In this document: one piece after another, positions 1 to 64,000 of the stretch
Numbering within the stretch: position 1 is the first letter of the stretch
Layout: each line of letters opens with the position of its first letter
Source of the DNA: Gammaproteobacteria bacterium
Lineage (GTDB): Bacteria > Pseudomonadota > Gammaproteobacteria > Ga0077536
Length of the DNA: 64,000 nucleotides
Direction of reading: 5' to 3'
Assembly (NCBI GenBank): GCA_963662545.2
Contig: CAXXLL010000002.1
Location: 1,856,001 to 1,920,000 of the forward strand
Position numbers and translations under genes: made by a program
Notes under the pieces: generated by a model
Databases searched by the model: none
The model's input: the letters and a program-made list of their open reading frames with translations, nothing else
What the model was told of the DNA's origin: nothing

Positions 1-48
1 ACACAGCGCGCCCACCCATCGAAAGAGTTCATTGCAGCCGGCGTGCCT

Positions 49-507
49 TCAACCGACAAGTAGTTCCGTCGGGCCGATTTCGTTTTGTACCGGCGCCGCG
101 CCTTGCCCCTCGACTTCTCCCTCGATGGCCTTCCAGGCGAGCCGTCCCTCGATCAGCAGCGCTTCGACTTCATTTAGCTTGCGCCGATCGCTATTGAGGT
201 TGGCTTCGACCAGAGTACGGACCATGTATTCGTAGAGCCGGTCCAGGTTCGATGCGAGTTCGCCGCCCTTTTCCATGTTGAGGCTGGCTCGCAGTCCGTC
301 GATGATCGATATCGCCCAGCTTATATTCGTGCCTTTAGCGGCAATTTCGTCTCTTTCCATAGCCAGTCGCGCCGCACGAATCTTGTCGATCGCACCATCG
401 ATCAGCAGCAGGATCAGTCGATGGGGGGATGCCGTTTCAATGTCCGTTCTCAAGCCGAGCCGGGCGTACTCGTCGACTGCATTCAGAACGTTTTGCGATT
501 GACCCAT
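49..507 (-). CDS. fliS: Flagellar export chaperone FliS
   Basis: ASPHRLILLLIDGAI and ELASNLDRLYEYM motifs; directly downstream of fliD. Confidence 0.95.
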   Translation of the reverse strand: MGQSQNVLNAVDEYARLGLRTDIETASPHRLILLLIDGAIDKIRAARLAMERDEIAAKGTNISWAISIIDGLRASLNMEKGGELASNLDRLYEYMVRTLVEANLNSDRRKLNEVEALLIEGRLAWKAIEGEVEGQGAAPVQNEIGPTELLVG

Positions 508-600
508 GTTGTTTCCCTCTTCGTTCGTGTCCGATTCGCCGAATTCCCTTACGATTGATCGACAGGCCGTGAAATTTCTTCCCTCGTCATTTCTTTATCG

Positions 601-1962
601 TCATGAATTGTTAAACCTGAAGTTCGTCGTTGCAGCGATTTGCTCGAGCTGAACAGTCAGGAAGCTGCTCGTCGAATTCAGTTGCGCGATCAAGGTGTCA
701 AGCGCAGTGAATTGAGCGACCAGGGTTGCTTCCTTTTGCGCTAGACGGAATTCGAGGTTGAGGCGTCGATCCTCGAGTTCCTTGATCTGTTGGTTGAGAC
801 TCTCCTCGCGGCTGTCGAACAATCCACCCGACTCCAGTAGCGTGCCGGCCAGGGCCTCGAAGCGGACCGCGATCCCGCCGGGATCATTGGAGAAGAGGTC
901 CGCGATCCCGTCGGGGTCGGTCGCGAGTGCGCTCTCAAGGACCGTTGAGTCCAGCGTCAACTGTCCGTCGAGTTGTGTCGACACCCCAAGCTCGAACAGA
1001 AATTGGAAGGCGCCCGATGCCGCCCCCGCGGTGTTGAGAATACCGCGAAACTGCGATTCTAAGCTCAGAAGCGAGGCACGATCGGTGCGGAGTACATCAC
1101 CCTTCAGCTCTTCGATGACGCTGATGATCTCGTTGTAGGTACCGATGAATTGGTTGACGGACCCCGTGATCTTGGCCGTATCCAAGTCGATGTCGAGCGT
1201 GGTCGTACCCGCGCTTTCGAGATTGAGCGTAATACCCTGGATGACGTCGCTGATCGTGTTCGTACCGCGCGTCACCGTAAAACTGTTTTCGATGGTCAAC
1301 ACGGCGTCCAGATCCGCACTGGTAAACGTGCCACTCCCGTCGCGGTCGGCATTGAGATCTTGCAGGCTGAACGGATCAATGCCGCTGTAGGCAACACTGA
1401 TGAACTCGGCGGACCCGGTGTCATCAGCCGACAGGGTCAGGTGATAGCCCGTATCGTCCTGCAGGGTGGACGCCGTAACGCCTGCATTGTCGCTGGCGCC
1501 GTTGACGGCATTGCGAATCTCATCGAGGCTCTTACCACCGATATCGACGACGAACGCAGTGCCGCCGACTGTTATTGTCATGGTATCGCCCGGGTTACCG
1601 ATGAGAGTCGTATCGGTATCGGCGAAGACGTTCGCGGCCGCCATGCGGTGATTTTCCGCGATACGGTTTACCTGCACGTTGAAAACACCCTTGGCCGCAC
1701 TGCTGTCCGCAGTCGCCGTCAGGACGTCCTCGTCGGATGAACCGACCGCGAAGAATTTGAATTGGTCCGGATCGCTCAGATTCTGCATCGCGCTCTGGAA
1801 AATCGAGACCGTGCTCTTGAGCTTACCGATGCCGCTCAACTGTGCCTGGAGCTCAATCTTGTCGACGCTGAGCTGCACCAGCGGCCGCCGTTCGATAGCA
1901 ATCAGCTGGTTGATGATACTCGTGATGTCAAGGCCGGAACCGATTCCCGGGCTGCTCAGCAT
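601..1962 (-). CDS. fliD: Flagellar filament cap protein FliD
   Basis: N-terminal SSPGIGSGLDITSII; C-terminal QFTALDTLIAQLNSTSSFL; fliC-flaG-fliD-fliS synteny. Confidence 0.95.
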   Translation of the reverse strand: MLSSPGIGSGLDITSIINQLIAIERRPLVQLSVDKIELQAQLSGIGKLKSTVSIFQSAMQNLSDPDQFKFFAVGSSDEDVLTATADSSAAKGVFNVQVNRIAENHRMAAANVFADTDTTLIGNPGDTMTITVGGTAFVVDIGGKSLDEIRNAVNGASDNAGVTASTLQDDTGYHLTLSADDTGSAEFISVAYSGIDPFSLQDLNADRDGSGTFTSADLDAVLTIENSFTVTRGTNTISDVIQGITLNLESAGTTTLDIDLDTAKITGSVNQFIGTYNEIISVIEELKGDVLRTDRASLLSLESQFRGILNTAGAASGAFQFLFELGVSTQLDGQLTLDSTVLESALATDPDGIADLFSNDPGGIAVRFEALAGTLLESGGLFDSREESLNQQIKELEDRRLNLEFRLAQKEATLVAQFTALDTLIAQLNSTSSFLTVQLEQIAATTNFRFNNS

Positions 1963-2022
1963 GGCGATTCTCGCAGGTCAGAAAGCAAAACTAACGATTG
2001 GGCCTGCAATATCGGGGCCACT

Positions 2023-2415
2023 TCAGGCGGTTTCGACGACGAACAGGCCCGAGAGGTCTTCGAGACGTTGGGCGAGTGCGAGGACCTCCTTGGGTGGAAT
2101 CTGGCGGATCACCTCGTTGGTCTCCTTATCGACCACGGTAATCACTGTGCGCCCGCTGATTTCGTCCACAGTGAACTCGAGCGAACGCTGTACGGTTCTT
2201 ATGTTCTGTGAGATGTCTTTGAGCGCGGCCTGCAGCGCGTCGGAATCAACCTGCGGGATGGTGTTTGACGGTGCCGGAGACAACACGGCGACGGAGGCTG
2301 CAGGCGAATGTTTGGCCTCAATCGCCGCCAGCGCCGGCGTGCCGGCTGCGTGCCGCAATGATCCCACTTCACGCAGCGCCGCCTGGATCCTGTTGGCTGC
2401 GACCTGAGCGACCAT
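2023..2415 (-). CDS. flaG: Flagellar protein FlaG
   Basis: LEFTVDE...VVDKETNEVIRQIPPKEVL FlaG signature; lies between fliC and fliD. Confidence 0.92.
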   Translation of the reverse strand: MVAQVAANRIQAALREVGSLRHAAGTPALAAIEAKHSPAASVAVLSPAPSNTIPQVDSDALQAALKDISQNIRTVQRSLEFTVDEISGRTVITVVDKETNEVIRQIPPKEVLALAQRLEDLSGLFVVETA

Positions 2416-2438
2416 TACGCTACCTCTCGTTGGTAAGT

Positions 2439-2465
2439 GTGCCCGGACCGCATCGGTCCGGGCAC
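2439..2465 (-). terminator. Stem-loop downstream of fliC (terminator or mRNA-stabilising hairpin)
   Basis: Perfect 12-bp stem GTGCCCGGACCG-cat-CGGTCCGGGCAC about 30 nt after the fliC stop; weak U-tract. Confidence 0.6.
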
Positions 2466-2493
2466 TTTATTATGGGATGTTTGTCTTATTGGC

Positions 2494-3972
2494 CTACTGC
2501 AACAGCGCCAATACGGCCTGCGGTACGGCGTTGGCCTGCGAGACCATCGCTATACCTGCCTGCTGCAGTATTTGCGCGCGGATCAAGTTGGCCGATTCCA
2601 TGGCGAAATCCGCGTCCTGGATCCGTCCACGCGCGGCGGAGATGTTCTCCCGCACGTTTTCCAGGTTGCGCACGACCGCCTCGAAACGGTTCAGCTTGGC
2701 GCCGAGAATGGCGCGGTCACCGTTGATCGAATCGATGGCGCCCTGGAAGGACAACAGGGCCAAGTTGGCCGCCGTAGCGGTCAAGACCGTCTGCGCATTG
2801 ACTGGCGCGTCGGTGAGCGTGGTCGTCGCCGAGCTGACACCTGTAACCGCTAAGCCGGTGGCGGCTGCGTCGTAGGTGACCGTGTTGGTGCCCAGGTCGT
2901 CGTTAAGCACGATCAGGCCATTTGCCCCTGCATCGACCGAAGTCGTGCCGATCGCAAAGCCCGTGATGTCGTCGACGTTGGCATCGTTGAGGGTCACGGT
3001 GATGGCCGCGCCCGTGCTGTTCAGCAGCACCAGACGATTCTGGTTCGCCGCGGCGCCCGCATCGCGTACGGCCGTCACGCCATGCTGGCCCGTCAAGGCG
3101 TTGATGTTGGTGATGAGGTCGTCCATGGTCGTCAGCGCGCCATTGCCGTCGACGCTGATGCCATTGATGGTGAGGGCATTGCTGCCGACGGTCAGGCCGA
3201 CGGCGCCGGTTGCGTTGGCATCGGTGACGTCGGTGCTGGCCACGGCGGCATTGCCGTAGCTGAACGCCGTGACGCCGGTCGAGCCCGTCACGTTGTTGAT
3301 GGCGTCGATCTTGGTGATCGAATTGGAGCTGGCCGCCACGGCTGCCAGCACGATGCCGTTCAGCGCGTCGGCGGCACCGTCGAACACGCCATCGAAGGTG
3401 TTCCTGATGCGGTCGGCAAAGGTGGCGCCGAGACCGAGGGCATCGACCGCCGTGTATTCTGAAGCGACACCGAGTCCAGTCGGCGACAGGTTGCTGATCG
3501 CAATGTTAATGGTCTCGTTGACGTTCGTGCCGACCTGTATATCGGCGCTAAAGCCGCCGGTCAGGAGTTTCTCGCCGTTGTAACGGGTCTGGTTCACCAC
3601 CCGGCTCAATTCGTCGAGGATTTGGCTAACTTCCTGGTTCAGCGAAGTGCGGTCCGCACTGGTGTTATAGCTGGCAGCCTGCAGCGCCAGGTCATTGGCG
3701 CGGTTCAGCGCCTTGACCATTTCGTCCATCGAGCCTTCCGCCGTCTGCGCGACGGAAATACCGTCGTTGGCGTTGCGGATGGCCACGGACAGGCCGCTGA
3801 CCTGCACGCTCATGCGCGTTGCAATCGCGAGACCAGCGGCGTCGTCCTTGGCCGAATTAATGCGCAAACCGGACGACAGACGCTGAATCGACGTCGCCAG
3901 ATCGCTTTGCGTACGGTTCAGGTAACGCTGCGCCGTCATGGAAATGATGTTGGTATTAATCGTTTGAGGCAT
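2494..3972 (-). CDS. fliC: Flagellin
   Basis: MPQTINTN start with AGGAGG RBS; QRLSSGLRINSAKDDAAGL; C-terminal RIQDADFAME...QANAVPQAVLALLQ; start moved from 3996 to 3972. Confidence 0.97.
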   Translation of the reverse strand: MPQTINTNIISMTAQRYLNRTQSDLATSIQRLSSGLRINSAKDDAAGLAIATRMSVQVSGLSVAIRNANDGISVAQTAEGSMDEMVKALNRANDLALQAASYNTSADRTSLNQEVSQILDELSRVVNQTRYNGEKLLTGGFSADIQVGTNVNETINIAISNLSPTGLGVASEYTAVDALGLGATFADRIRNTFDGVFDGAADALNGIVLAAVAASSNSITKIDAINNVTGSTGVTAFSYGNAAVASTDVTDANATGAVGLTVGSNALTINGISVDGNGALTTMDDLITNINALTGQHGVTAVRDAGAAANQNRLVLLNSTGAAITVTLNDANVDDITGFAIGTTSVDAGANGLIVLNDDLGTNTVTYDAAATGLAVTGVSSATTTLTDAPVNAQTVLTATAANLALLSFQGAIDSINGDRAILGAKLNRFEAVVRNLENVRENISAARGRIQDADFAMESANLIRAQILQQAGIAMVSQANAVPQAVLALLQ

Positions 3973-4072
3973 GAGTAGACCTCCTAATGAGGACACCCGC
4001 GTGTCGGCCGGCGTCGTGCAATATTGACGGATATATCCTATAAAATCGGATATTCACCGCCTCCGACGAGAA

Positions 4073-4100
4073 ATATCGGGAGTGGCGCGGTAAAACTTTA
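4073..4100 (-). promoter_or_regulatory. Sigma-28 (FliA)-type promoter of fliC
   Basis: Minus strand TAAA-N16-CCCGATAT (TAAAGTTT extended -35), close to TAAA-N15/16-GCCGATA(A/T), about 100 nt upstream of fliC. Confidence 0.75.
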
Positions 4101-4206
4101 GGGGAATCGGCAAGGCTTGCCGGAACGCCGGCAAAAGGGTGCCGGCCAGCCCGCCTTCGGCCTGAGTCGGGTGCCGGCTCGGACGGCGTTGAACGCCTGC
4201 TCTATC

Positions 4207-4872
4207 TCAGGCCGCTTTCGCCGTCCATGTCGGCGTTTCTTCATCGATGACCGCCTTGAAACTCGGGCGTTCGAACATCGATGAGACGTAACTCGCGAGC
4301 CGCGGCCAACGCGCCGCATCGACGGCGATCCCGGCATGCTTCAGATTGACGTGGATCGAGACGACGGCAATGTCAGCGATGGTGAGGGCGTCACCGACGA
4401 AGAATTTCTTATCGGCGATTTCCTTTTCGAGATAGTTCCAGAAGACTGGAAATTCCTCGGCGACGACCTTTCGAACAGCGTCCCTGACCTCTTCACTGGG
4501 CGGTTTCTTGTCGAGCATAGGACTGACCACTAGGGGAAAAAAGACCTTGCCGCCCGCCACCGGCACGAATCCGGCGTCGATGAACTCTTCCAGCCATAGT
4601 GCTCGGATGTAAGCGTCGTCATCGGCTGGAATCAACGCGGGGGCAGGATTTTTGCGCTCGATATACTGGCAGATGCAGGTCGAATCGTTGATGATTTTGT
4701 CGCCGTCCAAAAACGCAGGGATCTTGCCCAGGGGACTGATCTCGCGCCATCCCTCGGGCGGGGAGAACGGGCTCACCTGCTCGTAATCGTATTCGATGCC
4801 TTTTTCCGCCAGAAATACACGCACTTTGCGGACGAAAGGCGATACGTTGCCGCCCATTAGTTTGTATGTCAT
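4207..4872 (-). CDS. Glutathione S-transferase family protein
   Basis: SPFVRKVR, SPLGKIP, DSTCICQY, FFVGDALTIADI motifs; GAAGGAG RBS before ATG 4872. Confidence 0.9.
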   Translation of the reverse strand: MTYKLMGGNVSPFVRKVRVFLAEKGIEYDYEQVSPFSPPEGWREISPLGKIPAFLDGDKIINDSTCICQYIERKNPAPALIPADDDAYIRALWLEEFIDAGFVPVAGGKVFFPLVVSPMLDKKPPSEEVRDAVRKVVAEEFPVFWNYLEKEIADKKFFVGDALTIADIAVVSIHVNLKHAGIAVDAARWPRLASYVSSMFERPSFKAVIDEETPTWTAKAA

Positions 4873-4933
4873 AGCCCTTACTCCTTCAAAATACCGCGTC
4901 GCCGCGCGCGACACCGCTCAAATCTGTGAGGCT

Positions 4934-5716
4934 TTAGCGAGCACGCTTCAGTGTGTCGCGATCGAAATTCCGGTCTTTAAGCCCGGTCTGGAACTGGTAG
5001 TTCCCCCAGTTCAACTCGGTACTCTTCCCGGTCTGGTGGTTGATCATGTGCATGCGCCCGGGACGCCAATAGCGGCCGAGATACTGCTGGTAATCGCTCG
5101 ACGTGAGTGTTTTCAGCTCAGCGTTCTTGCGGTCGAAGAATTCGATCTGGAGTGGTTGGTACATCTCCTTGTCGAGCCAGACGATCTGCCGTACATAACC
5201 CGAATTCTCATAGACGGGATAGGCTTCGATGACGAAAACGGGGCGGCCGTCGAATTCATCGTCGCGCAGCCATTTGTACGTGTACTTTTCGATTTCCTGC
5301 GATGTCAAATCCTCGTATGCGAACTCGCTACCGACGAACGGCCCGGACTTGTTGGCCGACGCGATGCGTTTGACGCGTTTGAGTGCCGGCAGGTAGAGCC
5401 ATTGATCGTCGGGCTTTAGCGCATGGGTGTAACTCAGAAACGCGGTGCCCTTGATGTCTTTCGGGGAATTGAACACCGACAGGCTCTTGTCGCCGTCGCC
5501 ATCGACTTCGAGGGTGTTGATGCTGAGGCTGCGCCGGCTTTCCTCGCCTTGCTTGTTGCGCAGGATCATTTCCATTTCGGCTTTCGCGTCGATCCAGCCT
5601 AGATCGCGTTTATCGGCCTCGATCGCAATGGCCAGGCCTTTTTCTTCCGGCGTCTCCGCGCTGAGGCTAAGCGGCAGCAGTGCGATCAGTATCGCTGGCA
5701 ACCATCGAGACATCAT
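4934..5716 (-). CDS. Outer-membrane lipoprotein-sorting (LolA-like) protein
   Basis: Signal peptide; DDQWLYLPALKRVKRI and FVGSEFAYEDL signatures; follows an MMPL gene; start could be 5713-5722. Confidence 0.88.
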   Translation of the reverse strand: MMSRWLPAILIALLPLSLSAETPEEKGLAIAIEADKRDLGWIDAKAEMEMILRNKQGEESRRSLSINTLEVDGDGDKSLSVFNSPKDIKGTAFLSYTHALKPDDQWLYLPALKRVKRIASANKSGPFVGSEFAYEDLTSQEIEKYTYKWLRDDEFDGRPVFVIEAYPVYENSGYVRQIVWLDKEMYQPLQIEFFDRKNAELKTLTSSDYQQYLGRYWRPGRMHMINHQTGKSTELNWGNYQFQTGLKDRNFDRDTLKRAR

Positions 5717-8009
5717 CGTCATCTCCTTCGATTTTCATGAGTAAGGGAGGCAAAAGGAAAAAGGCTGTTAACAGTGCAAGGGATATCACGATAGCACTCA
5801 TCAAGCCCATCCCTGAATTGAGTTCGAAACTCGAGGTCGCGAGCACGAGAAACCCGGCAACCAGCACGACCGAGGTCACAAACAAGGCGTGGCCCACGGT
5901 GCGGAAAGCGTAGCGCACCGCGTCTGGCGGAGGCAGGCGTTTTTCCCTGCGCGCACGAAGATATTTCGAAAGAAAATGAACCGTGTCGTCGACCACGATG
6001 CCGAGCGTCATGCTCGTTACCACCGACAGCGCGAGGCCCACTTGTCCGACGAAGATTCCCCACAGCCCGAACCCCATGGCGGCCGGGACGAGGTTCGGTA
6101 TCAGGCTGAGGAACCCCAGCTTCACCGACCGCAGTGCGAGGATGAGGATCATCGAGATCAACGCCAGCGCTACGGTCGTACCGATGAGCATCGCAGCAAT
6201 ATTGCGCTTGCCGATATTAGAGAACATCAGGTTCATGCCCGCGCTCTGGGCGAACTCGACCGCGGACGCATTCTCGTTCACCCACGCGAGCGCTCGCGCG
6301 TTGAAAGCGATCTGCTCGTTGCTCGAAATGAGCTTCAAAATCACCGACACCCGGGTCGAGGATTTGTCGACGTTGATCTGGTTGTTGAGATCGAGCCCGT
6401 AAGGCAGCGACATTTCGTAGAGCAGCAGATACTGCGCGGCCAATTCGCGATCGCCCGGCAACCGGTAGAAACTCTCGTCGTCCGCATGCATGTTCTTGTT
6501 CAGGCGCTTCATGACGTTGGTGAAGCGGTCGACGTGGACGATTTCGGGCTGCGACTCGAGCCACTGCGCAAACCGTTCGACGTCGCGCTGGAACTCGGGG
6601 TCGCTGATGCCGCCTGATTCGCGCGATTCGAGCGAATAATGGATGGTGTAGAGCCCGGTCAGGTTGTCGAGCACGAAATCGGTGTCTGTTCGAAAGACAA
6701 TGGATTTCCCGAAGTAATGTACGAATACATCGTTGAGTTCGTTGCGCGGCACGTTGACGACCAAGATGACGATGACCGCGGTCATACTCCACAGCAGCGG
6801 CTTGCGGCGTGTAATCACGAATTCAGCGAGGCGCTCCATCGCCGATGTATCACGCTCGGCCCGTTTCGGCGCCCGTACCGGTAACAGTGTCATGACCGAG
6901 GGTAGAAACGTGACGGCCAGCACAAAGGAAACGAGAACGCCGGATGCCACGATGTTGCCGAGTTGACCGAAGGGCGGCACCTCCGAAAAATTGAGGGTAA
7001 GGAATCCGATTGCGGTGGTAATGCTCGCGAGAAACACCGGGTGCAGATTGACCCTCAAGCTCTCCTCCATGGCCGCGATCCGGCTTTCGCCGTGGCGCAG
7101 CCCGTAGAAGAATGTCACCAACAAATGCACGCAATTCGCCATCGACACCGTCAGGATGATGATTGGCGCCGACGATGTTGGGGAAGTCAAAGGGTAGCCT
7201 AGATGTCCGCCGATCCCCATCGCCGCGGTAATCGAAAATCCGATCACCATCAAGGTAACGAACGTACCGAAGAAACCACCGACAAGCACGGCCAATATGA
7301 GCAACATCAAGCCGAAACTGATCGGGATCAACGACGACATGTCGTCCATTGCCGACTCGAAAAAGGTATTGTTCATCACCACCGTGCCGGTGAGATAAAC
7401 ATCGATATCCGGATGCCGTTGCTGGAAATCCGCCACCATGTTACGGATGAATTCGACGACTTCAGGCGAAGCCTCGTTGAGTACTTCGACCGGAAACTGG
7501 GTCGTCACGTTGATCGCCGTGACGTGCCCCCGATCCGAAATCAAACGGCCGTACAGCGCGGGTTCGGCAAAGACCCGTTGCCGCACCCGATCGACTCCTT
7601 CGTCAGACAGGGACAGCGCGTCCTTCACCATGTCGCGCACGATGAGGTCGTCCTCGACGGCCTCGGTGTACTGGAAGTTCGTGATCGAGTCGACGCGGTT
7701 GGAATACGGGACCTGCCAGGCGGATTTCGTCAGCTCTTCGACGGCGGCGAGCGTCTCGCGGCTGAAGACCTGTCCGTCCCCAGGCGCAATCACGATCATT
7801 ACGTTGTCGTTCTTGGTGTAGGTGTTCTCAAGCGCCTCGAAGGCGAGCAACTCCGGGTTGTCCCGGCTGAAGAACACGCGGTAACTTGAATCGAAGTAGA
7901 GCTTCGTGACGCCGTGGCTGCCGGCGAGGATCCCGATCAGCGCCAGCACGATCACCAGCCCCCGGTGCGACAGGATCCATTTCGCGAAAGAAGCTTCTAA
8001 GGCGCCCAT
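5667..8009 (-). CDS. MMPL/RND-family transporter
   Basis: 780 aa, two repeated TM blocks with periplasmic domains, LGIVVDDTVHFL motif. Confidence 0.9.
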   Translation of the reverse strand: MGALEASFAKWILSHRGLVIVLALIGILAGSHGVTKLYFDSSYRVFFSRDNPELLAFEALENTYTKNDNVMIVIAPGDGQVFSRETLAAVEELTKSAWQVPYSNRVDSITNFQYTEAVEDDLIVRDMVKDALSLSDEGVDRVRQRVFAEPALYGRLISDRGHVTAINVTTQFPVEVLNEASPEVVEFIRNMVADFQQRHPDIDVYLTGTVVMNNTFFESAMDDMSSLIPISFGLMLLILAVLVGGFFGTFVTLMVIGFSITAAMGIGGHLGYPLTSPTSSAPIIILTVSMANCVHLLVTFFYGLRHGESRIAAMEESLRVNLHPVFLASITTAIGFLTLNFSEVPPFGQLGNIVASGVLVSFVLAVTFLPSVMTLLPVRAPKRAERDTSAMERLAEFVITRRKPLLWSMTAVIVILVVNVPRNELNDVFVHYFGKSIVFRTDTDFVLDNLTGLYTIHYSLESRESGGISDPEFQRDVERFAQWLESQPEIVHVDRFTNVMKRLNKNMHADDESFYRLPGDRELAAQYLLLYEMSLPYGLDLNNQINVDKSSTRVSVILKLISSNEQIAFNARALAWVNENASAVEFAQSAGMNLMFSNIGKRNIAAMLIGTTVALALISMILILALRSVKLGFLSLIPNLVPAAMGFGLWGIFVGQVGLALSVVTSMTLGIVVDDTVHFLSKYLRARREKRLPPPDAVRYAFRTVGHALFVTSVVLVAGFLVLATSSFELNSGMGLMSAIVISLALLTAFFLLPPLLMKIEGDDDDVSMVASDTDRTAAA

Positions 8010-8067
8010 GTTTTCCGGTTCAAAATCAGAATATCGCCAACCGGGTGCTGAATAATCGCCGCAATAT

Positions 8068-8691
8068 TTACGCCGGTGGCGACACTCTGCCGCTACCGAG
8101 GCCAGCCCGGATCAGCCCGCTGATCCCCCGTGCGCGACGCTCGAACTCTTCGCGCTCGAACAGCCCGATGAACAGCGGCACGTCGAACAAGACGAAAGCA
8201 CTGTATACATCGCGCGCGGTTTCGATGACGTCGTCGACCTCAAATTCGCCGCTCTCTATTCCAGCACTTAATATTTCCGCTATAAGCGCATGATGTATAG
8301 AGATTTTATCGCGAATTAGACTGGGGCGATCACGCGCGATCGTGGCGACCAGTTCGCCGATTTTGGAAGCCGGATCCGCCATTTCGTAGGCGTGCTCAAT
8401 CATCGCAAGTGCGTAGGCAGTGAGCTTATCACCGGGCGACAGGCGCGAGTCGCGTGCCACCGCACGCAGGCGTTCGAGCCGCTCGGTCATACAACGTCCG
8501 GCGCATTCTGCGGCTATTTCCTGCTTGTTCGCGAAATATCGATACAAGTTTGCAGCAGACATGCCCACGTCTTCGGCGATTTCGGCCATGGTCGTCTTGT
8601 GGTAGCCATATTGCAGGAAACGAACCCGCGCAGCGTTCAGGATCTGCTCGCGCGCTAGGTGGGATGCTTCATGGCTGTGATCGTGGGTCAT
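8068..8691 (-). CDS. TetR/AcrR-family transcriptional regulator
   Basis: HTH GYHKTTMAEIAEDVGMSAANLYRYFANKQEI. Confidence 0.93.
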   Translation of the reverse strand: MTHDHSHEASHLAREQILNAARVRFLQYGYHKTTMAEIAEDVGMSAANLYRYFANKQEIAAECAGRCMTERLERLRAVARDSRLSPGDKLTAYALAMIEHAYEMADPASKIGELVATIARDRPSLIRDKISIHHALIAEILSAGIESGEFEVDDVIETARDVYSAFVLFDVPLFIGLFEREEFERRARGISGLIRAGLGSGRVSPPA

Positions 8692-8721
8692 TGTTGCGTC
8701 GCAATATTAACAGGCTGAATA

Positions 8722-8738
8722 CTAAATTTAAAATTTAG
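8722..8738. promoter_or_regulatory. Candidate TetR operator palindrome
   Basis: CTAAATTT-A-AAATTTAG perfect inverted repeat about 30 nt upstream of the tetR start. Confidence 0.5.
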
Positions 8739-8803
8739 ATTTAACCCTGGTCACGAATCGAGTCAGATCCCGCAATATTGCCTCATCGGAACCGCTGCTG
8801 CCT

Positions 8804-10474
8804 TCATTTACGCCGCCGACGCGCCGCGCGCTCGAATTCCGTTCGCAGCCGTTTCGCGATCGCGAACGCGGCCTGCGGCCGACCGGAATCCATCGCTTTA
8901 GCGGCTTTGTCCAACGCTGTTTTCACCCGTTTGCCACGCATGAGGTCGGGCCGGGACTGGAGCAAAGCGATGACCTCGGTCAATTCGCGATGGGCCGCAA
9001 TGGACTGTCGCGCGCGCTCGACAACGGTGTTTTTCGCGCCCTGTTCTATCGCTGCGTCGATCAACGCTTCCGCGGTGCCGTAGTCCCCGGCCACAACCGC
9101 CGTTTCGAATCTTGCTGCAAGATCGCGTTGCGAGCCAACAGGTTCGTCGACTGCGGGGTCCCGCGGGGACGGCAGTACGGGCACCTCCGCAACCGGTGGC
9201 TTGACGCCAGGTGCGGTGCTAGTGACGGCAGACGCTGGCTCCGGTACTTTTTCGACTTCGGACTCCACCGGTTCGTTTACGCTGCCGCTCGCGGATAGGT
9301 CCGGGAGGTCCTCGACGACGGCGGGGATAGTCTGAATTTCGGCGGTCGCGACCGTCGACGGCGGCGTAATGTCATCCGGATCATTTTTCTTTTTGTCTTC
9401 GCCCGCGAGCAAAAGGAAAACGACGGCGACAGCGAGCCATACCCGTTTGCGGCGATACCAGGATTTTTTCCTGGCCGGCGCCGGTGGCTCGGGCTCGTTC
9501 TGTGGCGACAGCCGAACAGTGTCGGCGACGACGGTCTCGACCTCGGCCGGATCCGCGAGCGGCGTTCGAATCTCGGCCACCGGCTGCTCGCCGCGCAGGG
9601 TCGCGCGCCAGGCCGCAATATTTTGCGGGCGCGCATCGCTGTGAAAACTCAAACCGGCATCAATTGCGACCAGCAGATTGGGCGAGTAGTCGCCGGAGGC
9701 CAGCTCGGAGCAACCAACCAGCGGGTCGCCTTCGTTTTCGAGAATGCCGCGGCCGCGATCGACCGCTGCCATCGGCGCAATCCCTGTCACGCAACGATAA
9801 GCAGTCGCCGCAAGCGCATAGATGTCTGTCCAGGGTCCTTGTTGTTTGCCATCCGACTGGTACTGTTCGAACGGCGCGTAGCCGGGTGAGACCAGGGTCG
9901 TCAGGGTCTGGGTGTGTTCGCTCAAGGCCTGTCTAGCCGAGCCAAAATCGATCAGCACGGCATGGCCATCATCACGCAGATAAATATTGGCCGGCTTGAT
10001 GTCGCGGTGAATGAAGCCGGCCTCATGGACCGTTTCAAGACCGTCCATGCAGGTGTCGATCACGGCCCGGACGCGCTCCTCTGGCAGCGTCTTTTTTTCC
10101 TTGAGTTCGGCACCCAAGGTTTGTCCGCGTTCGAAACGCATTACCAGATAGGCAGTGCCATGCGCTTCGAAGACCGACAAAACGCGCACGATTGCCGGAT
10201 GGTCGAAGCGCGCCAGGGTGCGCCCTTCACTGATGAAGCGTTCTAGCCCCCACCGGTAATCGGGCTCGTGGTCGGGCGTCAGCGGCAGCACCTGGTGATC
10301 GGGACCTCGCGTTGCAATCGAACCCGGCAGGTATTCCTTGATCGCAACTGCTTGTTCGAGATTCGTATCGAGCGCGAGGTAGGTGATCCCGAAGCCGCCG
10401 TGACCGAGCACTCGCGAGATCCGGTACCAGAGCAATTGGAAGTCCGCGGGGAGGGCGTTCGGGATCGCACTCAC
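8804..10474 (-). CDS. Membrane-anchored Hanks-type Ser/Thr protein kinase
   Basis: LGHGGFGITY, VAIKE, HRDIKPAN, DFG, YAPFEQ; one hydrophobic segment after RRKR; Pro-rich linker; GTG start. Confidence 0.92.
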   Translation of the reverse strand: MSAIPNALPADFQLLWYRISRVLGHGGFGITYLALDTNLEQAVAIKEYLPGSIATRGPDHQVLPLTPDHEPDYRWGLERFISEGRTLARFDHPAIVRVLSVFEAHGTAYLVMRFERGQTLGAELKEKKTLPEERVRAVIDTCMDGLETVHEAGFIHRDIKPANIYLRDDGHAVLIDFGSARQALSEHTQTLTTLVSPGYAPFEQYQSDGKQQGPWTDIYALAATAYRCVTGIAPMAAVDRGRGILENEGDPLVGCSELASGDYSPNLLVAIDAGLSFHSDARPQNIAAWRATLRGEQPVAEIRTPLADPAEVETVVADTVRLSPQNEPEPPAPARKKSWYRRKRVWLAVAVVFLLLAGEDKKKNDPDDITPPSTVATAEIQTIPAVVEDLPDLSASGSVNEPVESEVEKVPEPASAVTSTAPGVKPPVAEVPVLPSPRDPAVDEPVGSQRDLAARFETAVVAGDYGTAEALIDAAIEQGAKNTVVERARQSIAAHRELTEVIALLQSRPDLMRGKRVKTALDKAAKAMDSGRPQAAFAIAKRLRTEFERAARRRRK

Positions 10475-10737
10475 GTGCCTGGACCTCCGTTCAAAGCTGG
10501 CATCTGCGGCTGATGTTCGCGATGATTACGCCCTCTCGACGTCGCCATAAGGCGCCCGGCCGTCGCACGGCACCGGGCGGCGAAACACGGGCTCCACCCG
10601 TGTCGCTGAAGTTGAGCGCGGCAATGAACGATCCAGGGGGATCTATCCATCGACCGGGACGGGGATGTAGGGGAACAACGGGTTTCTCATCATTCTAATA
10701 ACGCTCGGATGGGTGTTTCGTTGACCAGGAGAAGGCA

Positions 10738-12390
10738 ATGACGAATTTACTCGAGCGCGGCTCCACCTACGAAGAAGTCTATAACAATTTCAAGTGGAAC
10801 ATTCCGCAACGTTACAACATCGCTGACGACGTTTGCGATCGATGGGCAGATGATACCGACCGCGTTGCGCTGATCTATGAAGATGCCGCCAAGAAGGTAC
10901 ACACCTATAACTTCGCGCAAATCCGTAAGTACGCGAACCAGCTTGCCAATACGCTGTGCTCGTACGGACTCCAGCGCGGCGATCGCGTCACCCTGCTGCT
11001 CGCGCAGGATCCCGAGTGCGCGTTCGCGCACGTCGCGTGCTGGAAAGCCGGCATGGTGTCCGGCCCGACTTCGGTACTGTTCGCCGGCGATGCCATCATC
11101 TATCGGTTGAACGACAGCGGCGCAAAGGTTTTGATTACGGATGCAGCAAACTATCCCAAGGTCGCAGAAGTGCGAGGAGAGTGCCCGAATCTCGAGCGCG
11201 TACTGGTTATAGACGGCGAACCCGAGGGTGCGGAAAATTTCTGGAAGGCGATCGAGGGCGCCGACGAGTCGTTCACGAACGTCGACACAGGCGCGGAAGA
11301 GGTCGCCTGGATCAGTTATACCTCGGGAACGACGGGTATGCCGAAGGGCTCGGTCCAGCCGCACCGGATGATGCTCGGCCACATGCCGAGCCTCGAATTC
11401 ATCTATGATTTTTTTCCGCAGGAAAACGACGCTTTGTGGTCGCCCGCCGACTGGGCGTGGATGGCAGGATTAATGGACGTCCTGATGCCTGGCTGGTTCC
11501 ACGGCTGCAAGGTCGTCGCGACTGCGATGAAAGGTTTCGATGCCGAAGACGCGTACCGCATCATGGCCGAGCACGAAGTGACGCTCGCGCTTTTGACGCC
11601 GACGATGCTGAAACTCATGCGGCAGGTGCCGGCACCCCTGGAGCGCCACGACCTCAAACTGAGGGCGGTGCTGTCGGGCGGCGAGTCAGTGGGTACCAGT
11701 CTGCTTGAATGGGCGGAGAAGGAACTCGGACTCAGCATCAACGAAGGCTTCGGCCAGACCGAATGCAACGTTATCCTCGGCAATAACGGCAAGGTCTTTC
11801 CCGTTAAGCCAGGCTCGCTGGGCAAGCCGACGCCGGGTTCCATCGTCGCTATCGTCGACGACGACGGCAAGGAGGTTCAGCCGGGGACCGAGGGACACAT
11901 CGCTTGCAAGCGACCTCATCCCGTCATGCTTCTCGAATACCTCAACAAACCGGACGCGACGCGCGAGAAATTCATCGATGACTGGTTGATCACGGGAGAC
12001 CTCGGACACATGGACGAGGATGGTTACTTTTGGTTTCACGGGCGTGGCGACGACGTCATTACGAGTTCCGGCTACCGTATTGGTCCGGGTGAGATCGAAG
12101 ACGCTCTCATCAAGCACGACGCCGTCCAGATGGTGGCCGTGATAGGCGTTCCCGATCCCGTGCGCACGGAGATCATCAAGGCCTTTATCATTCCAGTGGC
12201 AGGAGCAAAGGCAGATGACGGCCTGGCGGAAGAACTGCGGGACTTCGTGCGCACGCGGCTCGCCCGGCACGAGGTGCCGAAGCTGATTGAATTCGTCGAC
12301 AGCCTGCCGATGACGACGACGGGCAAGATCATGCGGCGCGAACTCAGGGAACGCGAAAAAACGCGTTTGGCGGCGCAGAGCATGGGCTGA
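10738..12390 (+). CDS. AMP-dependent acyl-CoA synthetase
   Basis: YTSGTTGMPKG, EGFGQTE, TGD, GRGDDVI, LPMTTTGKI. Confidence 0.93.
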   Translation: MTNLLERGSTYEEVYNNFKWNIPQRYNIADDVCDRWADDTDRVALIYEDAAKKVHTYNFAQIRKYANQLANTLCSYGLQRGDRVTLLLAQDPECAFAHVACWKAGMVSGPTSVLFAGDAIIYRLNDSGAKVLITDAANYPKVAEVRGECPNLERVLVIDGEPEGAENFWKAIEGADESFTNVDTGAEEVAWISYTSGTTGMPKGSVQPHRMMLGHMPSLEFIYDFFPQENDALWSPADWAWMAGLMDVLMPGWFHGCKVVATAMKGFDAEDAYRIMAEHEVTLALLTPTMLKLMRQVPAPLERHDLKLRAVLSGGESVGTSLLEWAEKELGLSINEGFGQTECNVILGNNGKVFPVKPGSLGKPTPGSIVAIVDDDGKEVQPGTEGHIACKRPHPVMLLEYLNKPDATREKFIDDWLITGDLGHMDEDGYFWFHGRGDDVITSSGYRIGPGEIEDALIKHDAVQMVAVIGVPDPVRTEIIKAFIIPVAGAKADDGLAEELRDFVRTRLARHEVPKLIEFVDSLPMTTTGKIMRRELREREKTRLAAQSMG

Positions 12391-12408
12391 ACCGCGGTCC
12401 GACGGCCT

Positions 12409-12630
12409 TTGATGCGCTATCGAATTAGGCCCTCCGGCACCGACATTCCGGCCCAGAACAGCATTGACTTCGTCACTTCGACGGTGTGGCTCACCCTTTT
12501 CGTCGGGATTGCATTGGTCGTGATGGGTTTTCACGGCCGTCAGCGTTGGCTGCAGTTCTGGGGCGGCCTGACCTGTCTGTGCTGCGCCGCTTATTTCCTG
12601 CGCGAGGTGTTCGGCTGGTTGCGAGTTTAG
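12409..12630 (+). CDS. Small hypothetical membrane protein
   Basis: 73 aa with two hydrophobic segments, 18 nt after the synthetase stop. Confidence 0.5.
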   Translation: MMRYRIRPSGTDIPAQNSIDFVTSTVWLTLFVGIALVVMGFHGRQRWLQFWGGLTCLCCAAYFLREVFGWLRV

Positions 12631-12688
12631 CGGTGAGGTCCGGGATTTAAATTTTACCTTTCACCATCTCGCGGTCGGGCGGCGACGC

Positions 12689-14481
12689 TTACTCGACGGC
12701 AAAAGCCCGGGCGAACACCGTCGGCTGGCCCTTGTACGCGCCCACGCGCGCTTCGGCGAACTGTTCGAAACCCGCGGCATGGCCGCCGTCCGATCCGAAC
12801 AAGAGGGCCCCTCGCAACCCTTTGTTGCGCTGCAGCCTTTCCTCGTGCGAGCTCGCCGCGAGGATATTGTCGGCGCGCCGCACATAAACGTAGCGTACCC
12901 AAGGGTAATCCCGTTTGAGTTCCGAGGGACTCAAAGCGAGCATCGTCTCGACCAGATCGATCTTAGCCAGGTGTTGTTCGGTCATGATGAAGTTATTGGC
13001 GATGATCGAGCAATCCGTATGGAAACGCAGGTAATGCCCGTCGTTGAAATCCGCGAGAACAACGCCCGGCTCGCGCTCGCATCGTTTCCCGAGTTCAAGA
13101 AACATCGGTCGTTGCAACAAGTATTCGAGATGTCCGCCAAGCGCTGGACTGTCGCCGAGATGATAAAGCCCGGGCCACATCGCGAGCGCCAGTGCCGCGA
13201 TCGAAAGAACCGACACCGCTATCCGGCGCGCCGGCGCTAACTGAAGTCGTAGGTGATCCGCACTGATGATCAGGGGCAGGTACAGCGCGAAGCTGCCGAA
13301 ATAGTGCAGCCGTTCCTGGGCAAGTAATAGCGCAAGCCACCGCAGGCGCCGAGGTCGAAGACGACCCGCGCCGGATCGCGCCCGCGCACGACGCCGTACA
13401 GACAACAGGCAAAAGTCACTGGCATTACAAGAAAAAAGCCCGAATACGCGGTGAGAAGCGCGCCCAACCCGCCGCTGAAAACCGATTTCAGCGGGCTCCG
13501 CACTTCGTTTATGGGGGCGAGATGGGCGAGGTTCGCCCCGACGAAATCGAACCCTTGCCTGACCTGCGCGATGTTCAACAGTAGCAAAGCGGCAATGGAC
13601 AGCAGCCACAGGGCATGGCGTGAGGGCAAGGCCCGCGTCGCGAGCAATACCGTCAGGGCGGTGAAGCTTGCAGCCGCGAGGTGAAACCAGGACAGGAGAT
13701 AGAAAGCGTAGCTGCCGGCGCGAAAGGGTTGGGACGGAATCAAGACCATCACGGTCGCAGCGAGCAATGCGATCGCGAAATGTCTCGAGGTGGTCGAGGG
13801 GACGGGTAGCTTGCGGAATGCCAGGATGGCCAGTCCGGCGATCAGGGGTGCCTGCAGTACGAACAGGCCGTTATGAAATGCGGGCGCCACGCCCAGCACG
13901 ATGCCCGTCGCGAGCGCTGCGGCGCGCGAGGTCTGGTTCTGCATCCATGTGATCGCCGTGATCAGAAATCCGAGGACGAAAGCGAATTCGACGAAATGGT
14001 GGTCGATACGCCCGACGGCATGCAGTGCCTGGGTAAGCGGGGACAGGGCGAAGCACGCGCCGCCCAGTATGGCGGCAAAATGTGAAGCGCCCAGCGCACG
14101 AACCAGTCCCAGCCATAAGGCGGCGGTCAGCAAGGTGGTATAGACGGGAATCAACACGAGCACCTGCATTGGATCGCGCGCGGGCGATAGCCCGTGGAAA
14201 GCGGCCACGATCCTTGCGCACAGCCAGTCGTACGCCCATGGCCAGGTCAACATGCTGCCTTCCGGCATGTGTATGCGAACGTCGAACTGGTAGAACCCGG
14301 TAGCGCCGATGGCGGCGTCCAGAATACGGCGCGCGTGGTAGAAGGCGTCGGGACCGACAGGAACGAAACTACCGTCCACCGACGAGGCCGGCATCCAGTT
14401 GAGGCCCGCTACCACTGCCGCCGTCCCGGTCAACAGCCAGATGAAAAACGATACGGTAAATCGCCGGTCGTCGAGCGTCAT
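12689..14481 (-). pseudogene. STT3/AglB-like membrane glycosyltransferase, copy 1, frameshifted near 13330-13345
   Basis: ORF 13270..14481 (PDAFYHARRI, TWPWAYD, GRIDHHFVE, INE) and ORF 12689..13609 (RLHYFG, VLADFNDGHYL, IIANNF) join into one protein collinear with 39274..41031 if one base is restored. Confidence 0.8.
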
Positions 14482-14547
14482 TTCACGGCGCCCTCGGGCA
14501 TATCGTGCCGTGGGTGACTGGGTGCGGCGGTCAGGTATGCCCGCCGG

Positions 14548-15312
14548 TTACGGTACCGTGAAGCCACCGTCGACGGGCATGGCGATACCGGTCACGAACG
14601 AAGATCGATCGGAGAGCAGCCAAACGACGGCTTCACCTATTTCCTGAGGCTCACCGATCCGTCCGATGGGCTGTTGATCGAGCAGGCTTTCCCGGGTGAT
14701 CCCCGTTTCCGCGATCATGCGTTCGACCATCGGCGTCTGGATGACGCCGGGGCAAACGGCGTTAACGCGGATGCGCTTACGCGCGTATTCGAGCGCCGCG
14801 CACTTGGTCAAGCCCACCACGCCGTGCTTGGCCGCGCAATAGGCGGAGCCGCCGCGCGTGCCGACCAAGCCTGCGACGGACGCGGTGCTGACGATGGCAC
14901 CGCCATTTTCCTGCAGGAGAAATCGTTCGATTTCATACTTCACACAAAGCCATACGGATTTCAAATCGATGTTGATGGTGCGATCGAACTCCCGCTCGGA
15001 CATCTTGACGATGCTCGTGAACTGTCCTTCTATGCCGGCGTTGTTGAATGCTCCGTCGAGACGGCCGTAAGCCTCGATCGTGGAAGCGATCATGCGCTTG
15101 ACTTGATCGGTTTCGGCGACATTGGTCTCGACGAACAGCGCGCGCCCGCCGTTCGCGTTGATTTCCTCGGCGACCGCCCGACCCGCTTCGACGTTGATGT
15201 CGGCGATGGTCAACGCCGCCCCTTCCTCGGCGCAGCGCAGCGCGCTGGCGCGACCGATGCCGGTGCTGCCGCCGGTCACGAGAATGACTTTGTCTTCGAG
15301 TAGAGCAGGCAT
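14548..15312 (-). CDS. SDR family oxidoreductase
   Basis: TGGSTGIG, NNAG, YCAAK, RVNAVCPG; ATG 15312 abuts the upstream stop. Confidence 0.93.
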   Translation of the reverse strand: MPALLEDKVILVTGGSTGIGRASALRCAEEGAALTIADINVEAGRAVAEEINANGGRALFVETNVAETDQVKRMIASTIEAYGRLDGAFNNAGIEGQFTSIVKMSEREFDRTINIDLKSVWLCVKYEIERFLLQENGGAIVSTASVAGLVGTRGGSAYCAAKHGVVGLTKCAALEYARKRIRVNAVCPGVIQTPMVERMIAETGITRESLLDQQPIGRIGEPQEIGEAVVWLLSDRSSFVTGIAMPVDGGFTVP

Positions 15313-15313
15313 A

Positions 15314-16882
15314 TCAGGTTCCGTATACCCGTTCGAGATGTTCATCGGAGGGCGGCGTCGTCATCAGGGAGACAACGACCATGGCCGTGACCGAAGCCGC
15401 CGCTCCCAAGGTAGCGCATGCAAAGGGATTGACTGCTTGTGATTCGAGCCATGCAACAACGGGTTCGAGACCGCCGCCAGCGAACCACGAGGCCTTGAGC
15501 GAACCGGTTTTGAGAAGCGGGAAAACCGCGCCGCCCACGACAAATCCTGCGATGCTGCCGACTTTCGTCGCACGGCGCCACAATACACCCAGGAACATAG
15601 GTCCGCAGGTCGCCGCCATCATGCCGCCTATGCCGAGCCAGACAAGGAGCGCGATGTTCTCATTGCGCTGATTCCACGCGATGGCGATGGCACATACCAA
15701 GATGATCACGGTCGCGACGCGGCTGATCAAGAGCGTCATGCGATCCACATCGCGGGGATCGCGATTGGCCATCCAGCGCGGCGCGAGCGTTCGACGGAAT
15801 ATGTCATTGGCGAATATCTGCGCGGTCGATACGACCAGCCCGTCCGCCGTCGACATCACGGCGGCGAGGACGCCGGCCCCGATCATGGCGGCCGCCCAGC
15901 TCGGTAGCGTGGCGATGAAAAGCTCCGGAATCGCATGGTTCGGATTACTGCCCTCGGCCATCAAGGCATCACCGAACATCGCGCGCGCCAGGATGCCGCC
16001 GCAGGTGATCGCCGGCAGCAACATGCCGAAGGCGAAGGCGAAGGAGATGAATTTCAGCTGGTCGCGATTGTTCTTGAGCGCCCACAATTTATTGCCGATG
16101 TGGGGCAGCAATCCCAGCGGGAGATGGGAGCAGAAGATCGCGAAAATATCCCACCAGGAATCAAACAGCGGATGGGTCGGATGCAAGGTCATGACCAGGC
16201 CGGGATCCAGTTCCTCCAGTCGGGTGAGCATGCCGCCGAAACCGCCTTCCATGCCGAAACCGGTGAGAAACATCCACAAAACGAGGGCGGCTAGGGCGAG
16301 CATCAGGGCACCTTGCACCCCATCGGTCAGGATGTCGGCGTGCGCACCGCCGAGCGCGATGTAGATCATCAGGACGAGCGCTGTTACGACCAGCGCGGTA
16401 AAGGTGTCGAGCCCCAACATCTGGGTGAACATGACGGCGCCCGCCAGTAACTGGCCGGCGAGGTAGAACAAGAGCAGCATCGAGAACAGCGCGACCAGGA
16501 TGCGCAGGGCATCGGAGTCGAATCGATCGCCCAGGTATTCCGGCATCGAGCGGCTGCCGAAGCTGGCACCCGCCCGGCGGATGGCGTGCAGGCAGATCAG
16601 CACGCCGGAATAAACGCCGAGAGGATAGACGAAGGCGTACCACAGGGTGGACAGGCCGCCTTTGTAAGCCAGGCCCGGAAGACCGAGGAATGTAGCGCCG
16701 CTCGCCGTCGTGGCGGTCAAGGCGAAAGCCAGGAACAAGGGGCCATAGCTGCCGCGTGCCGTGGCGAAATCATCGCTGTCATGGACGCGTCCCATGCCCA
16801 CGAAGCCAAATACGACCATCACCGCGACGTAAAACGCGAGAAACGTCCAACCCCAAAATAACAGGGGTTCAAATCCGAACAT
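15314..16882 (-). CDS. Sodium:solute symporter (SSS) family
   Basis: Polytopic membrane protein; SGATFLGLPG, EYLGDRF, TDGVQG, AAVMSTADGL; GGAGAG RBS before ATG 16882. Confidence 0.9.
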   Translation of the reverse strand: MFGFEPLLFWGWTFLAFYVAVMVVFGFVGMGRVHDSDDFATARGSYGPLFLAFALTATTASGATFLGLPGLAYKGGLSTLWYAFVYPLGVYSGVLICLHAIRRAGASFGSRSMPEYLGDRFDSDALRILVALFSMLLLFYLAGQLLAGAVMFTQMLGLDTFTALVVTALVLMIYIALGGAHADILTDGVQGALMLALAALVLWMFLTGFGMEGGFGGMLTRLEELDPGLVMTLHPTHPLFDSWWDIFAIFCSHLPLGLLPHIGNKLWALKNNRDQLKFISFAFAFGMLLPAITCGGILARAMFGDALMAEGSNPNHAIPELFIATLPSWAAAMIGAGVLAAVMSTADGLVVSTAQIFANDIFRRTLAPRWMANRDPRDVDRMTLLISRVATVIILVCAIAIAWNQRNENIALLVWLGIGGMMAATCGPMFLGVLWRRATKVGSIAGFVVGGAVFPLLKTGSLKASWFAGGGLEPVVAWLESQAVNPFACATLGAAASVTAMVVVSLMTTPPSDEHLERVYGT

Positions 16883-17136
16883 GTCTGGTGCTCTCCCCAA
16901 GTGCCAGCGGGTTTCCAACCGGCTCAGAATCGCGGTGAAATCCCCGGTGCGGTTTCCCTTAAACGTTTCGGACGGCTCGCTACCGCTTGCTTACGGCGTG
17001 CGGCGCCGGGTACCGCGACCGCGCAGGTTTATAACATCTGCTCGCGTGCAGTGCTACCAGGCGTTCGCTGGAGGCCTGGTCGGATAGTGAAAAACGATGT
17101 CCTGCCGTTAAGGGTACACTGTCGTGCACAGGCGCA

Positions 17137-18408
17137 ATGGACGCCCGTCCGATCCCCGAAGAGATGAAAGTGGTCACACCCGGCGAGGCAGTCGCCGCCA
17201 TCCCCGACGGCAAGCTCGTCGTGTTTCCCGGCGGCTGTGCCGATCCGAGCATGTTCTATGATGCCTTTAGCGCGGATGTCGATCGCTTCAGCGATCTCAC
17301 CGTCTGTTCGGGCATGTCCTGGGGCGATTACCGCTTCCTCGAACGCGGTCTGGGTGATCACTTCCATTATCTTACGTGGCAAGCGTCACCCAAGATCCGG
17401 CACCTGTTTACTGAAAACGATCGCCGCAAGGTGAGCTTCGTTCCGATCAGGCTGAGCGATCTGACACGCGTGGTCTCGCGCAATGGACCCATCAGACCCG
17501 AGGTCGTCGTGGTACAGACGACCATGCCGCAGGACGATGCGACCGTAAGCCTCGGCATCTCGGTCGGGCCCAACCAGGATTTCATCGAAAGCGCAAATTT
17601 CGTCATCGCTGAAATGAACAGCAATATGCCGGTAACGGCGGGTGACAGTCGCGTGGCCATAGCGAATATCGATCTCGCCATTGAATCGTCCCGCCCCCTG
17701 GCGACCTACGACACCGGCGCGCCCGAACCGCGCGACGAGTGCATCGTCGAGCACGTGCTGAGTCTCATCCCCGATGCCGCCTGGGTGCAGTTCGGCGTCG
17801 GCGCCGTACCCGACCGTGTGCTGGGACGACTGGCCGAAATATACGGCGCGAATCTCTACTCGGGCATGCTATCGCAAGGGCTGATCCGGTATCTGGAAAA
17901 TGCCAAGCACAAACCCAAGGTGATCAACGGTGAAATTGCCGGAAACGCCTCCCTATATGCATTTTGTGACGGCAACGACACTGTCGAAATGCACCGAACA
18001 TCCGTCACCCACGACCCGCTCAAGCTCGCAGCACTGCCGCACTTCGTTTCAATCAATTCGACGGTCGAAATCGATCTACAGGGCCAGAGCAACGGCGAGA
18101 CCCTCGGCCCGGTGCAGATCAGCGGCGTTGGCGGTAGCCTCGATTACATCGAAGCGGCGGCATTGTCCGACGGCGGCGTATCCATCATCGCACTGCCGTC
18201 GACCACGGCCGGCGACAAGCGGTCCAAGATCGTCGTCTCGCTTACACCCGGCAGCGTGGTGACGACACCCCGGTATTGCATTGATTACGTCATTACCGAA
18301 TACGGTATCGCGCGCCTGCGCGGCAAAAGTCTATGGCAAAGAGCCGAAGCACTGATCGAAATCGCGCACCCCGATTTTCGCGATGAATTAGCAGCCTGTC
18401 GGACTTAG
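17137..18408 (+). CDS. Acetyl-CoA hydrolase/CoA-transferase (4-hydroxybutyrate CoA-transferase-like)
   Basis: QFGVGAVP, EIDLQGQ, ISGVGGSLDY, VTTPR, ITEYGIARLRG. Confidence 0.9.
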   Translation: MDARPIPEEMKVVTPGEAVAAIPDGKLVVFPGGCADPSMFYDAFSADVDRFSDLTVCSGMSWGDYRFLERGLGDHFHYLTWQASPKIRHLFTENDRRKVSFVPIRLSDLTRVVSRNGPIRPEVVVVQTTMPQDDATVSLGISVGPNQDFIESANFVIAEMNSNMPVTAGDSRVAIANIDLAIESSRPLATYDTGAPEPRDECIVEHVLSLIPDAAWVQFGVGAVPDRVLGRLAEIYGANLYSGMLSQGLIRYLENAKHKPKVINGEIAGNASLYAFCDGNDTVEMHRTSVTHDPLKLAALPHFVSINSTVEIDLQGQSNGETLGPVQISGVGGSLDYIEAAALSDGGVSIIALPSTTAGDKRSKIVVSLTPGSVVTTPRYCIDYVITEYGIARLRGKSLWQRAEALIEIAHPDFRDELAACRT

Positions 18409-18600
18409 GGAATCGTAACGATGTGGGTGGGAGAGCGGTCTGAGAGGTGTCATGGTTTGAGGCGAATAGTGGTTCTATTTAACGAAAATCATGGTGCATC
18501 TGGACCGCTATCCCACCGCCGTACGACTGCATGGATGCAGGAGGTAGAGCAATGCAGGAGCAATTGCCGAGTAGATTTCCTAAGTTCGACAGGCTGCTAA
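18388..18600. mobile_element. MITE-like element (family A) with 27-bp terminal inverted repeats
   Basis: Left TTAGCAGCCTGTCGGACTTAGGGAATC vs right GATTTCCTAAGTTCGACAGGCTGCTAA (2 mismatches); internal hairpin arms; no ORF. Confidence 0.8.
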
Positions 18601-18608
18601 GCAGCCGG

Positions 18609-19253
18609 TCATTGAACGGCTGAGTGGGTTTCCGTCGCCGGTTCGAATACGCGCTTTATTTCGACTGGTTCTTTTAATATCCGCATTTCGAGCTTGATCT
18701 GGTAGAGCAGTTGACGGGGATTACTCTTGACCGTGATTTTTTCGATGACCTTACCACCGTTCGGCGGATCCGTTTCGAGTATCAGAGTGCCGCTCTCCCA
18801 GTAGGCCAGCGTGTGTCCCAGCGTATCGGCCACCAACTCCTCGCCGCTTGCCGAGAATACCCGGCCAGCCGGATTCGGTTTGATCGATCGCGGCAGCTCG
18901 CCGTCGTAGAGGATTTCGTAACCGTCATCGAGGCGTGAAATGTCGAAGCGGCCCGCTTTGACGAGTGGATATACCGCGCCCAGACGCCTTAAGTTTTTTA
19001 GGCTGCTTCGCTCTTTGCCTGCGCGGACCGTATCCCAGTAGGCGTTCTGAGTCTCGTCGTAAGGGCCTTTTTCCCCACTTCCCCGGATCGGCGGGCGCGG
19101 CGTTGGGAAACCTCTCTTGCGCAGTTTTCCGCTGAACGCCTTTTTCGTGTCATCACTCAGTACTTCATCGATTACCCAGCCACCTTCGATCGCTGGCTCG
19201 GCGTGAACGATCCCGGCGGTGAGGAGGAAGGCGGCTAAGGTGTATTTGAGCAA
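18609..19253 (-). CDS. Hypothetical secreted protein
   Basis: Signal-peptide-like LLKYTLAAFLLTAGIVHA then a globular region; TTG start uncertain; the upstream ORF extension is not credible. Confidence 0.65.
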   Translation of the reverse strand: MLKYTLAAFLLTAGIVHAEPAIEGGWVIDEVLSDDTKKAFSGKLRKRGFPTPRPPIRGSGEKGPYDETQNAYWDTVRAGKERSSLKNLRRLGAVYPLVKAGRFDISRLDDGYEILYDGELPRSIKPNPAGRVFSASGEELVADTLGHTLAYWESGTLILETDPPNGGKVIEKITVKSNPRQLLYQIKLEMRILKEPVEIKRVFEPATETHSAVQ

Positions 19254-19667
19254 TCCGACGATCAAAAACCTGCCCGTAATGGCGGCGTAGATACCGATGG
19301 GCACGCGTCTTCGTGGCACGCCCCGGTTCACCGTGGTGCGTCTGGTTCTCGATCTGTGGCGATCATCGTGCATTCGTTGGAACGGGCAGTGCGTTACGCA
19401 AAGGAGATCGCCGGGTTGCGTTATGCTTGTACGCCACCCGGAGAAGCCGGCGATCGACCGTTCGGATGCATGTTGCCACGCCGTACCCCGTGCCTCAACC
19501 GCATTGATCATGAAGGAGAAATATGTGGCCAGTATGAAGATTCCATTGCAACCTGGTCCACGCGCAGTGGCGGTACCGGTTGACGCAGGTCTCTGCTGCG
19601 ATACCCGGCTGACTGCTCGACGATTTACCGCGTTGCGATCCACTCGATCGGGGCAGGGCGTCCGCAC

Positions 19668-20336
19668 ATGATCAAGGTCATTTCGGTGATTAAGCGCAAG
19701 GCGGACATGGAAGTGGACGCGTTTCAGAAATACTGGTTGAACGTCCACGCCGACATCGTATTGCAGATGCCGGGGATTCGGCGCTATGTTCAGTCGCATA
19801 CACTGATCGCAGGTTACAGGAAAGGCGAACCGGCCGCCGACGGTATCGCCGAGCTATGGCTTGACGACAGCGATGCGCTGCACGCGCTCGCGGGCACAGC
19901 CGAACTGGCGGCCGCGAGCGCCGACCACGCCACATTCATCGCACCGAACAGCCGCCGCCAAATCGTGACCGTGGAGCACGTGATCAAGGACGGCACGATA
20001 CCGGACGGGGCGGTGAAAAACATCGAATTCGTCAAGAAGAAGCCCGGCATGCCGGTCGACGAATTCCAGCGTTACTGGAAGTCGGTACACGGACCGATCG
20101 GCGCAGCCATCGCGCCGATCCGGCGTTATGTTCAGAGCCACACCTTGGTCGCGGCCTATCGGGACAGGCAAGCACCGCCGCTCGACGGTGCGGCTCTGAC
20201 CTGGTTTGACGACACCGATGGCATGCGCGCTGCGGCGCGCTCCGCCGAATATGCGGCAACCCGTGCTGACGAGGACAATTTCGTGAGTGCGTCACTGGAA
20301 TTCATCATCACGCGTGAACACGTCATCGTGGCTTGA
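19668..20336 (+). CDS. EthD-family protein with two tandem EthD domains
   Basis: Repeated K.GM..DEFQ.YW..VH...IRRYVQSH...DG.A..W motif. Confidence 0.88.
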   Translation: MIKVISVIKRKADMEVDAFQKYWLNVHADIVLQMPGIRRYVQSHTLIAGYRKGEPAADGIAELWLDDSDALHALAGTAELAAASADHATFIAPNSRRQIVTVEHVIKDGTIPDGAVKNIEFVKKKPGMPVDEFQRYWKSVHGPIGAAIAPIRRYVQSHTLVAAYRDRQAPPLDGAALTWFDDTDGMRAAARSAEYAATRADEDNFVSASLEFIITREHVIVA

Positions 20337-21174
20337 GCGCCGACGGGGCATTCGACAGAAATTCGAGTATCTCGGTATTCAAACCCGGCCATTGGCGATG
20401 GGTGCCGTCGGTTTCGCAGAATCGGGTGCGCCCGCCGACCGGACAACCCTCGTAATCGAAACAGCGCCCATCGGGTGGGCGCGTAGCGGCCCCGCAACGA
20501 TTGCACGTGGCGAACCAGGCCGCAAGCTCGGCGGCATAGCCGGGAAAGAGTGCGTCATGCGTTTGCTGCGTGATCATCACCGATAGCGGAGCGGGGCAGT
20601 CGTACTGCGCCAGATCGATCTGCCGGATCCCCGGTGCACTAATAGCGATTGCGCCCGGTAAGAGATCAATGTTGCCAAGGAAAACAATCGCGGCGGACGT
20701 CGTTGCACCGTCTGAATGCCCCGTCAGGTAAATGCGGTCATGGTCGATACACCAGTCCTTTTCGATGATGCCCGGTATCTCGGCAAGTACACGGATCATT
20801 CGCGGGGACAGCGGCCGGCTTTCGACATAAGCGACGACGATTCCCCGCCCGGTCGCCTCGCGGGTCAAACCGGTGAAGCGTTCGCTGCCCGCCGCGCCGT
20901 GGGTAGCAGCCGCGTAGACGACGAGCAGGGGGTGCGCCCGGGTCGCATCATAGTTCGAAGGCGTTCGCAGGTTGAAGCGGATTCCGTCGATCGCTTGCGC
21001 GCCGTTTACCCGGCCCGCGGATCCGCTGCGTTCACCTTGGGAGCAATCGACGCGATCGGATCTCCCGTAATCGTAACTGCCGAGGTCAAGCGTGGCGGCG
21101 GAATCCGGGTTGGGCGAACAACCGCCCGCAGATATTGCCGCGGCGCACAGAACGGCAAGCCCGTGGAGAGTCAC
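20323..21174 (-). CDS. Lipoprotein alpha/beta-hydrolase (PHB depolymerase/LpqC-like esterase)
   Basis: Lipobox-like SAGGC; CIDHDRIYLTGHSDGA nucleophile elbow; C-terminal GTHRQWP; GTG 21174 follows the SDR stop. Confidence 0.78.
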   Translation of the reverse strand: MTLHGLAVLCAAAISAGGCSPNPDSAATLDLGSYDYGRSDRVDCSQGERSGSAGRVNGAQAIDGIRFNLRTPSNYDATRAHPLLVVYAAATHGAAGSERFTGLTREATGRGIVVAYVESRPLSPRMIRVLAEIPGIIEKDWCIDHDRIYLTGHSDGATTSAAIVFLGNIDLLPGAIAISAPGIRQIDLAQYDCPAPLSVMITQQTHDALFPGYAAELAAWFATCNRCGAATRPPDGRCFDYEGCPVGGRTRFCETDGTHRQWPGLNTEILEFLSNAPSALKPR

Positions 21175-21178
21175 CGGC

Positions 21179-21922
21179 TTACCAAGATTCTCCGAAGGGT
21201 CGCAAGTCGAGTTCGAACGTCCAGGCATCGCGCGTCTGCTGATGCAGCGACCAGTAAGCGCAGGCCACGGATTCCGGATCCATGAGCGTGTGTTCTGGCA
21301 GCGTGTCGGGATCGATGCCGCGGTGTTCCCGGATCCGATCGCGTACCCACTCGGTATCGACGCCCGCGTCGATGATCAAGTGCGCGACGTGGATACCCTG
21401 TGGGCCCAGTTCGCGCGCCATCGACTGCGCGAGCGCGCGCAGCGCGAATTTCCCCGAGGCAAATGCACTGTAGCCATTCCCACCGCGAAGACTCGCAGTC
21501 GCGCCGGTAAAGAATATCGACCCGGCGCCCCTGGGCACCATGTGTTTCGCGGCCTCACGTCCCGTTAGAAAGCCCGCGAAGCAGCACAGTTCCCATACCT
21601 TGCGGAAGACACGCGCGGTCGTTTCGGCCAAGGGAAAATTCACATTTCCGCCAATGTTGAAAATGACCGCTTCTAGCGCCCCAATCTCTGCTTCAATGTG
21701 GGCGAATCGGTCCACCACCAGATCTTCGTCGCGCGCATCGAAACGTAAGGGATGAACGCTACCACCCGCGTTGCGGATGGTCTCAACCAGGGGTGCGAGT
21801 TTCTCTTCGTTCCGCCGTCCTACACAGACCGGGTGTCCTGCCGACGCAAACCGACGTGCAATTGCCGATCCAATGTAATCACCCGCACCGACGACGAAGA
21901 CCACGCCTTTCTCTTTTTCCAT
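21179..21922 (-). CDS. SDR family oxidoreductase (atypical)
   Basis: VGAGDYIG, TGATASLRG, FASGKFALR, GIHVAHLIID. Confidence 0.9.
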   Translation of the reverse strand: MEKEKGVVFVVGAGDYIGSAIARRFASAGHPVCVGRRNEEKLAPLVETIRNAGGSVHPLRFDARDEDLVVDRFAHIEAEIGALEAVIFNIGGNVNFPLAETTARVFRKVWELCCFAGFLTGREAAKHMVPRGAGSIFFTGATASLRGGNGYSAFASGKFALRALAQSMARELGPQGIHVAHLIIDAGVDTEWVRDRIREHRGIDPDTLPEHTLMDPESVACAYWSLHQQTRDAWTFELDLRPFGESW

Positions 21923-21923
21923 A

Positions 21924-22757
21924 CTATCGACCTTCGAACTTCGGCTCTCGCTTCTCCAGAAATGCCTCGATGGCGCGCAGATGATCGTCGGTTTGCGTGC
22001 AACGCATCAGGCGATCGGCCTCCAGATCCAGACAGGTCGTCAGATCGGCAACCGTCGCACGGTTGAAATTTTCCTTCATGTAGCGAAGCGCGATCGGCGG
22101 CCCTTGGGCGATCGATCGCGCCAGCTCGCGCGTACGCCGCACGAGATCTTCGTCCGCGACGACTTCGTTCACGATGCCGAGCTTGAGACATTCGGCAGCG
22201 CCAACCCGCCTCGAGGTGAAATAGATCTCCTTGGCGCGCGCCGGTCCGACGAGTTGGGTGAGAAACCAACTCCCACCGTAGTCGCCGGATAAGCCGATGC
22301 GGCCGAACGCGGCGGTCACGAACGCGCTCGCCGCCGCAATGCGCAGATCACAGGCGAGAGCGATGCTGAATCCCGCGCCGGCCGCAGGGCCGGGTAACGA
22401 TGCGATCGTCGGTTTCGCGTGTTGATACAGACGCAGGGTCAAGGTCTTTTGCTTGTGCTGCAACGCGCGAATTTGCGCTTCGATCGGCGGACAGCTGGTG
22501 TCCTCGTTCTCGCCCCAGGTATCACGCATCGAACCGACGTCGCCGCCGGCACAGAATGCAGTTCCGGCGCCGGTGAGAACGACACAGCGTACGGCGTCGT
22601 CCGTTTCGAGGGCCAGCAGTATTTTACGCAGCGCGGGCGTCAATTCGTTCGATAGCGCATTGCGCTTTGCGGGTCTGTTGAAGGTAACGGTCGCAACGCT
22701 CTCGTCGATTTCGCACAAGAGTTGATCGGTGCCAGTGTCGATCGTTTGACTGCCCAT
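21924..22757 (-). CDS. Enoyl-CoA hydratase/isomerase
   Basis: FCAGGD, AAGAGFSIALACDLR, AFLEKREPKFEGR. Confidence 0.93.
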   Translation of the reverse strand: MGSQTIDTGTDQLLCEIDESVATVTFNRPAKRNALSNELTPALRKILLALETDDAVRCVVLTGAGTAFCAGGDVGSMRDTWGENEDTSCPPIEAQIRALQHKQKTLTLRLYQHAKPTIASLPGPAAGAGFSIALACDLRIAAASAFVTAAFGRIGLSGDYGGSWFLTQLVGPARAKEIYFTSRRVGAAECLKLGIVNEVVADEDLVRRTRELARSIAQGPPIALRYMKENFNRATVADLTTCLDLEADRLMRCTQTDDHLRAIEAFLEKREPKFEGR

Positions 22758-22777
22758 GGAATTACGCCTTCAAGAAC

Positions 22778-22801
22778 AAAAGCCGGGCTTTGAGCCCGGC
22801 T
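22778..22801 (-). terminator. Rho-independent terminator after the LLM gene
   Basis: Minus strand AGCCGGGCT-caa-AGCCCGGCT followed by TTT. Confidence 0.7.
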
Positions 22802-22835
22802 GAATACCTAGTCGCGATACAACTCCTAAATCGTT

Positions 22836-23912
22836 TCAACAAAGTGGTATGACCTGCTCCGCAAAATCCTTCGCGACCTCACGCGCGTGTGCGAGCGGCG
22901 GCAACAGGCTGACTTCGCCCAGCCCGTGATTCGCAGCGGTCTGGATCTTCTCCGCGATCTCGGACGGCCCGCCAACGAGTGAGGTGCCCTCGATCATTCC
23001 CGGCGTAACGAATTTCTTCTCGTTCTTGGTGTAATAGCTGCAATGTCCCTCGTGCAGGATCTGATGCCATTTCTCCTCGGGCAACGGGAAGCCTTTTACA
23101 TGATCGGAGTACTCTTCCCAAATTCCTTTCATGTACTCGGGTACGACAGCATCGTCATTGGTGTAGCGCCATATCTCAAAGACGAAATGAAGTGCCGTGA
23201 CTACCCACGATCCAGCGCGCTCTATCACTGCGTCATCCGTCAATTTTTCCCCGGCACGTAAAATCACGGCGTTGGTAAGGGTCGTCGTGTGATATCCGTT
23301 CAGCTTGCGACCCGCTTTTTCTGCGCCTTCAGCAACGTATTTCAAGTTGTAGTCGAGGACATCGGGCTGTTCGTTGAACACGGATATCAAACCGTCGCCG
23401 TACATGCCCGCCGATCGCAGTGCGCGCGGTCCGTTCGCCGCGACGTACATGGGGATGTGGTCCTCGATATTGCGAAACCCCGTATCGTGGTCCTGCCACA
23501 CGATCGCCGTGGTCTTGTCGCGGTAGGTGTAGTCCACTTCCTCGCCGTTCAGCATGGCCCTCACCACCCGCAGGTACTCGCGAAATTCCTTGATCGGCAT
23601 CGGGTCGTGGCCCATGACGCGCATGGCCGTGTGGCCCGTGCCAATGCCGAGAAAAATTCTACCCGGGGCGATCGCATTGATGGACGAAATGGAGGCGGCG
23701 GTGGTGGGCGCGATACGCGTACCCGTGATCGCGACGCCGGTACCGATCTTGATCTTGGACGTGTTATGCGCGGCCAGCGCCATGGTGGCGTAGCAGTCTG
23801 ACCACATCATCTGGGTGTCCGGAACCCAGCAGGCATCGTAGCCCAGGTCCTCGAGGTACTTGACGATTTTCCAGTCAGTGATGCGGGTCTGCAGGTGTAG
23901 GCTGAATTTCAT
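22836..23912 (-). CDS. LLM-class (luciferase-like) flavin-dependent oxidoreductase
   Basis: GYDACWVPD, TSKIKIGTGV, GRIFLGIGTG, YVAANGP; GAGG RBS before ATG 23912. Confidence 0.9.
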   Translation of the reverse strand: MKFSLHLQTRITDWKIVKYLEDLGYDACWVPDTQMMWSDCYATMALAAHNTSKIKIGTGVAITGTRIAPTTAASISSINAIAPGRIFLGIGTGHTAMRVMGHDPMPIKEFREYLRVVRAMLNGEEVDYTYRDKTTAIVWQDHDTGFRNIEDHIPMYVAANGPRALRSAGMYGDGLISVFNEQPDVLDYNLKYVAEGAEKAGRKLNGYHTTTLTNAVILRAGEKLTDDAVIERAGSWVVTALHFVFEIWRYTNDDAVVPEYMKGIWEEYSDHVKGFPLPEEKWHQILHEGHCSYYTKNEKKFVTPGMIEGTSLVGGPSEIAEKIQTAANHGLGEVSLLPPLAHAREVAKDFAEQVIPLC

Positions 23913-24023
23913 GAGGGGTTCCTCTCTTATGGTTTTGCTGACTATAGCCAAAGCACACGTGTCTTGTAACCGTTAACGCGCGCCTGCGCACTCGCGGCCA
24001 CTCATATAGCCAGGACTTCAGGT

Positions 24024-25328
24024 CTAACGTCGACGAAAGCTTCGCCCGCCGCCGCTCCGCATCGCGCCCGTATCGAAATCTTCCGGCCCTACATCGTCGA
24101 CGTTGATGACGGTCAGGAGCTGGATCGTGGTGCAGCGGTTCGTTTGCGTATCGATGGTCGAAAACACCGTCAGTACCGGCGCGCCGGTTTCATTGTTTTC
24201 GGCGATGTGTGAATTCGGATGCGCAAAACCGCTGATGATGATTTTCCATAAAGCGCCGTTTTCTTTGTACGCCTTCCAGAGCGGCGCAACGTGGGTTTGT
24301 GCATCCAGGTAGAAAACCCGCCGGGTGACTGGTGCAGAAGGATCGACTGCCTGACCTTCGAGAATAATAACCGGCCGCAATTGCCACTGAATCTTCGGGA
24401 AACAGCCGGCCCTGCCGTGAAAGTCGACGTGCCAGTAATCGTACTTACGGGCTTTGCGATCGGCCGGTTCGATCCGATCGTGGCGGTACATGGGCAACAA
24501 CATGAACGTCGAGCCGAGGTATTGCCATGTCATATCGACGATGCGGCCGGAATAGATCAGAAAATCCGTCGGTAAAATATCGGTTCCGAACATCGATTCT
24601 TCGGTCGAAAACGAGGCGAGTGACTGGGTGCGTTGGAGTTGCGGGATGTAGACCCAGCCGTTGATGTCGCGCGACTCGTCACGGTTCGCGAACACCAGGG
24701 CCTGCGTGCCGTCGTAAGACCCGGCATCGATGGCATCGAGAAGAAACGCCCCGTAGGCATCCTGGGGATTTTTCTTGATGAAGGGGACCGGTTGCTGCAC
24801 ATGGCGATACATGAATCGCATGGTGCGTGCTTCGAACAACATTTCGAAGTCGACCGTGTCCTTGCGCCAGTCCCGCAGCTGCCAGTGCATTTCCGGTATC
24901 TTGCCGCTGTCGCCAGTATAGGCGTAACGCATGTTCCACGCGGTCTTGGTTCCGGCCCTGGGATCGTCGATTTCGAGACGTCCGGGGAAGGGTAGGCCCT
25001 GGGTGAAGTCGACTAACAATCCCGGATTGTCGGAGAGTCGGGGTTGGCCACGGAACTGGCGGGTGGCAAAGACGAAAGCGGGATGCGGCTTGAATGAAAG
25101 GGGCGGGTCGACCTCGATACTCGTAAATCCGCCTTCGACGAACTTCGCGAAGTCGCGATCGAACAGGTGGGCGTAGTGTTCGAAATTCCCCGAATCGATG
25201 ACCGTACCAGGCCGCGGACTGATCTCGTTTAATTCATCTAGGTCGAGGTCGAACTCGGCGGCAAGTCCAAATAAGGGCGCCAACAGGGCGGCTACACATA
25301 ACAGACAGGAGTACGGCGAAACCGTCAC
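24024..25328 (-). CDS. DUF1329-like secreted protein
   Basis: Signal-peptide-like N-terminus; GLPFP, AWNMRY, WVYIPQLQR, WQLRPVIILEG, RRVFYLD motifs; start uncertain. Confidence 0.72.
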   Translation of the reverse strand: MTVSPYSCLLCVAALLAPLFGLAAEFDLDLDELNEISPRPGTVIDSGNFEHYAHLFDRDFAKFVEGGFTSIEVDPPLSFKPHPAFVFATRQFRGQPRLSDNPGLLVDFTQGLPFPGRLEIDDPRAGTKTAWNMRYAYTGDSGKIPEMHWQLRDWRKDTVDFEMLFEARTMRFMYRHVQQPVPFIKKNPQDAYGAFLLDAIDAGSYDGTQALVFANRDESRDINGWVYIPQLQRTQSLASFSTEESMFGTDILPTDFLIYSGRIVDMTWQYLGSTFMLLPMYRHDRIEPADRKARKYDYWHVDFHGRAGCFPKIQWQLRPVIILEGQAVDPSAPVTRRVFYLDAQTHVAPLWKAYKENGALWKIIISGFAHPNSHIAENNETGAPVLTVFSTIDTQTNRCTTIQLLTVINVDDVGPEDFDTGAMRSGGGRSFRRR

Positions 25329-25350
25329 CGAGGTGCACGCCGCGGGTTCA

Positions 25351-26442
25351 TCAGGCGGCCCAGGCAATATTTCCGGTAATCGCCTTTGATTGAAGGCGCG
25401 GCATGACTTCGCCCGCGAAACACGTGAGATTGCGCTCCGCCTCCGCCCACGGCATGCCGGCATAGCTGAATATCCCTACATAGGCTTCCGCGCCGATGCG
25501 CTCGACGTTGCCAACGATAGTGTCGTAGCACTTGTCCGGCGTACCCCAGGTCTGCAGGTTCATGAAATACTCGACGGCCCCGTCGACCCCTGTTTTCGCG
25601 ATACTTTCGGCAAACTTGCCGTAGTATTCGTAGCCCTTTTGATTTTTGAGATGGTCGGTGTCAAAAGCATAGTGATCCAAAACCGACTGCCAGTAACGCC
25701 CGATGTAGCGCTTTGCCTTCTCGTAGGCCCGTTCTTCATCCGGTTCGCAAAATGTCCATCCGGCCACGATCGGGGCCGGTGGATCTTCGCCGTTGATCCG
25801 ACGGTAGCTCTCTTTGTACGTGGCGACTTCCTGCTCCACCTGGTCCCAGGGTTTCTGCGGAACGATGAGCAGGCCGAGCCCGAGGCGCGCCATGATTTCA
25901 ACCGATTCGGGTGACACGGCCGCGGCGTAGGTCCGGCCCTTGAAGGTCTTGAACGGCGCAGGGCGTATAGCGGCCCTGGGCTGCTTGACGAATTCCCCCT
26001 GATATTCGCAATAGCCCGTCTCGAGACCGTCTAGCACGCATTCCGCGCGCTCGATGAAGCGCGGCCTGGAGTCCGCCATGTCCTGGCGAAAGGCATCGAA
26101 CTCGACGCGACCCGCGCCGCGGCCGAAGCCCAGGATGAGGCGGCCGCCGGACAGATGATCGAGCATGGACACCTGCTCGGCGACCCGCAAGGGATCGTGC
26201 CACGGCAGCACCACCACCATGGATCCAAGTTTTACTTTCTGCGTGCGTCCCGCCATATAGGTTAGAAACTGCAGCGGATCCGGACACATCGTGTAGTCGG
26301 TGAAATGGTGTTCGATGGTCCAGACCGATTCGAAACCGAGCGGCTCGGCCATTTCCGCGAGTCGCACGTCGTTGGCGTAGACGTCCTGATCGTTAGTGTG
26401 TTTGTCCGGGTATTGAAAAATCGTGCACATGCCGACGTGCAT
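25351..26442 (-). CDS. LLM-class flavin-dependent oxidoreductase
   Basis: GFESVWTIEHHF, PLRVAEQVSMLDHLSGGRLILGFGRG. Confidence 0.92.
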   Translation of the reverse strand: MHVGMCTIFQYPDKHTNDQDVYANDVRLAEMAEPLGFESVWTIEHHFTDYTMCPDPLQFLTYMAGRTQKVKLGSMVVVLPWHDPLRVAEQVSMLDHLSGGRLILGFGRGAGRVEFDAFRQDMADSRPRFIERAECVLDGLETGYCEYQGEFVKQPRAAIRPAPFKTFKGRTYAAAVSPESVEIMARLGLGLLIVPQKPWDQVEQEVATYKESYRRINGEDPPAPIVAGWTFCEPDEERAYEKAKRYIGRYWQSVLDHYAFDTDHLKNQKGYEYYGKFAESIAKTGVDGAVEYFMNLQTWGTPDKCYDTIVGNVERIGAEAYVGIFSYAGMPWAEAERNLTCFAGEVMPRLQSKAITGNIAWAA

Positions 26443-26528
26443 GGTTTGGACCTCCGCGGAACCGCAAATTTAGTGGCGGCGCACTATAGGCGGAACCGAC
26501 TGCCTTGTCGATTCTGAATCGCCGCGCC

Positions 26529-26936
26529 TCAACTGTCGGCGTGAAAGAAGTTGAGTTCGATGGTGACGCCGTCGGGGTCGTTAATGAACAACTGGCTCAA
26601 GGAAAAGTCGGGGATTTCGCGTCGCTGGAAGTTGAGATTCCGTTCCTCGAAACGCGCTTCGAAACTGTCGATGTCACTGCCTCGAAACGCGATGTGATCG
26701 ACGGGCCCGGTGCCGCCCGTGATTTTGCGTTTCTCGCCGTCCTCGGTATAGCCACCTTCGAATTCCTCGTTGCCGACGTGAACGACCGGACGATCTTCGA
26801 GATAAAACCAGAAGCCGGGAAACCCGAAATCGGGTCGGGGACCCTGTTCCAGTCCGAGGACCTCGCTGTAGAACGCGCGCGTGCGTTCGAGATCCGAAGC
26901 GTAGACGAAGTAGTGGTCGAGTCTATCGAGTGGCAT
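26529..26936 (-). CDS. VOC/glyoxalase family protein
   Basis: LDHYFV...AFYSEVLG...DHIAF...DPDGVTIELN. Confidence 0.9.
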   Translation of the reverse strand: MPLDRLDHYFVYASDLERTRAFYSEVLGLEQGPRPDFGFPGFWFYLEDRPVVHVGNEEFEGGYTEDGEKRKITGGTGPVDHIAFRGSDIDSFEARFEERNLNFQRREIPDFSLSQLFINDPDGVTIELNFFHADS

Positions 26937-27285
26937 GTGCTACTCCTCACTTTCGTGTCGGACCGTTGGTCATTCGGCCCCGCTGCTAAAAGGCGTGACA
27001 GCATATCATTTCTCTATTTGGACGCAGGTTTGAGCCATGACCGCAGGGCTCGGGAAAACGGCTGCCTGCGCTCCTGCGATGGGGTCGCGACCGTTTACAA
27101 AGGTTTAGCTCGGCGTCTGTCGATAAATTCCGCAAGAACCGATGGAAGCAACGACCGAGACGAAACCCAGCGTCGCGCCGAATCCCACCGGCGGACGCCG
27201 CGCCAGGCAATTGGGAAAAAGTCTGCGGGCCATCGCACTCGCCGGGCTGTCGGCCGTGTCGCACTTGGCAGGGTAGACGCCCTCA

Positions 27286-27308
27286 CGTATGCTGCGCTGC
27301 AGTATACG
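27286..27308. promoter_or_regulatory. Candidate PhaR-type operator upstream of phaZ
   Basis: CGTATGCTGC-GCT-GCAGTATACG (9/10 inverted repeat) containing CTGC-N3-GCAG, about 55 nt upstream of phaZ. Confidence 0.55.
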
Positions 27309-27362
27309 AGGCCGTTTTCGGCTAGTGGCCGCGCAAGCAGTTCAAAAAAAAGAGGGATTCGA

Positions 27363-28592
27363 TTGCTATATCAATTGTATGAATTAACCCATGCGGCGGT
27401 CGCTCCGTGGCGGACAGCGGCCCACCTTGGGCGCCTGATGCTCAATAACCCGGCAAACCCACTGTCTTACACCTATCCAGCAAAAGCGGCCTCGGCAACG
27501 CTCGAGGTTTTCGAGGGGTTGACGCGGCAATACGGCAAACCCGAATTCGGCATCGAAACCATTAACGTCAACGGCGCCCGCGTTGCCATCGACGAAGTCG
27601 AGGTGATGAAACGCCCCTTCTGCCGGCTTAAGCGATTCCGACGGGCCGACCTCCAACTGAAAAAACGCCCCGTACCGAAGCTCCTCATCGTCGCGCCGCT
27701 TTCCGGTCACTACGCTACGCTCTTGCACGGCACCGTGAAGGCGATGCTCGAGTATTGCGACGTCACCATCACGGACTGGACAGATGCACGTGAGGTGCCG
27801 CTGCACGAAGGCGCGTTCGACCTCGACGATTACATTGATTACGTGCTCGACTTCATGCGCCGTCTCGGACCCGATTTACACGTGCTCGCAGTCTGCCAAC
27901 CCGGACCCGCGGTGCTGGCAGCGACCGCGTTGCTGGCTGCGGACGACGACCCGATGCAACCGGCAACCGTCACCCTCATGGGCAGCCCGATCGACGCCCG
28001 CAAAAGTCCGACCCAGCCGAACGATCTGGCGGCCAGCAAGTCACTTTCCTGGTTCGAGCGCAACGTCATCATGCAGGTGCCGTTTCCCAATCCCGGCGTC
28101 ATGCGGCGCGTCTATCCGGGTTTCCTGCAGTTGACAGGCTTCATGACCATGAATCTGGACCGGCATCTGAGCGCACACCAGACCCTCTTCCAGAATCTGG
28201 TCGCCGGCGACGGTGATTCAGTCGCCGGACATCACAAGTTCTACGATGAATATCTGGCGGTCATGGATCTCCCCGCCGAATATTATCTCCAGACCCTGCA
28301 CGTCGTGTTTCAGGAATACCAGCTCGCGGAAGGCGCGATGACCCATCGTGGGCGCAAGGTCGACCTCGGACAGATCAAGCACACCGCATTAATGACGGTC
28401 GAAGGGGAGAACGACGACATTTCAGGCATCGGCCAAACCCAGGCGGCTCACGATCTCTGCATCAATATCCCCGATCACATGCGCGTCGATTACATCCAGC
28501 CGGATGTCGGCCACTATGGCGTGTTCAATGGCTCGCGGTGGCGCGCTGAGATCGCTCCGCGGATCCGGGATTTCATTTGCTCCTTCGCTTGA
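27363..28592 (+). CDS. phaZ: Intracellular polyhydroxyalkanoate depolymerase
   Basis: (M)LYQLYE start at TTG 27363 with GAGGG RBS; VAPLSGHYATLL, AVCQP, EGENDDISGIGQT, GHYGVFNG. Confidence 0.93.
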   Translation: MLYQLYELTHAAVAPWRTAAHLGRLMLNNPANPLSYTYPAKAASATLEVFEGLTRQYGKPEFGIETINVNGARVAIDEVEVMKRPFCRLKRFRRADLQLKKRPVPKLLIVAPLSGHYATLLHGTVKAMLEYCDVTITDWTDAREVPLHEGAFDLDDYIDYVLDFMRRLGPDLHVLAVCQPGPAVLAATALLAADDDPMQPATVTLMGSPIDARKSPTQPNDLAASKSLSWFERNVIMQVPFPNPGVMRRVYPGFLQLTGFMTMNLDRHLSAHQTLFQNLVAGDGDSVAGHHKFYDEYLAVMDLPAEYYLQTLHVVFQEYQLAEGAMTHRGRKVDLGQIKHTALMTVEGENDDISGIGQTQAAHDLCINIPDHMRVDYIQPDVGHYGVFNGSRWRAEIAPRIRDFICSFA

Positions 28593-28844
28593 GAAACAAC
28601 TTCCAGTGGATGCAAATGCTTCTCGTTAAAAAAACGTTTCCGCGGAAACGCGCGTAGCAACGAGCTCAGCCACCCGTTCTAAATCTTGCGTTTTACCGCG
28701 TCCAAGTCGAAACACAATACCCCTCCAGGCCATCCATACCGTCAATTCCTCCGTCGAGTTTGTGCGCGAATTCGTGCTGCATAACCTTGCCGCCGAATGA
28801 AAGGACGTTGAAATCGCTCCCCAAACGGAGAATAAGCCGTGCAT

Positions 28845-28919
28845 TCTCCGCAATACGTGCGGAGATTCTGTTGCCTGTGCGGAAGATATCGACCATAATA
28901 TCCGCAGAATATGCGGAGA
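28845..28919. promoter_or_regulatory. Tandem palindromic operators upstream of the Fic gene
   Basis: TCTCCGCA-N5-TGCGGAGA (28845-28865) and TATCCGCA-N5-TGCGGAGA (28899-28919); the second overlaps the GGAG RBS. Confidence 0.7.
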
Positions 28920-28926
28920 ATATCTG

Positions 28927-30057
28927 ATGTATATCTGGGAAACCCAGGAATGGCCGGCTTTTACCTGGGATGAAAAGAGCGTATCCCGCCTGGTCGTGCA
29001 GGTCTCTCGGGAACAGGGCCGCCTGCTCGGAAAAATGGAAGCCCTGGGCTTCGAGCTGCGCAGCGAGGCCCAGCTCAGCACCCTGACACAGGACGTCGTC
29101 AAAACTAGCGAAATCGAAGGCGAGAAGCTCGATACCGCTCAGGTCAGGTCTTCGATCGCCAGGCGACTCGGCATGGATGTCGGCGGACTCGTCCCGGCGG
29201 ATCGCGATGTCGAAGGCGTGGTCGAGATGACGCTCGACGCCACGCGCAACTACGAGGAGCGTCTGACCGAAGCGCGACTGTTCGACTGGCACGCGGCACT
29301 ATTTCCGACCGGCCGAAGCGGCATGCGGAAAATCAATGTCGGAACCTGGCGAAAGGACAGCGACGGCCCGATGCAGGTTGTGTCCGGTGCTACGGGTCAG
29401 GAAAAGGTTCATTACGAGGCTCCGCCCGCTGCACGCGTACCGGATGAGATGACAGCGTTTCTAAACTGGATTGAGCAGCCGGGAGAAACCGAGCCGCTAC
29501 TCATCGCAGCGCTCGCGCATCTCTGGTTTGTGACCATACATCCGTTCGATGATGGCAACGGGCGCATTGCGCGCGCCATTGCCGATCTGGCGCTGTGCCG
29601 CTCTGAAAAAAGTGCACAGCGCTTTTACAGCATGTCGGCACAAATTAGCCGTGACCGTAACGATTATTACTCGACACTGGAATGGACTCAGAAAGCTACG
29701 CTCGATGTTACGGCTTGGCAGACATGGTTTCTGGAGTGTCTCCTACATGCGATCGACGGCGCTCAGGAAACCCTCGGCTCGATCCTAGGTAAAGCCCGCT
29801 TCTGGGAACGCTTCGCCAAAGAGCCCTTGAACGAGCGTCAAATCAAAGTGATGAACAGGCTACTGGACGGCTTCGAAGGCAAGCTCACGAGTTCGAAGTG
29901 GGCCAAGATCGCCAAATGCTCGCAAGACACGGCCCATCGCGACATCGTTGATCTCATCGACCGGGGTGCATTGAGAAAAGATCCCGGCGGCGGTCGCGCT
30001 ACCAGCTATTCCTTGGCGCCTCATCGTTTTCGCCAGCGGCCGGGGTCGACTTTGTAG
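28927..30057 (+). CDS. Fic family protein (DUF4172-type N-terminus, C-terminal HTH)
   Basis: MYIWETQEWPAF; HPFDDGNGRIAR Fic motif; C-terminal SSKWAKIAKCSQDTAHRDI. Confidence 0.93.
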   Translation: MYIWETQEWPAFTWDEKSVSRLVVQVSREQGRLLGKMEALGFELRSEAQLSTLTQDVVKTSEIEGEKLDTAQVRSSIARRLGMDVGGLVPADRDVEGVVEMTLDATRNYEERLTEARLFDWHAALFPTGRSGMRKINVGTWRKDSDGPMQVVSGATGQEKVHYEAPPAARVPDEMTAFLNWIEQPGETEPLLIAALAHLWFVTIHPFDDGNGRIARAIADLALCRSEKSAQRFYSMSAQISRDRNDYYSTLEWTQKATLDVTAWQTWFLECLLHAIDGAQETLGSILGKARFWERFAKEPLNERQIKVMNRLLDGFEGKLTSSKWAKIAKCSQDTAHRDIVDLIDRGALRKDPGGGRATSYSLAPHRFRQRPGSTL

Positions 30058-30845
30058 AATTTGTTCAACTCTGCGTACAGCTTCGGGTGTTCATCTTCGA
30101 GTTCCACCGGCGTCTCGAAAAACGCTTCCGTCGCAACCGCGAAGAACTCGGACGGCGACGCCGCCCCGTATTCGTCGAGCACCTGGGGTACGCCGCGCTT
30201 GGCGTCCTCCTGGAGGAGGCTGTATTCCTTGCGCAAAACATCCGTCCAGCTCGCATAATGTGAATCGGAGTCGAGTACCGGCAGGCCATCCATCACGTCG
30301 TTTTCTTCGTCGAGCTTGTGGGCGAATTCGTGCAGCACGACATTGCAGCCGTCGCGATGCTCGGTTGCATCGCGCATGACGTCGCCCCATGACAGAATGA
30401 CCGGGCCGCGATGCCAGGATTCACCGAGTCTAGGCTGGAGATCACGGGTCTCCAACATTCCGTCTCTATGCGAGGTCGGTACGACGAACGTATCCGGGTA
30501 GACCAGCACCGTGGTGAAGCCGGGGAAATAGTCGGTTGCTCGGCTCAGCAGCAGCAGACAGGCATGCCCCGCGATGGTGACGCGGATCTCATCGGTGACG
30601 GTAAGCCCCTGGCAGCCCTCGAACACTTTCGCATCCAGGAACACGTTGATTTGGCCACGGAGCTCGCGGCGCAGATCGTCGGGCAAGATGCGATAAAGGC
30701 GTACGTTGCGTTCGAGTATGTGGAGCCATCCGTGCGGGAATGGCGCGGCAAAAAGCCTCTTGCGCCGCGCGGCCCGCCGCTCGCGTAGCAGCACCCATGC
30801 GCAGAGGACGCCTATGACCAAGGTCAAAAATATGAAAATTGGCAC
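30021..30845 (-). CDS. M90-family zinc peptidase (MtfA-like)
   Basis: LGESW, NVVLHEFAHKLD, YGAASPSEFFAVATEAFFE; N-terminal TM helix; GTG start. Confidence 0.9.
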   Translation of the reverse strand: MPIFIFLTLVIGVLCAWVLLRERRAARRKRLFAAPFPHGWLHILERNVRLYRILPDDLRRELRGQINVFLDAKVFEGCQGLTVTDEIRVTIAGHACLLLLSRATDYFPGFTTVLVYPDTFVVPTSHRDGMLETRDLQPRLGESWHRGPVILSWGDVMRDATEHRDGCNVVLHEFAHKLDEENDVMDGLPVLDSDSHYASWTDVLRKEYSLLQEDAKRGVPQVLDEYGAASPSEFFAVATEAFFETPVELEDEHPKLYAELNKFYKVDPGRWRKR

Positions 30846-30900
30846 GGACGGGCGGCCTTCGATTTCTTGATCGTTGTTCGCGCGCAAGCGCGAGAATTAT

Positions 30901-31647
30901 CTAATTTAAATACACGCCGCCATTAACGTGCAACGTTTGCCCGGTCATGAAGGATGCGTCGCCCGACAATAGAAACGACACCGTGCCCGCGATTTCGCGC
31001 GGCTCGCCGCGGCGTTTCATGGGGGTGGCTTGCTCCATTGCTTCGTATTCCTCTTCCGGAAGGACACCCTCCAGCCGTTCGTGCCAGATCAATCCTGGTG
31101 CTATGACGTTGCACGTAATTCCGTGGGCCGCGAGATCCAGCGCAATTGAATGCGTGTAACCGATGATCCCCGCCTTGGCAGCGGCGTAGGGTGATTGTCC
31201 GGGGCCCGGCGTAAACGCGTACAGTGAAGCGAAGTTGACGATACGGCCGAAGCCCGCTTTGACCATTGGTTCGCTGAACGTTCGCGTGCAGTAAAACGTG
31301 CCGTGCAGGTTGACCTTGAGCACGATATCGAAGGTTTTGGGGTTGATGCTCCAGGGCGGTGCCGCCGAGGCGACGCCGGCGTTGTTGACGAGTCGGTCCA
31401 CGTGGATGTCTTGCGCGCGCAACTCGTCGCGCAGCGATTCGATTTCTTCAAGCTTCGTCACGTCGAGCGACCGCATCAGGATGTGCTGGCGCAGCGGATC
31501 TTTGAATCCTTCCAGCCACGCGTCCCCGTCCTCGATGCGCCTGTCGGTGGCGATGACTTGTTGTCCGTCCTCTATCAGACGCCGGACGATCGCCGTGCCG
31601 AGTCCGCCGAAGGCACCCGTGACCAGCGTATAAACCGATAAGCTCAT
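30901..31647 (-). CDS. SDR family oxidoreductase (FabG-like)
   Basis: TGAFGGLG, NNAG, YAAAKAG, TGQTLHVNGG. Confidence 0.92.
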   Translation of the reverse strand: MSLSVYTLVTGAFGGLGTAIVRRLIEDGQQVIATDRRIEDGDAWLEGFKDPLRQHILMRSLDVTKLEEIESLRDELRAQDIHVDRLVNNAGVASAAPPWSINPKTFDIVLKVNLHGTFYCTRTFSEPMVKAGFGRIVNFASLYAFTPGPGQSPYAAAKAGIIGYTHSIALDLAAHGITCNVIAPGLIWHERLEGVLPEEEYEAMEQATPMKRRGEPREIAGTVSFLLSGDASFMTGQTLHVNGGVYLN

Positions 31648-31790
31648 GTCAACTTTTCCCGGTAATCGATGCGACTTGCGATATTAGCGTATTCATGCGG
31701 CCGGAAAGCATCGCCGGAGGTATCGACGGCCGCGAACGTGGGAGCTAAGCTGTAAGTTGCTTACAATAACGCCCCAAGGAGGAACCCATC

Positions 31791-32210
31791 ATGGCCTACG
31801 ACGCTTTAGTCGAACGAAAACTCGATGTACCCCGTTCCAAAGTCTTTGCGGCCTTCTATGATTTTGGCGGTATCGACAAACTCCTGCCCGACATGTTCGG
31901 CTCGTGCGACTGTATCGGCGAGGGCGTGGGCGCCCTGCGGACGCTTAAGTTTGCCGACGGCAGCGGTACGGTCGTCGAACGCATGGAAATTGCCCACGAG
32001 GAATCGATATTCGGCTACACCATCACTGCCAACGACGCACTGCCGATGGAGAATTACTGCGCGACCGTGATGCTGTCCGACACCGGCGACGGCGGCACCA
32101 ACGTCAGTTACGGCAGCAACTGGGATCCGAAAGGCATCGAAGAAGACGAATTACGGACGATGTTGGAGGGTCTCTACGGCGCCATTCTCGACGGGATCGC
32201 CAAGGGGTGA
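31791..32210 (+). CDS. SRPBCC/polyketide cyclase family protein
   Basis: GEGVGALRTL...VVERME...YTI pattern; AAGGAGG RBS. Confidence 0.85.
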   Translation: MAYDALVERKLDVPRSKVFAAFYDFGGIDKLLPDMFGSCDCIGEGVGALRTLKFADGSGTVVERMEIAHEESIFGYTITANDALPMENYCATVMLSDTGDGGTNVSYGSNWDPKGIEEDELRTMLEGLYGAILDGIAKG

Positions 32211-32219
32211 GTCGGAAAA

Positions 32220-32246
32220 GAGAAAGCCATTTAACATGGCTTTCTC
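32220..32246 (-). terminator. Terminator between convergent genes
   Basis: 11-bp stem GAGAAAGCCAT/ATGGCTTTCTC with TTTT on the minus strand. Confidence 0.7.
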
Positions 32247-32255
32247 CCGACGAAC

Positions 32256-32391
32256 GCCCGCACAAGGATGTGCGGGCTGGTGCCAAACGAATACCGTTGA
32301 GTACCGCCAGGGATGGCAGGCACCCACCTTCGAAACTACTCCAGCCTGCATTCAAACAAAGCCCAAAACGTACCGCCAAGGATGCCAGGCA
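32256..32391 (+). repeat. Three CA-NGGA-TG motifs, two within 22-nt direct repeats
   Basis: GCCCGCACA-AGGA-TGTGCGGGC; GTACCGCCAGGGATGGCAGGCA (32301) and GTACCGCCAAGGATGCCAGGCA (32370), 20/22 identical. Confidence 0.7.
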
Positions 32392-32452
32392 GAAAACGAT
32401 TGATGAGCCCTGTCTGCCAGCAAACCGGCTCCAACGGTAGATTCGACCAGTC

Positions 32453-33469
32453 TTACCTGAAGTTCGGCATCACTTCACGCGCGAACAGTTCGAGCGACCG
32501 CGTGCCCTTAGCCGGGTCTAGACCCGGAAATTGCGTGCCCAGAATGAAATCCGTGCACCGATATTCGTCCCGAAACGCCTCTAGCTTTGCCGTTACCTGA
32601 TCTGGCGTGCCAATCATGAAGTGATCCGCAAGAACCGAGTGACGCATGTCGGCGGGCTTGGTCACGGGCAACGGCGCGTCGTCACCTTCGGCATCTTTCG
32701 CGTTCGACAGGATGTCGTGATAGAACTCGAGCATGTGGAAGAGGTGATCCTGGCACTCGTCCCAGGCCTCGTCTTCGCTTTCCGCGCAATAGACCATGCG
32801 TAGCTGCGCGATCTTGAAGTCGGCCGGATCGTGACCCTGTTCCTTCAACGTCTCGAGATACAGCGGGGCAGGATCGGGCCCGATGGTTCCCATCAGGTGA
32901 TAGCCCAATTCCGCGGCCTTTTTGATCGCCTTGGGCGCGCGCGCTCCGATCCAGATCGGCGGGTAGGGCTGCTGTACGGGTTTCGGCGACAGACGTGCAT
33001 CTTTGAGTTGTGTGTACCTGCCGTCATAGGTCACGCGCTCCTCAGTGAACAGACGCTTGATGATGTCGATGCCTTCGCGCATGCGCGATCCGCGCTCGGA
33101 GCGATCCATGCACAGCGCGTTGAACTCGTGGTAGGAATACCCCTGACCGATGCCGAAGTCGAAGCGGCCATCGGAGAAGATGTCGACATTGGCGACTTCC
33201 TCGGCAACCAGCATGGGATGCTGATAAGGCAGCAGTAGTATGAAGGTGCCTATGCGAATGTCCTTGGTGTGGGTTGCAACGGCCGCCGCCGTGGTCATGA
33301 GTGAAGGGTTGTAACCGTCGTCGGTGAAATGGTGCTCGGTCAGCCAGACGTTGTCGTAGCCGAGCGCTTCGCCGCGAACGATCTGTTCGAGAATCTGCTC
33401 GTAGAACTCGGGAAACGGCCGCCGCCATTTCACGGGATTGCGGAAATCCTCCATAAAGCCAAAACGCAT
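32453..33469 (-). CDS. LLM-class flavin-dependent oxidoreductase
   Basis: GYDNVWLTEHHF, HPMLVAEE, GRFDFGIGQGY, PPIWIG. Confidence 0.92.
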   Translation of the reverse strand: MRFGFMEDFRNPVKWRRPFPEFYEQILEQIVRGEALGYDNVWLTEHHFTDDGYNPSLMTTAAAVATHTKDIRIGTFILLLPYQHPMLVAEEVANVDIFSDGRFDFGIGQGYSYHEFNALCMDRSERGSRMREGIDIIKRLFTEERVTYDGRYTQLKDARLSPKPVQQPYPPIWIGARAPKAIKKAAELGYHLMGTIGPDPAPLYLETLKEQGHDPADFKIAQLRMVYCAESEDEAWDECQDHLFHMLEFYHDILSNAKDAEGDDAPLPVTKPADMRHSVLADHFMIGTPDQVTAKLEAFRDEYRCTDFILGTQFPGLDPAKGTRSLELFAREVMPNFR

Positions 33470-33522
33470 GTTCTTCTCCGTCGTTGAGGTGGAAGCGGGT
33501 GCTTAAGTTCGCCGAAGAGCGG

Positions 33523-34689
33523 TCAAAACGAACGCGGCAGGCCGAGTACTTTTTCTCCGATGAAATTGAAGATCATCTCGCGGCTTACGGGTGCGATGCG
33601 CGCGATCATAATCTCACGCATGTAGCGCTCGACGTGATACTCCTTGGCATAGCCCATGCCGCCGTGCGTCAGGACCGCCTGTTCGCAGGCCTTGAATCCC
33701 GCTTCACCGCCTAGGTACTTGGCGGCGTTGGCCTCGGCGCCGCATTCCTCCCCGGCGTCGTACTTGGCCGATGCGTTGAACGCCATCAAGTTGGCGGCTT
33801 CGAGATCCATCCAGCATTTTGCCAGCGGGTGTTGAATCGCCTGATTCATACCGATTTTGCGTCCGAAGACTTCGCGCTCGTTGGCATAATCGACCGCACG
33901 CTTGAGCGCCGCACGACCGAGCCCCACGGCCTCGGCGCCGACGAGAATGCGCTCGGGGTTCAAGCCGTGCAGGAGGTAATAAAAGCCTTTGCCTTCCTCG
34001 CCGATCAAATCCTCCTGCGGCACCGGGAGCCCATCGTAGAACACCGAATTGGAATCGACGGCCTTGCGTCCCATCTTGGCGATCTCGTGAATCTCGACGT
34101 AATCCCGGTTCAGATCGGTGTAGAACAGCGAGATGCCGTGGGTCTTTTTCTTCACTTCCTCGCGCGGGGTGGTACGCACGAGCAGCAGCACTTTGTTCGC
34201 CCGCTGCGCCATCGAAGTCCAGTGCTTCTGACCGTAGATCAGGTAACCGTCACCGCTGCGTTCCGCGCGCGTCTGAATGCTGGTCGTATCCAGACCGGCG
34301 TTGGGTTCCGTGACTCCGAAACAGGCGTTGTCCCGGCCCTGCAGCAGCGGTACGAGCATGCGCTGTTTCTGATCCTCGGTACCGAATACCACGACGGGAT
34401 TCAATCCGAAAAGGTTGAGGTGTATGGCTGACGCGCCGGTGAAGCCCGCACCGGATTCAGCCACTGCCTGCATCATGATGGCGGCGTCCGTGATGCCAAG
34501 CCCGCTGCCGCCGTATTCCTCGGGCATGGCAATGCCCAACCAGCCGCCTTCACGTATTTTGTCGACAAATTCCTGGGGGAATCGCCCTTCATTGTCGCAA
34601 TCGAGCCAGTAATCGGCGTCAAATGCATCACACAGCTTGAAGATGGCTTCCCTGATAGCGCGCTGGTCTTCGGAAAAACTGAATTTCAT
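33523..34689 (-). CDS. Acyl-CoA dehydrogenase
   Basis: CFGVTEPNAG, G.KHW, R.VFGRKIG.NQAIQ, THGGMGY. Confidence 0.93.
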   Translation of the reverse strand: MKFSFSEDQRAIREAIFKLCDAFDADYWLDCDNEGRFPQEFVDKIREGGWLGIAMPEEYGGSGLGITDAAIMMQAVAESGAGFTGASAIHLNLFGLNPVVVFGTEDQKQRMLVPLLQGRDNACFGVTEPNAGLDTTSIQTRAERSGDGYLIYGQKHWTSMAQRANKVLLLVRTTPREEVKKKTHGISLFYTDLNRDYVEIHEIAKMGRKAVDSNSVFYDGLPVPQEDLIGEEGKGFYYLLHGLNPERILVGAEAVGLGRAALKRAVDYANEREVFGRKIGMNQAIQHPLAKCWMDLEAANLMAFNASAKYDAGEECGAEANAAKYLGGEAGFKACEQAVLTHGGMGYAKEYHVERYMREIMIARIAPVSREMIFNFIGEKVLGLPRSF

Positions 34690-34904
34690 ATGCCCACCCC
34701 GAGATCGATGAGGAGCCGCCGTACGGGCGGCCTTACCGGCGCTTTTACATCACCGGTGCCGGCGGCAATAATATCAGGACACTGCCTCTCTTCGTGAACC
34801 CGCTCCGGGGAGAGGAGATGCAAAACATTGCGAAAACCAGGTCGATGGAGCGAAGGTCCTACGCTCGAGATTCAAACCGGCTTCAAAGGCAGAGGAAAAA
34901 CAAC

Positions 34905-36071
34905 ATGTTCGTCGCGACGAAAGACAAAATCATGCCCACAGTCATGGTCGGGTCCTTTCCGAAACCGACCTGGTTCAACCAGAACCTGTATGGGCGACCG
35001 TTCAAAGTCGCTATGGGAGATTCGCTATACCGGGAGCAGTATCTCGATTCGGTCGCCTGCTACATCAGTGAACAGGAGCGCTGCGGCCTCGACATTCTGG
35101 TCGACGGCGATACCCGCTTCGATCTCGAAGTCGGCGGGCGCTCGTGGTTTTTCTATACCATCGAGCGCCTGAATGGCATTACGGGTTTTCGCGACAGCAC
35201 CCATTTTCTCGACTACGGCGACATGAAGCCGGGACACATCCTCTACGAGGTACAGGAATCATGGCATCCGCCGACCGTAACCGAAAAGATCACGCGCGGC
35301 GCTCTGCATTTCACGGCCATCTGGAAAACCGCGCAGAAAATGACCGAGCGGCCAGTCAAGTTCGGTTCGATATGCGCAACCTGTCTGCCGATGATGTTGT
35401 GGAATGATTATTACGACAACGATCGCGACATGATCATGGACATCGCCACCGCGCTGAACGAAGAGTACCGGGAACTCGCCGATGCCGGCTGCCCCGTGAT
35501 TCAAATCGAGGAGCCGGTGCATCATTTCAACTGCAACGCCATACCGCCCTGCAGCGACGATGACCTCGCGTTCTACACGGAGGCCTTCAACCGGCAGGTC
35601 GAGGGCGTCAACACCGAGATCTGGGCCCATACCTGCTGGGGTAACCCGAATCAGCAGAGTTTCTACTGGGAGCGCCCGAGCTACGAGCGATCACTGCCGT
35701 ACTTCCTCGAGATGAACTGTGATGTGTTGATGCTGGAAGGCGGTAGCAACCAGGCGCGGGATATCGCGCTCATAAAGGACCACACTACCGACAAGAAGAT
35801 CGGGATCGGCGTGGTCGACCACACGCGCACCACGGTCGAATCGCCCGAGCAGGTGGCGGAGACGATTCGCCATGCGCTGGAATATGTGCCGCCCGAGCGC
35901 TTGGTCATCACGGCCGACTGCGGTTTCGGGCGCGAAGGGCTGTCGCGGCGAATCGCTTTCTACAAGTGCGTCTCGGTAGTCATGGGGGCGAACATCGTGC
36001 GTAAGGATCTCGGACTGGACGAGGCCTATGTACGTGTCGCCGATCCGGCTTACGCGTTCAATGAAACTTAG
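34905..36071 (+). CDS. Cobalamin-independent methionine synthase II family (single-barrel core MetE-like)
   Basis: VGSFPKP, QE..GLDILVDG, HTCWGN, LE, DCGFG zinc-ligand motifs; GAGG RBS before ATG 34905. Confidence 0.85.
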   Translation: MFVATKDKIMPTVMVGSFPKPTWFNQNLYGRPFKVAMGDSLYREQYLDSVACYISEQERCGLDILVDGDTRFDLEVGGRSWFFYTIERLNGITGFRDSTHFLDYGDMKPGHILYEVQESWHPPTVTEKITRGALHFTAIWKTAQKMTERPVKFGSICATCLPMMLWNDYYDNDRDMIMDIATALNEEYRELADAGCPVIQIEEPVHHFNCNAIPPCSDDDLAFYTEAFNRQVEGVNTEIWAHTCWGNPNQQSFYWERPSYERSLPYFLEMNCDVLMLEGGSNQARDIALIKDHTTDKKIGIGVVDHTRTTVESPEQVAETIRHALEYVPPERLVITADCGFGREGLSRRIAFYKCVSVVMGANIVRKDLGLDEAYVRVADPAYAFNET

Positions 36072-36187
36072 GCTGGCGTCGGAAGATATCCGACCTGGGA
36101 GCCCGCTCGAGAACGCATAATCGGTTCCGATCCAATCGACGACATAGCGGCGTAGCATCGCCACCACGACCGAAACTGGAGTGATCC

Positions 36188-37189
36188 ATGAATCCGTATC
36201 ACCTAACACCCGAAGATGAATCCAGCCATCCGCCGACGCGGGATACAAATTTCAACGAAAGCGTCTATGTGAACGGCTTCGATGTAGAGCGCCGCTTTGG
36301 CGGCTGGATGCGGATCGGCAATCGCGTCAACGAAGGTCATGCGGAAGCCCAGGTGTGTATTTATCTACCGGACGGCCGCATCGCCTGCCAGTTTCTGCGC
36401 CCGGAGATCACGGACAACGAGGCGTTTGCGGCGGGCGGTATGGAGTACCGCGTGATCGAACCGATGAAGCGGGTGGCGATGAGCTTCGAGGGGGAATTAA
36501 TGGTGCTCGAAGACCCGGCCCTGTTGCGTGAACCGCGGCGCCTGTTCGTCGAGGCGCCGCGGCTGCCGGGCCGGATCACCTACGAACTCGAGGGCGTATC
36601 GCCGGTACACGGCGGCACGCCCATCGATGATGAGCAGGATACGATGTATGGCCGTGATTTCTCGCTCGGCCACTTTTTCCAACACGCGCGAACGGTCGGC
36701 CGCATCAGCGTCGGCGGCGAGTCCTGGGAATTCGAGGGCTTCGGTTGGCGCGATCATTCCTGGGGACCACGCTTCTGGACCAATATTCACTACTACCGGC
36801 TGCTGATCGCCAACTTCGGCGCCGATCGCGCCATGATGCTGCTCAAGATCACCGGGCGCGACGGTGTCACGCGCCGGCACGGTGTGCTGCAGATCGGTAC
36901 CGATTACGAGGAGATCACCGATCTCGACCTGTTCACCGATTGGACCGACGCAAAGGATCCGGCCTCCATTCAACTCGGCGTCCGCACGGACAATCGGGCG
37001 GTGCGGATGTCCGGACGTGTGCTGCGGCTCGCGCCACTCAAGAATCGGCGCAAGGTTAACGGTGAAGTCTTGCAGTCGCGCATCGCCGAGAGCTTGACCG
37101 AGTGGGACTGGGACGGACGCAAGGGCATCGGCATGACCGAATACATCGAATTTCTAGAAGACGGGGAACCCGTCGGATACCCGCTATAG
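36188..37189 (+). CDS. Conserved hypothetical protein (GxRDHSWG, CrtC/lipocalin-like fold)
   Basis: FNESVY, GFGWRDHSWGPR, GIGMTEY motifs; GGAG RBS. Confidence 0.75.
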   Translation: MNPYHLTPEDESSHPPTRDTNFNESVYVNGFDVERRFGGWMRIGNRVNEGHAEAQVCIYLPDGRIACQFLRPEITDNEAFAAGGMEYRVIEPMKRVAMSFEGELMVLEDPALLREPRRLFVEAPRLPGRITYELEGVSPVHGGTPIDDEQDTMYGRDFSLGHFFQHARTVGRISVGGESWEFEGFGWRDHSWGPRFWTNIHYYRLLIANFGADRAMMLLKITGRDGVTRRHGVLQIGTDYEEITDLDLFTDWTDAKDPASIQLGVRTDNRAVRMSGRVLRLAPLKNRRKVNGEVLQSRIAESLTEWDWDGRKGIGMTEYIEFLEDGEPVGYPL

Positions 37190-37271
37190 TCGGAGTCTGC
37201 GTCCGGCCGGGGCACCTTGGCACGGTACGCTACGATGGGCCGTTTAGATAAGCACTCAACGGGGAATCATT

Positions 37272-37898
37272 ATGAGACATGCAATAGCAACAATAGCGAT
37301 GATTGCGTTGCTCGCCGGATGTTCGAACGAAGAAACGAATCAGGTACAAGCCGATCTACCGATCGACAAGGGCAGCGTAAAAGCGGGCGCCGGTAGCAGC
37401 GTATCAATGAACGGCGACGCGCTTGCCCTCGCCGGGACAGGCATCGTGGAAGTCGGCAAACCACTTCCGGCTGCGATCGTGTCCTCCAACGAGCTCAAGC
37501 CAGTCAATATTACCGAGGCCAGCAGTAAGGTCCGCATCATCAGTGTGGTGCCGTCGCTCGATACACCCACCTGCGATAAGCAAACCCACGAACTGTCAGA
37601 AGATAACGACGGGCTGGACAAGCAAGTCGAGCTCATCACCATCAGCATGGACCTGCCCTTCGCGCAGTCGCGCTTTGCCACCGAAGCGAAGATTAGCAAC
37701 GTTACCTTTTTATCCGACTACAAAAACAGAGAGTTCGGCAATAATAACGGCCTGTTGATCGAACCGCTTGCTCTGTTGGCACGCGCGGTCATTGTTATCG
37801 ATCAAGACAATATCGTGCGCTACCTCCAGGTCGTGCCGGAAATCACCGCACTGCCTGACATGCAAGCGGCGATGCAAGCGGCGCGTGATCTGCTCTGA
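37272..37898 (+). CDS. tpx: Thiol peroxidase (Tpx-type), lipoprotein
   Basis: Lipobox LLAGC; VPSLDTPTC, ISMDLPFAQSRF, LARAV, VPEI. Confidence 0.88.
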   Translation: MRHAIATIAMIALLAGCSNEETNQVQADLPIDKGSVKAGAGSSVSMNGDALALAGTGIVEVGKPLPAAIVSSNELKPVNITEASSKVRIISVVPSLDTPTCDKQTHELSEDNDGLDKQVELITISMDLPFAQSRFATEAKISNVTFLSDYKNREFGNNNGLLIEPLALLARAVIVIDQDNIVRYLQVVPEITALPDMQAAMQAARDLL

Positions 37899-38078
37899 GC
37901 GCTTATAAGAAGGATAATCCGGCGACGATACCCAGGTAATTCGCCAAATTGGACGTAATTCACCAGTCGTAATGCACGCCTGCGACCAGCGGTGTTCGCG
38001 GCCCGCGGGCCCAATATCGGTCTGATCGAATATGATTCGCTGATGGCGACGTTCGAAATGTTCGACTAAAGCAGTCCA

Positions 38079-38444
38079 ATGGCCCACGACCAGCCCGACG
38101 TTCCCGAACTGATCGATACAGTACGCGAATTCCTGGACGGTATTTCAGCGAAGCTCGACGGACAGGATCGCTACCACGCCCTGTGTGCCGTCTATCTGCT
38201 CGAGATCGTCGAACGTGAACTCGCCGAGTGGCGCCGCGGTGAAACGGCCGACGACCGGCGCCTGCGCACGCTGGCCAAGCTCCCGGATGCGGCGGTGGAT
38301 TCACTCGCGGAACGCTTGAGCGCCGACATCCGCGCGGGGAAATTCGATGAAACGATGGACGAACTACTGGCTGCGCTGACCGAACACGTGGTTGCCAAGG
38401 TCAAGGTTTCCAGGCCTGCCTATCTCGATCCCGAGCATCGGTAA
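38079..38444 (+). CDS. DUF6285-like protein
   Basis: DQP...ELIDTVREFL...IVEREL...AKVKVSRPAY pattern. Confidence 0.72.
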   Translation: MAHDQPDVPELIDTVREFLDGISAKLDGQDRYHALCAVYLLEIVERELAEWRRGETADDRRLRTLAKLPDAAVDSLAERLSADIRAGKFDETMDELLAALTEHVVAKVKVSRPAYLDPEHR

Positions 38445-38487
38445 GTCGCCACTTCGCCAATGCCAAAACCTGAGACCTCGCACACGC

Positions 38488-39261
38488 ATGACTGACGAAA
38501 AAATTAAATTCTCCATCGCCGACGGCATCGCGCGCATCGTCCTCGACGATCCGGACAACCACAACGCCGTCGGTTCACGAATGACGCGTGAATTGGCGAG
38601 CGCGGCAATCGCCTGCGAGGCAGAGCCGGGCCTGCGCGCGGTGTTGCTGACGGCGACGGGCGAGCAATTTTCCGTCGGCGGCGATCTGAATGAATTCCTG
38701 CGTGAGCGCGATCACATCCGCGATCACATCCGCGAAATGGCGACTTATTTTCACCTCGCTATCACCGTGCTCAACCGGCTCGAAGCGCCGGTCGTCGCCG
38801 CGATCAATGGCATCGCCGCAGGTGGCGGTTTCAGCCTGGCGTGTATGTCCGATCTCGCCATCGCGAAACGCTCGGCGAAATTCAACCTGGCCTATACCCG
38901 CTCGGGGCTGACCCCGGATGGCGGTTCGTCGTGGTTTTTGCCGCGCCTGGTCGGTGCCCAGAAGGCGTTCGACATCATGGCGACCAACCCGACGCTTTCT
39001 GCTGAGAAGGCTTGCGAGCTCGGCTTGATCGCGCGCGTGGTGGATGACGACCGCTTCGAAGAGGAGGTCGAGGCGATTTTGCAGACGGTCGCGAACTCAC
39101 CGTCCAACGCGGTCGGCCGTGCAAAACGCCTGTTACGGGCAAGCCTCTGCAATTCACTCGAACAACAGTTGGAGCTCGAGTCGTATTCCGTCGCGTCGAT
39201 TGCCTCGAGCCCGGAAACGCTGAAAACCCTGGAAGCGTTTTTCGAACAGCGCAAGAAGTAG
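38488..39261 (+). CDS. Enoyl-CoA hydratase/isomerase (PaaG-like)
   Basis: FSVGGD, GIAAGGGFSLA, GLTPDGGSSWFLPRLVG; start at ATG 38488. Confidence 0.92.
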   Translation: MTDEKIKFSIADGIARIVLDDPDNHNAVGSRMTRELASAAIACEAEPGLRAVLLTATGEQFSVGGDLNEFLRERDHIRDHIREMATYFHLAITVLNRLEAPVVAAINGIAAGGGFSLACMSDLAIAKRSAKFNLAYTRSGLTPDGGSSWFLPRLVGAQKAFDIMATNPTLSAEKACELGLIARVVDDDRFEEEVEAILQTVANSPSNAVGRAKRLLRASLCNSLEQQLELESYSVASIASSPETLKTLEAFFEQRKK

Positions 39262-39273
39262 GCCTAGAACGGC

Positions 39274-41031
39274 ATGTCCCGCTCCATGCAATGGGTATTG
39301 TTATGGGCGTCGGCGAGCACCGTGGCCTGCTTATTCGCCCTGTCCTGGTTGCCCGCAGCGTTCGACGGCGACACCTACACGCCGATCGGCGCCGACTCGT
39401 TTTATCACGCGCGCCGAATTCTCGACACCGTCGCTGATCCGCATGCCTTTTATGAATTCGATACCGCGATTCATGCACCCGAAGGCAGCCTGCTAACCTG
39501 GCCGTGGGCCTACGATCGCATCGCGGCCGGGATCGTAGCCGGCGCGATGAAGCTCGGCGCGGCAGCGGACCCGATGGCCGTTCTCGTCTACCTCCCGGTT
39601 GCCATGGCGCCGGTCAGCGTCGGCCTGGTCATCGTCCTCGGATTGCTCAGCGGGCTCCCGCGCTGGGGTGTCGTCGCGCTGGCGTCGGCTTATGCGATTT
39701 CTCCCTTGACCCGCGAGCTTCACGCCGTGGGGCGTATAGACCACCACTTCGTCGAGCATTTTTTCTTTCTGGCGTCACTCTGCGCCGGCATGGCCTGGTT
39801 GAAAGCACCAAGCTCGGCGCGTGCCGTGGTGTTCGGCGCGGTGCTCGGCATCGCCCCCGGCTTTCACAACGGATTGTTCGTCCTGCAGGCCTTTCTCGGC
39901 GGCACCGTCGTCCTCTTGTGGCTGCGGGGACTACTCGAACTCCGCCAAACTGAATCATGGTTCGCTGCTGCGCTCGTCGTCTCATCGCTAGCCATACTCC
40001 TGCCATCGGAGCCGTTCCGCGCCTTCGAATGGGCGTTTTACTACCTGGGATGGTTTCACCTGCTGGCGGCGATTCTGAGCGCTACGCTGGTGTGCTGGCT
40101 TGCGCGCCGAGGACCGAACCGCTTCAATATCTTGCTGTTGACTGCGGTATCGATCGCCATCGGGTTCCTCGCCTGGAGCCAAATCGGCCACGGCGGGCGG
40201 TTCGTATTTGCCAACATGCCGGCGCTTAGCGACGTCACGGAATCGGCCAGCCTGATCGAGATCCTCGGGGCGGGGAGGGCGGCCTATCTCACGGAGCGCT
40301 ATACATTCATGATATGGCTTCTTCCGGTGATAACGCTCGGTCTTGCCCTCACCGCCATCCGCAGCCGGGCACCCGATCGCGTCCTGCTCACTGTTACGCT
40401 TCTCGGCGGCGGTTTTCTGATGCTGCAGCAATTGAGACTGCACTATTTCGGATACTTGGTGCTGATGCTGCCGCCGCTTCAATGGGCGGCGACGCGAAAG
40501 AAAACGCTGGCCGCGGCCGCTGGCGCAGCATTCCTCGCCGCGCAACTGCCTGCCGTCATGGATTTCGGCACCCATCCCGTACTTGCGGGCGATCGAAACT
40601 ATGCCGTCAATCGCGGCCTGATCCTTGAACTCGGCGAACGCTGCGCGGCTGATCCAGGCGTCGTCCTGGCGCGCTTTGGGGATGGACATTACCTGCGGTT
40701 TCACACGAACTGTGCCGTGATCGCCAACAACATGATCATGACCCGCCAGCACCTCGAGCGCATCGCGCTCACGGAAACCCTGTTCGATCTGGCGCCCGCC
40801 GTGCTACGCGCCACCTACCCCTGGATCGATTACGTTTATCTCTGGCGCCAGGACAACCCGCTGAATCGCGCGGACAGCGAGGCGAACGACCTGCATACGT
40901 CAGCGCTCGCGCGAGGCTTGCTGATGAATTCCTCCATGCCGGAGGGCTTTGAGCTGATCGGTGAAACCGCGTTGGAGTGGCCGGACGGCGAGCGCGTCAC
41001 CTTCGCGCGGGCTTTTCACATCTCGCACTGA
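39274..41031 (+). CDS. STT3/AglB-like membrane glycosyltransferase, copy 2 (intact)
   Basis: Many TM segments; ADSFYHARRI, PEG..LTWP, GRIDHHFVE, DVTE, RLHYFG, VLARFGDGHYL, VIANN. Confidence 0.78.
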   Translation: MSRSMQWVLLWASASTVACLFALSWLPAAFDGDTYTPIGADSFYHARRILDTVADPHAFYEFDTAIHAPEGSLLTWPWAYDRIAAGIVAGAMKLGAAADPMAVLVYLPVAMAPVSVGLVIVLGLLSGLPRWGVVALASAYAISPLTRELHAVGRIDHHFVEHFFFLASLCAGMAWLKAPSSARAVVFGAVLGIAPGFHNGLFVLQAFLGGTVVLLWLRGLLELRQTESWFAAALVVSSLAILLPSEPFRAFEWAFYYLGWFHLLAAILSATLVCWLARRGPNRFNILLLTAVSIAIGFLAWSQIGHGGRFVFANMPALSDVTESASLIEILGAGRAAYLTERYTFMIWLLPVITLGLALTAIRSRAPDRVLLTVTLLGGGFLMLQQLRLHYFGYLVLMLPPLQWAATRKKTLAAAAGAAFLAAQLPAVMDFGTHPVLAGDRNYAVNRGLILELGERCAADPGVVLARFGDGHYLRFHTNCAVIANNMIMTRQHLERIALTETLFDLAPAVLRATYPWIDYVYLWRQDNPLNRADSEANDLHTSALARGLLMNSSMPEGFELIGETALEWPDGERVTFARAFHISH

Positions 41032-41151
41032 AGTCTGGCAGCAGCGCTAGTTGTCTTCACGCGTGGACAAGCCATCGCGGATTCATTATCGTCCGGATCG
41101 ATACGCCGTAACCGGAGCGCGATTCGCCGATATCGCGCGCAGGAGGAAACC

Positions 41152-42366
41152 ATGGCGCACGTAATGACGACCGATGCTGCCGCCGAAACGTTTGCAAGCC
41201 CGAATGCGTTCGCGCTGAACGACGATCAACAGGCCATGTTCGACGAAGCGGATCGTTTTGCCAGAAACGAACTGTACCCGCTGGCCGAACGCATGGACAA
41301 CGAGGAATGGTGGCCCGAGGACATCTTCGAAAACATCGGTGAGATGGGGTATTTCGGTCTCACCGTGCCCGAAGAATACGGCGGACAGGGGCTGGATTTC
41401 TTTACCAGCGGCCTGGTTTCGCAAGCTTTCGGACGATGGAACCATGCCCTGGCTTTGAGTTGGGTCGCACATGAAAACCTCTGCCTGAATAATATTTACC
41501 GCAACGCCGACGAACACCTGCGTCACAAGTACCTGCCGAGTCTCTGTGCGGGTAAGTCCATCGGCGCGCTTGGCCTGACCGAACCGGGTGCCGGGTCGGA
41601 TGCCCTAGGCGCAATGGCGACGACCGCTCGGCGGGACGGCGATCGCTACATCCTCAACGGCCGCAAGATGTTCATCACCAACGGCCCGGTCGCCGACGTG
41701 CTGCTGGTGTATGCCAAGACCTCACCCGATAAAGGCCCCCATGGTATTTCGGCCTTCATCGTCGAAAAGGATTTCCCCGGCTTCAGCGTCGCCCAGAAAT
41801 TGACCAAGATGGGTTTTCGCGGCAGCCAGACCGGCGAGTTGCTGTTCGACGATTGCGAAGTGCCGGCGGAAAACCTCGTCGGTACCAAGGACGAAGGCGT
41901 GGCCGTAGTGATGAGCGGGCTCGATCTCGAACGCGCGGTGATCTCACCGATCTGCGTCGGCATGGCCGAGCGGGCGCTCGAGATCGCCATCGAGTACGCC
42001 AAGACGCGGGAACAGTTCGGCCGCCCTATCGCCGATTTCCAGATGATCCAGTCGAAGATCGCAGACATGTACGTGTGGGTCGAAGCGATGAAAGCGCTCA
42101 ATTTCAAGGTGCTGGCCGAGGCGAACGATCTCGAAATCGGCGGCGGTGGGCGTGGCATGGTTCACGCAAACACCGCAGCCTCGATCATGTATACGGCTAA
42201 CATGCTCAATCGCGTGCTCGACGAATCAGTACAGGTTCACGGCGGCATGGGTTACATCTGGGAATCAGAGATCAACCGCCTGTACCGTGGTAACAAGCTG
42301 TTGGAGATCGGCGCCGGCACCACCGAAATGCGGAAACTGATCATCAGCCGGGAATTGTTGAAATAG
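41152..42366 (+). CDS. Acyl-CoA dehydrogenase (isovaleryl-CoA DH-like)
   Basis: LGLTEPGAGSD, GRKMFITNGP, REQFGRPIADFQ, LEIGAGT. Confidence 0.93.
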   Translation: MAHVMTTDAAAETFASPNAFALNDDQQAMFDEADRFARNELYPLAERMDNEEWWPEDIFENIGEMGYFGLTVPEEYGGQGLDFFTSGLVSQAFGRWNHALALSWVAHENLCLNNIYRNADEHLRHKYLPSLCAGKSIGALGLTEPGAGSDALGAMATTARRDGDRYILNGRKMFITNGPVADVLLVYAKTSPDKGPHGISAFIVEKDFPGFSVAQKLTKMGFRGSQTGELLFDDCEVPAENLVGTKDEGVAVVMSGLDLERAVISPICVGMAERALEIAIEYAKTREQFGRPIADFQMIQSKIADMYVWVEAMKALNFKVLAEANDLEIGGGGRGMVHANTAASIMYTANMLNRVLDESVQVHGGMGYIWESEINRLYRGNKLLEIGAGTTEMRKLIISRELLK

Positions 42367-42369
42367 CCC

Positions 42370-43254
42370 ATGGCGGAACCCGTCCCGATACCGAAAACAA
42401 ATGAAGATCTCGCCGCGCATCCGACCAGTTTCACGGCCGATTTTCTAAAAGGGCAGACCGTCTTCGTGTGCGGCGGCGGCAGTGGGATAGGCCGCGCTAC
42501 CGCGTGGCTGGCCGCCCGACTCGGCGCTCGGGTGATCCTCGGCGGACGGACCGAGGCGAAACTCCGCAAGGTGGCGGATGCTATCAATGAGCGCGACGGA
42601 CTTTCCGCATCGCTGCAGGTGCTCGATATTCGCGACAGCGATTCGGTCGAACGTACGTTCGAGGTGATCGGTGACGAATTCGGTTCCCTCGATCTCTTGA
42701 TCAACAGCGCGGGCGGCCAGTTTCCCCAGGCCGCGATCGATTATTCCGAGAAAGGCTGGCAGACCATCATCAACACCAACCTGAACGGTACCTGGAACAT
42801 GATGCACGCCGCCGCCCGGCACTGGCGATCGCGCGGGAGAGGAGGCTCCATCGTGAACATCGTAGTCGTCCTGCAAGGATTATTCGGCGTCGCACACACC
42901 TCCGCCGCACGCGCCGGCGTGATCGCGTTTTCGGAAAATGCCGCTGTCGAGTGGGCGCCACTCGGGATCCGAGTCAATTGCATCGCGCCGGGTTGTATCG
43001 AAACCGAGGGCTGGCGCGTGTATTCAGAACAGGCACGTTCCCGTTATCCGCGCACCAACCCGATGATGCGGGTGGGCTCTCCGTGGGAAATCGCGGAGGC
43101 CTGTGTGTTCGTCGGCGGCCCCGGCGGGCGCTTCATCAACGGTGAAACCCTGGTCGTCGACGGTGGCGGGCGCCATTGGGGTGAAATCTGGACGACGGGA
43201 AAGCCTGAATATTTTGCTGCCGCCACGCGCCTGTGGGACGACGACGGCGGCTGA
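42370..43254 (+). CDS. SDR (peroxisomal enoyl/dienoyl-CoA reductase-like)
   Basis: GGGSGIG, NSAGGQF, HTSAARAG, IRVNCIAPG. Confidence 0.88.
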   Translation: MAEPVPIPKTNEDLAAHPTSFTADFLKGQTVFVCGGGSGIGRATAWLAARLGARVILGGRTEAKLRKVADAINERDGLSASLQVLDIRDSDSVERTFEVIGDEFGSLDLLINSAGGQFPQAAIDYSEKGWQTIINTNLNGTWNMMHAAARHWRSRGRGGSIVNIVVVLQGLFGVAHTSAARAGVIAFSENAAVEWAPLGIRVNCIAPGCIETEGWRVYSEQARSRYPRTNPMMRVGSPWEIAEACVFVGGPGGRFINGETLVVDGGGRHWGEIWTTGKPEYFAAATRLWDDDGG

Positions 43255-43941
43255 GGCCCTTCGCAAAGTGATGGGCGATTGTTATTAGAATGATACGAAC
43301 TGCTTTCTTGGCGTCCTTGCTCCTGCAGGTCACCTTTTCAGGAAAGCTGAATGATTCTCAACAAAAAAACGTTCCTGCGGGAACGTGTTCCGAGCGCCGG
43401 CATTTGGGATTGTGAGAATTCCGTGAAGGTTCCGTGCTAGGTCTTGCCTTTTGCCCCTCTCGACCAGCGCGCCATACCACCGCCGGTACTCACAATTCCT
43501 CTAGCCCGCGCACGGCCGCAATCTCAACTGCCAAGCTTCTGCGACTGACGCACACCCTACCGACTCAAGCAGCGATGACAGGCCTTCTCAGCGACGGCCG
43601 CTGCTCCGATCGGGCCTATACCCTGGCTGACATACATCCTGCGAGAATTGCCTGGCCGGCATCGATTAAGGCCCGCAACGCCGACGATATCTTCCCTTGA
43701 AAGCCGCACTCTCGACCGAAATCCGCAACGCCACGCGACCCGCCAATCCGGAAAATGGGCCCGGGAAACGGGCGGCTATATTTCCTATCCTTAGCCACGC
43801 CATCGACGACTGTTTTCCGCTCGTCAAACGGATTACTTCCCCCGCTCAAGCCGCCGCTCGCCCGCGTTCCCCACGCATCGACGGTTCGCTTTACCTGCGA
43901 GTACTCGAATAGGCCGCTTTGTTCTTCTTATACTCTCGACC

Positions 43942-44367
43942 TCATGGCTCTCGCACATTGCGTTGCTCTAATTGCTTAATGGACTTTTGAAGGACTTCTT
44001 TGGGTACCAGTGGCTTTAAGATGTAGTCATTTATCCCTGCTTCCAAGGCCTCTGATACATCTTTCTTTGAGGCCATTCCCGTAACCATGATAACGGGCAG
44101 CTCTGGCTCTTCCGCCCTAATCTTTTTTACGAATGATAGGCCCGATTCCTTTGGCATTATCCAGTCAGTCAGAACCAGGTGGATGGTTTTGTTATTGATG
44201 ATGTGAATGGCTTCTTTCTCTGAAGAGGCGCGAGATAAGTTTTCGAACCCTTGCGTGCGAAAAATATATTGAAGAATGTTTTGTATGGTTCGACCATCCT
44301 CCCGCGCGGAGCGAATGTCTTGGACGATAAGAATTGTGCTTTTACGTATCTGCTCAAGGACATCCAT
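43942..44367 (-). CDS. Single-domain response regulator (CheY-like)
   Basis: LVLTDWIMP..SG, VIMVTG, AGINDYILKP; AT-rich coding. Confidence 0.85.
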   Translation of the reverse strand: MDVLEQIRKSTILIVQDIRSAREDGRTIQNILQYIFRTQGFENLSRASSEKEAIHIINNKTIHLVLTDWIMPKESGLSFVKKIRAEEPELPVIMVTGMASKKDVSEALEAGINDYILKPLVPKEVLQKSIKQLEQRNVREP

Positions 44368-44388
44368 CAGACTAAGCTGCGCGCCCGA

Positions 44389-44790
44389 TTAATTCATTTG
44401 TTGTAGCTGTTCAGAAATTAGTCGTACAAGATCTCTTCTACTAACAACGCCAATAACCTTCCTATTTTCATCTACTACCGGGAATCGCTTGAAGCCGAAC
44501 TCAACGAAAAATCCTCGGAGTTCTTCAATTGACATGTCGCCGTTTATTGCCACTACATCTTGAATATATGGAATTTGCTGGTCGTACTGATCCTGCGCGC
44601 CAGCCTTCAAAGAAACGGTTGCCAAGAGGTCCTTTTCCGTTACGACCCCGATAACCATATTGTCGTCGTTAATCACCGGTGCACCGCTAAAGTTTTTATT
44701 TACAATTATATTGAAGGCCTCCCTGATGGTGGTATCGCGCCGAAAAGTAACGACATCCCCATTCATGACATCTGAAGCGGTGAAATTCAT
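44389..44790 (-). CDS. CBS-domain protein
   Basis: Two CBS repeats (SGAPVI...GVVTEKDL; RFPVVD...GVVSRRDL); GGAG RBS before ATG 44790; AT-rich. Confidence 0.88.
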   Translation of the reverse strand: MNFTASDVMNGDVVTFRRDTTIREAFNIIVNKNFSGAPVINDDNMVIGVVTEKDLLATVSLKAGAQDQYDQQIPYIQDVVAINGDMSIEELRGFFVEFGFKRFPVVDENRKVIGVVSRRDLVRLISEQLQQMN

Positions 44791-44951
44791 ATATCGGACT
44801 CCATGATAATTTGAGTGACCAGTAGCCGCGAACGATTCGAAATAACCTGCCCTAGCAACCCAGGACTCTGTATCGGCATACCCGGCAGACGCTTTAGGCA
44901 ATCGCTCTATTTCTCAAGAGCTGCTGAGGTGTTTGGCTCGGACGCTGAAAG

Positions 44952-45003
44952 AAAAGGTGTCAGGTTTATTTTCCGCAACTTCCAAGTAAATAAACCTGAC
45001 ACC
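44952..45003. repeat. 20-bp palindromic element interrupted by the IS
   Basis: AAAAGGTGTCAGGTTTATTT ... AAATAAACCTGACACC|TTTT; the right arm is completed at 46353-46356 when the IS and one TSD are removed. Confidence 0.85.
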
Positions 45004-46343
45004 CTGAGGAATCCCCATAAAACCCCAACGAAATACAAAGCGATAGATTGATTTGTGGGTTCGTGGAACCTGCATGGCTCGAGTTGATCTCAGTTGTTGC
45101 AAGACAATCTGTGAACGACGAGGTGAGCCATGCAGGTATTGAAATTGTTACATGAAATGAGCAGCGAAGCGCTATACGGTGTGCATTTGGGTCGTCGACT
45201 CTCGGTTTGGGCGGCGGTCGGCGGTTTACTTCGGGGCCGACGTTTGTGGCTGACGCATATCGGTCGGAGCATAGACAGTGGCACGAGCGAGAAACACGCG
45301 ATTAAGCGCGTCGATCGCTTGCTGGGTAATCGTCAGCTCGGTGGTGAGCGTTTGCAGTGGTATCAATGGATAGCTCGGTTATTGGTATCGGACTGTGCGC
45401 ATCCGGTGGTGTTGGTGGATTGGTCTAATCTGGATCAACGTCAAGAGCTCTATGTATTGCGGGCGGCCTTAGCGGTCGGTGGTCGAGCCATCCCCGTGTA
45501 TGAAGAAGTCGAACACCATTACGCGAGTGTCAAAGCGGAGAAACGCTTTCTGAAGCGACTGAAGGCCATTCTGCCTGCGGGCTGTTGTCCGATCTTGGTC
45601 AGTGATGCAGGATTTCGGACGCCCTGGTTGAGTCTTGTGGCCTCAATGGGATGGTATTACGTGGGTCGCATCCGTCATCGTCACCTCGTGCGAGGTATGG
45701 ATGAGGCGGCATGGCATTCGAACAAAGTGCTCTACGGCCAAGCCAATGCTCGTCCGAAGTCACTGGGTCGTTTTTTGATCACGAAAAGTAATCCGCTGGA
45801 CACCCATTTATTCGTTTACAAAGGTAAGAAACGCGGGCGTGTCTGCTATACGGCTTACGGCAAACCGGCGCGGGCTCGCAATACCGAGAAACCGTCGGCA
45901 GCGGCGCGTGAGCCGTGGTTATTGGCCAGCAATCTGCCGGACAACCTTCGTAGTGCGCATCGGGTAGTTGCCGTGTATCGTCGCCGCATGCAGATTGAAG
46001 AGAGCTTCCGCGACATGAAGTCGCCCCGTTACGGCTTTGCACTTAGAGAAAACATGGGACGTGATCCCGAGAGAGTGGCGAACTTACTCTTGCTGTGCGC
46101 ATTGGCCACACTGGCCCAATGGTTGGTCGGCTTGGTCGGTTACCAAACAGGTTTAGTGAAAGGTTTACAGGCCAATACCGAAAGACGTAAGCCCGTCCTA
46201 TCCGTGGTATTCGTTGGTGCTCGCCTCATTGCCAAGCAACTTCAAATCCAGCGCTCAACTTTATTACAGGCGCTCCGGGATCTACAGGCACGCGCCATTG
46301 TGCAACTTGAATTTTGCTAGTCGAATTTGTGGGGATCCCTCAG
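45004..46343 (+). mobile_element. Complete IS4-family (IS10-like) insertion sequence, 1340 bp
   Basis: IRs CTGAGGAATCCCCATAAA / CTGAGGGATCCCCACAAA (16/18); 9-bp TSD CCTGACACC at 44995-45003 and 46344-46352. Confidence 0.95.
45130..46320 (+). CDS. IS4-family transposase
   Basis: KHAIKRVDRLLGN, LVDWS, SDAGF, EPWLL, YRRRMQIEESFRDMK (YREK motif). Confidence 0.95.
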   Translation: MQVLKLLHEMSSEALYGVHLGRRLSVWAAVGGLLRGRRLWLTHIGRSIDSGTSEKHAIKRVDRLLGNRQLGGERLQWYQWIARLLVSDCAHPVVLVDWSNLDQRQELYVLRAALAVGGRAIPVYEEVEHHYASVKAEKRFLKRLKAILPAGCCPILVSDAGFRTPWLSLVASMGWYYVGRIRHRHLVRGMDEAAWHSNKVLYGQANARPKSLGRFLITKSNPLDTHLFVYKGKKRGRVCYTAYGKPARARNTEKPSAAAREPWLLASNLPDNLRSAHRVVAVYRRRMQIEESFRDMKSPRYGFALRENMGRDPERVANLLLLCALATLAQWLVGLVGYQTGLVKGLQANTERRKPVLSVVFVGARLIAKQLQIQRSTLLQALRDLQARAIVQLEFC

Positions 46344-46352
46344 CCTGACACC

Positions 46353-46520
46353 TTTTTTCCTGCAGCCAAAGTCGAGCACCGTCTGGCCCGACTCTATCGC
46401 AAGCTTCGCGATGGTACGGCGGCGCACCATAAGGGTGGGCAGTGTGACGATGAGGTCGTACCAGGGCGCGTCGAAGCGATACTTCCTCCTCACGCGCTGG
46501 ATTTTTTCTTGGTCAGTCAT
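46353..46520 (-). pseudogene. Truncated class I SAM-dependent methyltransferase (N-terminal fragment)
   Basis: MTDQEKIQ...YDLIV...RRRTIAKL.IESGQTVLDFGC ends in motif I at the palindrome/IS; no continuation found on the other side. Confidence 0.65.
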
Positions 46521-46714
46521 ATGTGTCCCGGCGGTGCCGGCTCGGCCACTGTATACCGCAACCTTCCGGATCCAAACCCGGGTGCGGAGCCTCGAGATCG
46601 GTAATATTTCCGGTTTTCCGATGCACGCAGTTGCGTCGAATGCTGGCCGCACCCATCATTTCACGATTAAATGGGATCTGACGCCAGCAGGTCTTCGTTG
46701 GGGGGGAAACTAAT

Positions 46715-47449
46715 ATGAAGAACTTAACCCGAACAGTATTCGTATTGCTGGCGTGCGCGGCACTTCTCTGGACGACGAATGCGTTTGCGACGATCCAAAG
46801 CACCTTCGATCTGACCGGCGAGGGTTGGAGGGACCTTACTTATTCGAATCCCGGTGTATTTATATCGGATAATGGCCTCGCCAATTTTGACGCGCTTTTC
46901 GGTAACCCTGCTGGTTCGGTTGATACGACGGATCCCGGTGGCACTGTAGCGGCGCGATTCGGCGCACCCGCTGGGTACTTAGGTAATAAATCCGGGTTTA
47001 TCGGCGGCTCGATTACGTTCCAACTCATTATCAAGGCCATGCCAGGCGTTATCTCTCTTCCCGCCGTGCCGGGTGTTGTCGCCTTTGAGAATTCAGCCAT
47101 GAATCGAGGAATCGGCTACACCGGTCCGTTGCCAAATGCCGCTACATGGACCACGTACACAGCCCAGCTTTCGCCTAATGGATTGCTGAATCCGCTTCTG
47201 GTTGGTTACTGGGGCGCGTTCGACCTGGACGATCCGACCGGGACGGCGTCGCAGGCTATGCCTATTGACTTCACTAACGTGTTGGGAAATGTCACCCGGT
47301 TGACTATCAATGGCGAAGTCACCGACGGGACCGACGACACGATCGCGCTCGATAATGTCCATCTCGTGATTCCAATCCCGGCCGCATTGCCGCTGATGGC
47401 TTCCGCACTGTTCGGATTAGGATTCGCCGCGCGTCGACGTCTAGGCTAA
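46715..47449 (+). CDS. Secreted VPLPA-CTERM (exosortase-target) protein with a laminin-B-like domain
   Basis: Signal peptide; FD...EGW, AP.GYLGNKS...GG.ITF, VLGNVTRLTI.GE, LDNV; C-terminal IPIPAALPLMASALFGLGFAARRR. Confidence 0.85.
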   Translation: MKNLTRTVFVLLACAALLWTTNAFATIQSTFDLTGEGWRDLTYSNPGVFISDNGLANFDALFGNPAGSVDTTDPGGTVAARFGAPAGYLGNKSGFIGGSITFQLIIKAMPGVISLPAVPGVVAFENSAMNRGIGYTGPLPNAATWTTYTAQLSPNGLLNPLLVGYWGAFDLDDPTGTASQAMPIDFTNVLGNVTRLTINGEVTDGTDDTIALDNVHLVIPIPAALPLMASALFGLGFAARRRLG

Positions 47450-47486
47450 CTATCCACGCAAAACTAAGACCGAAATCAACGCGGAA

Positions 47487-47557
47487 AAAGGGAACGGAGG
47501 GATTAAAAATTAGACGGCCGGGCTGATTGGTCAAAATTTAATCCCTCCGTTCCCTTT
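47487..47557. repeat. Perfect 21-bp inverted repeat element
   Basis: AAAGGGAACGGAGGGATTAAA-N29-TTTAATCCCTCCGTTCCCTTT, followed by a partial duplicate AATCCCTTTTT. Confidence 0.85.
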
Positions 47558-47643
47558 AATCCCTTTTTCGAGGTGCATGAATCTCCAGGCCAATTGGCCG
47601 CCGGTTGCCGACGGCTAAATCAGCTCAAATGTGTGCGGAAATG

Positions 47644-47721
47644 GGGGTCAGTCTTGACTTTATACAACTCACTCGCCTTGGCGTAGCCAGAACAGGTTGT
47701 ATGAAGTGAAGACTTTACCCC
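47644..47721. repeat. Imperfect inverted repeat element of about 25 bp
   Basis: GGGGTCAGTCTTGACTTTATACAAC vs reverse complement of the right arm GGGGTAAAGTCTTCACTTCATACAAC. Confidence 0.7.
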
Positions 47722-47750
47722 GGTATTCTGTTGACGTTTATGGACGGAGG

Positions 47751-48077
47751 CTAATTAGCGGCGTCGCCATCGGTCGTACCCAGTGACTCGTTGAGGTCGG
47801 CGAGCGCGCTGACGAGTAAGCCGTGTGCCTCACTGCTGGCTTCTCCCAGCGCGCGCATCGCACTAGCGAAGCCAGCGACTGAGCGATCGTGGGTTTCGAG
47901 TAACTGTTCGAGATGCGCGATTTCCGCCAACGAGCGCCGGCCTCCGTCGGTGTATTTTCGATTGAGTTCTTCGAGAGTATTGAAGTAGGCGTCCTTGCTA
48001 TTGAGCATCTCACAGTAGGCCCGCCACGCGGGCCGTGCGAGCTCCGGCAGATTGAGGCCGTGCTGCTCGATCGACAC
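47751..48077 (-). CDS. Hypothetical helical protein
   Basis: 108-aa ORF, GTG start 12 nt after the RRM gene stop; natural-looking composition. Confidence 0.65.
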   Translation of the reverse strand: MSIEQHGLNLPELARPAWRAYCEMLNSKDAYFNTLEELNRKYTDGGRRSLAEIAHLEQLLETHDRSVAGFASAMRALGEASSEAHGLLVSALADLNESLGTTDGDAAN

Positions 48078-48089
48078 CGCGCAGCCAAT

Positions 48090-48464
48090 TCAGCTGAAGA
48101 TTTTCTTGACGAAACCCATCAAGCCACCTGAGCGGGCGCGATCCGCTCCGCCGTTGCCGTTCGACCGCTGGCCGCGTTCATGTCCGGACCCGCCCTTGTG
48201 GCGCGACCGCGGCTTTTCATCCTTGGGCTGGGATTCGTCGACGCGTAGCTCACGTCCCTGGAAATCGGAACCGTTCAAAGTTTCGATCGCGTGGTGCCCG
48301 GCTTCCTCGTTCGCCATTTCCACGAAACCGTATCCTCTAGAGCGTTTCGTGCGTCGATCAATAATGACTTCAGCGGAGTCCACCTCGCCGAACTCCTCGA
48401 AGGCCTCGCGGAGTTCCTGACTCTTGACACTGTAGGGCAGATTGCCCACGTAGATGTTCATCAT
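48090..48464 (-). CDS. RRM-domain RNA-binding protein (RbpA-like)
   Basis: RNP2 IYVGNL, RNP1 RGYGFVEM, GRELRVDE; Gly/Arg-rich tail. Confidence 0.93.
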   Translation of the reverse strand: MMNIYVGNLPYSVKSQELREAFEEFGEVDSAEVIIDRRTKRSRGYGFVEMANEEAGHHAIETLNGSDFQGRELRVDESQPKDEKPRSRHKGGSGHERGQRSNGNGGADRARSGGLMGFVKKIFS

Positions 48465-48675
48465 GAGGATCCTTTACCTATACGCCGCCTTTTAAGCGCG
48501 TGATGGCGGCTTGTTGCGTTCGAGTTTCGCTGTCGTAAAGACGGGGCAGGCTCCACTGCCTGCTTTGCGCCCCTGCCACTAACTAGGTGGCTCTATTTGC
48601 CGGCGCCGTACATGCGCCGGCCGTCGGCCGGCCGAATTCAAGCATATGCCGAGCACGCGCGCAAACCCCTCGTCG

Positions 48676-49473
48676 TTACGCAACCTGGTGCAGATGGACG
48701 TCGGCTTGAGGAAATGGAATTTTAATACCTTCCACGTCGAAACGTTTTTTTAAGGCTTCGTGGAGATCGAAGGTGACCGGCCAGTACTCTTCGCCGTCGA
48801 CCCACGGCCGCACCGCGAAATTAACGCTGCTGTCGGCGAGCTCGAGAACGCCGATGCTCGCCACCGGGTCTTTAAGCACCCGCTGATCGGCCGCGAGCAC
48901 CTCCTCGATGACTTTTCTGACCTTGTCGAGGTCGTCGCCGTATCCCACGGACACGACGAGATCGATGCGGCGGGTCGACTGCGCCGAATAATTCACGATG
49001 GTACCGCCGACGATTCCGGCATTTGGCACGATGACGGTCTTGTTGTCAGCGGTGAGAATCTGCGTGGTGAAGATTTCGACCTCTTCGACGGTACCCGAGG
49101 TACCGCCCGCCTCGATGAAATCTCCAATTTTGAACGGCCGAAAAGTGACCAGCAGCACGCCCGAGGCCAGATTGGACAGTGAGCCCTGAAACGCCAGGGC
49201 GATGGCGAGGCCGGCTGCACCGAGGATGGCAACGAAAGAAGCGGTCTGTATTCCCAGTTGTCCGAGCGCCGCGATGACGATGAAGGCGAGCAGACCGACG
49301 CGTACGACATTAGCGCTGAAATTGACCAGTATCGAATCGACGCCGCGCTTCTCGAGAAGCGTACGCGTGATGCCTGTCACCTTCGAGGCGACCCAGCGCC
49401 CAAGGTAAAAAATCGCAGCGGCCAGGGCGATGTTGACGATGAATCCCATGATCGTGTCACCTAGTCCATCCAT
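48676..49473 (-). CDS. mscS: Small-conductance mechanosensitive channel
   Basis: LGAAGLAIALAFQGSLSNLASGV, RPFKIGDFI, NYS, RRIDL, IPFPQ. Confidence 0.93.
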   Translation of the reverse strand: MDGLGDTIMGFIVNIALAAAIFYLGRWVASKVTGITRTLLEKRGVDSILVNFSANVVRVGLLAFIVIAALGQLGIQTASFVAILGAAGLAIALAFQGSLSNLASGVLLVTFRPFKIGDFIEAGGTSGTVEEVEIFTTQILTADNKTVIVPNAGIVGGTIVNYSAQSTRRIDLVVSVGYGDDLDKVRKVIEEVLAADQRVLKDPVASIGVLELADSSVNFAVRPWVDGEEYWPVTFDLHEALKKRFDVEGIKIPFPQADVHLHQVA

Positions 49474-49610
49474 ATCAGTTTCCCCTTTCCCATTTTCGAG
49501 TGTAAATGGTCAAGCGATAGTGACGAGCAGCCATCAGCGCATGCCGTACCCGTTCCGTGTTGTGATGCAGTGGTGGCAGCGGACGCCAGGCCGCCGGCCC
49601 GGTTCTAGAG

Positions 49611-50837
49611 TCAAGCCATGAACGCCTGAATCCCCGTCTGGGCGCGCCCCAGGATCAAGGCGTGAACGTCGTGCGTACCCTCGTAGGTGTTCACCGCTTC
49701 GAGGTTTAGCATGTGTCGGATGACGTGGAATTCGTCCGAAATGCCATTGCCGCCATGCATGTCTCTGGCGGTTCGCGCGATGTCGAGTGCCTTACCACAA
49801 TTATTACGCTTGATCAGCGAAATAGCCTCCGGCGCGCCGCGACCGCCGTCGATCATGCGCCCGACCCGCAGCGCGGCCTGGTAGCCGAGCGCGATCTCCG
49901 TCTGCATGTCGGCGAGCTTCTTCTGAATCAACTGATTGGCGGCCAGCGGCCGGCCGAACTGCTGACGATCCAATGTATAACGGAGCGATGCCCGCCAACA
50001 GAACTCCGCCGCGCCCATCACACCCCAGGCGATGCCGTAGCGCGCCCGGTTGAGACATCCAAAGGGCCCGCTCAGTCCAGCGGCCTTAGGTAGCAGGTTC
50101 TCTTCGGGCACGAATACATCGTCCATCACGATCTCGCCGGTAATCGATGCGCGCAACGAGAATTTGCCTTCGATCTTGGGCGCGCTCAAGCCCTCCATAC
50201 CTTTTTCCAGCACGAAGCCGCGGATCACGCCGTTTTCGGTCTTGGCCCACACCAGGAAAACATCGGCGATGGGAGAATTGGAAATCCACATTTTGTTGCC
50301 GGTGATCAAATAGCCGCCCTCGACCCGTCGCGCCCGCGATTTCATACCGCCCGGGTCCGAGCCATGATCAGGTTCGGTCAAACCGAAACATCCGACCCAT
50401 TCGCCACGGGCGAGCTTGGGCAGGAACTTCATACGCTGCGCCTCGGTGCCGTAGGCATAGATCGGATGCATTACGAGGCTGGATTGCACGCTCATCGCCG
50501 AGCGGTAGCCCGAATCGACGCGTTCCACCTCGCGCGCAATCAATCCATAACAGACGTAACTCAGGCCCGCACCGCCATACTGTTCCGGGATAGTGGCGCC
50601 GAGAAAACCGTGCTCGCCGAATTCATCCATGATCGCGCGATCGAAATGCTCGTGGCGATGCGCCTCGAGCACGCGCGGCATCAAACGCTCCTGACAAAAT
50701 TCATGTGCAGCCGCGCTGGTCAGGCGTTCGTCTTCGATCAGTTGATCGTGCAATCCCAGGGGGTCTTCCCAGTCGAAGCGGGCCTCCGCCGTCGCTTTGA
50801 CTGTATCGCCCGGATCCGGAGCGCTCGCACTCATCAT
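49611..50837 (-). CDS. gcdH: Glutaryl-CoA dehydrogenase
   Basis: [54 protein letters not shown]. Confidence 0.93.
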
Positions 50838-51262
50838 TTCGTCCTCCGCGTGGCAGTGAACCGCACCGGTTTATGCTCCCGGCGGGCTTGGGACTATAGC
50901 ATTTAGCCGGTAAGCGGAGACCGCTTCGTCGCTAAAGATACCCGGGCACTCAAGTCCCCGAAGGCGCGTCAATTCAGCCTTAAAACTCCTCCTAAAGCCG
51001 CTGATTCGACTACTGCTAGGTGCGCGCCAGCTTTGTCAACCAAATGTTTATTGATAATATCCGCGTCTCGAATCAAGCTTTGGAAACGCCGCGGGAGTGA
51101 ACGCCCGGATTCAGCGATGAAGGGCCTAGCGAGGCCGGCGCCGTTCTGCAATCGCCATTGGATACGCAGCGCAGAAGAGCGGGCTCATGCCAAGCCTGCC
51201 CCTTAGCCGCGGATGCAGTTGCGTTTGGTTCGCGCGTAAGAACGACAGATTTGGAGGACATG

Positions 51263-52012
51263 ATGAAGATCCTTGTGGCCGTGAAACGAGCCATCGACTA
51301 CAACGTCAAGGCACGCCCCAAATCAGACGGTTCGGCGGTCGACCTGGCCAACGTCAAGATGTCGATGAACCCGTTTGACGAGATTGCCGTCGAAGAAGCC
51401 CTGCGCATCCAGGAGGCCGGTAACGCAGAGGAAACGATCGCCGTCTCCATCGGGCCCAAGCAATGCCAGGAAACGCTCCGTACCGCGATGGCCATGGGCA
51501 TGGATCGCTCCATCCTGGTCGAAACCGACGTGGACGTGCAACCGCTGGCGGCGGCCAAGATCCTCAAGGCGGTGGTGGAAAAGGAAGAGCCTGGACTGGT
51601 CATCCTCGGTAAGCAGGCGATCGATGACGACTCGAACCAGACCGGACAGATGCTGGCGGCCTTGTTAGGGTGGTCGCAGGGCACGTTTGCGTGCACGGTC
51701 GAACTCGCGGGCGATTCCGTCAAGGTCTCGCGTGAAATCGACGGCGGCATACAGACGGTCAAGCTGGTGATGCCGGCGGTGGTGACTTCCGATCTGCGCC
51801 TCAATGAACCGCGTTACGTCAAGCTCCCGAATATCATGAAAGCCAAGAAAAAGCCGATGGATATCTTGACGCCCGATGATCTCGGCGTCGACGTGACGCC
51901 GCGGCTCACCATCCTGAAGGTCTCCGAACCGCCGGCGCGCGAGGGTGGCGTAAAGGTGCAAGACGTCGCCGAACTCGTCGACAAACTGCGCAACGAAGCG
52001 AAGGTGATTTGA
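51263..52012 (+). CDS. etfB: Electron transfer flavoprotein beta subunit
   Basis: [37 protein letters not shown]; GGAGG RBS. Confidence 0.95.
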
Positions 52013-52013
52013 C

Positions 52014-52949
52014 ATGAGCGTACTCGTGATAGCCGATCACAAAGACGGCGAACTCGTTCCCGCGACCTTGAATGCCATCGCCGCAGCCGTAGCGATCGAC
52101 CCGCAGGTCGCCGTTCTGGTTGCAGGCGAGGCGTGTCAGGCCGTAGCTGAAACACTCGCAACTGTCGCGGGCGTCAACAAGGTGCTGCTCGCCGAAGCAA
52201 CACATTACGCCCACTCGCTGGCCGAGAACGTAGCCCCCCTGGTCGTAAGTCTCGCAGCCGGCTACGAACACGTGCTCGCGGCCGCGACCACCACGGGCAA
52301 GAATCTGATGCCGCGCGTTGCGGCACTGCTCGATGTCGCGCAAATTTCGGACATCATCGGAATCGAATCGGGCGATACTTTTACGCGCCCGATCTATGCC
52401 GGCAACATCATCGCGACCGTCAAGAGCAGCGACGCGAAAAAGGTCATCACCGTGAGAACCACGGCGTTCGATCCACCGCTTTCCGAAGGTGGCACTGCGT
52501 CCATCGAGAACATCGATGCAGTGGCCGATGCGGGTTTATCGGCATTCGTCGACGAAGATCTGACCAAGTCCGATCGTCCCGAATTGACCGCCGCCGATAT
52601 CATCGTCTCGGGCGGACGCGGGGTCGGCAGTTCGGAGAACTTCGCCATCATCGAGCAATTGGCGGATAAACTCGGCGCTGCCGTCGGGGCGTCGCGTGCG
52701 GCCGTCGACGCCGGATACGTACCGAACGATTATCAGGTCGGGCAGACGGGTAAGGTCGTCGCGCCGGAGTTATACATCGCCGTCGGTATTTCCGGCGCGA
52801 TACAGCACCTCGCGGGCATGAAGGACAGCAAGGTCATCGTTGCGATCAACAAGGACGAAGAGGCGCCGATCTTCGGTGTCGCCGATTACGGCCTGGTCGG
52901 AGATCTGTTCAAGGAAGTGCCGGCCATGGTCGAGGCCCTCGAGGACTAG
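52014..52949 (+). CDS. etfA: Electron transfer flavoprotein alpha subunit
   Basis: [31 protein letters not shown]. Confidence 0.95.
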
Positions 52950-52959
52950 GAGCTAGCGC

Positions 52960-54588
52960 TTGGCACGAGAAGCGATGGAATTCGACGTCGTCATAGTCGG
53001 CGGCGGCCCGTCCGGTCTCGCCGCGGCGATCCGGCTGCGTCAACTCGCCGTCCAAGCCGATCACGAGCTCAGCGTATGCGTGCTCGAAAAGGGGTCGGAA
53101 ATCGGCGCGCATATCCTCTCTGGCGCCGTGATCAGTCCCCGCGCACTGAACGAACTCATTCCCGACTGGAAGGATAAGGGCGCGCCGCTGAATACGCCGG
53201 CGACGCAGGATCGCTTTTACGTACTAACCCAAAAGCGCGCGATCCGCTTCCCCTTACCGCCGCAGATGAAAAACCACGGCAACTACATCGTGAGTCTCGG
53301 CAACGTATGCCGGTGGCTGGGTGAACAGGCCGAGGCGCTCGGGGTCGAGGTTTATCCCGGATTCGCCGCCGCCGAGATCTTGTACCGCGAAGACGACAGC
53401 GTCAAAGGCGTGGCGACGGGGGACATGGGCCGCACCCGCGACGGTGAAGAAGGCCCGAATTTCGAACGTGGCATGGAACTGCACGCACGCCAAACCCTGT
53501 TTGCGGAGGGCTGCCACGGGTCGCTGACGAAAACCCTGTTCAAGCGATTCGGGTTGACCGAAGGCGTCGACCCGCAGGTGTATGGGCTCGGCATCAAGGA
53601 ATTGTGGGAGATCGAGCCGGTTAAGCACGTGGCGGGCCAGATCACCCACACCTCGGGATGGCCGATGGACCACGCGACCTACGGCGGTTCCTGGGTCTAT
53701 CACCTCGAGGATAATCTGGTGTCGGTCGGTTTCGTCGTCGGTCTCAATTATCACAATCCGTATTTGAGCCCGTTTGAGGAAATGCAGCGGTTTAAAACAC
53801 ACCCGGCGGTCCGCAATCAATTCGAAGGGGGCAGACGCCTGGCCTATGGCGCCCGCGCGATCAGTACCGGCGGATTCCAGTCGATCCCCAAGCTGAGTTT
53901 TCCCGGCGGGCTACTCATCGGTGATTGCGCGGGATTCTTGAATGTCCCCAAGATCAAGGGCACGCACAGCGCGATGAAATCCGGCATGACGGCCGCCGAA
54001 GCCGTCTTCGATGCGCTTAAAAGCGGCGGCGACGTCCGGGAAATCACTGAGTACCGGGAGCGCCTGGAGCAGACCTGGTTGTGGGACGAGTTGCATCGGG
54101 TACGAAATGTGAAACCTTCGTTTCATTGGGGTCTGTTTCCGGCACTGGCCTACTCGGCGTTGGATACCGTCGTGCTCCGTGGCAAAGCACCGTGGACGCT
54201 GCACCACAAACCCGACCACGAAGGCTTGCAAACGGCGGCGGCATGCCAACCCATCGACTACCCGAATCCGGATGGGATCTTGACTTTCGACAAGCTCTCC
54301 TCAGTGTTCCTGTCCAACACCAACCATGAAGAAGACCAACCCTGCCACCTGGAACTCATCGACGAAAACATCCCTGTTTCGTTCAACCTGGCCGAGTATG
54401 CCGGGCCCGAAGAACGATATTGTCCCGCGGGTGTCTATGAATTCGTCAAAGAAGACGGCCAATCGCGGCTGCAGATCAATGCGCAGAACTGCGTGCATTG
54501 CAAGAGCTGCGACATCAAGGACTTGAAACAGAACATCAACTGGGTCACCCCTGAGGGCGGCGGCGGACCTAACTATCCGAATATGTAA
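52960..54588 (+). CDS. ETF-ubiquinone oxidoreductase
   Basis: [16 protein letters not shown]-terminal 4Fe-4S CPAGVYE...[18 protein letters not shown]; TTG start. Confidence 0.95.
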
Positions 54589-54589
54589 T

Positions 54590-54859
54590 TAGAACCTATC
54601 TCAAAATTATCCGCGTGTGCGCCGGGAGCGATTTTCGCGGAGTATCAAGGCGCGAGGAACGTGGTCTAGTGACGCTAATTGAGTGACGAGCAACGCCGAA
54701 ATGCGCGAAAATAGCCCCCGGCCCGCAGGGTTGCGCCCTGAAAGCGCGCTTGCTTCGTTACAGCGCTTGTACATAGAGCAACTCAGCCCTGCGCACCGCG
54801 CCTCGCCATCACGCTTTCAGGGCACAACGCACACGCGGATAATTTTGAGATAGGTTCTA
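54590..54859. mobile_element. MITE-like element (family B), 270 bp, perfect 32-bp terminal inverted repeats
   Basis: TAGAACCTATCTCAAAATTATCCGCGTGTGCG ... CGCACACGCGGATAATTTTGAGATAGGTTCTA; TA at both ends; internal hairpins. Confidence 0.88.
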
Positions 54860-54863
54860 GTCC

Positions 54864-55187
54864 ATGCCGAAAGTCACCTACCGCCAGATCGACGGCCGCG
54901 AAGACACGATCGATGTTCCGCTCGGTTGGAGCCTCATGGAAGCAGCGGTGCAGAATGATATCGCCGGGATCGTCGCCGAATGTGGCGGCGGCTGTGCCTG
55001 CGCCACCTGCCACGTGTACATCGACGGCGACAAGGCCTCGATGCTGCCCGAAATAGGGGACATGGAAGGCGACATGCTCGAGTGCACGGCAGCCGATCGC
55101 AGAACCGAATCCCGTCTGAGCTGCCAGTTAAAAATGACCGAAGAACTCGACGGCCTCGTAGTCGAAATTCCCGAACGCCAAACGTGA
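54864..55187 (+). CDS. 2Fe-2S ferredoxin (putidaredoxin/adrenodoxin type)
   Basis: CGGGCACATCH and SRLSCQ. Confidence 0.93.
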   Translation: MPKVTYRQIDGREDTIDVPLGWSLMEAAVQNDIAGIVAECGGGCACATCHVYIDGDKASMLPEIGDMEGDMLECTAADRRTESRLSCQLKMTEELDGLVVEIPERQT

Positions 55188-55257
55188 CGCCTGCGTCCAT
55201 TTTTTCACTCGCTTGATCTCAGTAGACCCGCCGAAATCTGTCAGGGTGGGTGGAGCT

Positions 55258-55917
55258 TCATAGGAAAGTCATCTCCGGCACTTGTTCAGGCACGCGCATT
55301 TCGCCCGCCGTCCTGGCCACGATCTCGTCGACGGACACACCCGGCGCACGTTCCTTGAGATGGAACTTCCCGCCTTCGATTTCCAGATAGGCCAGATCCG
55401 TAACGACCCGATGTATGCACTCGGCACCGGTCAGCGGCAGCGTGCATTGTGGCAGCAGCTTGGAATTTCCGTTGCGATCGGCGTGGGTCATGGTCACGAT
55501 GATGTTGTTCGCGCTGGCGACAAGATCCATGGCACCGCCCATGCCCTTGACCATCTTGCCCGGAATCATCCACGAGGCGATGTTACCGTGCACGTCGACC
55601 TCGAACGCGCCGAGCACCGTGAGGTCCACGTGTCCACCGCGAATCATTTCGAATGACTCGGCGGACGAAAAAATCGACGCCCCGTCGATCGCCGTGACGG
55701 TCTGTTTGCCCGCGTTGATCATGTCGGCGTCCACCTGGTCCTCGCTAGGGAACGGGCCCATGCCCAACAACCCGTTCTCGGACTGCAGCATCACCTCGAT
55801 TCCCGCCGGTATGTAATTCGACACCAGAGTCGGTATGCCGATGCCCAGATTGACGTAGTAGCCGTCGTGCAGTTCCTGCGCGACGCGCCTGGCCATTTGG
55901 TCTCTTGTCAATGCCAT
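55258..55917 (-). CDS. scoB: 3-oxoacid CoA-transferase subunit B
   Basis: [27 protein letters not shown]. Confidence 0.92.
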
Positions 55918-55921
55918 GTCT

Positions 55922-56629
55922 CTATTCCTGCGTCTCGGTGACCGTGCGAAATTCGATGCGTTTTTCGAATTCGCCCTGGATGAGGCGGTTTACGTATATG
56001 CCCGGCGTATGAATCGTGTTTGGGTCCAGCTCACCCGGCTCGACGATTTCTTCAACTTCCATGACGGTAATCTTGCCCGCCATGGCCGCCATCGGATTGA
56101 AGTTTCGCGCGGTGTTGCGGTATATGGCATTGCCAAAGCGGTCCGCCTTCCACGCCTTGACGAGGGCAAAATCGCCGCGGATGGCGCGCTCCATGACGTA
56201 GTGCCGCCCGTCGAATTCTCGCGTTTCCTTGCCTTGGGCGATCTGGGTGCCATAGCCCGTCGGCGTAAAAAAAGCGGGGATGCCTGCGCCGCCAGCGCGT
56301 ATGCGCTCGGCCAGGGTGCCCTGGGGGACGAGCTCCACATTGATCTCGCCAGCGAGCAGCAACTCTTCGAACAGCTTGTTCTCGCCGACATAGGAACCCA
56401 TGACATTTTTGATCTGCCGTTCCGCGAACAAAATACCAAGCCCGAAATCGTCCACACCGCAGTTATTCGAGACCACCGTCAAGTTCTTAACGCCCGACTT
56501 GCGCACCTGGGCGATGAGGTTTTCCGGTATGCCGCACAGACCGAATCCACCGGCGATGATCATCATGCCGTCCGCGATGCCGGCTAGCGCTTCCTCGTAA
56601 CTGGCAACTACTTTGTCGAAACCAGACAT
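55922..56629 (-). CDS. scoA: 3-oxoacid CoA-transferase subunit A
   Basis: [38 protein letters not shown]. Confidence 0.92.
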
Positions 56630-56805
56630 GGGCTATTCACCTATTATTGTGGTAAGTGGAGTGCTACCCGGCCATTGGACCACAGGTATGTTAGGTTTTC
56701 CTCGACCTGAAAAGAACCAGGTTGAAGAAGAGCAGATTTACTGACGATTAGATTGTGACAACACGCTTTGCCCAGTGCCAAACTTGGAGTTCAGTCGATA
56801 CGTTG

Positions 56806-57010
56806 CTAAGTCCGGCAGGCTGCTAGTTAGTGTCCATGCAAAAACGTCGATATTTCTCTCGCAAAGACGCAAAGAAAGCAGTTAGTATAATTTTGATAAC
56901 GATCACTTATCACTTTGCCATCTTTGCGTCATGGCGAGAGTTGTTCTTTCTGGACGGATACTAACAAGATGTCAAAGTCACGATTCTTCCTAAGTCCTGC
57001 ACGCTGCTAG
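56806..57010. repeat. Two family-A MITE end remnants flanking a 20-bp inverted repeat
   Basis: CTAAGTCCGGCAGGCTGCTAG (56806-56826) and TTCCTAAGTCCTGCACGCTGCTAG (56987-57010) resemble the 18388-18600 termini; CTCTCGCAAAGACGCAAAGA / TCTTTGCGTCATGGCGAGAG (56856-56940, 18/20). Confidence 0.65.
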
Positions 57011-57014
57011 CACT

Positions 57015-58238
57015 ATGTCCAACCCCCCCGTCGTCGTGATCGGTGCCGGACAGGCAGGCATGCAGATCTGCGATTCGCTCAGAAAAAGCGGCTACGAAGG
57101 CGGCCTCGTTCTCGTGGGTGAAGAACCGGCCCTGCCGTACCAACGACCACCCCTTTCCAAGCAGTTCTTGACGGGCTCCCTGGATCCTGAGCGCCTGCAA
57201 TTCAGGCCGGCTGCCTATTACGCGAAAAACGCCGTCGATCTGCGCCTGGACCAACGCGTTGTCGCCATTGACCGGCAGCGGCGTTGCGTCGAACTCGCCG
57301 GCAATGACATCATCGCCTACGAAAAACTCGCTTTGGCGACCGGCACGCGGGTGCGCTTCTTACAGTGTGCGGGTGCCGAGCTCGACGGAGTTCACTACAT
57401 CAGGACCCTGGAAGATTCACGGCACCTCAGGGATTGTTTAGCGACGGCGCGGCGCGTCGCCGTCATCGGCGGCGGATTCATTGGCCTTGAAGTAGCAGCC
57501 ATTGCTCGGGCCTTGGGTAAGACGGTGATCGTCGTCGAAGCGATGGAACGCTTGATGGCGCGGGCCCTCTCCCCGATCGTGTCCGAGTTCTACGCAAAGC
57601 TGCACCGGGAACGCGGTGTTGAACTGCTGCTGGAGCAAACGGTGCAGTCAATCCGCCGCGACAACGGATCGCTCTTGATCGAAACCGGTGACGGCAGGTC
57701 GCTTAAAGCCGACATCATCGTCGCCGGAATCGGGGTCGTGCCAAACGTGGAACTGGCCGAGGAATGCGGACTCGAGTGCCGCAACGGGATCGTGGTGGAC
57801 TCGCGCGCCCGCACCCTTGATCCTAATATCGTCGCAGCGGGAGACTGCACCATGCATCACAACGGCTTTCTCGAACGCGAGATCCGGCTCGAGTCCGTAC
57901 AGAACGCGGTCGATCAGGCGAAGGTCGCGGCCGCAACGCTGTGCGGCGAAGACAAAATCTATCACCGGGTGCCCTGGTTCTGGTCCGATCAATACGACAT
58001 AAAACTGCAGATGGCAGGGGTTGGGACACCTCACGACGAACATGTCGTCCGAGGTGAGATCGGCGTCGACGGCTTTTCCGTGTTCTACTATCGGAACGGG
58101 CGGTTGATCGCGGCCGATTCCATCAATCGCCCGGCCGACCACATGGCGTGCCGCAAGCTGCTTGAGAAAGGAAAGTCCTTGACCTTGGATGAGGCCGGCG
58201 ATTTAGAATTCAACTTGGTGCAGGCGGCGAAGACCTGA
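57015..58238 (+). CDS. FAD-dependent ferredoxin reductase (putidaredoxin reductase-like)
   Basis: GAGQAG, YQRPPLSK, GGGFIGLE, AAGD, RLESVQNA, PWFWSDQY. Confidence 0.93.
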   Translation: MSNPPVVVIGAGQAGMQICDSLRKSGYEGGLVLVGEEPALPYQRPPLSKQFLTGSLDPERLQFRPAAYYAKNAVDLRLDQRVVAIDRQRRCVELAGNDIIAYEKLALATGTRVRFLQCAGAELDGVHYIRTLEDSRHLRDCLATARRVAVIGGGFIGLEVAAIARALGKTVIVVEAMERLMARALSPIVSEFYAKLHRERGVELLLEQTVQSIRRDNGSLLIETGDGRSLKADIIVAGIGVVPNVELAEECGLECRNGIVVDSRARTLDPNIVAAGDCTMHHNGFLEREIRLESVQNAVDQAKVAAATLCGEDKIYHRVPWFWSDQYDIKLQMAGVGTPHDEHVVRGEIGVDGFSVFYYRNGRLIAADSINRPADHMACRKLLEKGKSLTLDEAGDLEFNLVQAAKT

Positions 58239-58371
58239 CTGGGTTTTGAAAAATGTTCCCTAAGCGTTTTTCGCCGGCCCGTCAACACAGTACGAAAACT
58301 GCGCCGGGGGTAAGAGGCACGATTATGCAAACGACGCAGAACATTGGATCATTCGGAGAGGATCATAGTCA

Positions 58372-58692
58372 ATGCCCAAAATAACCTACGTGGACACCAA
58401 CGAAGAGCGTCACGAATGTGATGTCAGCGCCGGTATTTCAGTCATGGAAGGCGCCATCCAGAACGATATTGCCGGAATATTGGCTATTTGCGGCGGCAGT
58501 TGCGCGTGCAGTACCTGTCATTCCTATATCGACGAGGCGTGGCTGGATGCGGTGGGGAAGCCGGACGACATCGAGGATTCGACTCTCGAACTCGCTTTGG
58601 ACCGCAAACCCAACTCTCGCCTGACCTGCCAGATCGAAGTCACTGATGCGCTCGACGGTCTGGTGGTCTACGTCGCGAATAATGACGGGTGA
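58372..58692 (+). CDS. 2Fe-2S ferredoxin (putidaredoxin type)
   Basis: CGGSCACSTCH and SRLTCQ; GAGG RBS. Confidence 0.93.
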   Translation: MPKITYVDTNEERHECDVSAGISVMEGAIQNDIAGILAICGGSCACSTCHSYIDEAWLDAVGKPDDIEDSTLELALDRKPNSRLTCQIEVTDALDGLVVYVANNDG

Positions 58693-58803
58693 GCGCTATG
58701 GCGCCGGCCGCTTCGCAATCGAAAATCCCAATTGCTCACAGGAGACGATCGGGAAGCGGCGTTCTGGATTGCACCGCATAAAACCTCGACACAGCCCAGG
58801 CCC

Positions 58804-59445
58804 GTGTACGAACTTCACGACTTCGCCCGCTCCAGTTCAGCGCATCGCGTCCGCATTGCGCTCAACTTAAAGGGCATCGAATACGAACCCGTTTCGGTCG
58901 CTCTCCAGGAGGGCGGGCAGCATGAGCCGGATTTTCGCAGCGTGAATCCGCAGGGTATGGTGCCGGTTTACTCGGATGAAAATATCCTTCTCAGTCAGTC
59001 ACTCGCGATCATCGAGTATCTCGACGAGCGTTATCCGGATCCGCCGTTGTTGCCGCGAGATATCCATGAGCGTGCGCGGGCGCGCCAGTTCGCCTACATG
59101 ATTGCTTCGGATATTCACCCGTTGATTGCGTTTCGGGCCATCAGCTTTCTGCGCGACGGTTTCAAAATAGACACCAGCGGCCGGCGGGAGTGGTTCAACT
59201 ACTGGCTGATCGAAGGCCTGGATGCCCTGGAGCTATGGCTAAGCGCTGATGGCGGTGCGCGTCGGTACTGCGTCGGGGACCAAGTGACGATCGCGGACGT
59301 GTGCCTGGTGCCGCAACTCGAAGTTGCCAGGCGCAATCACATCGACCTCGACGACTTTCCCCGCTTGACGAGCGTGGAAGCCACCTGCCTGGCGCTGGAT
59401 GCCTTTCGCAAGGCCCAACCCGCCACACAGGCTAAATCGTCATGA
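58804..59445 (+). CDS. maiA: Maleylacetoacetate/maleylpyruvate isomerase (zeta-class GST)
   Basis: RSSSAHRVRIALNLKG, NPQGMVP, QSLAIIEYL, DIHP, ADVCLVPQ; GTG start 58804 inferred. Confidence 0.85.
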   Translation: MYELHDFARSSSAHRVRIALNLKGIEYEPVSVALQEGGQHEPDFRSVNPQGMVPVYSDENILLSQSLAIIEYLDERYPDPPLLPRDIHERARARQFAYMIASDIHPLIAFRAISFLRDGFKIDTSGRREWFNYWLIEGLDALELWLSADGGARRYCVGDQVTIADVCLVPQLEVARRNHIDLDDFPRLTSVEATCLALDAFRKAQPATQAKSS

Positions 59446-59497
59446 CCGAGCTATGGCATCCAGGCCCGAGCTTCGACTCGCGCAGGATAGCCAAACG

Positions 59498-60532
59498 ATG
59501 TTGACTGACCGCATTGAACACCGCTGGCTGGCCGCATTCGGTCGGGTATTCGAACTCTGTAAAGCCGGTCCTGATGATGTGGTGGCACTACTGTCGGAAA
59601 CGCAATCGCGCGCGCTGAACGTCGACCTCGCACGCCTGGCGCTGCAGCAGCTCGATGCACAGGTATTTGAAGTCGTCGTCCCGACACCGCCGCAGACCGC
59701 GCCCGTGCCGGTGCGATCGACCGGTGCGAGCCAGGCCTTGAACGGGCAGAAAGGGCCCCTCGCCGCTCTTAAAGCTTCGACCATGGTGGTCGATCTAACG
59801 GTCGAAGGCCTGCTGCACGCACCGCAGCTCCCGGATATTCTCGGCGCCGGCGCGCGCGTATTGATGGTGTCCAACGAACATCCCGATGCATTGGAACGAC
59901 TGGTCCCGCTGGCTGAAGATGAGTCACAAGCAAAAGCTGCGATCAAGGCGTGTCGTGCAGCGAGCCGCTTGAAGGTCGTATCCAAGGCCGGCACGGATCT
60001 GTCCATCGATCTTGAAGGCGCACGCTCGGCCGGGGTGTGGGGCTGGTGTGATCGCCCCGGAACAGTTGCGCACTGGCCCGGCGGGGTAGTGGTCAATTTT
60101 CCGAAAACGGGAGCAGTCGAAGGTCGCCTCGTTCTCGACGTCGGCGATATCAATCTGACTTTCAAGCGCTATCTGCAAAACCGTGTCGAACTCGTCATTG
60201 AAAAGGATTATGTCGTCGAGATAAATGGCGACGGTACGGACGGCGAGCTGATGCGGCGTTACCTTGAGGCTTGGGGCGATCGCGAAGCCTATGGCACCAG
60301 TCACGTCGGCTGGGGCCTAAATCGGCGCGCGCGCTACGAAGCCTTGACCATGTACGACCAGCGCGACATCAACGGCACCGAGCTACGGGCATTTGCCGGT
60401 AATTTTCTTTATTCGACGGGCGCGAACGAGTTCGCCGGACGCTATACCGAAGGGCATTTCGACCTGCCGCTTAGAAACTGCACGATCACCCTGGACGATA
60501 CCTGCGTGGTCGATGAAGGCCGGCTGCTTTGA
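59498..60532 (+). CDS. Peptidase M29-fold protein, 2,5-dihydroxypyridine dioxygenase (NicX)-like
   Basis: AGTDL, DRPG..AHWPGG, SHVGWGLN, GNFLYSTG.N, HFD motifs. Confidence 0.78.
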   Translation: MLTDRIEHRWLAAFGRVFELCKAGPDDVVALLSETQSRALNVDLARLALQQLDAQVFEVVVPTPPQTAPVPVRSTGASQALNGQKGPLAALKASTMVVDLTVEGLLHAPQLPDILGAGARVLMVSNEHPDALERLVPLAEDESQAKAAIKACRAASRLKVVSKAGTDLSIDLEGARSAGVWGWCDRPGTVAHWPGGVVVNFPKTGAVEGRLVLDVGDINLTFKRYLQNRVELVIEKDYVVEINGDGTDGELMRRYLEAWGDREAYGTSHVGWGLNRRARYEALTMYDQRDINGTELRAFAGNFLYSTGANEFAGRYTEGHFDLPLRNCTITLDDTCVVDEGRLL

Positions 60533-60581
60533 AGGCCGCAACGACCGTCGCGATCCGAATAAAATTCGATGATGGCCAAGC

Positions 60582-61829
60582 ATGAGTGAAGATCGGCCGA
60601 TCTTCGACCCGAGCGCATTTCGACTGACGACGAGCGAAATCGAGCTGACCGCCACGGCGCGCCGCCTTGGCAGTCAGCACTTCGCCGCAAGAGCATCGTC
60701 TTACGACGTTGAAGCGCGCTTTCCGACCGAAAATTACGCGGATCTTCGTGACGCGGGATTACTTGCCGTGTGCGTGCCACCGGAACACGGCGGGTTGGGC
60801 GCGAATTATCGCGCCTATGCCATTACGGCCGCCGAGATCGGTCGTTATTGCGGCGCGACGGCCCTGACCTGGAACATGCACGTGTGTTCCTGCCTGTGGA
60901 CGGGTGAGCTCGCCGACGAGATCGAAATGGATGCCGCGGAACGCGCCCAACACGAGTCCCGTCGCGCAAAGCACTACGCGCGCATTGTTACCGACGGAGC
61001 GATTTACTCCCAGCCGTTTTCCGAAGGCGGGAGCGCCGCTGCGGGCGCGGTCGCATTCGCCACCACCGCCAGGCGCGTGAACCAGGGCTGGCGCATTAAA
61101 GGCCGCAAGATATTCGCATCCCTGTCGGGCCACGCGGACTACTACGGCATTTTGTGTACGGAGGAGGGCAGTGACGGCTCGCTGTCGCGGCGCAATACCC
61201 TTTACATCGCCGTCCCTGCGACGGCTGAAGGCGTCAGCATCGTCGGCGACTGGGATCCGCTGGGCATGCGCGGCACGGTGTCGCGCACCCTGGTGCTCGA
61301 CGACGTGTTCGTACCGGAGGACGAGGCCCTGATGCCGCCCGGCGTCTACTACCAGGCCGCGATCCGCTGGCCGCACATGTTTCTAACCTTGACGCCGACC
61401 TACGTCGGCATTGCGCAAGCCGCCGTGGATTTTACCGTGCGGTATCTGCGCGGCGAAGTCCCTGGTCAAAAAGGCGACAAGCGCCGTAGCTCCGCGGTCA
61501 AGCAGGGCAACATGGCGCGGATGCAGATCCGACTCGAACAAACCAAGGCGCTGTGGTTCCAGGTGATCTCGGAAGCCTGCATCGATCCGACGCGCGAACA
61601 GGTATTGCGCGCTTACGCGGCCCAGTTCACGGTCATGGAGAATGCGAATGCATTGTGCCAGCTTGCGATCCGTACCTGTGGCGGACAGTCGATGTTGAAA
61701 ACACTACCGCTGGAGCGGCTCTACCGCGACAGTCGCTGCGGCTCCCTGATGCTGCCCTGGAGTGCCGATATTTGTCTCGAACGAATCGGGCGGGACGCTT
61801 TGTATGAACCGGGAGAGACCGACGTCTAA
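60582..61829 (+). CDS. Acyl-CoA dehydrogenase-family flavoprotein
   Basis: PFSEG, GRKIFAS, WDPLGMRGTVS, LERLYRDSRCG. Confidence 0.9.
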   Translation: MSEDRPIFDPSAFRLTTSEIELTATARRLGSQHFAARASSYDVEARFPTENYADLRDAGLLAVCVPPEHGGLGANYRAYAITAAEIGRYCGATALTWNMHVCSCLWTGELADEIEMDAAERAQHESRRAKHYARIVTDGAIYSQPFSEGGSAAAGAVAFATTARRVNQGWRIKGRKIFASLSGHADYYGILCTEEGSDGSLSRRNTLYIAVPATAEGVSIVGDWDPLGMRGTVSRTLVLDDVFVPEDEALMPPGVYYQAAIRWPHMFLTLTPTYVGIAQAAVDFTVRYLRGEVPGQKGDKRRSSAVKQGNMARMQIRLEQTKALWFQVISEACIDPTREQVLRAYAAQFTVMENANALCQLAIRTCGGQSMLKTLPLERLYRDSRCGSLMLPWSADICLERIGRDALYEPGETDV

Positions 61830-61903
61830 GCCGCAATTTCGCAGGCATTATTTGCTACGTCCCTGGCAACGATCGAGCGGGATAAGCTGCGAATGTAAAT
61901 AAA

Positions 61904-63409
61904 ATGAGATCCGGTCCGGATATCGCTGCTTGGATCGACCGCCACGCAGTGTTCACGCCAACCAAGCCCGCCTTGATCACGGACAAGGTGGTCGTCACCT
62001 ATGCGCAACTCGCCGCCCGTATCAATCAACTGGCCGTTTATTTTTCCATGGAGCAGAGGCTGCCGGCCGGTGCCCGCGTCGCATGGCTTGGGCATAACGG
62101 CCCGGATCTAATTGCAGGTCTGTTCGCCTGCGCGCGCGCAGGCTTCATGTTTCTGCCGCTCAACTGGCGTCTCAGCGGCGAAGAATTGCGTTTCATCCTC
62201 GACGACGCGCGCGCCGGCCTGGTCGTCGTCGATGCATCCTGTCGCGAACGCTTGGGCGAATTGGGAGAGGGGTCTCCGTTGGCGACGATCGGCTTCGATC
62301 TAGCGGCCGTGCCCCGCCTGCCACCGCCGCGTGCCTGCGCCAGACTTCCAGTTGGACAAAACGCCGAAGCGCCGCTCCTGCTGGTGTATACCTCCGGCAC
62401 AACGGGACGGCCCAAGGGCACGGTGCTGACCCAGCGCGCGTTGCTCTTCAATGCGCTTAACGCAATCCACATGCACACCATGACGGCGAAGGACGTCGTG
62501 CTGACCGTGCTGCCGATGTTTCATGTCGGCGGTCTCAATATCCAAACGACACCCGCACTCTACTGCGGTGCCACGGTCGCGCTCGAGCCGCGCTTCGACC
62601 CCGAAGAGACCATCGAGGCCATCAAGCGAGTCAAACCGAGCTTGACGGTCCAGGTGCCGGCGACCTTAAAGGCCCTGCTGGATCATCCGCACTTCGCGCG
62701 AGTTGACTTGAGCTGTCTGCGCGGCGTAACAACGGGTTCGATGGACGTCCCCGTCACTTTGATCGAAGCGATGCACGCTCGGAAGGTTCCGGTCAGCCAG
62801 ATCTACGGGGCAACGGAAACGGGCCCCGTCGCCATCTACCAGCGTCTCGACGATGCGTTTGACAGCGTTGGGTCTATCGGACGGGCCGGTTTGCACACTG
62901 AAATACGGCTCGTCGGCGCTGACGGCGGGACCGTTGGCGTTGGCACGCCCGGTGAAATTCTCGTGCGCGGACCGCATGTCGCGACGGGTTACTGGAATCC
63001 CAACGTGGCGGCGGCGATTCCGTTCACCGACGGATGGTTCGCGAGCGGTGACATTGCCGAATGTGACGACGCCGGCCTCTACTGGTTCAAGGATCGCATC
63101 AAGCACGTCATTATTTCGGGCGGCGAGAACATCTATCCAGCCGAACTCGAACGGATCTTGAACGCGAGCGGCGATTTACGGGAGGCGGCTGTCGTCGGTC
63201 GGCCACATGCGCGTTGGGGTGAAGTTCCCGTGGTAGTCGCTATCAAGGCACGATTCGATACCCGCAAGGACGAGGTCTTGAGTCTCTTCAACGGGACGCT
63301 CGCGCAGTACAAACGACCGCACGACGTCGTCTTCATTGACGCGCTGCCACGCAACGCTCTCGGCAAGATTGAAGTTCAGCAATTGCGGGAGTTGGTTGGC
63401 GACGTATAG
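61904..63409 (+). CDS. AMP-binding acyl-CoA ligase
   Basis: YTSGTTGRPKG, YGATE, SGD, ISGGENIYPAELE, LPRNALGK. Confidence 0.92.
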   Translation: MRSGPDIAAWIDRHAVFTPTKPALITDKVVVTYAQLAARINQLAVYFSMEQRLPAGARVAWLGHNGPDLIAGLFACARAGFMFLPLNWRLSGEELRFILDDARAGLVVVDASCRERLGELGEGSPLATIGFDLAAVPRLPPPRACARLPVGQNAEAPLLLVYTSGTTGRPKGTVLTQRALLFNALNAIHMHTMTAKDVVLTVLPMFHVGGLNIQTTPALYCGATVALEPRFDPEETIEAIKRVKPSLTVQVPATLKALLDHPHFARVDLSCLRGVTTGSMDVPVTLIEAMHARKVPVSQIYGATETGPVAIYQRLDDAFDSVGSIGRAGLHTEIRLVGADGGTVGVGTPGEILVRGPHVATGYWNPNVAAAIPFTDGWFASGDIAECDDAGLYWFKDRIKHVIISGGENIYPAELERILNASGDLREAAVVGRPHARWGEVPVVVAIKARFDTRKDEVLSLFNGTLAQYKRPHDVVFIDALPRNALGKIEVQQLRELVGDV

Positions 63410-63446
63410 GGGCCCGATTGCGAGCCGCTAGTCGGCCACCTATGCC

Positions 63447-63998
63447 TCAAAGATTCTGCAGTATTTCGTCTTGTTCCCGTAGCTGCCGCTCGGGCAGTTT
63501 TTGGTCGAGCGTCGCCTCGCGTTCGAGTTCACTGTCGACGTAGGCAAGCCATTGTCGCGCGGCCTTGGCACTTCGTTTATCCGTCGAAGCCAGCTTAAAG
63601 GCGGCACGCGCCAGAGCGAGGTGCCGTTGATTGAACAAGGCCATGCCTAACATGATGTTGGCGATGTCACTGCGTTTGACGCCGCCCTTGGAGAGTCCCT
63701 TGCGGACCGCGTCGGCCGCTTCCGGCCAGCGGTCGAGATTGATGTAGGACTGTGCCAGACGCACGAATAGTTCGCCCTTATCCGACATCCCCGCGGCGCG
63801 AGCCAGCGGCGGAATCGCCTTCTCGTTCTCCCGCGCCTGATACCAGGCCTGCGACAACAGGCGCAGGTTGCGCTCGGTACTTTCCACGCGGCCGCCCTCG
63901 ACCTCCCGTTGCAGGATCTTCGCGGCCTTGTAGGGAACGTTGTGCACGAGATAGAGATTGGCGAGATTCACCAGGTGGTGCGTCCCCTTGATCAGGCC
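63447..63998 (-). CDS. Tetratricopeptide-repeat protein (5' end outside the window)
   Basis: Helical TPR-like repeats; the frame stays open to the window edge. Confidence 0.75.
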   Translation of the reverse strand, partial: GLIKGTHHLVNLANLYLVHNVPYKAAKILQREVEGGRVESTERNLRLLSQAWYQARENEKAIPPLARAAGMSDKGELFVRLAQSYINLDRWPEAADAVRKGLSKGGVKRSDIANIMLGMALFNQRHLALARAAFKLASTDKRSAKAARQWLAYVDSELEREATLDQKLPERQLREQDEILQNL

Positions 63999-64000
63999 CG

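Follow-up and report, generated by a model that had tools for sequence, protein, structure and literature searches.

The three GGA hairpins that drew attention to the window (the whole 64,000-nucleotide stretch of DNA that was analysed) belong to one copy of a structured mobile repeat that is widespread in Gammaproteobacteria, and the locus is not an sRNA gene. This copy occupies approximately positions 32204-32409 of the + strand and includes both the GGA hairpins and the direct repeat seen there (Table 1). Units of the family are about 125 nt long and share a general layout, where a GGGYGAG motif is followed by a long helix, P0/P1, and then by two hairpins topped CA-NGGA-UG. The element behaves as mobile DNA; it adjoins a recurrent target motif, is present or absent among relatives and is linked to tRNA genes. 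It has been retained for a long time in front of one tRNA-Thr gene. We favour, at about even chances, the reading that a mobile, non-coding structured element (~125 nt per unit) has inserted here in a lineage-specific manner, and that its GGA strand would serve as a cis-acting CsrA site.

Table 1. Layout of the element copy and of the genes on both sides of it (positions in the window).
Feature	Positions	Strand	Basis
Upstream gene, 139 aa, Polyketide_cyc2/SRPBCC family	31791..32210	+	ORF list; Pfam PF10604, E 7.4e-11
GGGGTGAG, conserved 5' junction or target motif (GGGYGAG)	32204..32211	+	alignment with the nearest relative (L017); family alignments
Helix P0/P1	32207..32255	+	inverted repeat, MFE fold, consensus structure, pair counts
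Hairpin 2, perfect 9-bp stem, loop AGGA, CACA-AGGA-UGUG top	32256..32277	+	inverted repeat
Linker with conserved AAACGAA(G) motif	32278..32300	+	family alignments
Hairpin 3a, GTAC-CGCCA-GGGA-TGGCA-GGCAC; ends the 126-position model core	32301..32323	+	inverted-repeat/family alignments
Extra half-unit: linker and hairpin 3b, one C.C mismatch	32324..32392	+	direct repeat
3' tail AAAACGATTGATGAGCC	32393..32409	+	read from sequence
Convergent downstream gene, 338 aa, luciferase-like monooxygenase	32453..33469	-	ORF list; Pfam PF00296, E 2.4e-64

The first-pass annotation described three GGA hairpins on the + strand of an intergenic region, the last two within 22-nt direct repeats 69 nt apart. All three are present at the positions it gave, within the 242-nt spacer of the two convergent ORFs, and the 22-mers are found at 32302-32323 and 32371-32392; the repeat is really longer, comprising 39 nt at 74% identity (32284-32322 and 32353-32391). 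The arms of hairpin 2, GCCCGCACA and TGTGCGGGC, lie at 32256-32264 and 32269-32277 with GGA at 32266-32268 between them, and relative to the family consensus, GGCCA/TGGCC, the stem shows two compensatory pair changes. The tops of the other two read GCCA-GGGA-TGGC (32306-32317) and, including the mismatch, GCCA-AGGA-TGCC (32375-32386), both on the + strand. A perfect 11-bp hairpin at 32220-32246, absent from the earlier description, also belongs to the element; the P0/P1 helix, where GTGAG-TCGG pairs with CCGA-CGAAC, tandem G.A/A.G included, encloses an AAAA bulge and this hairpin (32220-32230/32236-32246). The stop codon of the upstream gene, TGA at 32208-32210, preceded by 146 open codons in frame, falls within the 5' GGGGTGAG of the element. 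The extra half-unit marks a two-hairpin-3 subfamily; the source genome has four such copies, the same layout being found at C2:70.4k, C2:1275.5k and C3:1299.3k. The tail AAAACGATTGATGAGCC is similar to both the family tail cGGAaTGATTGATcag and the tRNA D-loop junction ..TTGG-GTGAGCC and, by this similarity, may represent the junction motif a second time in degenerate form. Counted simply, GGA-loop hairpins with a perfect stem of at least 4 bp are within chance on the + strand of the window (28 versus 25.1 +/- 4.8 in 200 first-order Markov simulations, just two of the three hairpins satisfying the stem filter); the locus is non-random because it is a member of a family.

A covariance model, R1, built from 15 copies of the source genome, the window copy among them, gave 30 matches in that genome and scored the window copy, as a member of the training set, at 139.1 bits (32202-32326). 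R1 searches also revealed matches in 13 of 60 relatives and in 32 of the 150 other families sampled from the class Gammaproteobacteria; carriers include genera of Lysobacteraceae, the family to which Xanthomonas belongs. The genome-wide repeat count proposed in the first-pass annotation, run with an 18-nt core and up to three mismatches, returned 40 matches versus 3 for the reversed control, which confirms a multicopy sequence. The accompanying suggestion that the hairpins are decayed copies of a mini-element like one at 18527 proved half right: the element is multicopy and its third hairpin here is decayed, but it is distinct from the element at 18527, where R1 found no match. Tandem arrays occur, with four units in the source genome and three at one locus of another genome (L106). 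Rfam searches at the gathering score and at permissive E-values returned no family match, tRNAs and noise alone, and literature searches found no described element of such a kind. A small ORF starting from an ATG in P1 was considered and rejected, since copies with a different P1 lack it and its length falls from 55 aa in the window to ~16 aa in the consensus.

The pairing is kept by compensatory changes. Across 32 matches from 24 other genomes, paired cells made up 95.1%, versus 68.2% in shuffles (0 of 500 reached the observed value) and 32-43% in slid controls, with both-side changes at 29 of 30 pairs, and GGA was found in the hairpin-2 loop of 56 of 67 family copies and the hairpin-3 loop of 59 of 68, versus the P1 tip of 1 of 58; both the pairing and the loop counts are inflated, since matches and alignments were fitted by a model holding the structure and the GGA loops. 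On the GGA strand, G.U pairs outnumber A.C (24 versus 7). The tops of both hairpins fit the CsrA consensus CA-NGGA-UG and the P1 tip does not, in line with the CsrA-type motif first noticed at this locus, and the check for csrA found the gene in the genome; going by motif likeness, the element may bind the regulator CsrA. CsrA is present in 29 of the 32 genomes that have the element and in 93 of the 118 that lack it, a co-occurrence that is uninformative because CsrA is near-ubiquitous in the class.

Comparison with relatives indicates an insertion. The element is found in none of the 64 orthologous loci of the flanking gene, and in the element-free nearest relative the same eight bases, GGGGTGAG, already end the gene, the sequence there reading GCCAAGGGGTGAG and continuing with unrelated sequence. 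The left junction lies directly after the pre-existing GGGGTGAG, a motif that recurs at many sites; the right junction is undefinable, because the empty site bears a REPIN instead. A second empty-site comparison, at C2:1807k, did not find the gene in the nearest relative; the same-genus genomes are ~75% identical and not syntenic there. In four of the six source-genome copies with GGGTGAG, the TGA terminates an ORF that has 122-365 open codons, and in named Lysobacteraceae and their relatives copies come after the ends of SufB, NuoK, RpoA, CdsA, GuaA, GH25 and ARD genes.

Half of the loci from other genomes (21 of 42) lie directly upstream of a tRNA gene and are co-oriented with it. At L106, the last array unit is ~9 nt from tRNA-Phe, which must therefore be transcribed through the array. 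Direct repeats flanking the element at tRNA genes are ~19-30 nt long and variable, the right edge alone being fixed (by eye), and the 5' end of the element together with the repeated tRNA 5' part makes a complete tRNA-like D-arm. The idea that the entire unit folds like a tRNA was discarded, as the D-arm alone is present, a T-arm and a 3' acceptor strand are lacking and ARAGORN returned nothing. In four genera, the element lies between a SPOR-domain gene and tRNA-Thr(TGT), downstream of coaX, with flanking proteins just 34-50% identical across the genera; three of these genomes have one copy each and the fourth has two. Such syntenic retention argues for a function.

Data on transcription at the locus come from strandless contigs of one study, in libraries where DNA is possible. 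One contig spans 31791-32321, from the gene into the element, with at least 31 letters on either side of the stop codon, and a 3'-UTR origin of the element RNA fits this contig. Run X21 gave no contig; none was found over 32322-32404 in run X15 or over 31300-31790 in either run. The contigs that stop at 32321 and 32390 do so at 31-mers common to other copies, which makes these positions uninformative on RNA ends.

According to the preferred reading of a cis CsrA site, the element lands in one fixed orientation at GGGYGAG-like sites, which are tRNA D-loops, with the tRNA 5' part repeated ahead, GGG-TGA-G stop codons, REP flanks and the occasional GGT-GAG in ORFs; owing to this fixed orientation, the GGA strand would always be the sense strand of the host transcript. 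The sense orientation is also explained by a strand-specific target plus selection. In the window, the host transcript would be the 3' UTR of the SRPBCC-family gene, and its predicted fold comprises the long P0/P1 helix and two hairpins showing CA-NGGA-UG ~45 nt apart; each transcribed unit could hold one CsrA dimer. In tRNA leaders, 3' UTRs and intercistronic spacers, every copy would then be a CsrA site acting in cis, and all copies together could form a dispersed CsrA sink.

A more far-reaching idea, possible but on the whole doubtful, is that of a self-propagating CsrA-binding module. Its ancestral home would be the 5' leaders of tRNA operons (including the csrA/tRNA-Ser spacer in some lineages), where it would couple free CsrA to stable-RNA transcription, and its spread to GGG-TGA-G stops and operon spacers would bring new genes into the Csr regulon and build up a dispersed sponge. 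Copies of the element lie inside the csrA-tRNASer-tRNAArg locus in 5 of 25 published genomes examined, an enrichment that is suggestive at most, being about what tRNA linkage alone gives in high-copy genomes; in the source genome, no copy was found at this locus.

Purely selfish mobile DNA is an alternative that deserves to be weighed seriously, unlikely as we consider it. The hairpins would then serve a transposase or recombinase as recognition structures in single-stranded DNA, as in IS200/IS605, RAYT or integron attC systems; GYGAG would be read by pairing with an internal CGARC immediately 5' of hairpin 2, any resemblance to CsrA sites would be coincidental and the RNA inert. Multiple copies, a patchy distribution and presence or absence among close relatives suit such an element, as do the fixed 5' target and the lack of terminal inverted repeats in the family alignments. 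The element is also tolerated in frame within two protein domains, of KdpA and an aldo-keto reductase (Aldo_ket_red), adding ~40-50 residues, and the Y of GYGAG covaries with the R of CGARC (CG 9 and UA 4 in one alignment, UA 18 and CG 10 in another), as guide-target pairing predicts. GGA has been lost from hairpin 2 in 5 of 15 source-genome copies, which, with the mismatched third hairpin of the window, makes many copies look neutral; the wobble pairs among these copies carry no strand signal (G.U 11, A.C 14). Against this stands the search for a mobilising enzyme, which found none through linkage to Y1 transposase or co-occurrence with integron integrase. In six element-rich genomes, none of 19 Y1_Tnp loci had an R1 match at E <=0.01; Y1_Tnp co-occurs weakly with the element (25 of 32 genomes with it, 68 of 118 without), as does the integron integrase TIGR02249 (17 of 32 versus 41 of 118), while G050, 97% complete and with at least 13 copies, has no Y1_Tnp. 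Moreover, junk would have decayed at the tRNA-Thr site, which low-copy genomes of four genera retain, and the CsrA consensus is matched by the tops of both hairpins and not by the P1 tip.

It is improbable, though less so than the readings below, that the element is a functional RNA of tRNA operons and 3' UTRs with a partner other than CsrA, e.g., a module for processing or stability that RNase P cleavage would delimit, or the site of another protein. The strong conservation of structure, the tRNA-like D-arm and the long stay in the tRNA-Thr leader would all agree with this, and neither P0/P1 nor the CGAAG linker motif conserved in the family alignments is needed for a CsrA role; but nothing points to a particular alternative, Rfam, with its RtT RNA and tRNA-like families, gave no match, and we know of no other partner that recognises CA-NGGA-UG hairpin tops.

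The probability is very low that the element is a terminator or transcript-end stabiliser for convergent gene pairs, with the P1 hairpin and a T run on the - strand ending the monooxygenase transcript. Most source-genome copies do sit between convergent genes (by crude ORF calls), and the A-rich bulge 5' of P1 in the source genus corresponds to a U tract on the - strand; yet this A tract is not kept in other lineages (e.g., L094, L096 and L097), just four T follow the - strand P1 hairpin in the window copy, which the terminator scan did not call, and copies inside operons, tRNA leaders and ORFs cannot be terminators.

The first-pass idea of a small Csr sponge gene is not supported. The recommended search for CsrB and RsmX/Y/Z returned nothing at the window: Rfam Csr/Rsm models gave 0 matches at the gathering score, noise at E up to 10 over 32000-32700 and none at E up to 1 on 15 family loci, and in the whole source genome RsmZ reached at best 20.1 bits (cut-off 44), RsmY 21.9 (cut-off 57) and CsrB nothing. 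Scans of 31600-33000 found no promoter-like site and, as had been noted at first, no + strand terminator after the hairpins; no hairpin has a T run behind it on that strand. Elsewhere in the genome, a canonical Rsm gene was sought among two GacA-box sites rich in downstream GGA and the seven GGA-densest windows, all of which, judged by eye, look coding or unrelated. A sponge sRNA gene of the classical GacA/UvrY-driven Rsm/Csr type, equipped with a promoter and a terminator, to which three GGA hairpins within 136 nt and the presence of csrA had pointed, is hardly credible in view of these results, of upstream sequence in which nothing is conserved among copies, of an element that begins within the stop codon of the upstream gene and is missing from 64 of 64 orthologous loci, and of 28 GacA-box-like sites in the genome with none at the window locus.

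If the preferred reading is true, about one fifth of the sampled gammaproteobacterial families carry an unannotated element lacking an Rfam model, cultivable Lysobacter, Luteimonas, Pseudoxanthomonas, Solimonas and Nevskia among the carriers. The element would account for many orphan GGA hairpins in intergenic DNA, would be a candidate CsrA antagonist where no CsrB/Rsm RNA is known and would show, as a natural case, how mobile DNA can carry an RNA site for protein binding into 3' UTRs, operon spacers and tRNA leaders; the junction in the tRNA D-loop and the covarying target-internal pairing would point to an undescribed mechanism of mobilisation. Should the self-propagating module be real, it would be a mobile element with a regulatory protein-binding site as its cargo. 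For genome annotation, it matters that the element overlaps stop codons and sometimes lies in frame within proteins.

Among known systems, CsrB/CsrC and RsmX/RsmY/RsmZ share with the element several GGA in hairpin loops (three in the window) and repeated tops of the CAGGAUG type, which is the repeat of CsrB; a transcript of a tandem array would have 8-12 GGA sites. Unlike these RNAs, which are encoded by one to few dedicated genes, the element forms dispersed multicopy insertions and has no promoter, GacA box or terminator of its own. RsmU (sRX061) of Xanthomonas campestris is an RsmA-sequestering RNA processed from the comEA 3' UTR, has ACA(A)GGAUGU hairpins, binds RsmA in EMSA and co-IP, is single-copy, reportedly is confined to Xanthomonas and ends with a Rho-independent terminator (PMC7694677). 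It resembles the element in a possible derivation from a 3' UTR, a length of ~80-120 nt and several ACA(A)GGAUGU-topped hairpins (as seen in locus L301), but it differs in having no P0/P1 helix, GGGYGAG junction or tRNA linkage; an R1 search of 15 Xanthomonas RsmU loci with filters off reached at best 5.5 bits (E 1.1), and by this model the two are not homologous.

REP, BIME and REPIN sequences are likewise abundant structured extragenic repeats between genes. A REP is a palindrome of ~20-40 nt with a GTAG head, and a RAYT gene is flanked by its REPs. The REP family GTAGGAGCCCGCTTGCGGGCGAAT of the source genome has at least 84 sites, often abutting the element, and flanks the Y1_Tnp gene at C3:129.5k, which the element does not; compared with REPs, the element is about four times longer, has three different helices and no GTAG head and does not lie beside Y1 transposase genes. 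Rickettsia palindromic elements (RPE) and other MITE-like repeats are structured, multicopy, ~100-150 bp long and tolerated in frame within ORFs, and the element resembles them in its copy number, its presence or absence among relatives and its in-frame copies in KdpA and the aldo-keto reductase domain; unlike them, it has a strict 5' target and a strong linkage to tRNA 5' ends, with the tRNA 5' part repeated, and, by eye, neither the terminal inverted repeats nor the fixed-length target-site duplication of a MITE. Palindrome-associated elements derived from IS200/IS605 (PATEs) lack inverted termini and have subterminal hairpins and a fixed short target that pairs with internal sequence at the foot of a hairpin. 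The element may share these features, with a recurrent short motif at its left junction and covariation between that motif and internal sequence at a hairpin foot, but differs in that neither an autonomous copy nor a linked Y1 transposase was found. From integron attC cassettes it is set apart by its apparent independence of the integron integrase, as TIGR02249 is absent from several high-copy genomes (G050, G061, G083 and G155). The RtT RNA of the tyrT operon lies 3' of a stable RNA and carries the tRNA 3' end, and rrA/rrB/rrF of E. coli rrn operons reportedly bind Hfq and CsrA in vitro; the Rfam model of RtT gave no match on family loci. Like these small RNAs, which are co-transcribed with tRNA or rRNA and freed by processing, units of the element hold a piece of tRNA; in contrast to their position 3' of a stable RNA, the element lies 5' of the tRNA and carries its 5' part.

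A widespread structured element of about 125 nt per unit, in which a long helix (P0/P1) is followed by GGA-loop hairpins (hairpins 2 and 3), has inserted at the window locus; the copy there is recent, lineage-specific and partly decayed. The first-pass annotation had reported three GGA hairpins and a direct repeat spaced 69 nt at this site, and a sequence check found all of them; the repeat is longer than claimed (39 nt at 74% identity) and corresponds to an extra half-unit, made up of the linker and hairpin 3, that defines a four-member subfamily including the window copy. The second hairpin 3 of this copy contains a C.C mismatch, and a filter for perfect 4-bp stems was passed by only two of the three reported hairpins. 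Since the plain number of GGA-loop hairpins in the window (28) shows no excess over the Markov expectation (25.1 ± 4.8), the significance of the window hairpins rests on the family evidence. A covariance model of the element (R1), built from 15 copies of the source genome, scored the window copy at 139.1 bits, the copy itself being in the training set. A weak R1 match at 13150-13286 of the + strand (12.3 bits, E 0.088) may be a decayed copy or a chance hit.

Features of the window locus and layout of the element unit
Feature	Position	Strand	Basis
Spacer between convergent ORFs	32211-32452	+ (strand read)	ORF list
Polyketide_cyc2/SRPBCC gene, 139 aa	31791-32210	+	ORF and Pfam
Luciferase-like monooxygenase gene, 338 aa	32453-33469	-	ORF and Pfam
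Perfect 11-bp hairpin (P1), ahead of three GGA hairpins	32220-32246	+	Inverted repeat
Unit, 5' part: GGGYGAG-CCGG-(A-rich bulge)-[hairpin P1]-CCGG-CGARC			
Unit, hairpin 2: GCCCGGCCA NGGA TGGCCGGGC; then linker YGG..AAACGAAG..			
Unit, hairpin 3: GTAc CGCCA NGGA TGGCa GGyAC; then tail			

As an exact word, the 22-nt repeat singled out earlier is unique in the genome, yet it has 27 relatives at ≤4 mismatches. An 18-nt core gave 40 genome matches at ≤3 mismatches against 3 for a reversed control, and 23 of the 40 have conserved flanks in common. The nhmmer search of the source genome returned 32 segments in about 20 loci, and R1 returned 30 matches at E ≤0.01. No Rfam 15 family matched the window copy or 15 other copies, neighbouring tRNAs apart. 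The proposal of a classical sponge gene fails, and the alternative proposal of a mini-element was essentially right. A tandem array on contig C3 of the genome (857655-858261), with four diverged 158-nt units carrying about three GGA motifs each, is its most sponge-like locus; the array begins within the TGA stop of a gene whose end is HIT-family-like by eye.

Among the source-genome copies, compensatory changes occur in 9 of 30 predicted pairs; the hairpin 2 stem of the window copy, GCACA/TGTGC, is the consensus GGCCA/TGGCC with two pair swaps. When 32 matches were taken from 24 other genomes, 95.1% of the cells were paired, compared with 68.2% in shuffles (none of 500 reached the observed value) and 32-43% when the structures were slid by 1-3 columns, and 29 of the 30 pairs show changes on both sides. 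In the family copies, GGA occupies the loop of hairpin 2 in 56 of 67, of hairpin 3 in 59 of 68 and of P1 in 1 of 58. All these pairing and loop figures are biased upward, as the model used to find and align the matches already contained the structure and the loops. Pairing in P1 is kept across lineages despite wholly different sequence, and covariation links the Y of GGGYGAG to the R of CGARC across an intervening tandem G.A/A.G.

Matches to R1 were found in 13 of 60 relatives; in the same family, nine of 39 other genomes had them, with 8-11 copies in the two genomes of the same genus and 1-2 elsewhere. In a class sample of one genome per family, 32 of 150 genomes gave matches (30 of 148 without the unpublished G075 and G176). 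Copy numbers are lower bounds, several genomes having at least about 20. An exact-pattern scan of named genomes yielded at least 120 stretches, with Lysobacter, Luteimonas, Pseudoxanthomonas, Thermomonas, Solimonas, Nevskia, Sinimarinibacterium, Pseudohongiella, Sedimenticola and others among the matches listed.

The element has the behaviour of mobile DNA that uses a fixed target, and we regard its identity as a mobile targeted repeat as very probable. It is present at none of 64 orthologous loci of the flanking monooxygenase. In the closest relative (96% protein identity), ...GCCAAGGGGTGAG is followed by an inverted REP pair at the site held by the element in the window; because this relative, which lacks the element, has the same ...GCCAAGGGGTGAG, GGGGTGAG predates the insertion. 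In four of six GGGTGAG copies of the source genome the TGA of this motif is the stop of an ORF (122-365 open codons), and one further copy begins at a TAG stop. In named Lysobacteraceae and relatives, the element begins at the stop codon of SufB/D, NuoK, RpoA, CdsA, GuaA, GH25 and ARD genes (gene ends assigned by Pfam); an ABC ATPase gene lies downstream of one copy, and therefore the element is also found within operons. KdpA and an aldo-keto reductase domain each contain an in-frame copy, which adds about 40-50 residues, and PstB/PhoU and HrpA-like hosts were recognised by eye only. On a Thermomonas sp. contig a copy apparently forms part of the reading frame of a long ORF, HrpA-type helicase-like by eye, of which a 185-aa stretch had no Pfam match.

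The element is also linked to tRNA genes (Thr, Met, Phe, Arg, Ser, Lys, Cys and Val), lying directly upstream of and co-oriented with the gene at 11 of 18 loci and 10 of 24 loci in other genomes (one locus from the unpublished G176); in a few cases the copy and a tRNA 3' end are convergent. The usual arrangement is [leader bits + tRNA 5' part to D-loop GG][GYGAGCC...element...][spacer][complete tRNA], where the repeated 5' part (about 19 to 30 nt, the right edge alone being fixed) forms a complete D-arm with the GYGAGC of the element. Three units adjoin tRNA-Phe in one array (L106), and a unit with a tRNA-Phe 5' part is located in a tRNA-Met locus, consistent with a circular or copied unit having integrated at the D-loop junction. 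The source genome has this arrangement beside a degenerate tRNA (C2:472k), a copy ahead of tRNA-Val and a hairpin-3-only fragment ahead of tRNA-Ser(GGA). Four other genera of the family share a site with the order coaX, SPOR-domain gene, element, tRNA-Thr(TGT); the flanking proteins are 34-50% identical, three genomes have one copy and the fourth two, and all four copies at this site retain hairpin 3 and its GGA. Such syntenic retention argues for function, since neutral DNA would not survive this divergence; the shared site may instead have arisen by repeated insertion at the same tRNA.

Whether the host context is a stop codon, an operon spacer, an in-frame insertion or a tRNA leader, the GGA strand is the sense one in every case seen. 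The L106 array must be transcribed on this strand, because the roughly 9 nt from its last unit to tRNA-Phe leave no room for a promoter. G.U pairs exceed A.C on the GGA strand in cross-genome alignments (24:7 and 18:11), and no such excess appeared among source-genome copies (11:14). Two metatranscriptome contigs from different samples of one study cover 31791-32321, from the SRPBCC gene into the element, and 32182-32390; both are strandless, and DNA is possible in such libraries. On the - strand, P1 and the A-rich bulge would form a hairpin with a U tract, which is only TTTT in the window (32216-32246), and a terminator scan did not call it there. In other copies of the genus TTTTT follows P1 on this strand, so that the hairpin resembles an intrinsic terminator of the convergent gene; the tract is specific to this lineage and is not conserved in others.

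The CA-NGGA-UG hairpin tops match the CsrA consensus, and the two GGA of one unit are 45 nt apart, within the range that one CsrA dimer can bridge. The source genome has csrA; the RsmZ, RsmY and CsrB models gave nothing above cut-off in it, and scans for GacA boxes and GGA-dense RNAs found no alternative Rsm RNA. Co-occurrence carries no information: CsrA is encoded by 29 of the 32 carriers and by 93 of the 118 genomes lacking the element, the three CsrA-less carriers being 69-88% complete. Among 25 published genomes examined, 5 have copies within the csrA-tRNASer-tRNAArg unit, as does the unpublished G176; this is roughly the frequency expected from tRNA linkage alone in high-copy genomes; the source genome has no copy at this unit. 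Binding of CsrA by transcribed units has at best an even chance. It is rather unlikely, though a serious alternative, that the hairpins act in mobilisation only and resemble CsrA sites by chance.

The suggested likeness to an element near 18527 did not hold, R1 having no match at 18520-18580. Two hairpins there, CTGCA-TGGA-TGCAG and GCAAT-GCAGGAGCA-ATTGC, lie in another spacer ahead of a convergent gene (18609-19799, - strand); because R1 has no match, they may be either a different element or a genuine CsrA site. A 565-nt Shewanella abyssi contig carries alternating ACATGGATGT and CGCCATGGATGGC hairpins in at least five repeats downstream of a terminator-like hairpin, and this run resembles a multi-GGA RNA of the CsrB type and not the element.

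A separate REP family, GTAGGAGCCCGCTTGCGGGCGAAT, has at least 84 sites in the source genome, often adjoining the element, and its GCGGGCGA flank resembles the element's target motif; copies of it flank a RAYT-like Y1_Tnp gene (C3:129518-129832). Integron integrases occur in 17 of 32 genomes with the element and 41 of 118 without it. The source genome has two full-length integron-integrase genes (TIGR02249, about 460 bits each; C2:996723-997664 and C3:1527239-1528180), one of them about 7 kb away from the element copy at C2:1004885. The element is like IS200/IS605 ends in having a fixed target paired to internal sequence at a hairpin foot, and in having two similar hairpins and no inverted termini. 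An IS200/IS605-type link is not supported: six genomes rich in the element have 19 Y1 transposase loci, none with an element end, and Y1_Tnp occurs in 25 of the 32 carriers against 68 of the 118 genomes lacking the element. Xanthomonas RsmU, with hairpins ACAGGAUGU and ACAAGGAUGU, is not a member of the element family according to R1; it is described as a 3'-UTR-derived RNA bound by RsmA in EMSA and co-IP experiments (PMC7694677), and offers a useful precedent for an RsmA-binding RNA of such origin.

Follow-up and report, generated by a model that had tools for sequence, protein, structure and literature searches.

Gammaproteobacterial glycosyltransferases of the AglB/STT3 lineage without the WWD motif: a large, unannotated branch linked in relatives to a GtrA-type cassette and type IV pilus loci

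The locus and its second copy

The window, the whole stretch of 64,000 nt analyzed here, comes from a Gammaproteobacteria bacterium (assembly GCA_963662545.2, contig CAXXLL010000002.1, forward-strand positions 1,856,001-1,920,000; genome G000) and carries two copies, W1 and W2, of the gene family under study (S). W1 (39274..41031, plus strand) is an intact ATG-initiated ORF specifying a 585-aa protein of the AglB/STT3-fold GT-C type. Its predicted layout, a transmembrane domain (residues roughly 1-435) followed by a periplasmic C-terminal domain (residues roughly 436-585), corresponds to that of oligosaccharyltransferases (OSTs), in which a small periplasmic C-terminal domain follows a polytopic GT-C domain. 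Genes for an enoyl-CoA hydratase, acyl-CoA dehydrogenases, SDRs, and an AMP-binding enzyme flank W1, with no GT2 or other partner of the cassette described below adjacent to it. The remark in an earlier, sequence-only note that neither copy has sugar-pathway neighbors is borne out, since the flanks consist of CoA, SDR, and AMP-binding genes. The enoyl-CoA hydratase gene (38392..39261, plus strand; Pfam ECH_1), whose stop codon precedes the start of S by 12 nt, is a neighbor only and stands outside the proposed system; at the 92%-identical L004 locus it is missing, and Meth_synt_2 precedes S. Scanning 37900-41300 for promoters and terminators yielded counts equal to the shuffle expectation.

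The segment at 12689..14481 (minus strand) had been taken for a single paralogous ORF. It consists of two overlapping ORFs in different frames (13270..14481 and 12689..13609), separated by a frameshift near 13333, where W2 lacks one base relative to the intact ortholog P0012, to which it is 95-97% identical. Contigs from four runs in four studies each span 12600-14600 without a single indel against the window. W2 is therefore a real pseudogene of the family.

Might W1 itself be a functionless remnant of a lost system, heading for the fate of W2? Besides the decay of W2, the W1-type ortholog of a congener is disrupted by a transposase and frameshifts, the gene is patchy across the taxonomic family (present in 6 of 24 other genomes), and G000 lacks both the cassette and GtrA (no PF04138 match at 96.85% completeness, with 8 of 14 control genomes positive). 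However, comparison with the L004 ortholog gave a dN/dS of 0.186 over 585 codons (dS 0.20), and the low ratio holds in the transmembrane and C-terminal parts alike. The W1 reading frame is open and identical in runs from at least four studies, and every near-invariant residue of the family is present in it. Purifying selection acts on W1, a member of the mostly orphan clade C of the S tree, and its being a remnant is highly improbable.

Fold, catalytic residues, and the WWDYG position

Assignment of W1 to the STT3/AglB-type GT-C enzymes, first proposed from its motifs, is supported by structure and profile comparisons. The AF2 model (pLDDT 94.1, pTM 0.93) has Archaeoglobus fulgidus AglB (AfAglB, 7e9s_A) as its best Foldseek match (E 3e-14), and VIA aligned 556 of the 585 residues to this structure (Z 33.2, rmsd 3.0, model residues 1-585 on 7-778). 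VIA Z scores were approximately 31 for STT3, 23 for PglB, 22 for DPY19, and 20 for PMT, the last on the transmembrane part only. The sole curated family matching S is the NCBIfam AglB model TIGR04154, which hits W1 at E 1e-12 with 47.3 bits against a cutoff of 450 and was found in 40 of 40 members of the S-family profile A1. An hhalign comparison of A1 with A2, a profile of 37 WWDYGH-bearing AglBs (STT3 in 36 and AglB_core in 33), returned a probability of 99.2 and an E value of 3e-19 over 450 columns. The Pfam scan of W1 at E<=1 gave no match, PF02516 (STT3) and AglB_core included, and a profile search found PF02516 nowhere in G000. Since neither phmmer with W1 nor hmmsearch with A1 retrieved a relevant match among PDB sequences, the kinship to AglB is visible only through fold, TIGR04154, and profile-profile comparison.

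The family is sizeable, with 523 representatives at E<=1e-3. None of the 120 homologs listed carries a precomputed Pfam domain, and a search for longer homologs (1113-3175 aa) found none, which argues weakly against fused forms. A feature search of the ESM Atlas pointed, as leads, to AglB_core clusters of ~590 aa from Acidobacteriota and phages. S is thus a large, distinct, and unannotated gammaproteobacterial branch of the AglB/STT3 lineage, as the notion of a separate subfamily had anticipated.

In PglB, AglB, and STT3, acidic and His residues bind the catalytic metal, and WWDYG forms the pocket for the +2 Ser/Thr of the N-X-S/T sequon. The motifs previously read in OST order along a 585-aa polytopic protein do lie in order in a real ORF and align with those of AglB. 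D41, the first-loop catalytic Asp in G-A-D-S-F-Y-H-A-R-R (39394..39396, plus strand; residues 37-50, PIGADSFYHARRIL), aligns with the D of AglB 'DPWYxxR' and is kept in 308 of the 310 distinct family members on which all conservation counts are based. After DTAIHAPEGSLLTWPW at residues 63-78, the second metal-binding motif, D156-H157-H158-F-V-E161 (39739..39756, plus strand), lies within GRIDHHFVE (residues 153-161) and aligns with AglB 'DHHxAE'; its D and both H are each retained in 309/310 members and E161 in all 310. E323, in the TIXE-type motif of external loop 5 (40240..40242, plus strand; DVTES, residues 320-324), aligns with AglB 'TVxEA' (307/310), and R388 (40435..40437, plus strand; QLRLHYFG, residues 386-393) aligns with the R of AglB 'QxRxxYY' (309/310). 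Given this conservation and the alignment of all of these residues with verified AglB catalytic motifs, the motifs of W1 are not due to chance. W1 has the complete set of residues that serve metal binding and acceptor activation in AglB, PglB, and STT3.

A different picture emerges in the C-terminal domain, within residues 463-487 (VVLARFGDGHYLRFHTNCAVIANNM). The hhalign columns place W-W-D-Y-G-H on R467-F468-G469-D470-G471-H472 (40672..40689, plus strand). WWD occurs nowhere in the 310 family members, and Trp is found at position 467 in one member and at 468 in three. The contrast once drawn between a preserved catalytic set and a lost WWD thus extends to the family (307-310 versus 0 of 310). 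The replacement of WWDYG is real, whereas the FGDGH register given for it is shifted by one residue. F-x-DGH is not a conserved motif either: F468 occurs in 16/310 members and D470 in 128/310, and the conserved pair of the segment is G471 (303/310) and H472 (276/310). The suggested test of F-x-DGH conservation therefore speaks against that specific motif and for the broader loss of WWD. Likewise, the reasoning that two diverged paralogs have the substitution in common collapses, since one of them is a pseudogene and the F and D of the motif vary across the family. What stands of the earlier note's central observation is the ORF with its ordered motifs; the intact paralog, the F-x-DGH motif, and the register do not.

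The surroundings of this segment are also well preserved. R475 is near-invariant, as are C457 and C480 (40642..40713, plus strand; 309/310 each), which bracket the R467-H472 motif and probably form a periplasmic disulfide. Position 469, equivalent to the D of WWD, is G in W1 and D or N in 246/310 members, so that the +2 Ser/Thr pocket may partly survive in relatives. In OSTs, a DK or MI motif completes this pocket; the W1 side of the hhalign alignment stops at N486, short of that region. From these replacements we infer that the S enzyme probably no longer reads the sequon.

An ordinary N-OST of the PglB/AglB type, transferring an Und-PP-oligosaccharide to the Asn of N-X-S/T and too diverged for Pfam, would account for the AglB fold over the whole length, the complete set of catalytic residues, and the frequent D or N at the position of the WWD Asp. 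It fits poorly with the loss of WWD in 310/310 members, the scarcity of Trp at the first two positions, and the absence of PF02516 from the W1 protein and from all of G000. Gene neighborhoods in relatives bear further on this explanation.

Partner genes and pilus loci in relatives

In Steroidobacteraceae, Woeseiaceae, and other relatives, S belongs to a cassette with an AglJ-like GT2, a GtrA-like protein, and a methyltransferase. Among 80 full-length S genes in 70 loci, a GT2 gene lies within 5 kb of 53, a GtrA-like gene of 40, a methyltransferase gene of 30, and pilA of 33; 66/80 have GT2/GtrA or a pil gene within this distance. Restricting the count to the 48 S genes flanked by 5 kb or more in each direction leaves 38 with the GT2, 43 with either kind of partner, and 5 with neither. 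Pfam identified GT2, the methyltransferase (class I SAM type), PilA/B/C/D/R/S, and CoaE at these loci. A fusion of GT2 and methyltransferase lies directly upstream of S in G001, from the same genus as G000, and in G009; G000 has no ortholog of the fusion protein. No pgl-like oligosaccharide assembly genes were found beside any copy examined.

The small GtrA-family membrane protein, a putative flippase, matched PF04138 in 4/4 cases tested (E 1e-17 to 6e-22). The partner GT2 matches the AglJ model TIGR04182 over its full length in 40/46 cases (best E 7e-64, 211 bits against an equivalog cutoff of 325) and ArnC/PgfS-type models in 7/46. Its sole PDB sequence match is the archaeal Dol-P-Man synthase 5mlz, and its sequence displays C-terminal TM helices. 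It appears to be of the polyprenyl-phosphate hexosyltransferase type, with some hexose as the predicted sugar. AglJ and Dol-P-Man synthase are its nearest relatives, from which it would differ in using undecaprenyl rather than dolichyl phosphate as the lipid.

A FastTree phylogeny of S separates these contexts. In clade A, 33/36 members lie in pil loci, with the cassette between pilR and pilA; the pilin-neighborhood check proposed in the earlier note thus turned out positive in relatives. Steroidobacter gossypii (L007) and Peristeroidobacter soli (L018) show the complete order pilR-GT2-gtrA-MT-S-pilA. Clades B (support 84) and C (support 80) are mostly outside pil loci. The GT2 accompanies 29/36 members of clade B and 2/9 of those members of clade C, which holds W1, that have DNA context. 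At least five different pil-locus arrangements include S (the L006 type, L023, L028, L039, and L045), and 20 S genes are followed by pilA at a distance of 300 bp or less. Since the pil link is confined mainly to one clade, it represents few independent events.

Adjacent pilins offer a view of possible acceptors. Of the 17 closest pilins, whose genes lie 220-260 bp past S in the downstream direction, 13 have N-x-S/T and 4 do not, and no acceptor position common to all adjacent pilins is conserved. The 13 sequon-bearing pilins would suit an ordinary N-OST; the 4 sequon-free ones argue against it, as does a monosaccharide-type cassette of Und-P-sugar synthase and GtrA in place of pgl-like genes near the copies examined. 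Together with the loss of WWD, these observations make a conventional N-OST very unlikely.

The cassette follows the logic of three-component systems, which combine the GtrB Und-P-Glc synthase, the GtrA flippase, and a GT-C enzyme (GtrC, ArnT, YfhO, or GT136) and, as outlined in the available part of PMC11127046, classically modify glycans or teichoic acids, not proteins. S loci likewise have GT2, GtrA-family, and GT-C genes adjacent and co-oriented. They differ in the AglB/STT3 fold of the GT-C enzyme (the available text of PMC11127046 has no occurrence of 'STT3'), in the methyltransferase as a regular fourth member, and in an acceptor that is probably a protein. G000 departs from the scheme in having no GtrA.

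This resemblance raises the alternative that S decorates a nonprotein acceptor (O-antigen, capsule, lipid A, or periplasmic glucan), as do GtrC, ArnT, and YfhO, with the AglB fold reflecting ancestry and the position in pil loci a hitchhiking accessory slot. The combination of GT2, GtrA, and GT-C is the hallmark of glycan-modifying systems in what is available of PMC11127046, and the location of clades B and C, the ArnC/PgfS-like character of 7/46 partner GT2s, and orphan copies such as W1 amid unrelated metabolic genes all point the same way. Against it stand the retention of the OST-specific C-terminal domain, including the strand-turn-helix that bears WWDYG, and the near-invariant G-H pair, R475, and two Cys. 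D41 and E323 are also both kept, and their equivalents in PglB and AglB position the acceptor carboxamide. Proximity of 20 S genes to a downstream pilA in several locus architectures argues further against the alternative, and so does the pilA adjacency of the known pilin glycosyltransferase genes tfpO and tfpW (10.1101/2020.04.19.049825, in its available part). A nonprotein acceptor thus seems unlikely, though less so than a conventional N-OST.

TfpW and TfpO (PilO) of Pseudomonas aeruginosa are membrane glycosyltransferases encoded beside pilA, as is S in clade A, and TfpW is reported, in the available portion of the same preprint (10.1101/2020.04.19.049825), to be a GT-C-type enzyme with a lipid-linked monosaccharide donor. 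S differs from both in lying upstream of pilA, between pilR and pilA, with its own donor-synthesis genes, and in having no Pfam match of any kind. 'Component 27', a dark bacterial GT-C family near the STT3/PglB clusters (Nature 2023, PMC10584680), was considered as a possible identity of S. The accessible description gives it an InterPro YfhO-like assignment, a median length of 665 aa, and a STT3/PglB match at TM ~0.6; on that description it was rejected, since S has no YfhO Pfam domain and matches AglB with TMq 0.74 and Z 33.

Proposed function and significance

Taken together, these features lead us to favor, with moderate confidence, a periplasmic, Und-P-sugar-dependent, and sequon-independent family of protein glycosyltransferases, with pilin as the probable substrate and W1 as an orphan member whose donor would be made elsewhere. 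On the cytoplasmic side, the GT2 would attach a hexose to undecaprenyl phosphate; the methyltransferase may modify the lipid-linked hexose, GtrA would flip the lipid-linked sugar, and the AglB-like S enzyme would then move the sugar to a protein acceptor in the periplasm with no need for N-X-S/T. In the pil-linked clade, this acceptor would most probably be the major pilin. W1 most likely catalyzes the same chemistry. Because G000 has neither GtrA nor the cassette, its donor most likely comes from elsewhere; a candidate source is the nearest AglJ-like GT2 of this genome, which sits on contig C3 beside pilA. Two PMT-like GT-C/TPR proteins are encoded after that pilA, and W1 is not pilA-adjacent. 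The P0260 model gave weak and mixed Foldseek matches, and VIA shows GT-C plus TPR in it.

The AglBs of Euryarchaeota take their sugars from monophosphate-linked donors, and an Und-P-sugar donor for S would be consistent with this. Among known enzymes, AglB (A. fulgidus AglB-L, 7e9s/3waj; TIGR04154) is the closest to S, with all catalytic motifs aligned. S differs from it in the absence of WWD, in a TIGR04154 score (47 bits) far below the family cutoff of 450, in having no Pfam STT3 or AglB_core domain, and in a much smaller C-terminal domain (~150 aa; the AglB enzyme has 868 aa). Moreover, S is bacterial, and its partner cassette includes GtrA. PglB has the WWDYG motif, and its gene lies inside a pgl oligosaccharide-assembly cluster. 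Campylobacter PglB (3rce, 5ogl, 6gxc) resembles S in being bacterial, made of one subunit, and active on the periplasmic side, and it shares the fold, yet it is more distant from S than AglB and STT3 are.

A bolder and more tentative reading, which we consider possible but less likely than not, is that an archaeal-type N-glycosylation core of AglJ-like and AglB-like enzymes persists in Gammaproteobacteria, rebuilt as a four-gene, GtrA-dependent cassette that includes a methyltransferase and is coupled to the type IV pilus locus. The sequon would have been abandoned, and a single, possibly methylated, hexose would pass from undecaprenyl phosphate to a novel type of site in pilin. If so, S would be the first enzyme of the STT3 lineage to act as a monosaccharide transferase within a three-component system, pilin glycosylation would have a third independent solution next to the TfpO/PglL and TfpW types, and orphan paralogs like W1 would extend glycosylation to other envelope proteins.

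Recognition of N-X-S/T by way of WWDYG is the defining trait of STT3, AglB, and PglB enzymes, whose bacterial members are not known outside the pgl systems of delta- and epsilonproteobacteria. In the main texts of CC-licensed PMC papers and bioRxiv preprints, we found no STT3/AglB-fold enzyme described from bacterial pil loci or from three-component cassettes. What is new here is the S cassette of relatives, with its AglJ-like GT2, GtrA-like flippase candidate, and methyltransferase. Hundreds of sequence clusters that keep the catalytic machinery, drop the sequon reader, and accompany these partner genes, in many cases within pilus loci, would broaden the known abilities of the lineage and provide natural variants from which the encoding of acceptor specificity could be learned. 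In the Steroidobacteraceae and Woeseiaceae, which are abundant in soil and sediment, they would also add a new way of modifying pilin, and they would supply sequon-independent transferases for glycoengineering. Since cultured carriers of S exist, namely, Steroidobacter gossypii, Peristeroidobacter soli, P. agariperforans, and Lentisalinibacter sediminis, the proposed function is directly testable.

Fold, catalytic residues and acceptor pocket

The S gene at 39274 (ATG) to 41031 (stop) on the + strand (W1) encodes a 585-aa protein, and every motif listed for it in the earlier note was found where expected when the coordinates were checked. Profile searches bore out the proposed STT3/AglB relationship in part: no Pfam family matched at E<=1, and the sole NCBIfam match was the archaeal STT3 subfamily TIGR04154 (E 1e-12, residues 29-392), at 47 bits versus a cutoff of 450. 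This model, and no other, was matched by 40/40 members of A1, an alignment of S-family proteins; PDB sequences yielded no match with either the W1 protein or the A1 profile. Structural comparison agreed. An AlphaFold2 model built on A1 (pLDDT 94.1, pTM 0.93) had Archaeoglobus fulgidus AglB as its top Foldseek match (E 3e-14, TMq 0.74); yeast and human STT3 ranked next, then PglB, DPY19, AftD and ArnT. In VIA-align, the predicted structure matched AglB over nearly its whole length (Z 33.2, rmsd 3.0, 556/585 residues); since the alignment covers model residues 1-585 (chain 7-778), the C-terminal domain is included. Z was about 31 for STT3, 23 for PglB and 22 for DPY19, and about 20 for PMTs, which aligned with the TM part alone.

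Residue correspondence was derived by hhalign of A1 against A2, an alignment of WWDYGH-bearing AglBs. Scanning metagenome contigs with a back-translated WWDYGH pattern gave 49 complete ORFs with a length of 550 aa or more, of which 12 were left out for atypical length or motif position and 37 of typical AglB size were kept; Pfam verified STT3 in 36/37, AglB_core-like in 33/37 and AglB_L1 in 29/37. The profiles aligned with 99.2% probability (E 3e-19) over 450 columns (window-protein residues 28-486). Across 310 distinct S-family members, D41, aligned with the Asp of DPWYxxR, is kept in 308; D156-H157-H158-x-x-E161, aligned with DHHxAE, in 309 for each of D/H/H and in 310 for E161; E323 (TVxEA) in 307; and R388 (QxRxxYY) in 309. 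The cysteines C457 and C480 are each present in 309 as well. Because the AglB-equivalent catalytic residues are kept in 307-310 of 310 members, the oligosaccharyltransferase (OST) catalytic core is, by sequence, intact in the S family.

In PglB and AglB structures, WWD binds the +2 Ser/Thr. The equivalent stretch of W1, V464-L-A-R467-F468-G469-D470-G471-H472, aligns with V-M-S-W-W-D-Y-G-H, and among the WWDYGH-equivalent columns only G471 (303/310) and H472 (276/310) are conserved. Position 467 is mostly D (152/310), 468 is N, S, H or P, 469 is D (130/310) or N (116/310), and 470 is D (128/310) or A (85/310). The earlier claim that two diverged paralogs share F-x-DGH therefore fails: F468 occurs in just 16/310 members and D470 in 128/310, and the second copy is a pseudogene. 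Given that Trp occupies 467 in 1/310 and 468 in 3/310 members and that WWD appears anywhere in the protein in 0/310, the alignment argues that the Ser/Thr pocket has lost its Trp-Trp portion. S proteins are OST-fold, periplasm-facing GT-C enzymes with an intact metal- and acceptor-activating set and no WWD. The family descends from the AglB/STT3 lineage and would work like it, but lacks its WWDYG feature and falls below its curated thresholds.

Distribution, cassette partners and pilin loci

Of 7999 candidates scored, 695 qualified as S-family proteins at E<=1e-3. The 120 matches listed all lack a precomputed Pfam domain, and nearly all are named 'hypothetical', with 6/120 JGI-labelled Stt3. 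An exhaustive search of 50%-identity representatives returned 523, 336 and 195 at E<=1e-3, 1e-10 and 1e-30, respectively. With one genome per species, 118 stretches encode an S relative. The best 80 of these (76 loci) belong to Steroidobacteraceae, Woeseiaceae and unclassified Gammaproteobacteria MAGs, and include the isolates Steroidobacter gossypii, Peristeroidobacter soli, P. agariperforans and Lentisalinibacter sediminis. A few S-bearing MAGs are labelled otherwise (Cellulomonas, Pirellulaceae, Nitrosomonas, Klebsiella), which may reflect binning errors. Near the window's genome the family is patchy, occurring in 6/24 other genomes of its family and in 0/16 sampled genomes from other families of the same class. 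In the ESM Atlas, 28 of the 30 clusters nearest to the W1 protein are unnamed Pseudomonadota; further off, as a lead only, lie ~590-aa Acidobacteriota and phage clusters with STT3/AglB_core. The cluster at rank 29 (585 aa; AglB_core-like 97%, STT3 90%) has viruses (Uroviricota) as 53% of members with a taxon record, which suggests that phage-borne short AglB-like enzymes exist. A full-text search of openly licensed PMC papers and bioRxiv found no description of the S family. The 'new glycosyltransferase family' of PMC10584680 was set aside as a possible identity, as that family is YfhO-annotated and, judged by description, looks different.

Partners were detected by ORF clustering over 76 loci, followed by cluster HMMs run on all six-frame ORFs. 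A co-oriented cassette recurs, in the order GT2 (Glycos_transf_2), a ~140-aa membrane protein, a methyltransferase (MT; Methyltransf_23/11) and S. The membrane protein is GtrA_DPMS_TM (PF04138) in 4/4 tested (E 1e-17 to 6e-22), and two hydrophobic helices, read from the sequence, close the GT2 C-terminus. AglJ (TIGR04182) is the best curated match in 40/46 GT2s, aligned over the full length with E as low as 7e-64 and a score of about 210 bits versus a cutoff of 325, and 40/46 also match a haloarchaeal Dol-P hexose transferase model. The sole PDB sequence match is Pyrococcus Dol-P-Man synthase, and all curated or PDB relatives are polyprenyl-phosphate sugar synthases. Since 7/46 GT2s (L009, L010, L014, L016, L033, L035 and L036) are of ArnC/PgfS rather than AglJ type, the sugar that the cassette supplies may vary between lineages.

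Within 5 kb of 80 full-length S genes in 70 loci, GT2 accompanies 53, a GtrA-like protein 40, MT 30, pilA 33 and any pil gene 34; GT2/GtrA or a pil gene is found near 66. Restricted to the 48 S genes flanked on each side by 5 kb or more, the counts are 38 GT2, 25 GtrA, 23 MT and 22 pilA, with either kind of partner near 43 and neither near 5. The pilin-gene neighbourhood test suggested earlier is thus positive in relatives. Many Steroidobacteraceae carry pilS-pilR-GT2-gtrA-MT-S-(S)-pilA-(pilA)-pilB-pilC-pilD-coaE; in other arrangements, which likewise place S within the pil locus, S lies between pilD and coaE (L023) or divergent from pilA (L028), MT-GT2-S lies between divergent pilA and pilR (L039), or MT is ahead of GT2 (L045). 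Twenty S genes have a pilA start at most 300 bp downstream. Tandem full-length S paralogs occur in the Steroidobacteraceae pil loci L007, L009 (8178-9974 and 9974-11782), L011, L016, L019 and L022; two pilA genes often accompany them, a hint that enzyme and pilin specificities are paired.

Three clades emerged from a phylogeny built with FastTree on 81 DNA-derived sequences and 5 database proteins (86 in all). Clade A (support 97) has 36 rows, of which 33 lie in pil loci; clade B (support 84) has 36 rows, 29 of them with GT2; and clade C (support 80) has 14 rows. Clade C holds W1, its 92%-identical ortholog at L004, and P0012, an intact 597-aa ortholog standing in for the second window copy (W2). 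Its members are mostly, but not all, orphans: GT2 is directly downstream of S in L027, S lies among three PMT_2 GT-Cs, MT and GT2 in L033, and a PMT_2 GT-C is directly upstream in L063. Moreover, in a congener of the window's organism (G001) and another member of its family (G009), a ~660-aa protein (L212:10766-12739(-); L211:6937-8925(+)) that joins a GT2 at its N-terminus to a class I methyltransferase domain at its C-terminus immediately precedes an intact S. This fusion is independent evidence that a single pathway unites GT2, MT and S.

Most relatives thus come with their own polyprenyl-phosphate hexose synthase, together with a GtrA-type protein and a methyltransferase. GT2 would make Und-P-hexose, possibly then methylated, GtrA would flip it, and S would transfer the hexose onto protein. 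This scheme is like the three-component systems outlined in PMC11127046, but with a transferase of the AglB lineage. The genes tfpO and tfpW are described as adjoining pilA (10.1101/2020.04.19.049825); from pilA position and this analogy, the clade A acceptor is probably the major pilin. The linkage may be N- or O-type: the 17 pilins encoded 220-260 bp downstream of S include 13 with one N-x-S/T or more and 4 without any, and their alignment has no Asn, Ser or Thr column common to all. One pilin subgroup is marked by an N-R-T that recurs near residue 60, and one by Thr-rich sequence within the C-terminal disulfide loop.

The window copies and their genome

W1 is maintained despite its orphan state, as dN/dS versus L004 is 0.186 (dS 0.20; TM part 0.176, C-terminal domain 0.229); the adjacent acyl-CoA dehydrogenase gave 0.054. 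The stop of an enoyl-CoA hydratase gene lies 12 nt upstream of the W1 start. Since this neighbour is missing at L004, we read the acyl-CoA surroundings as incidental.

The second copy (12689..14481, -), treated earlier as a single paralog, consists of a pair of minus-strand ORFs that overlap in different frames (13270..14481, 403 aa; 12689..13609, 306 aa), and appears as two adjoining matches in the whole-genome search. P0012 is 95-97% identical to it, and their alignment places a frameshift between residues 383 and 387, near 13333, with one base missing. Contigs of four runs from four different studies span 12600-14600 unbroken without indel. One run may be the assembly's own source, and the contigs are not all the same data, as two carry a T>C difference at 12667. 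W2 is therefore a genuine pseudogene. In G001, a syntenic W1-type copy (luciferase-like and Meth_synt_2 genes upstream) is likewise broken by a DDE transposase and frameshifts; therefore, S paralogs of this genus are gained and lost quickly. This ortholog lies in three pieces at L213:8715-12131, with a DDE_Tnp_1_4 transposase inserted at L213:10287-11600(-).

The window's genome (5.58 Mb, 3 contigs, 96.85% complete) has only these two S copies. It contained no Pfam-STT3 gene (control search positive in 4 archaea), no PF04138 gene (controls positive in 8/14) and no ortholog of the GT2-MT fusion. Its best AglJ-like GT2 (110 bits) adjoins the pil locus on contig C3, where the genes after pilS-pilR-pilA encode P0260 and P0261, both of ~630 aa, and the divergent GT2. 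In L080 (G000:C3:1090001-1106000), pilA, P0260, P0261 and this GT2 together occupy 8060-9952(-), 9930-11825(-), 7005-7940(+) and 11899-12414(-). Neither ~630-aa protein has a Pfam family. The P0260 family has 3399 matches among 8000 scored, mostly unnamed, some homologs being called protein O-mannosyltransferase or TPR protein. Its model (pLDDT 90.5) has a GT-C domain at residues 1 to about 430 (Z 18.9 to Pmt1/2 and Pmt4, 18.5 to STT3, 17.6 to ArnT) and a TPR-like C-terminal half (Z 9-10). With the AglJ-like GT2, P0260/P0261 form a second, different candidate pilin-glycosylation module. That another GT-C type fills this pilA-adjacent slot supports the notion that enzymes modifying pilin occupy such positions, and it means that the window's S has no obvious acceptor. 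We expect the W1 protein to share the chemistry of its relatives; the window's copy is the least informative member of the family. The earlier observation thus largely stands and its interpretation in part. The motif detail (F-x-DGH in two live paralogs) is wrong, but comparative genomics lends real support to the idea that a putatively sequon-blind, STT3-like subfamily belongs to an undescribed glycosylation system.

Elsewhere in the window, a Fic/DOC protein with an N-terminal DUF4172 is encoded at 28927-30057 (+), and a 556-aa eukaryotic-type Ser/Thr protein kinase (Pkinase) at 8804-10474 (-), near W2. About 4 kb downstream of W1, a DDE_Tnp_1 transposase ORF (45130-46320, +) is followed by two ORFs without Pfam family (46327-46713 and 46715-47449). 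Full-identity matches to the region 38300-42400 occur in runs from four or more studies that bear four different coded organism labels, and sponge and seawater metagenomes give partial matches (0.2-0.34 of words); as a lead only, the source bacterium may live in association with a host or occur widely in marine samples.
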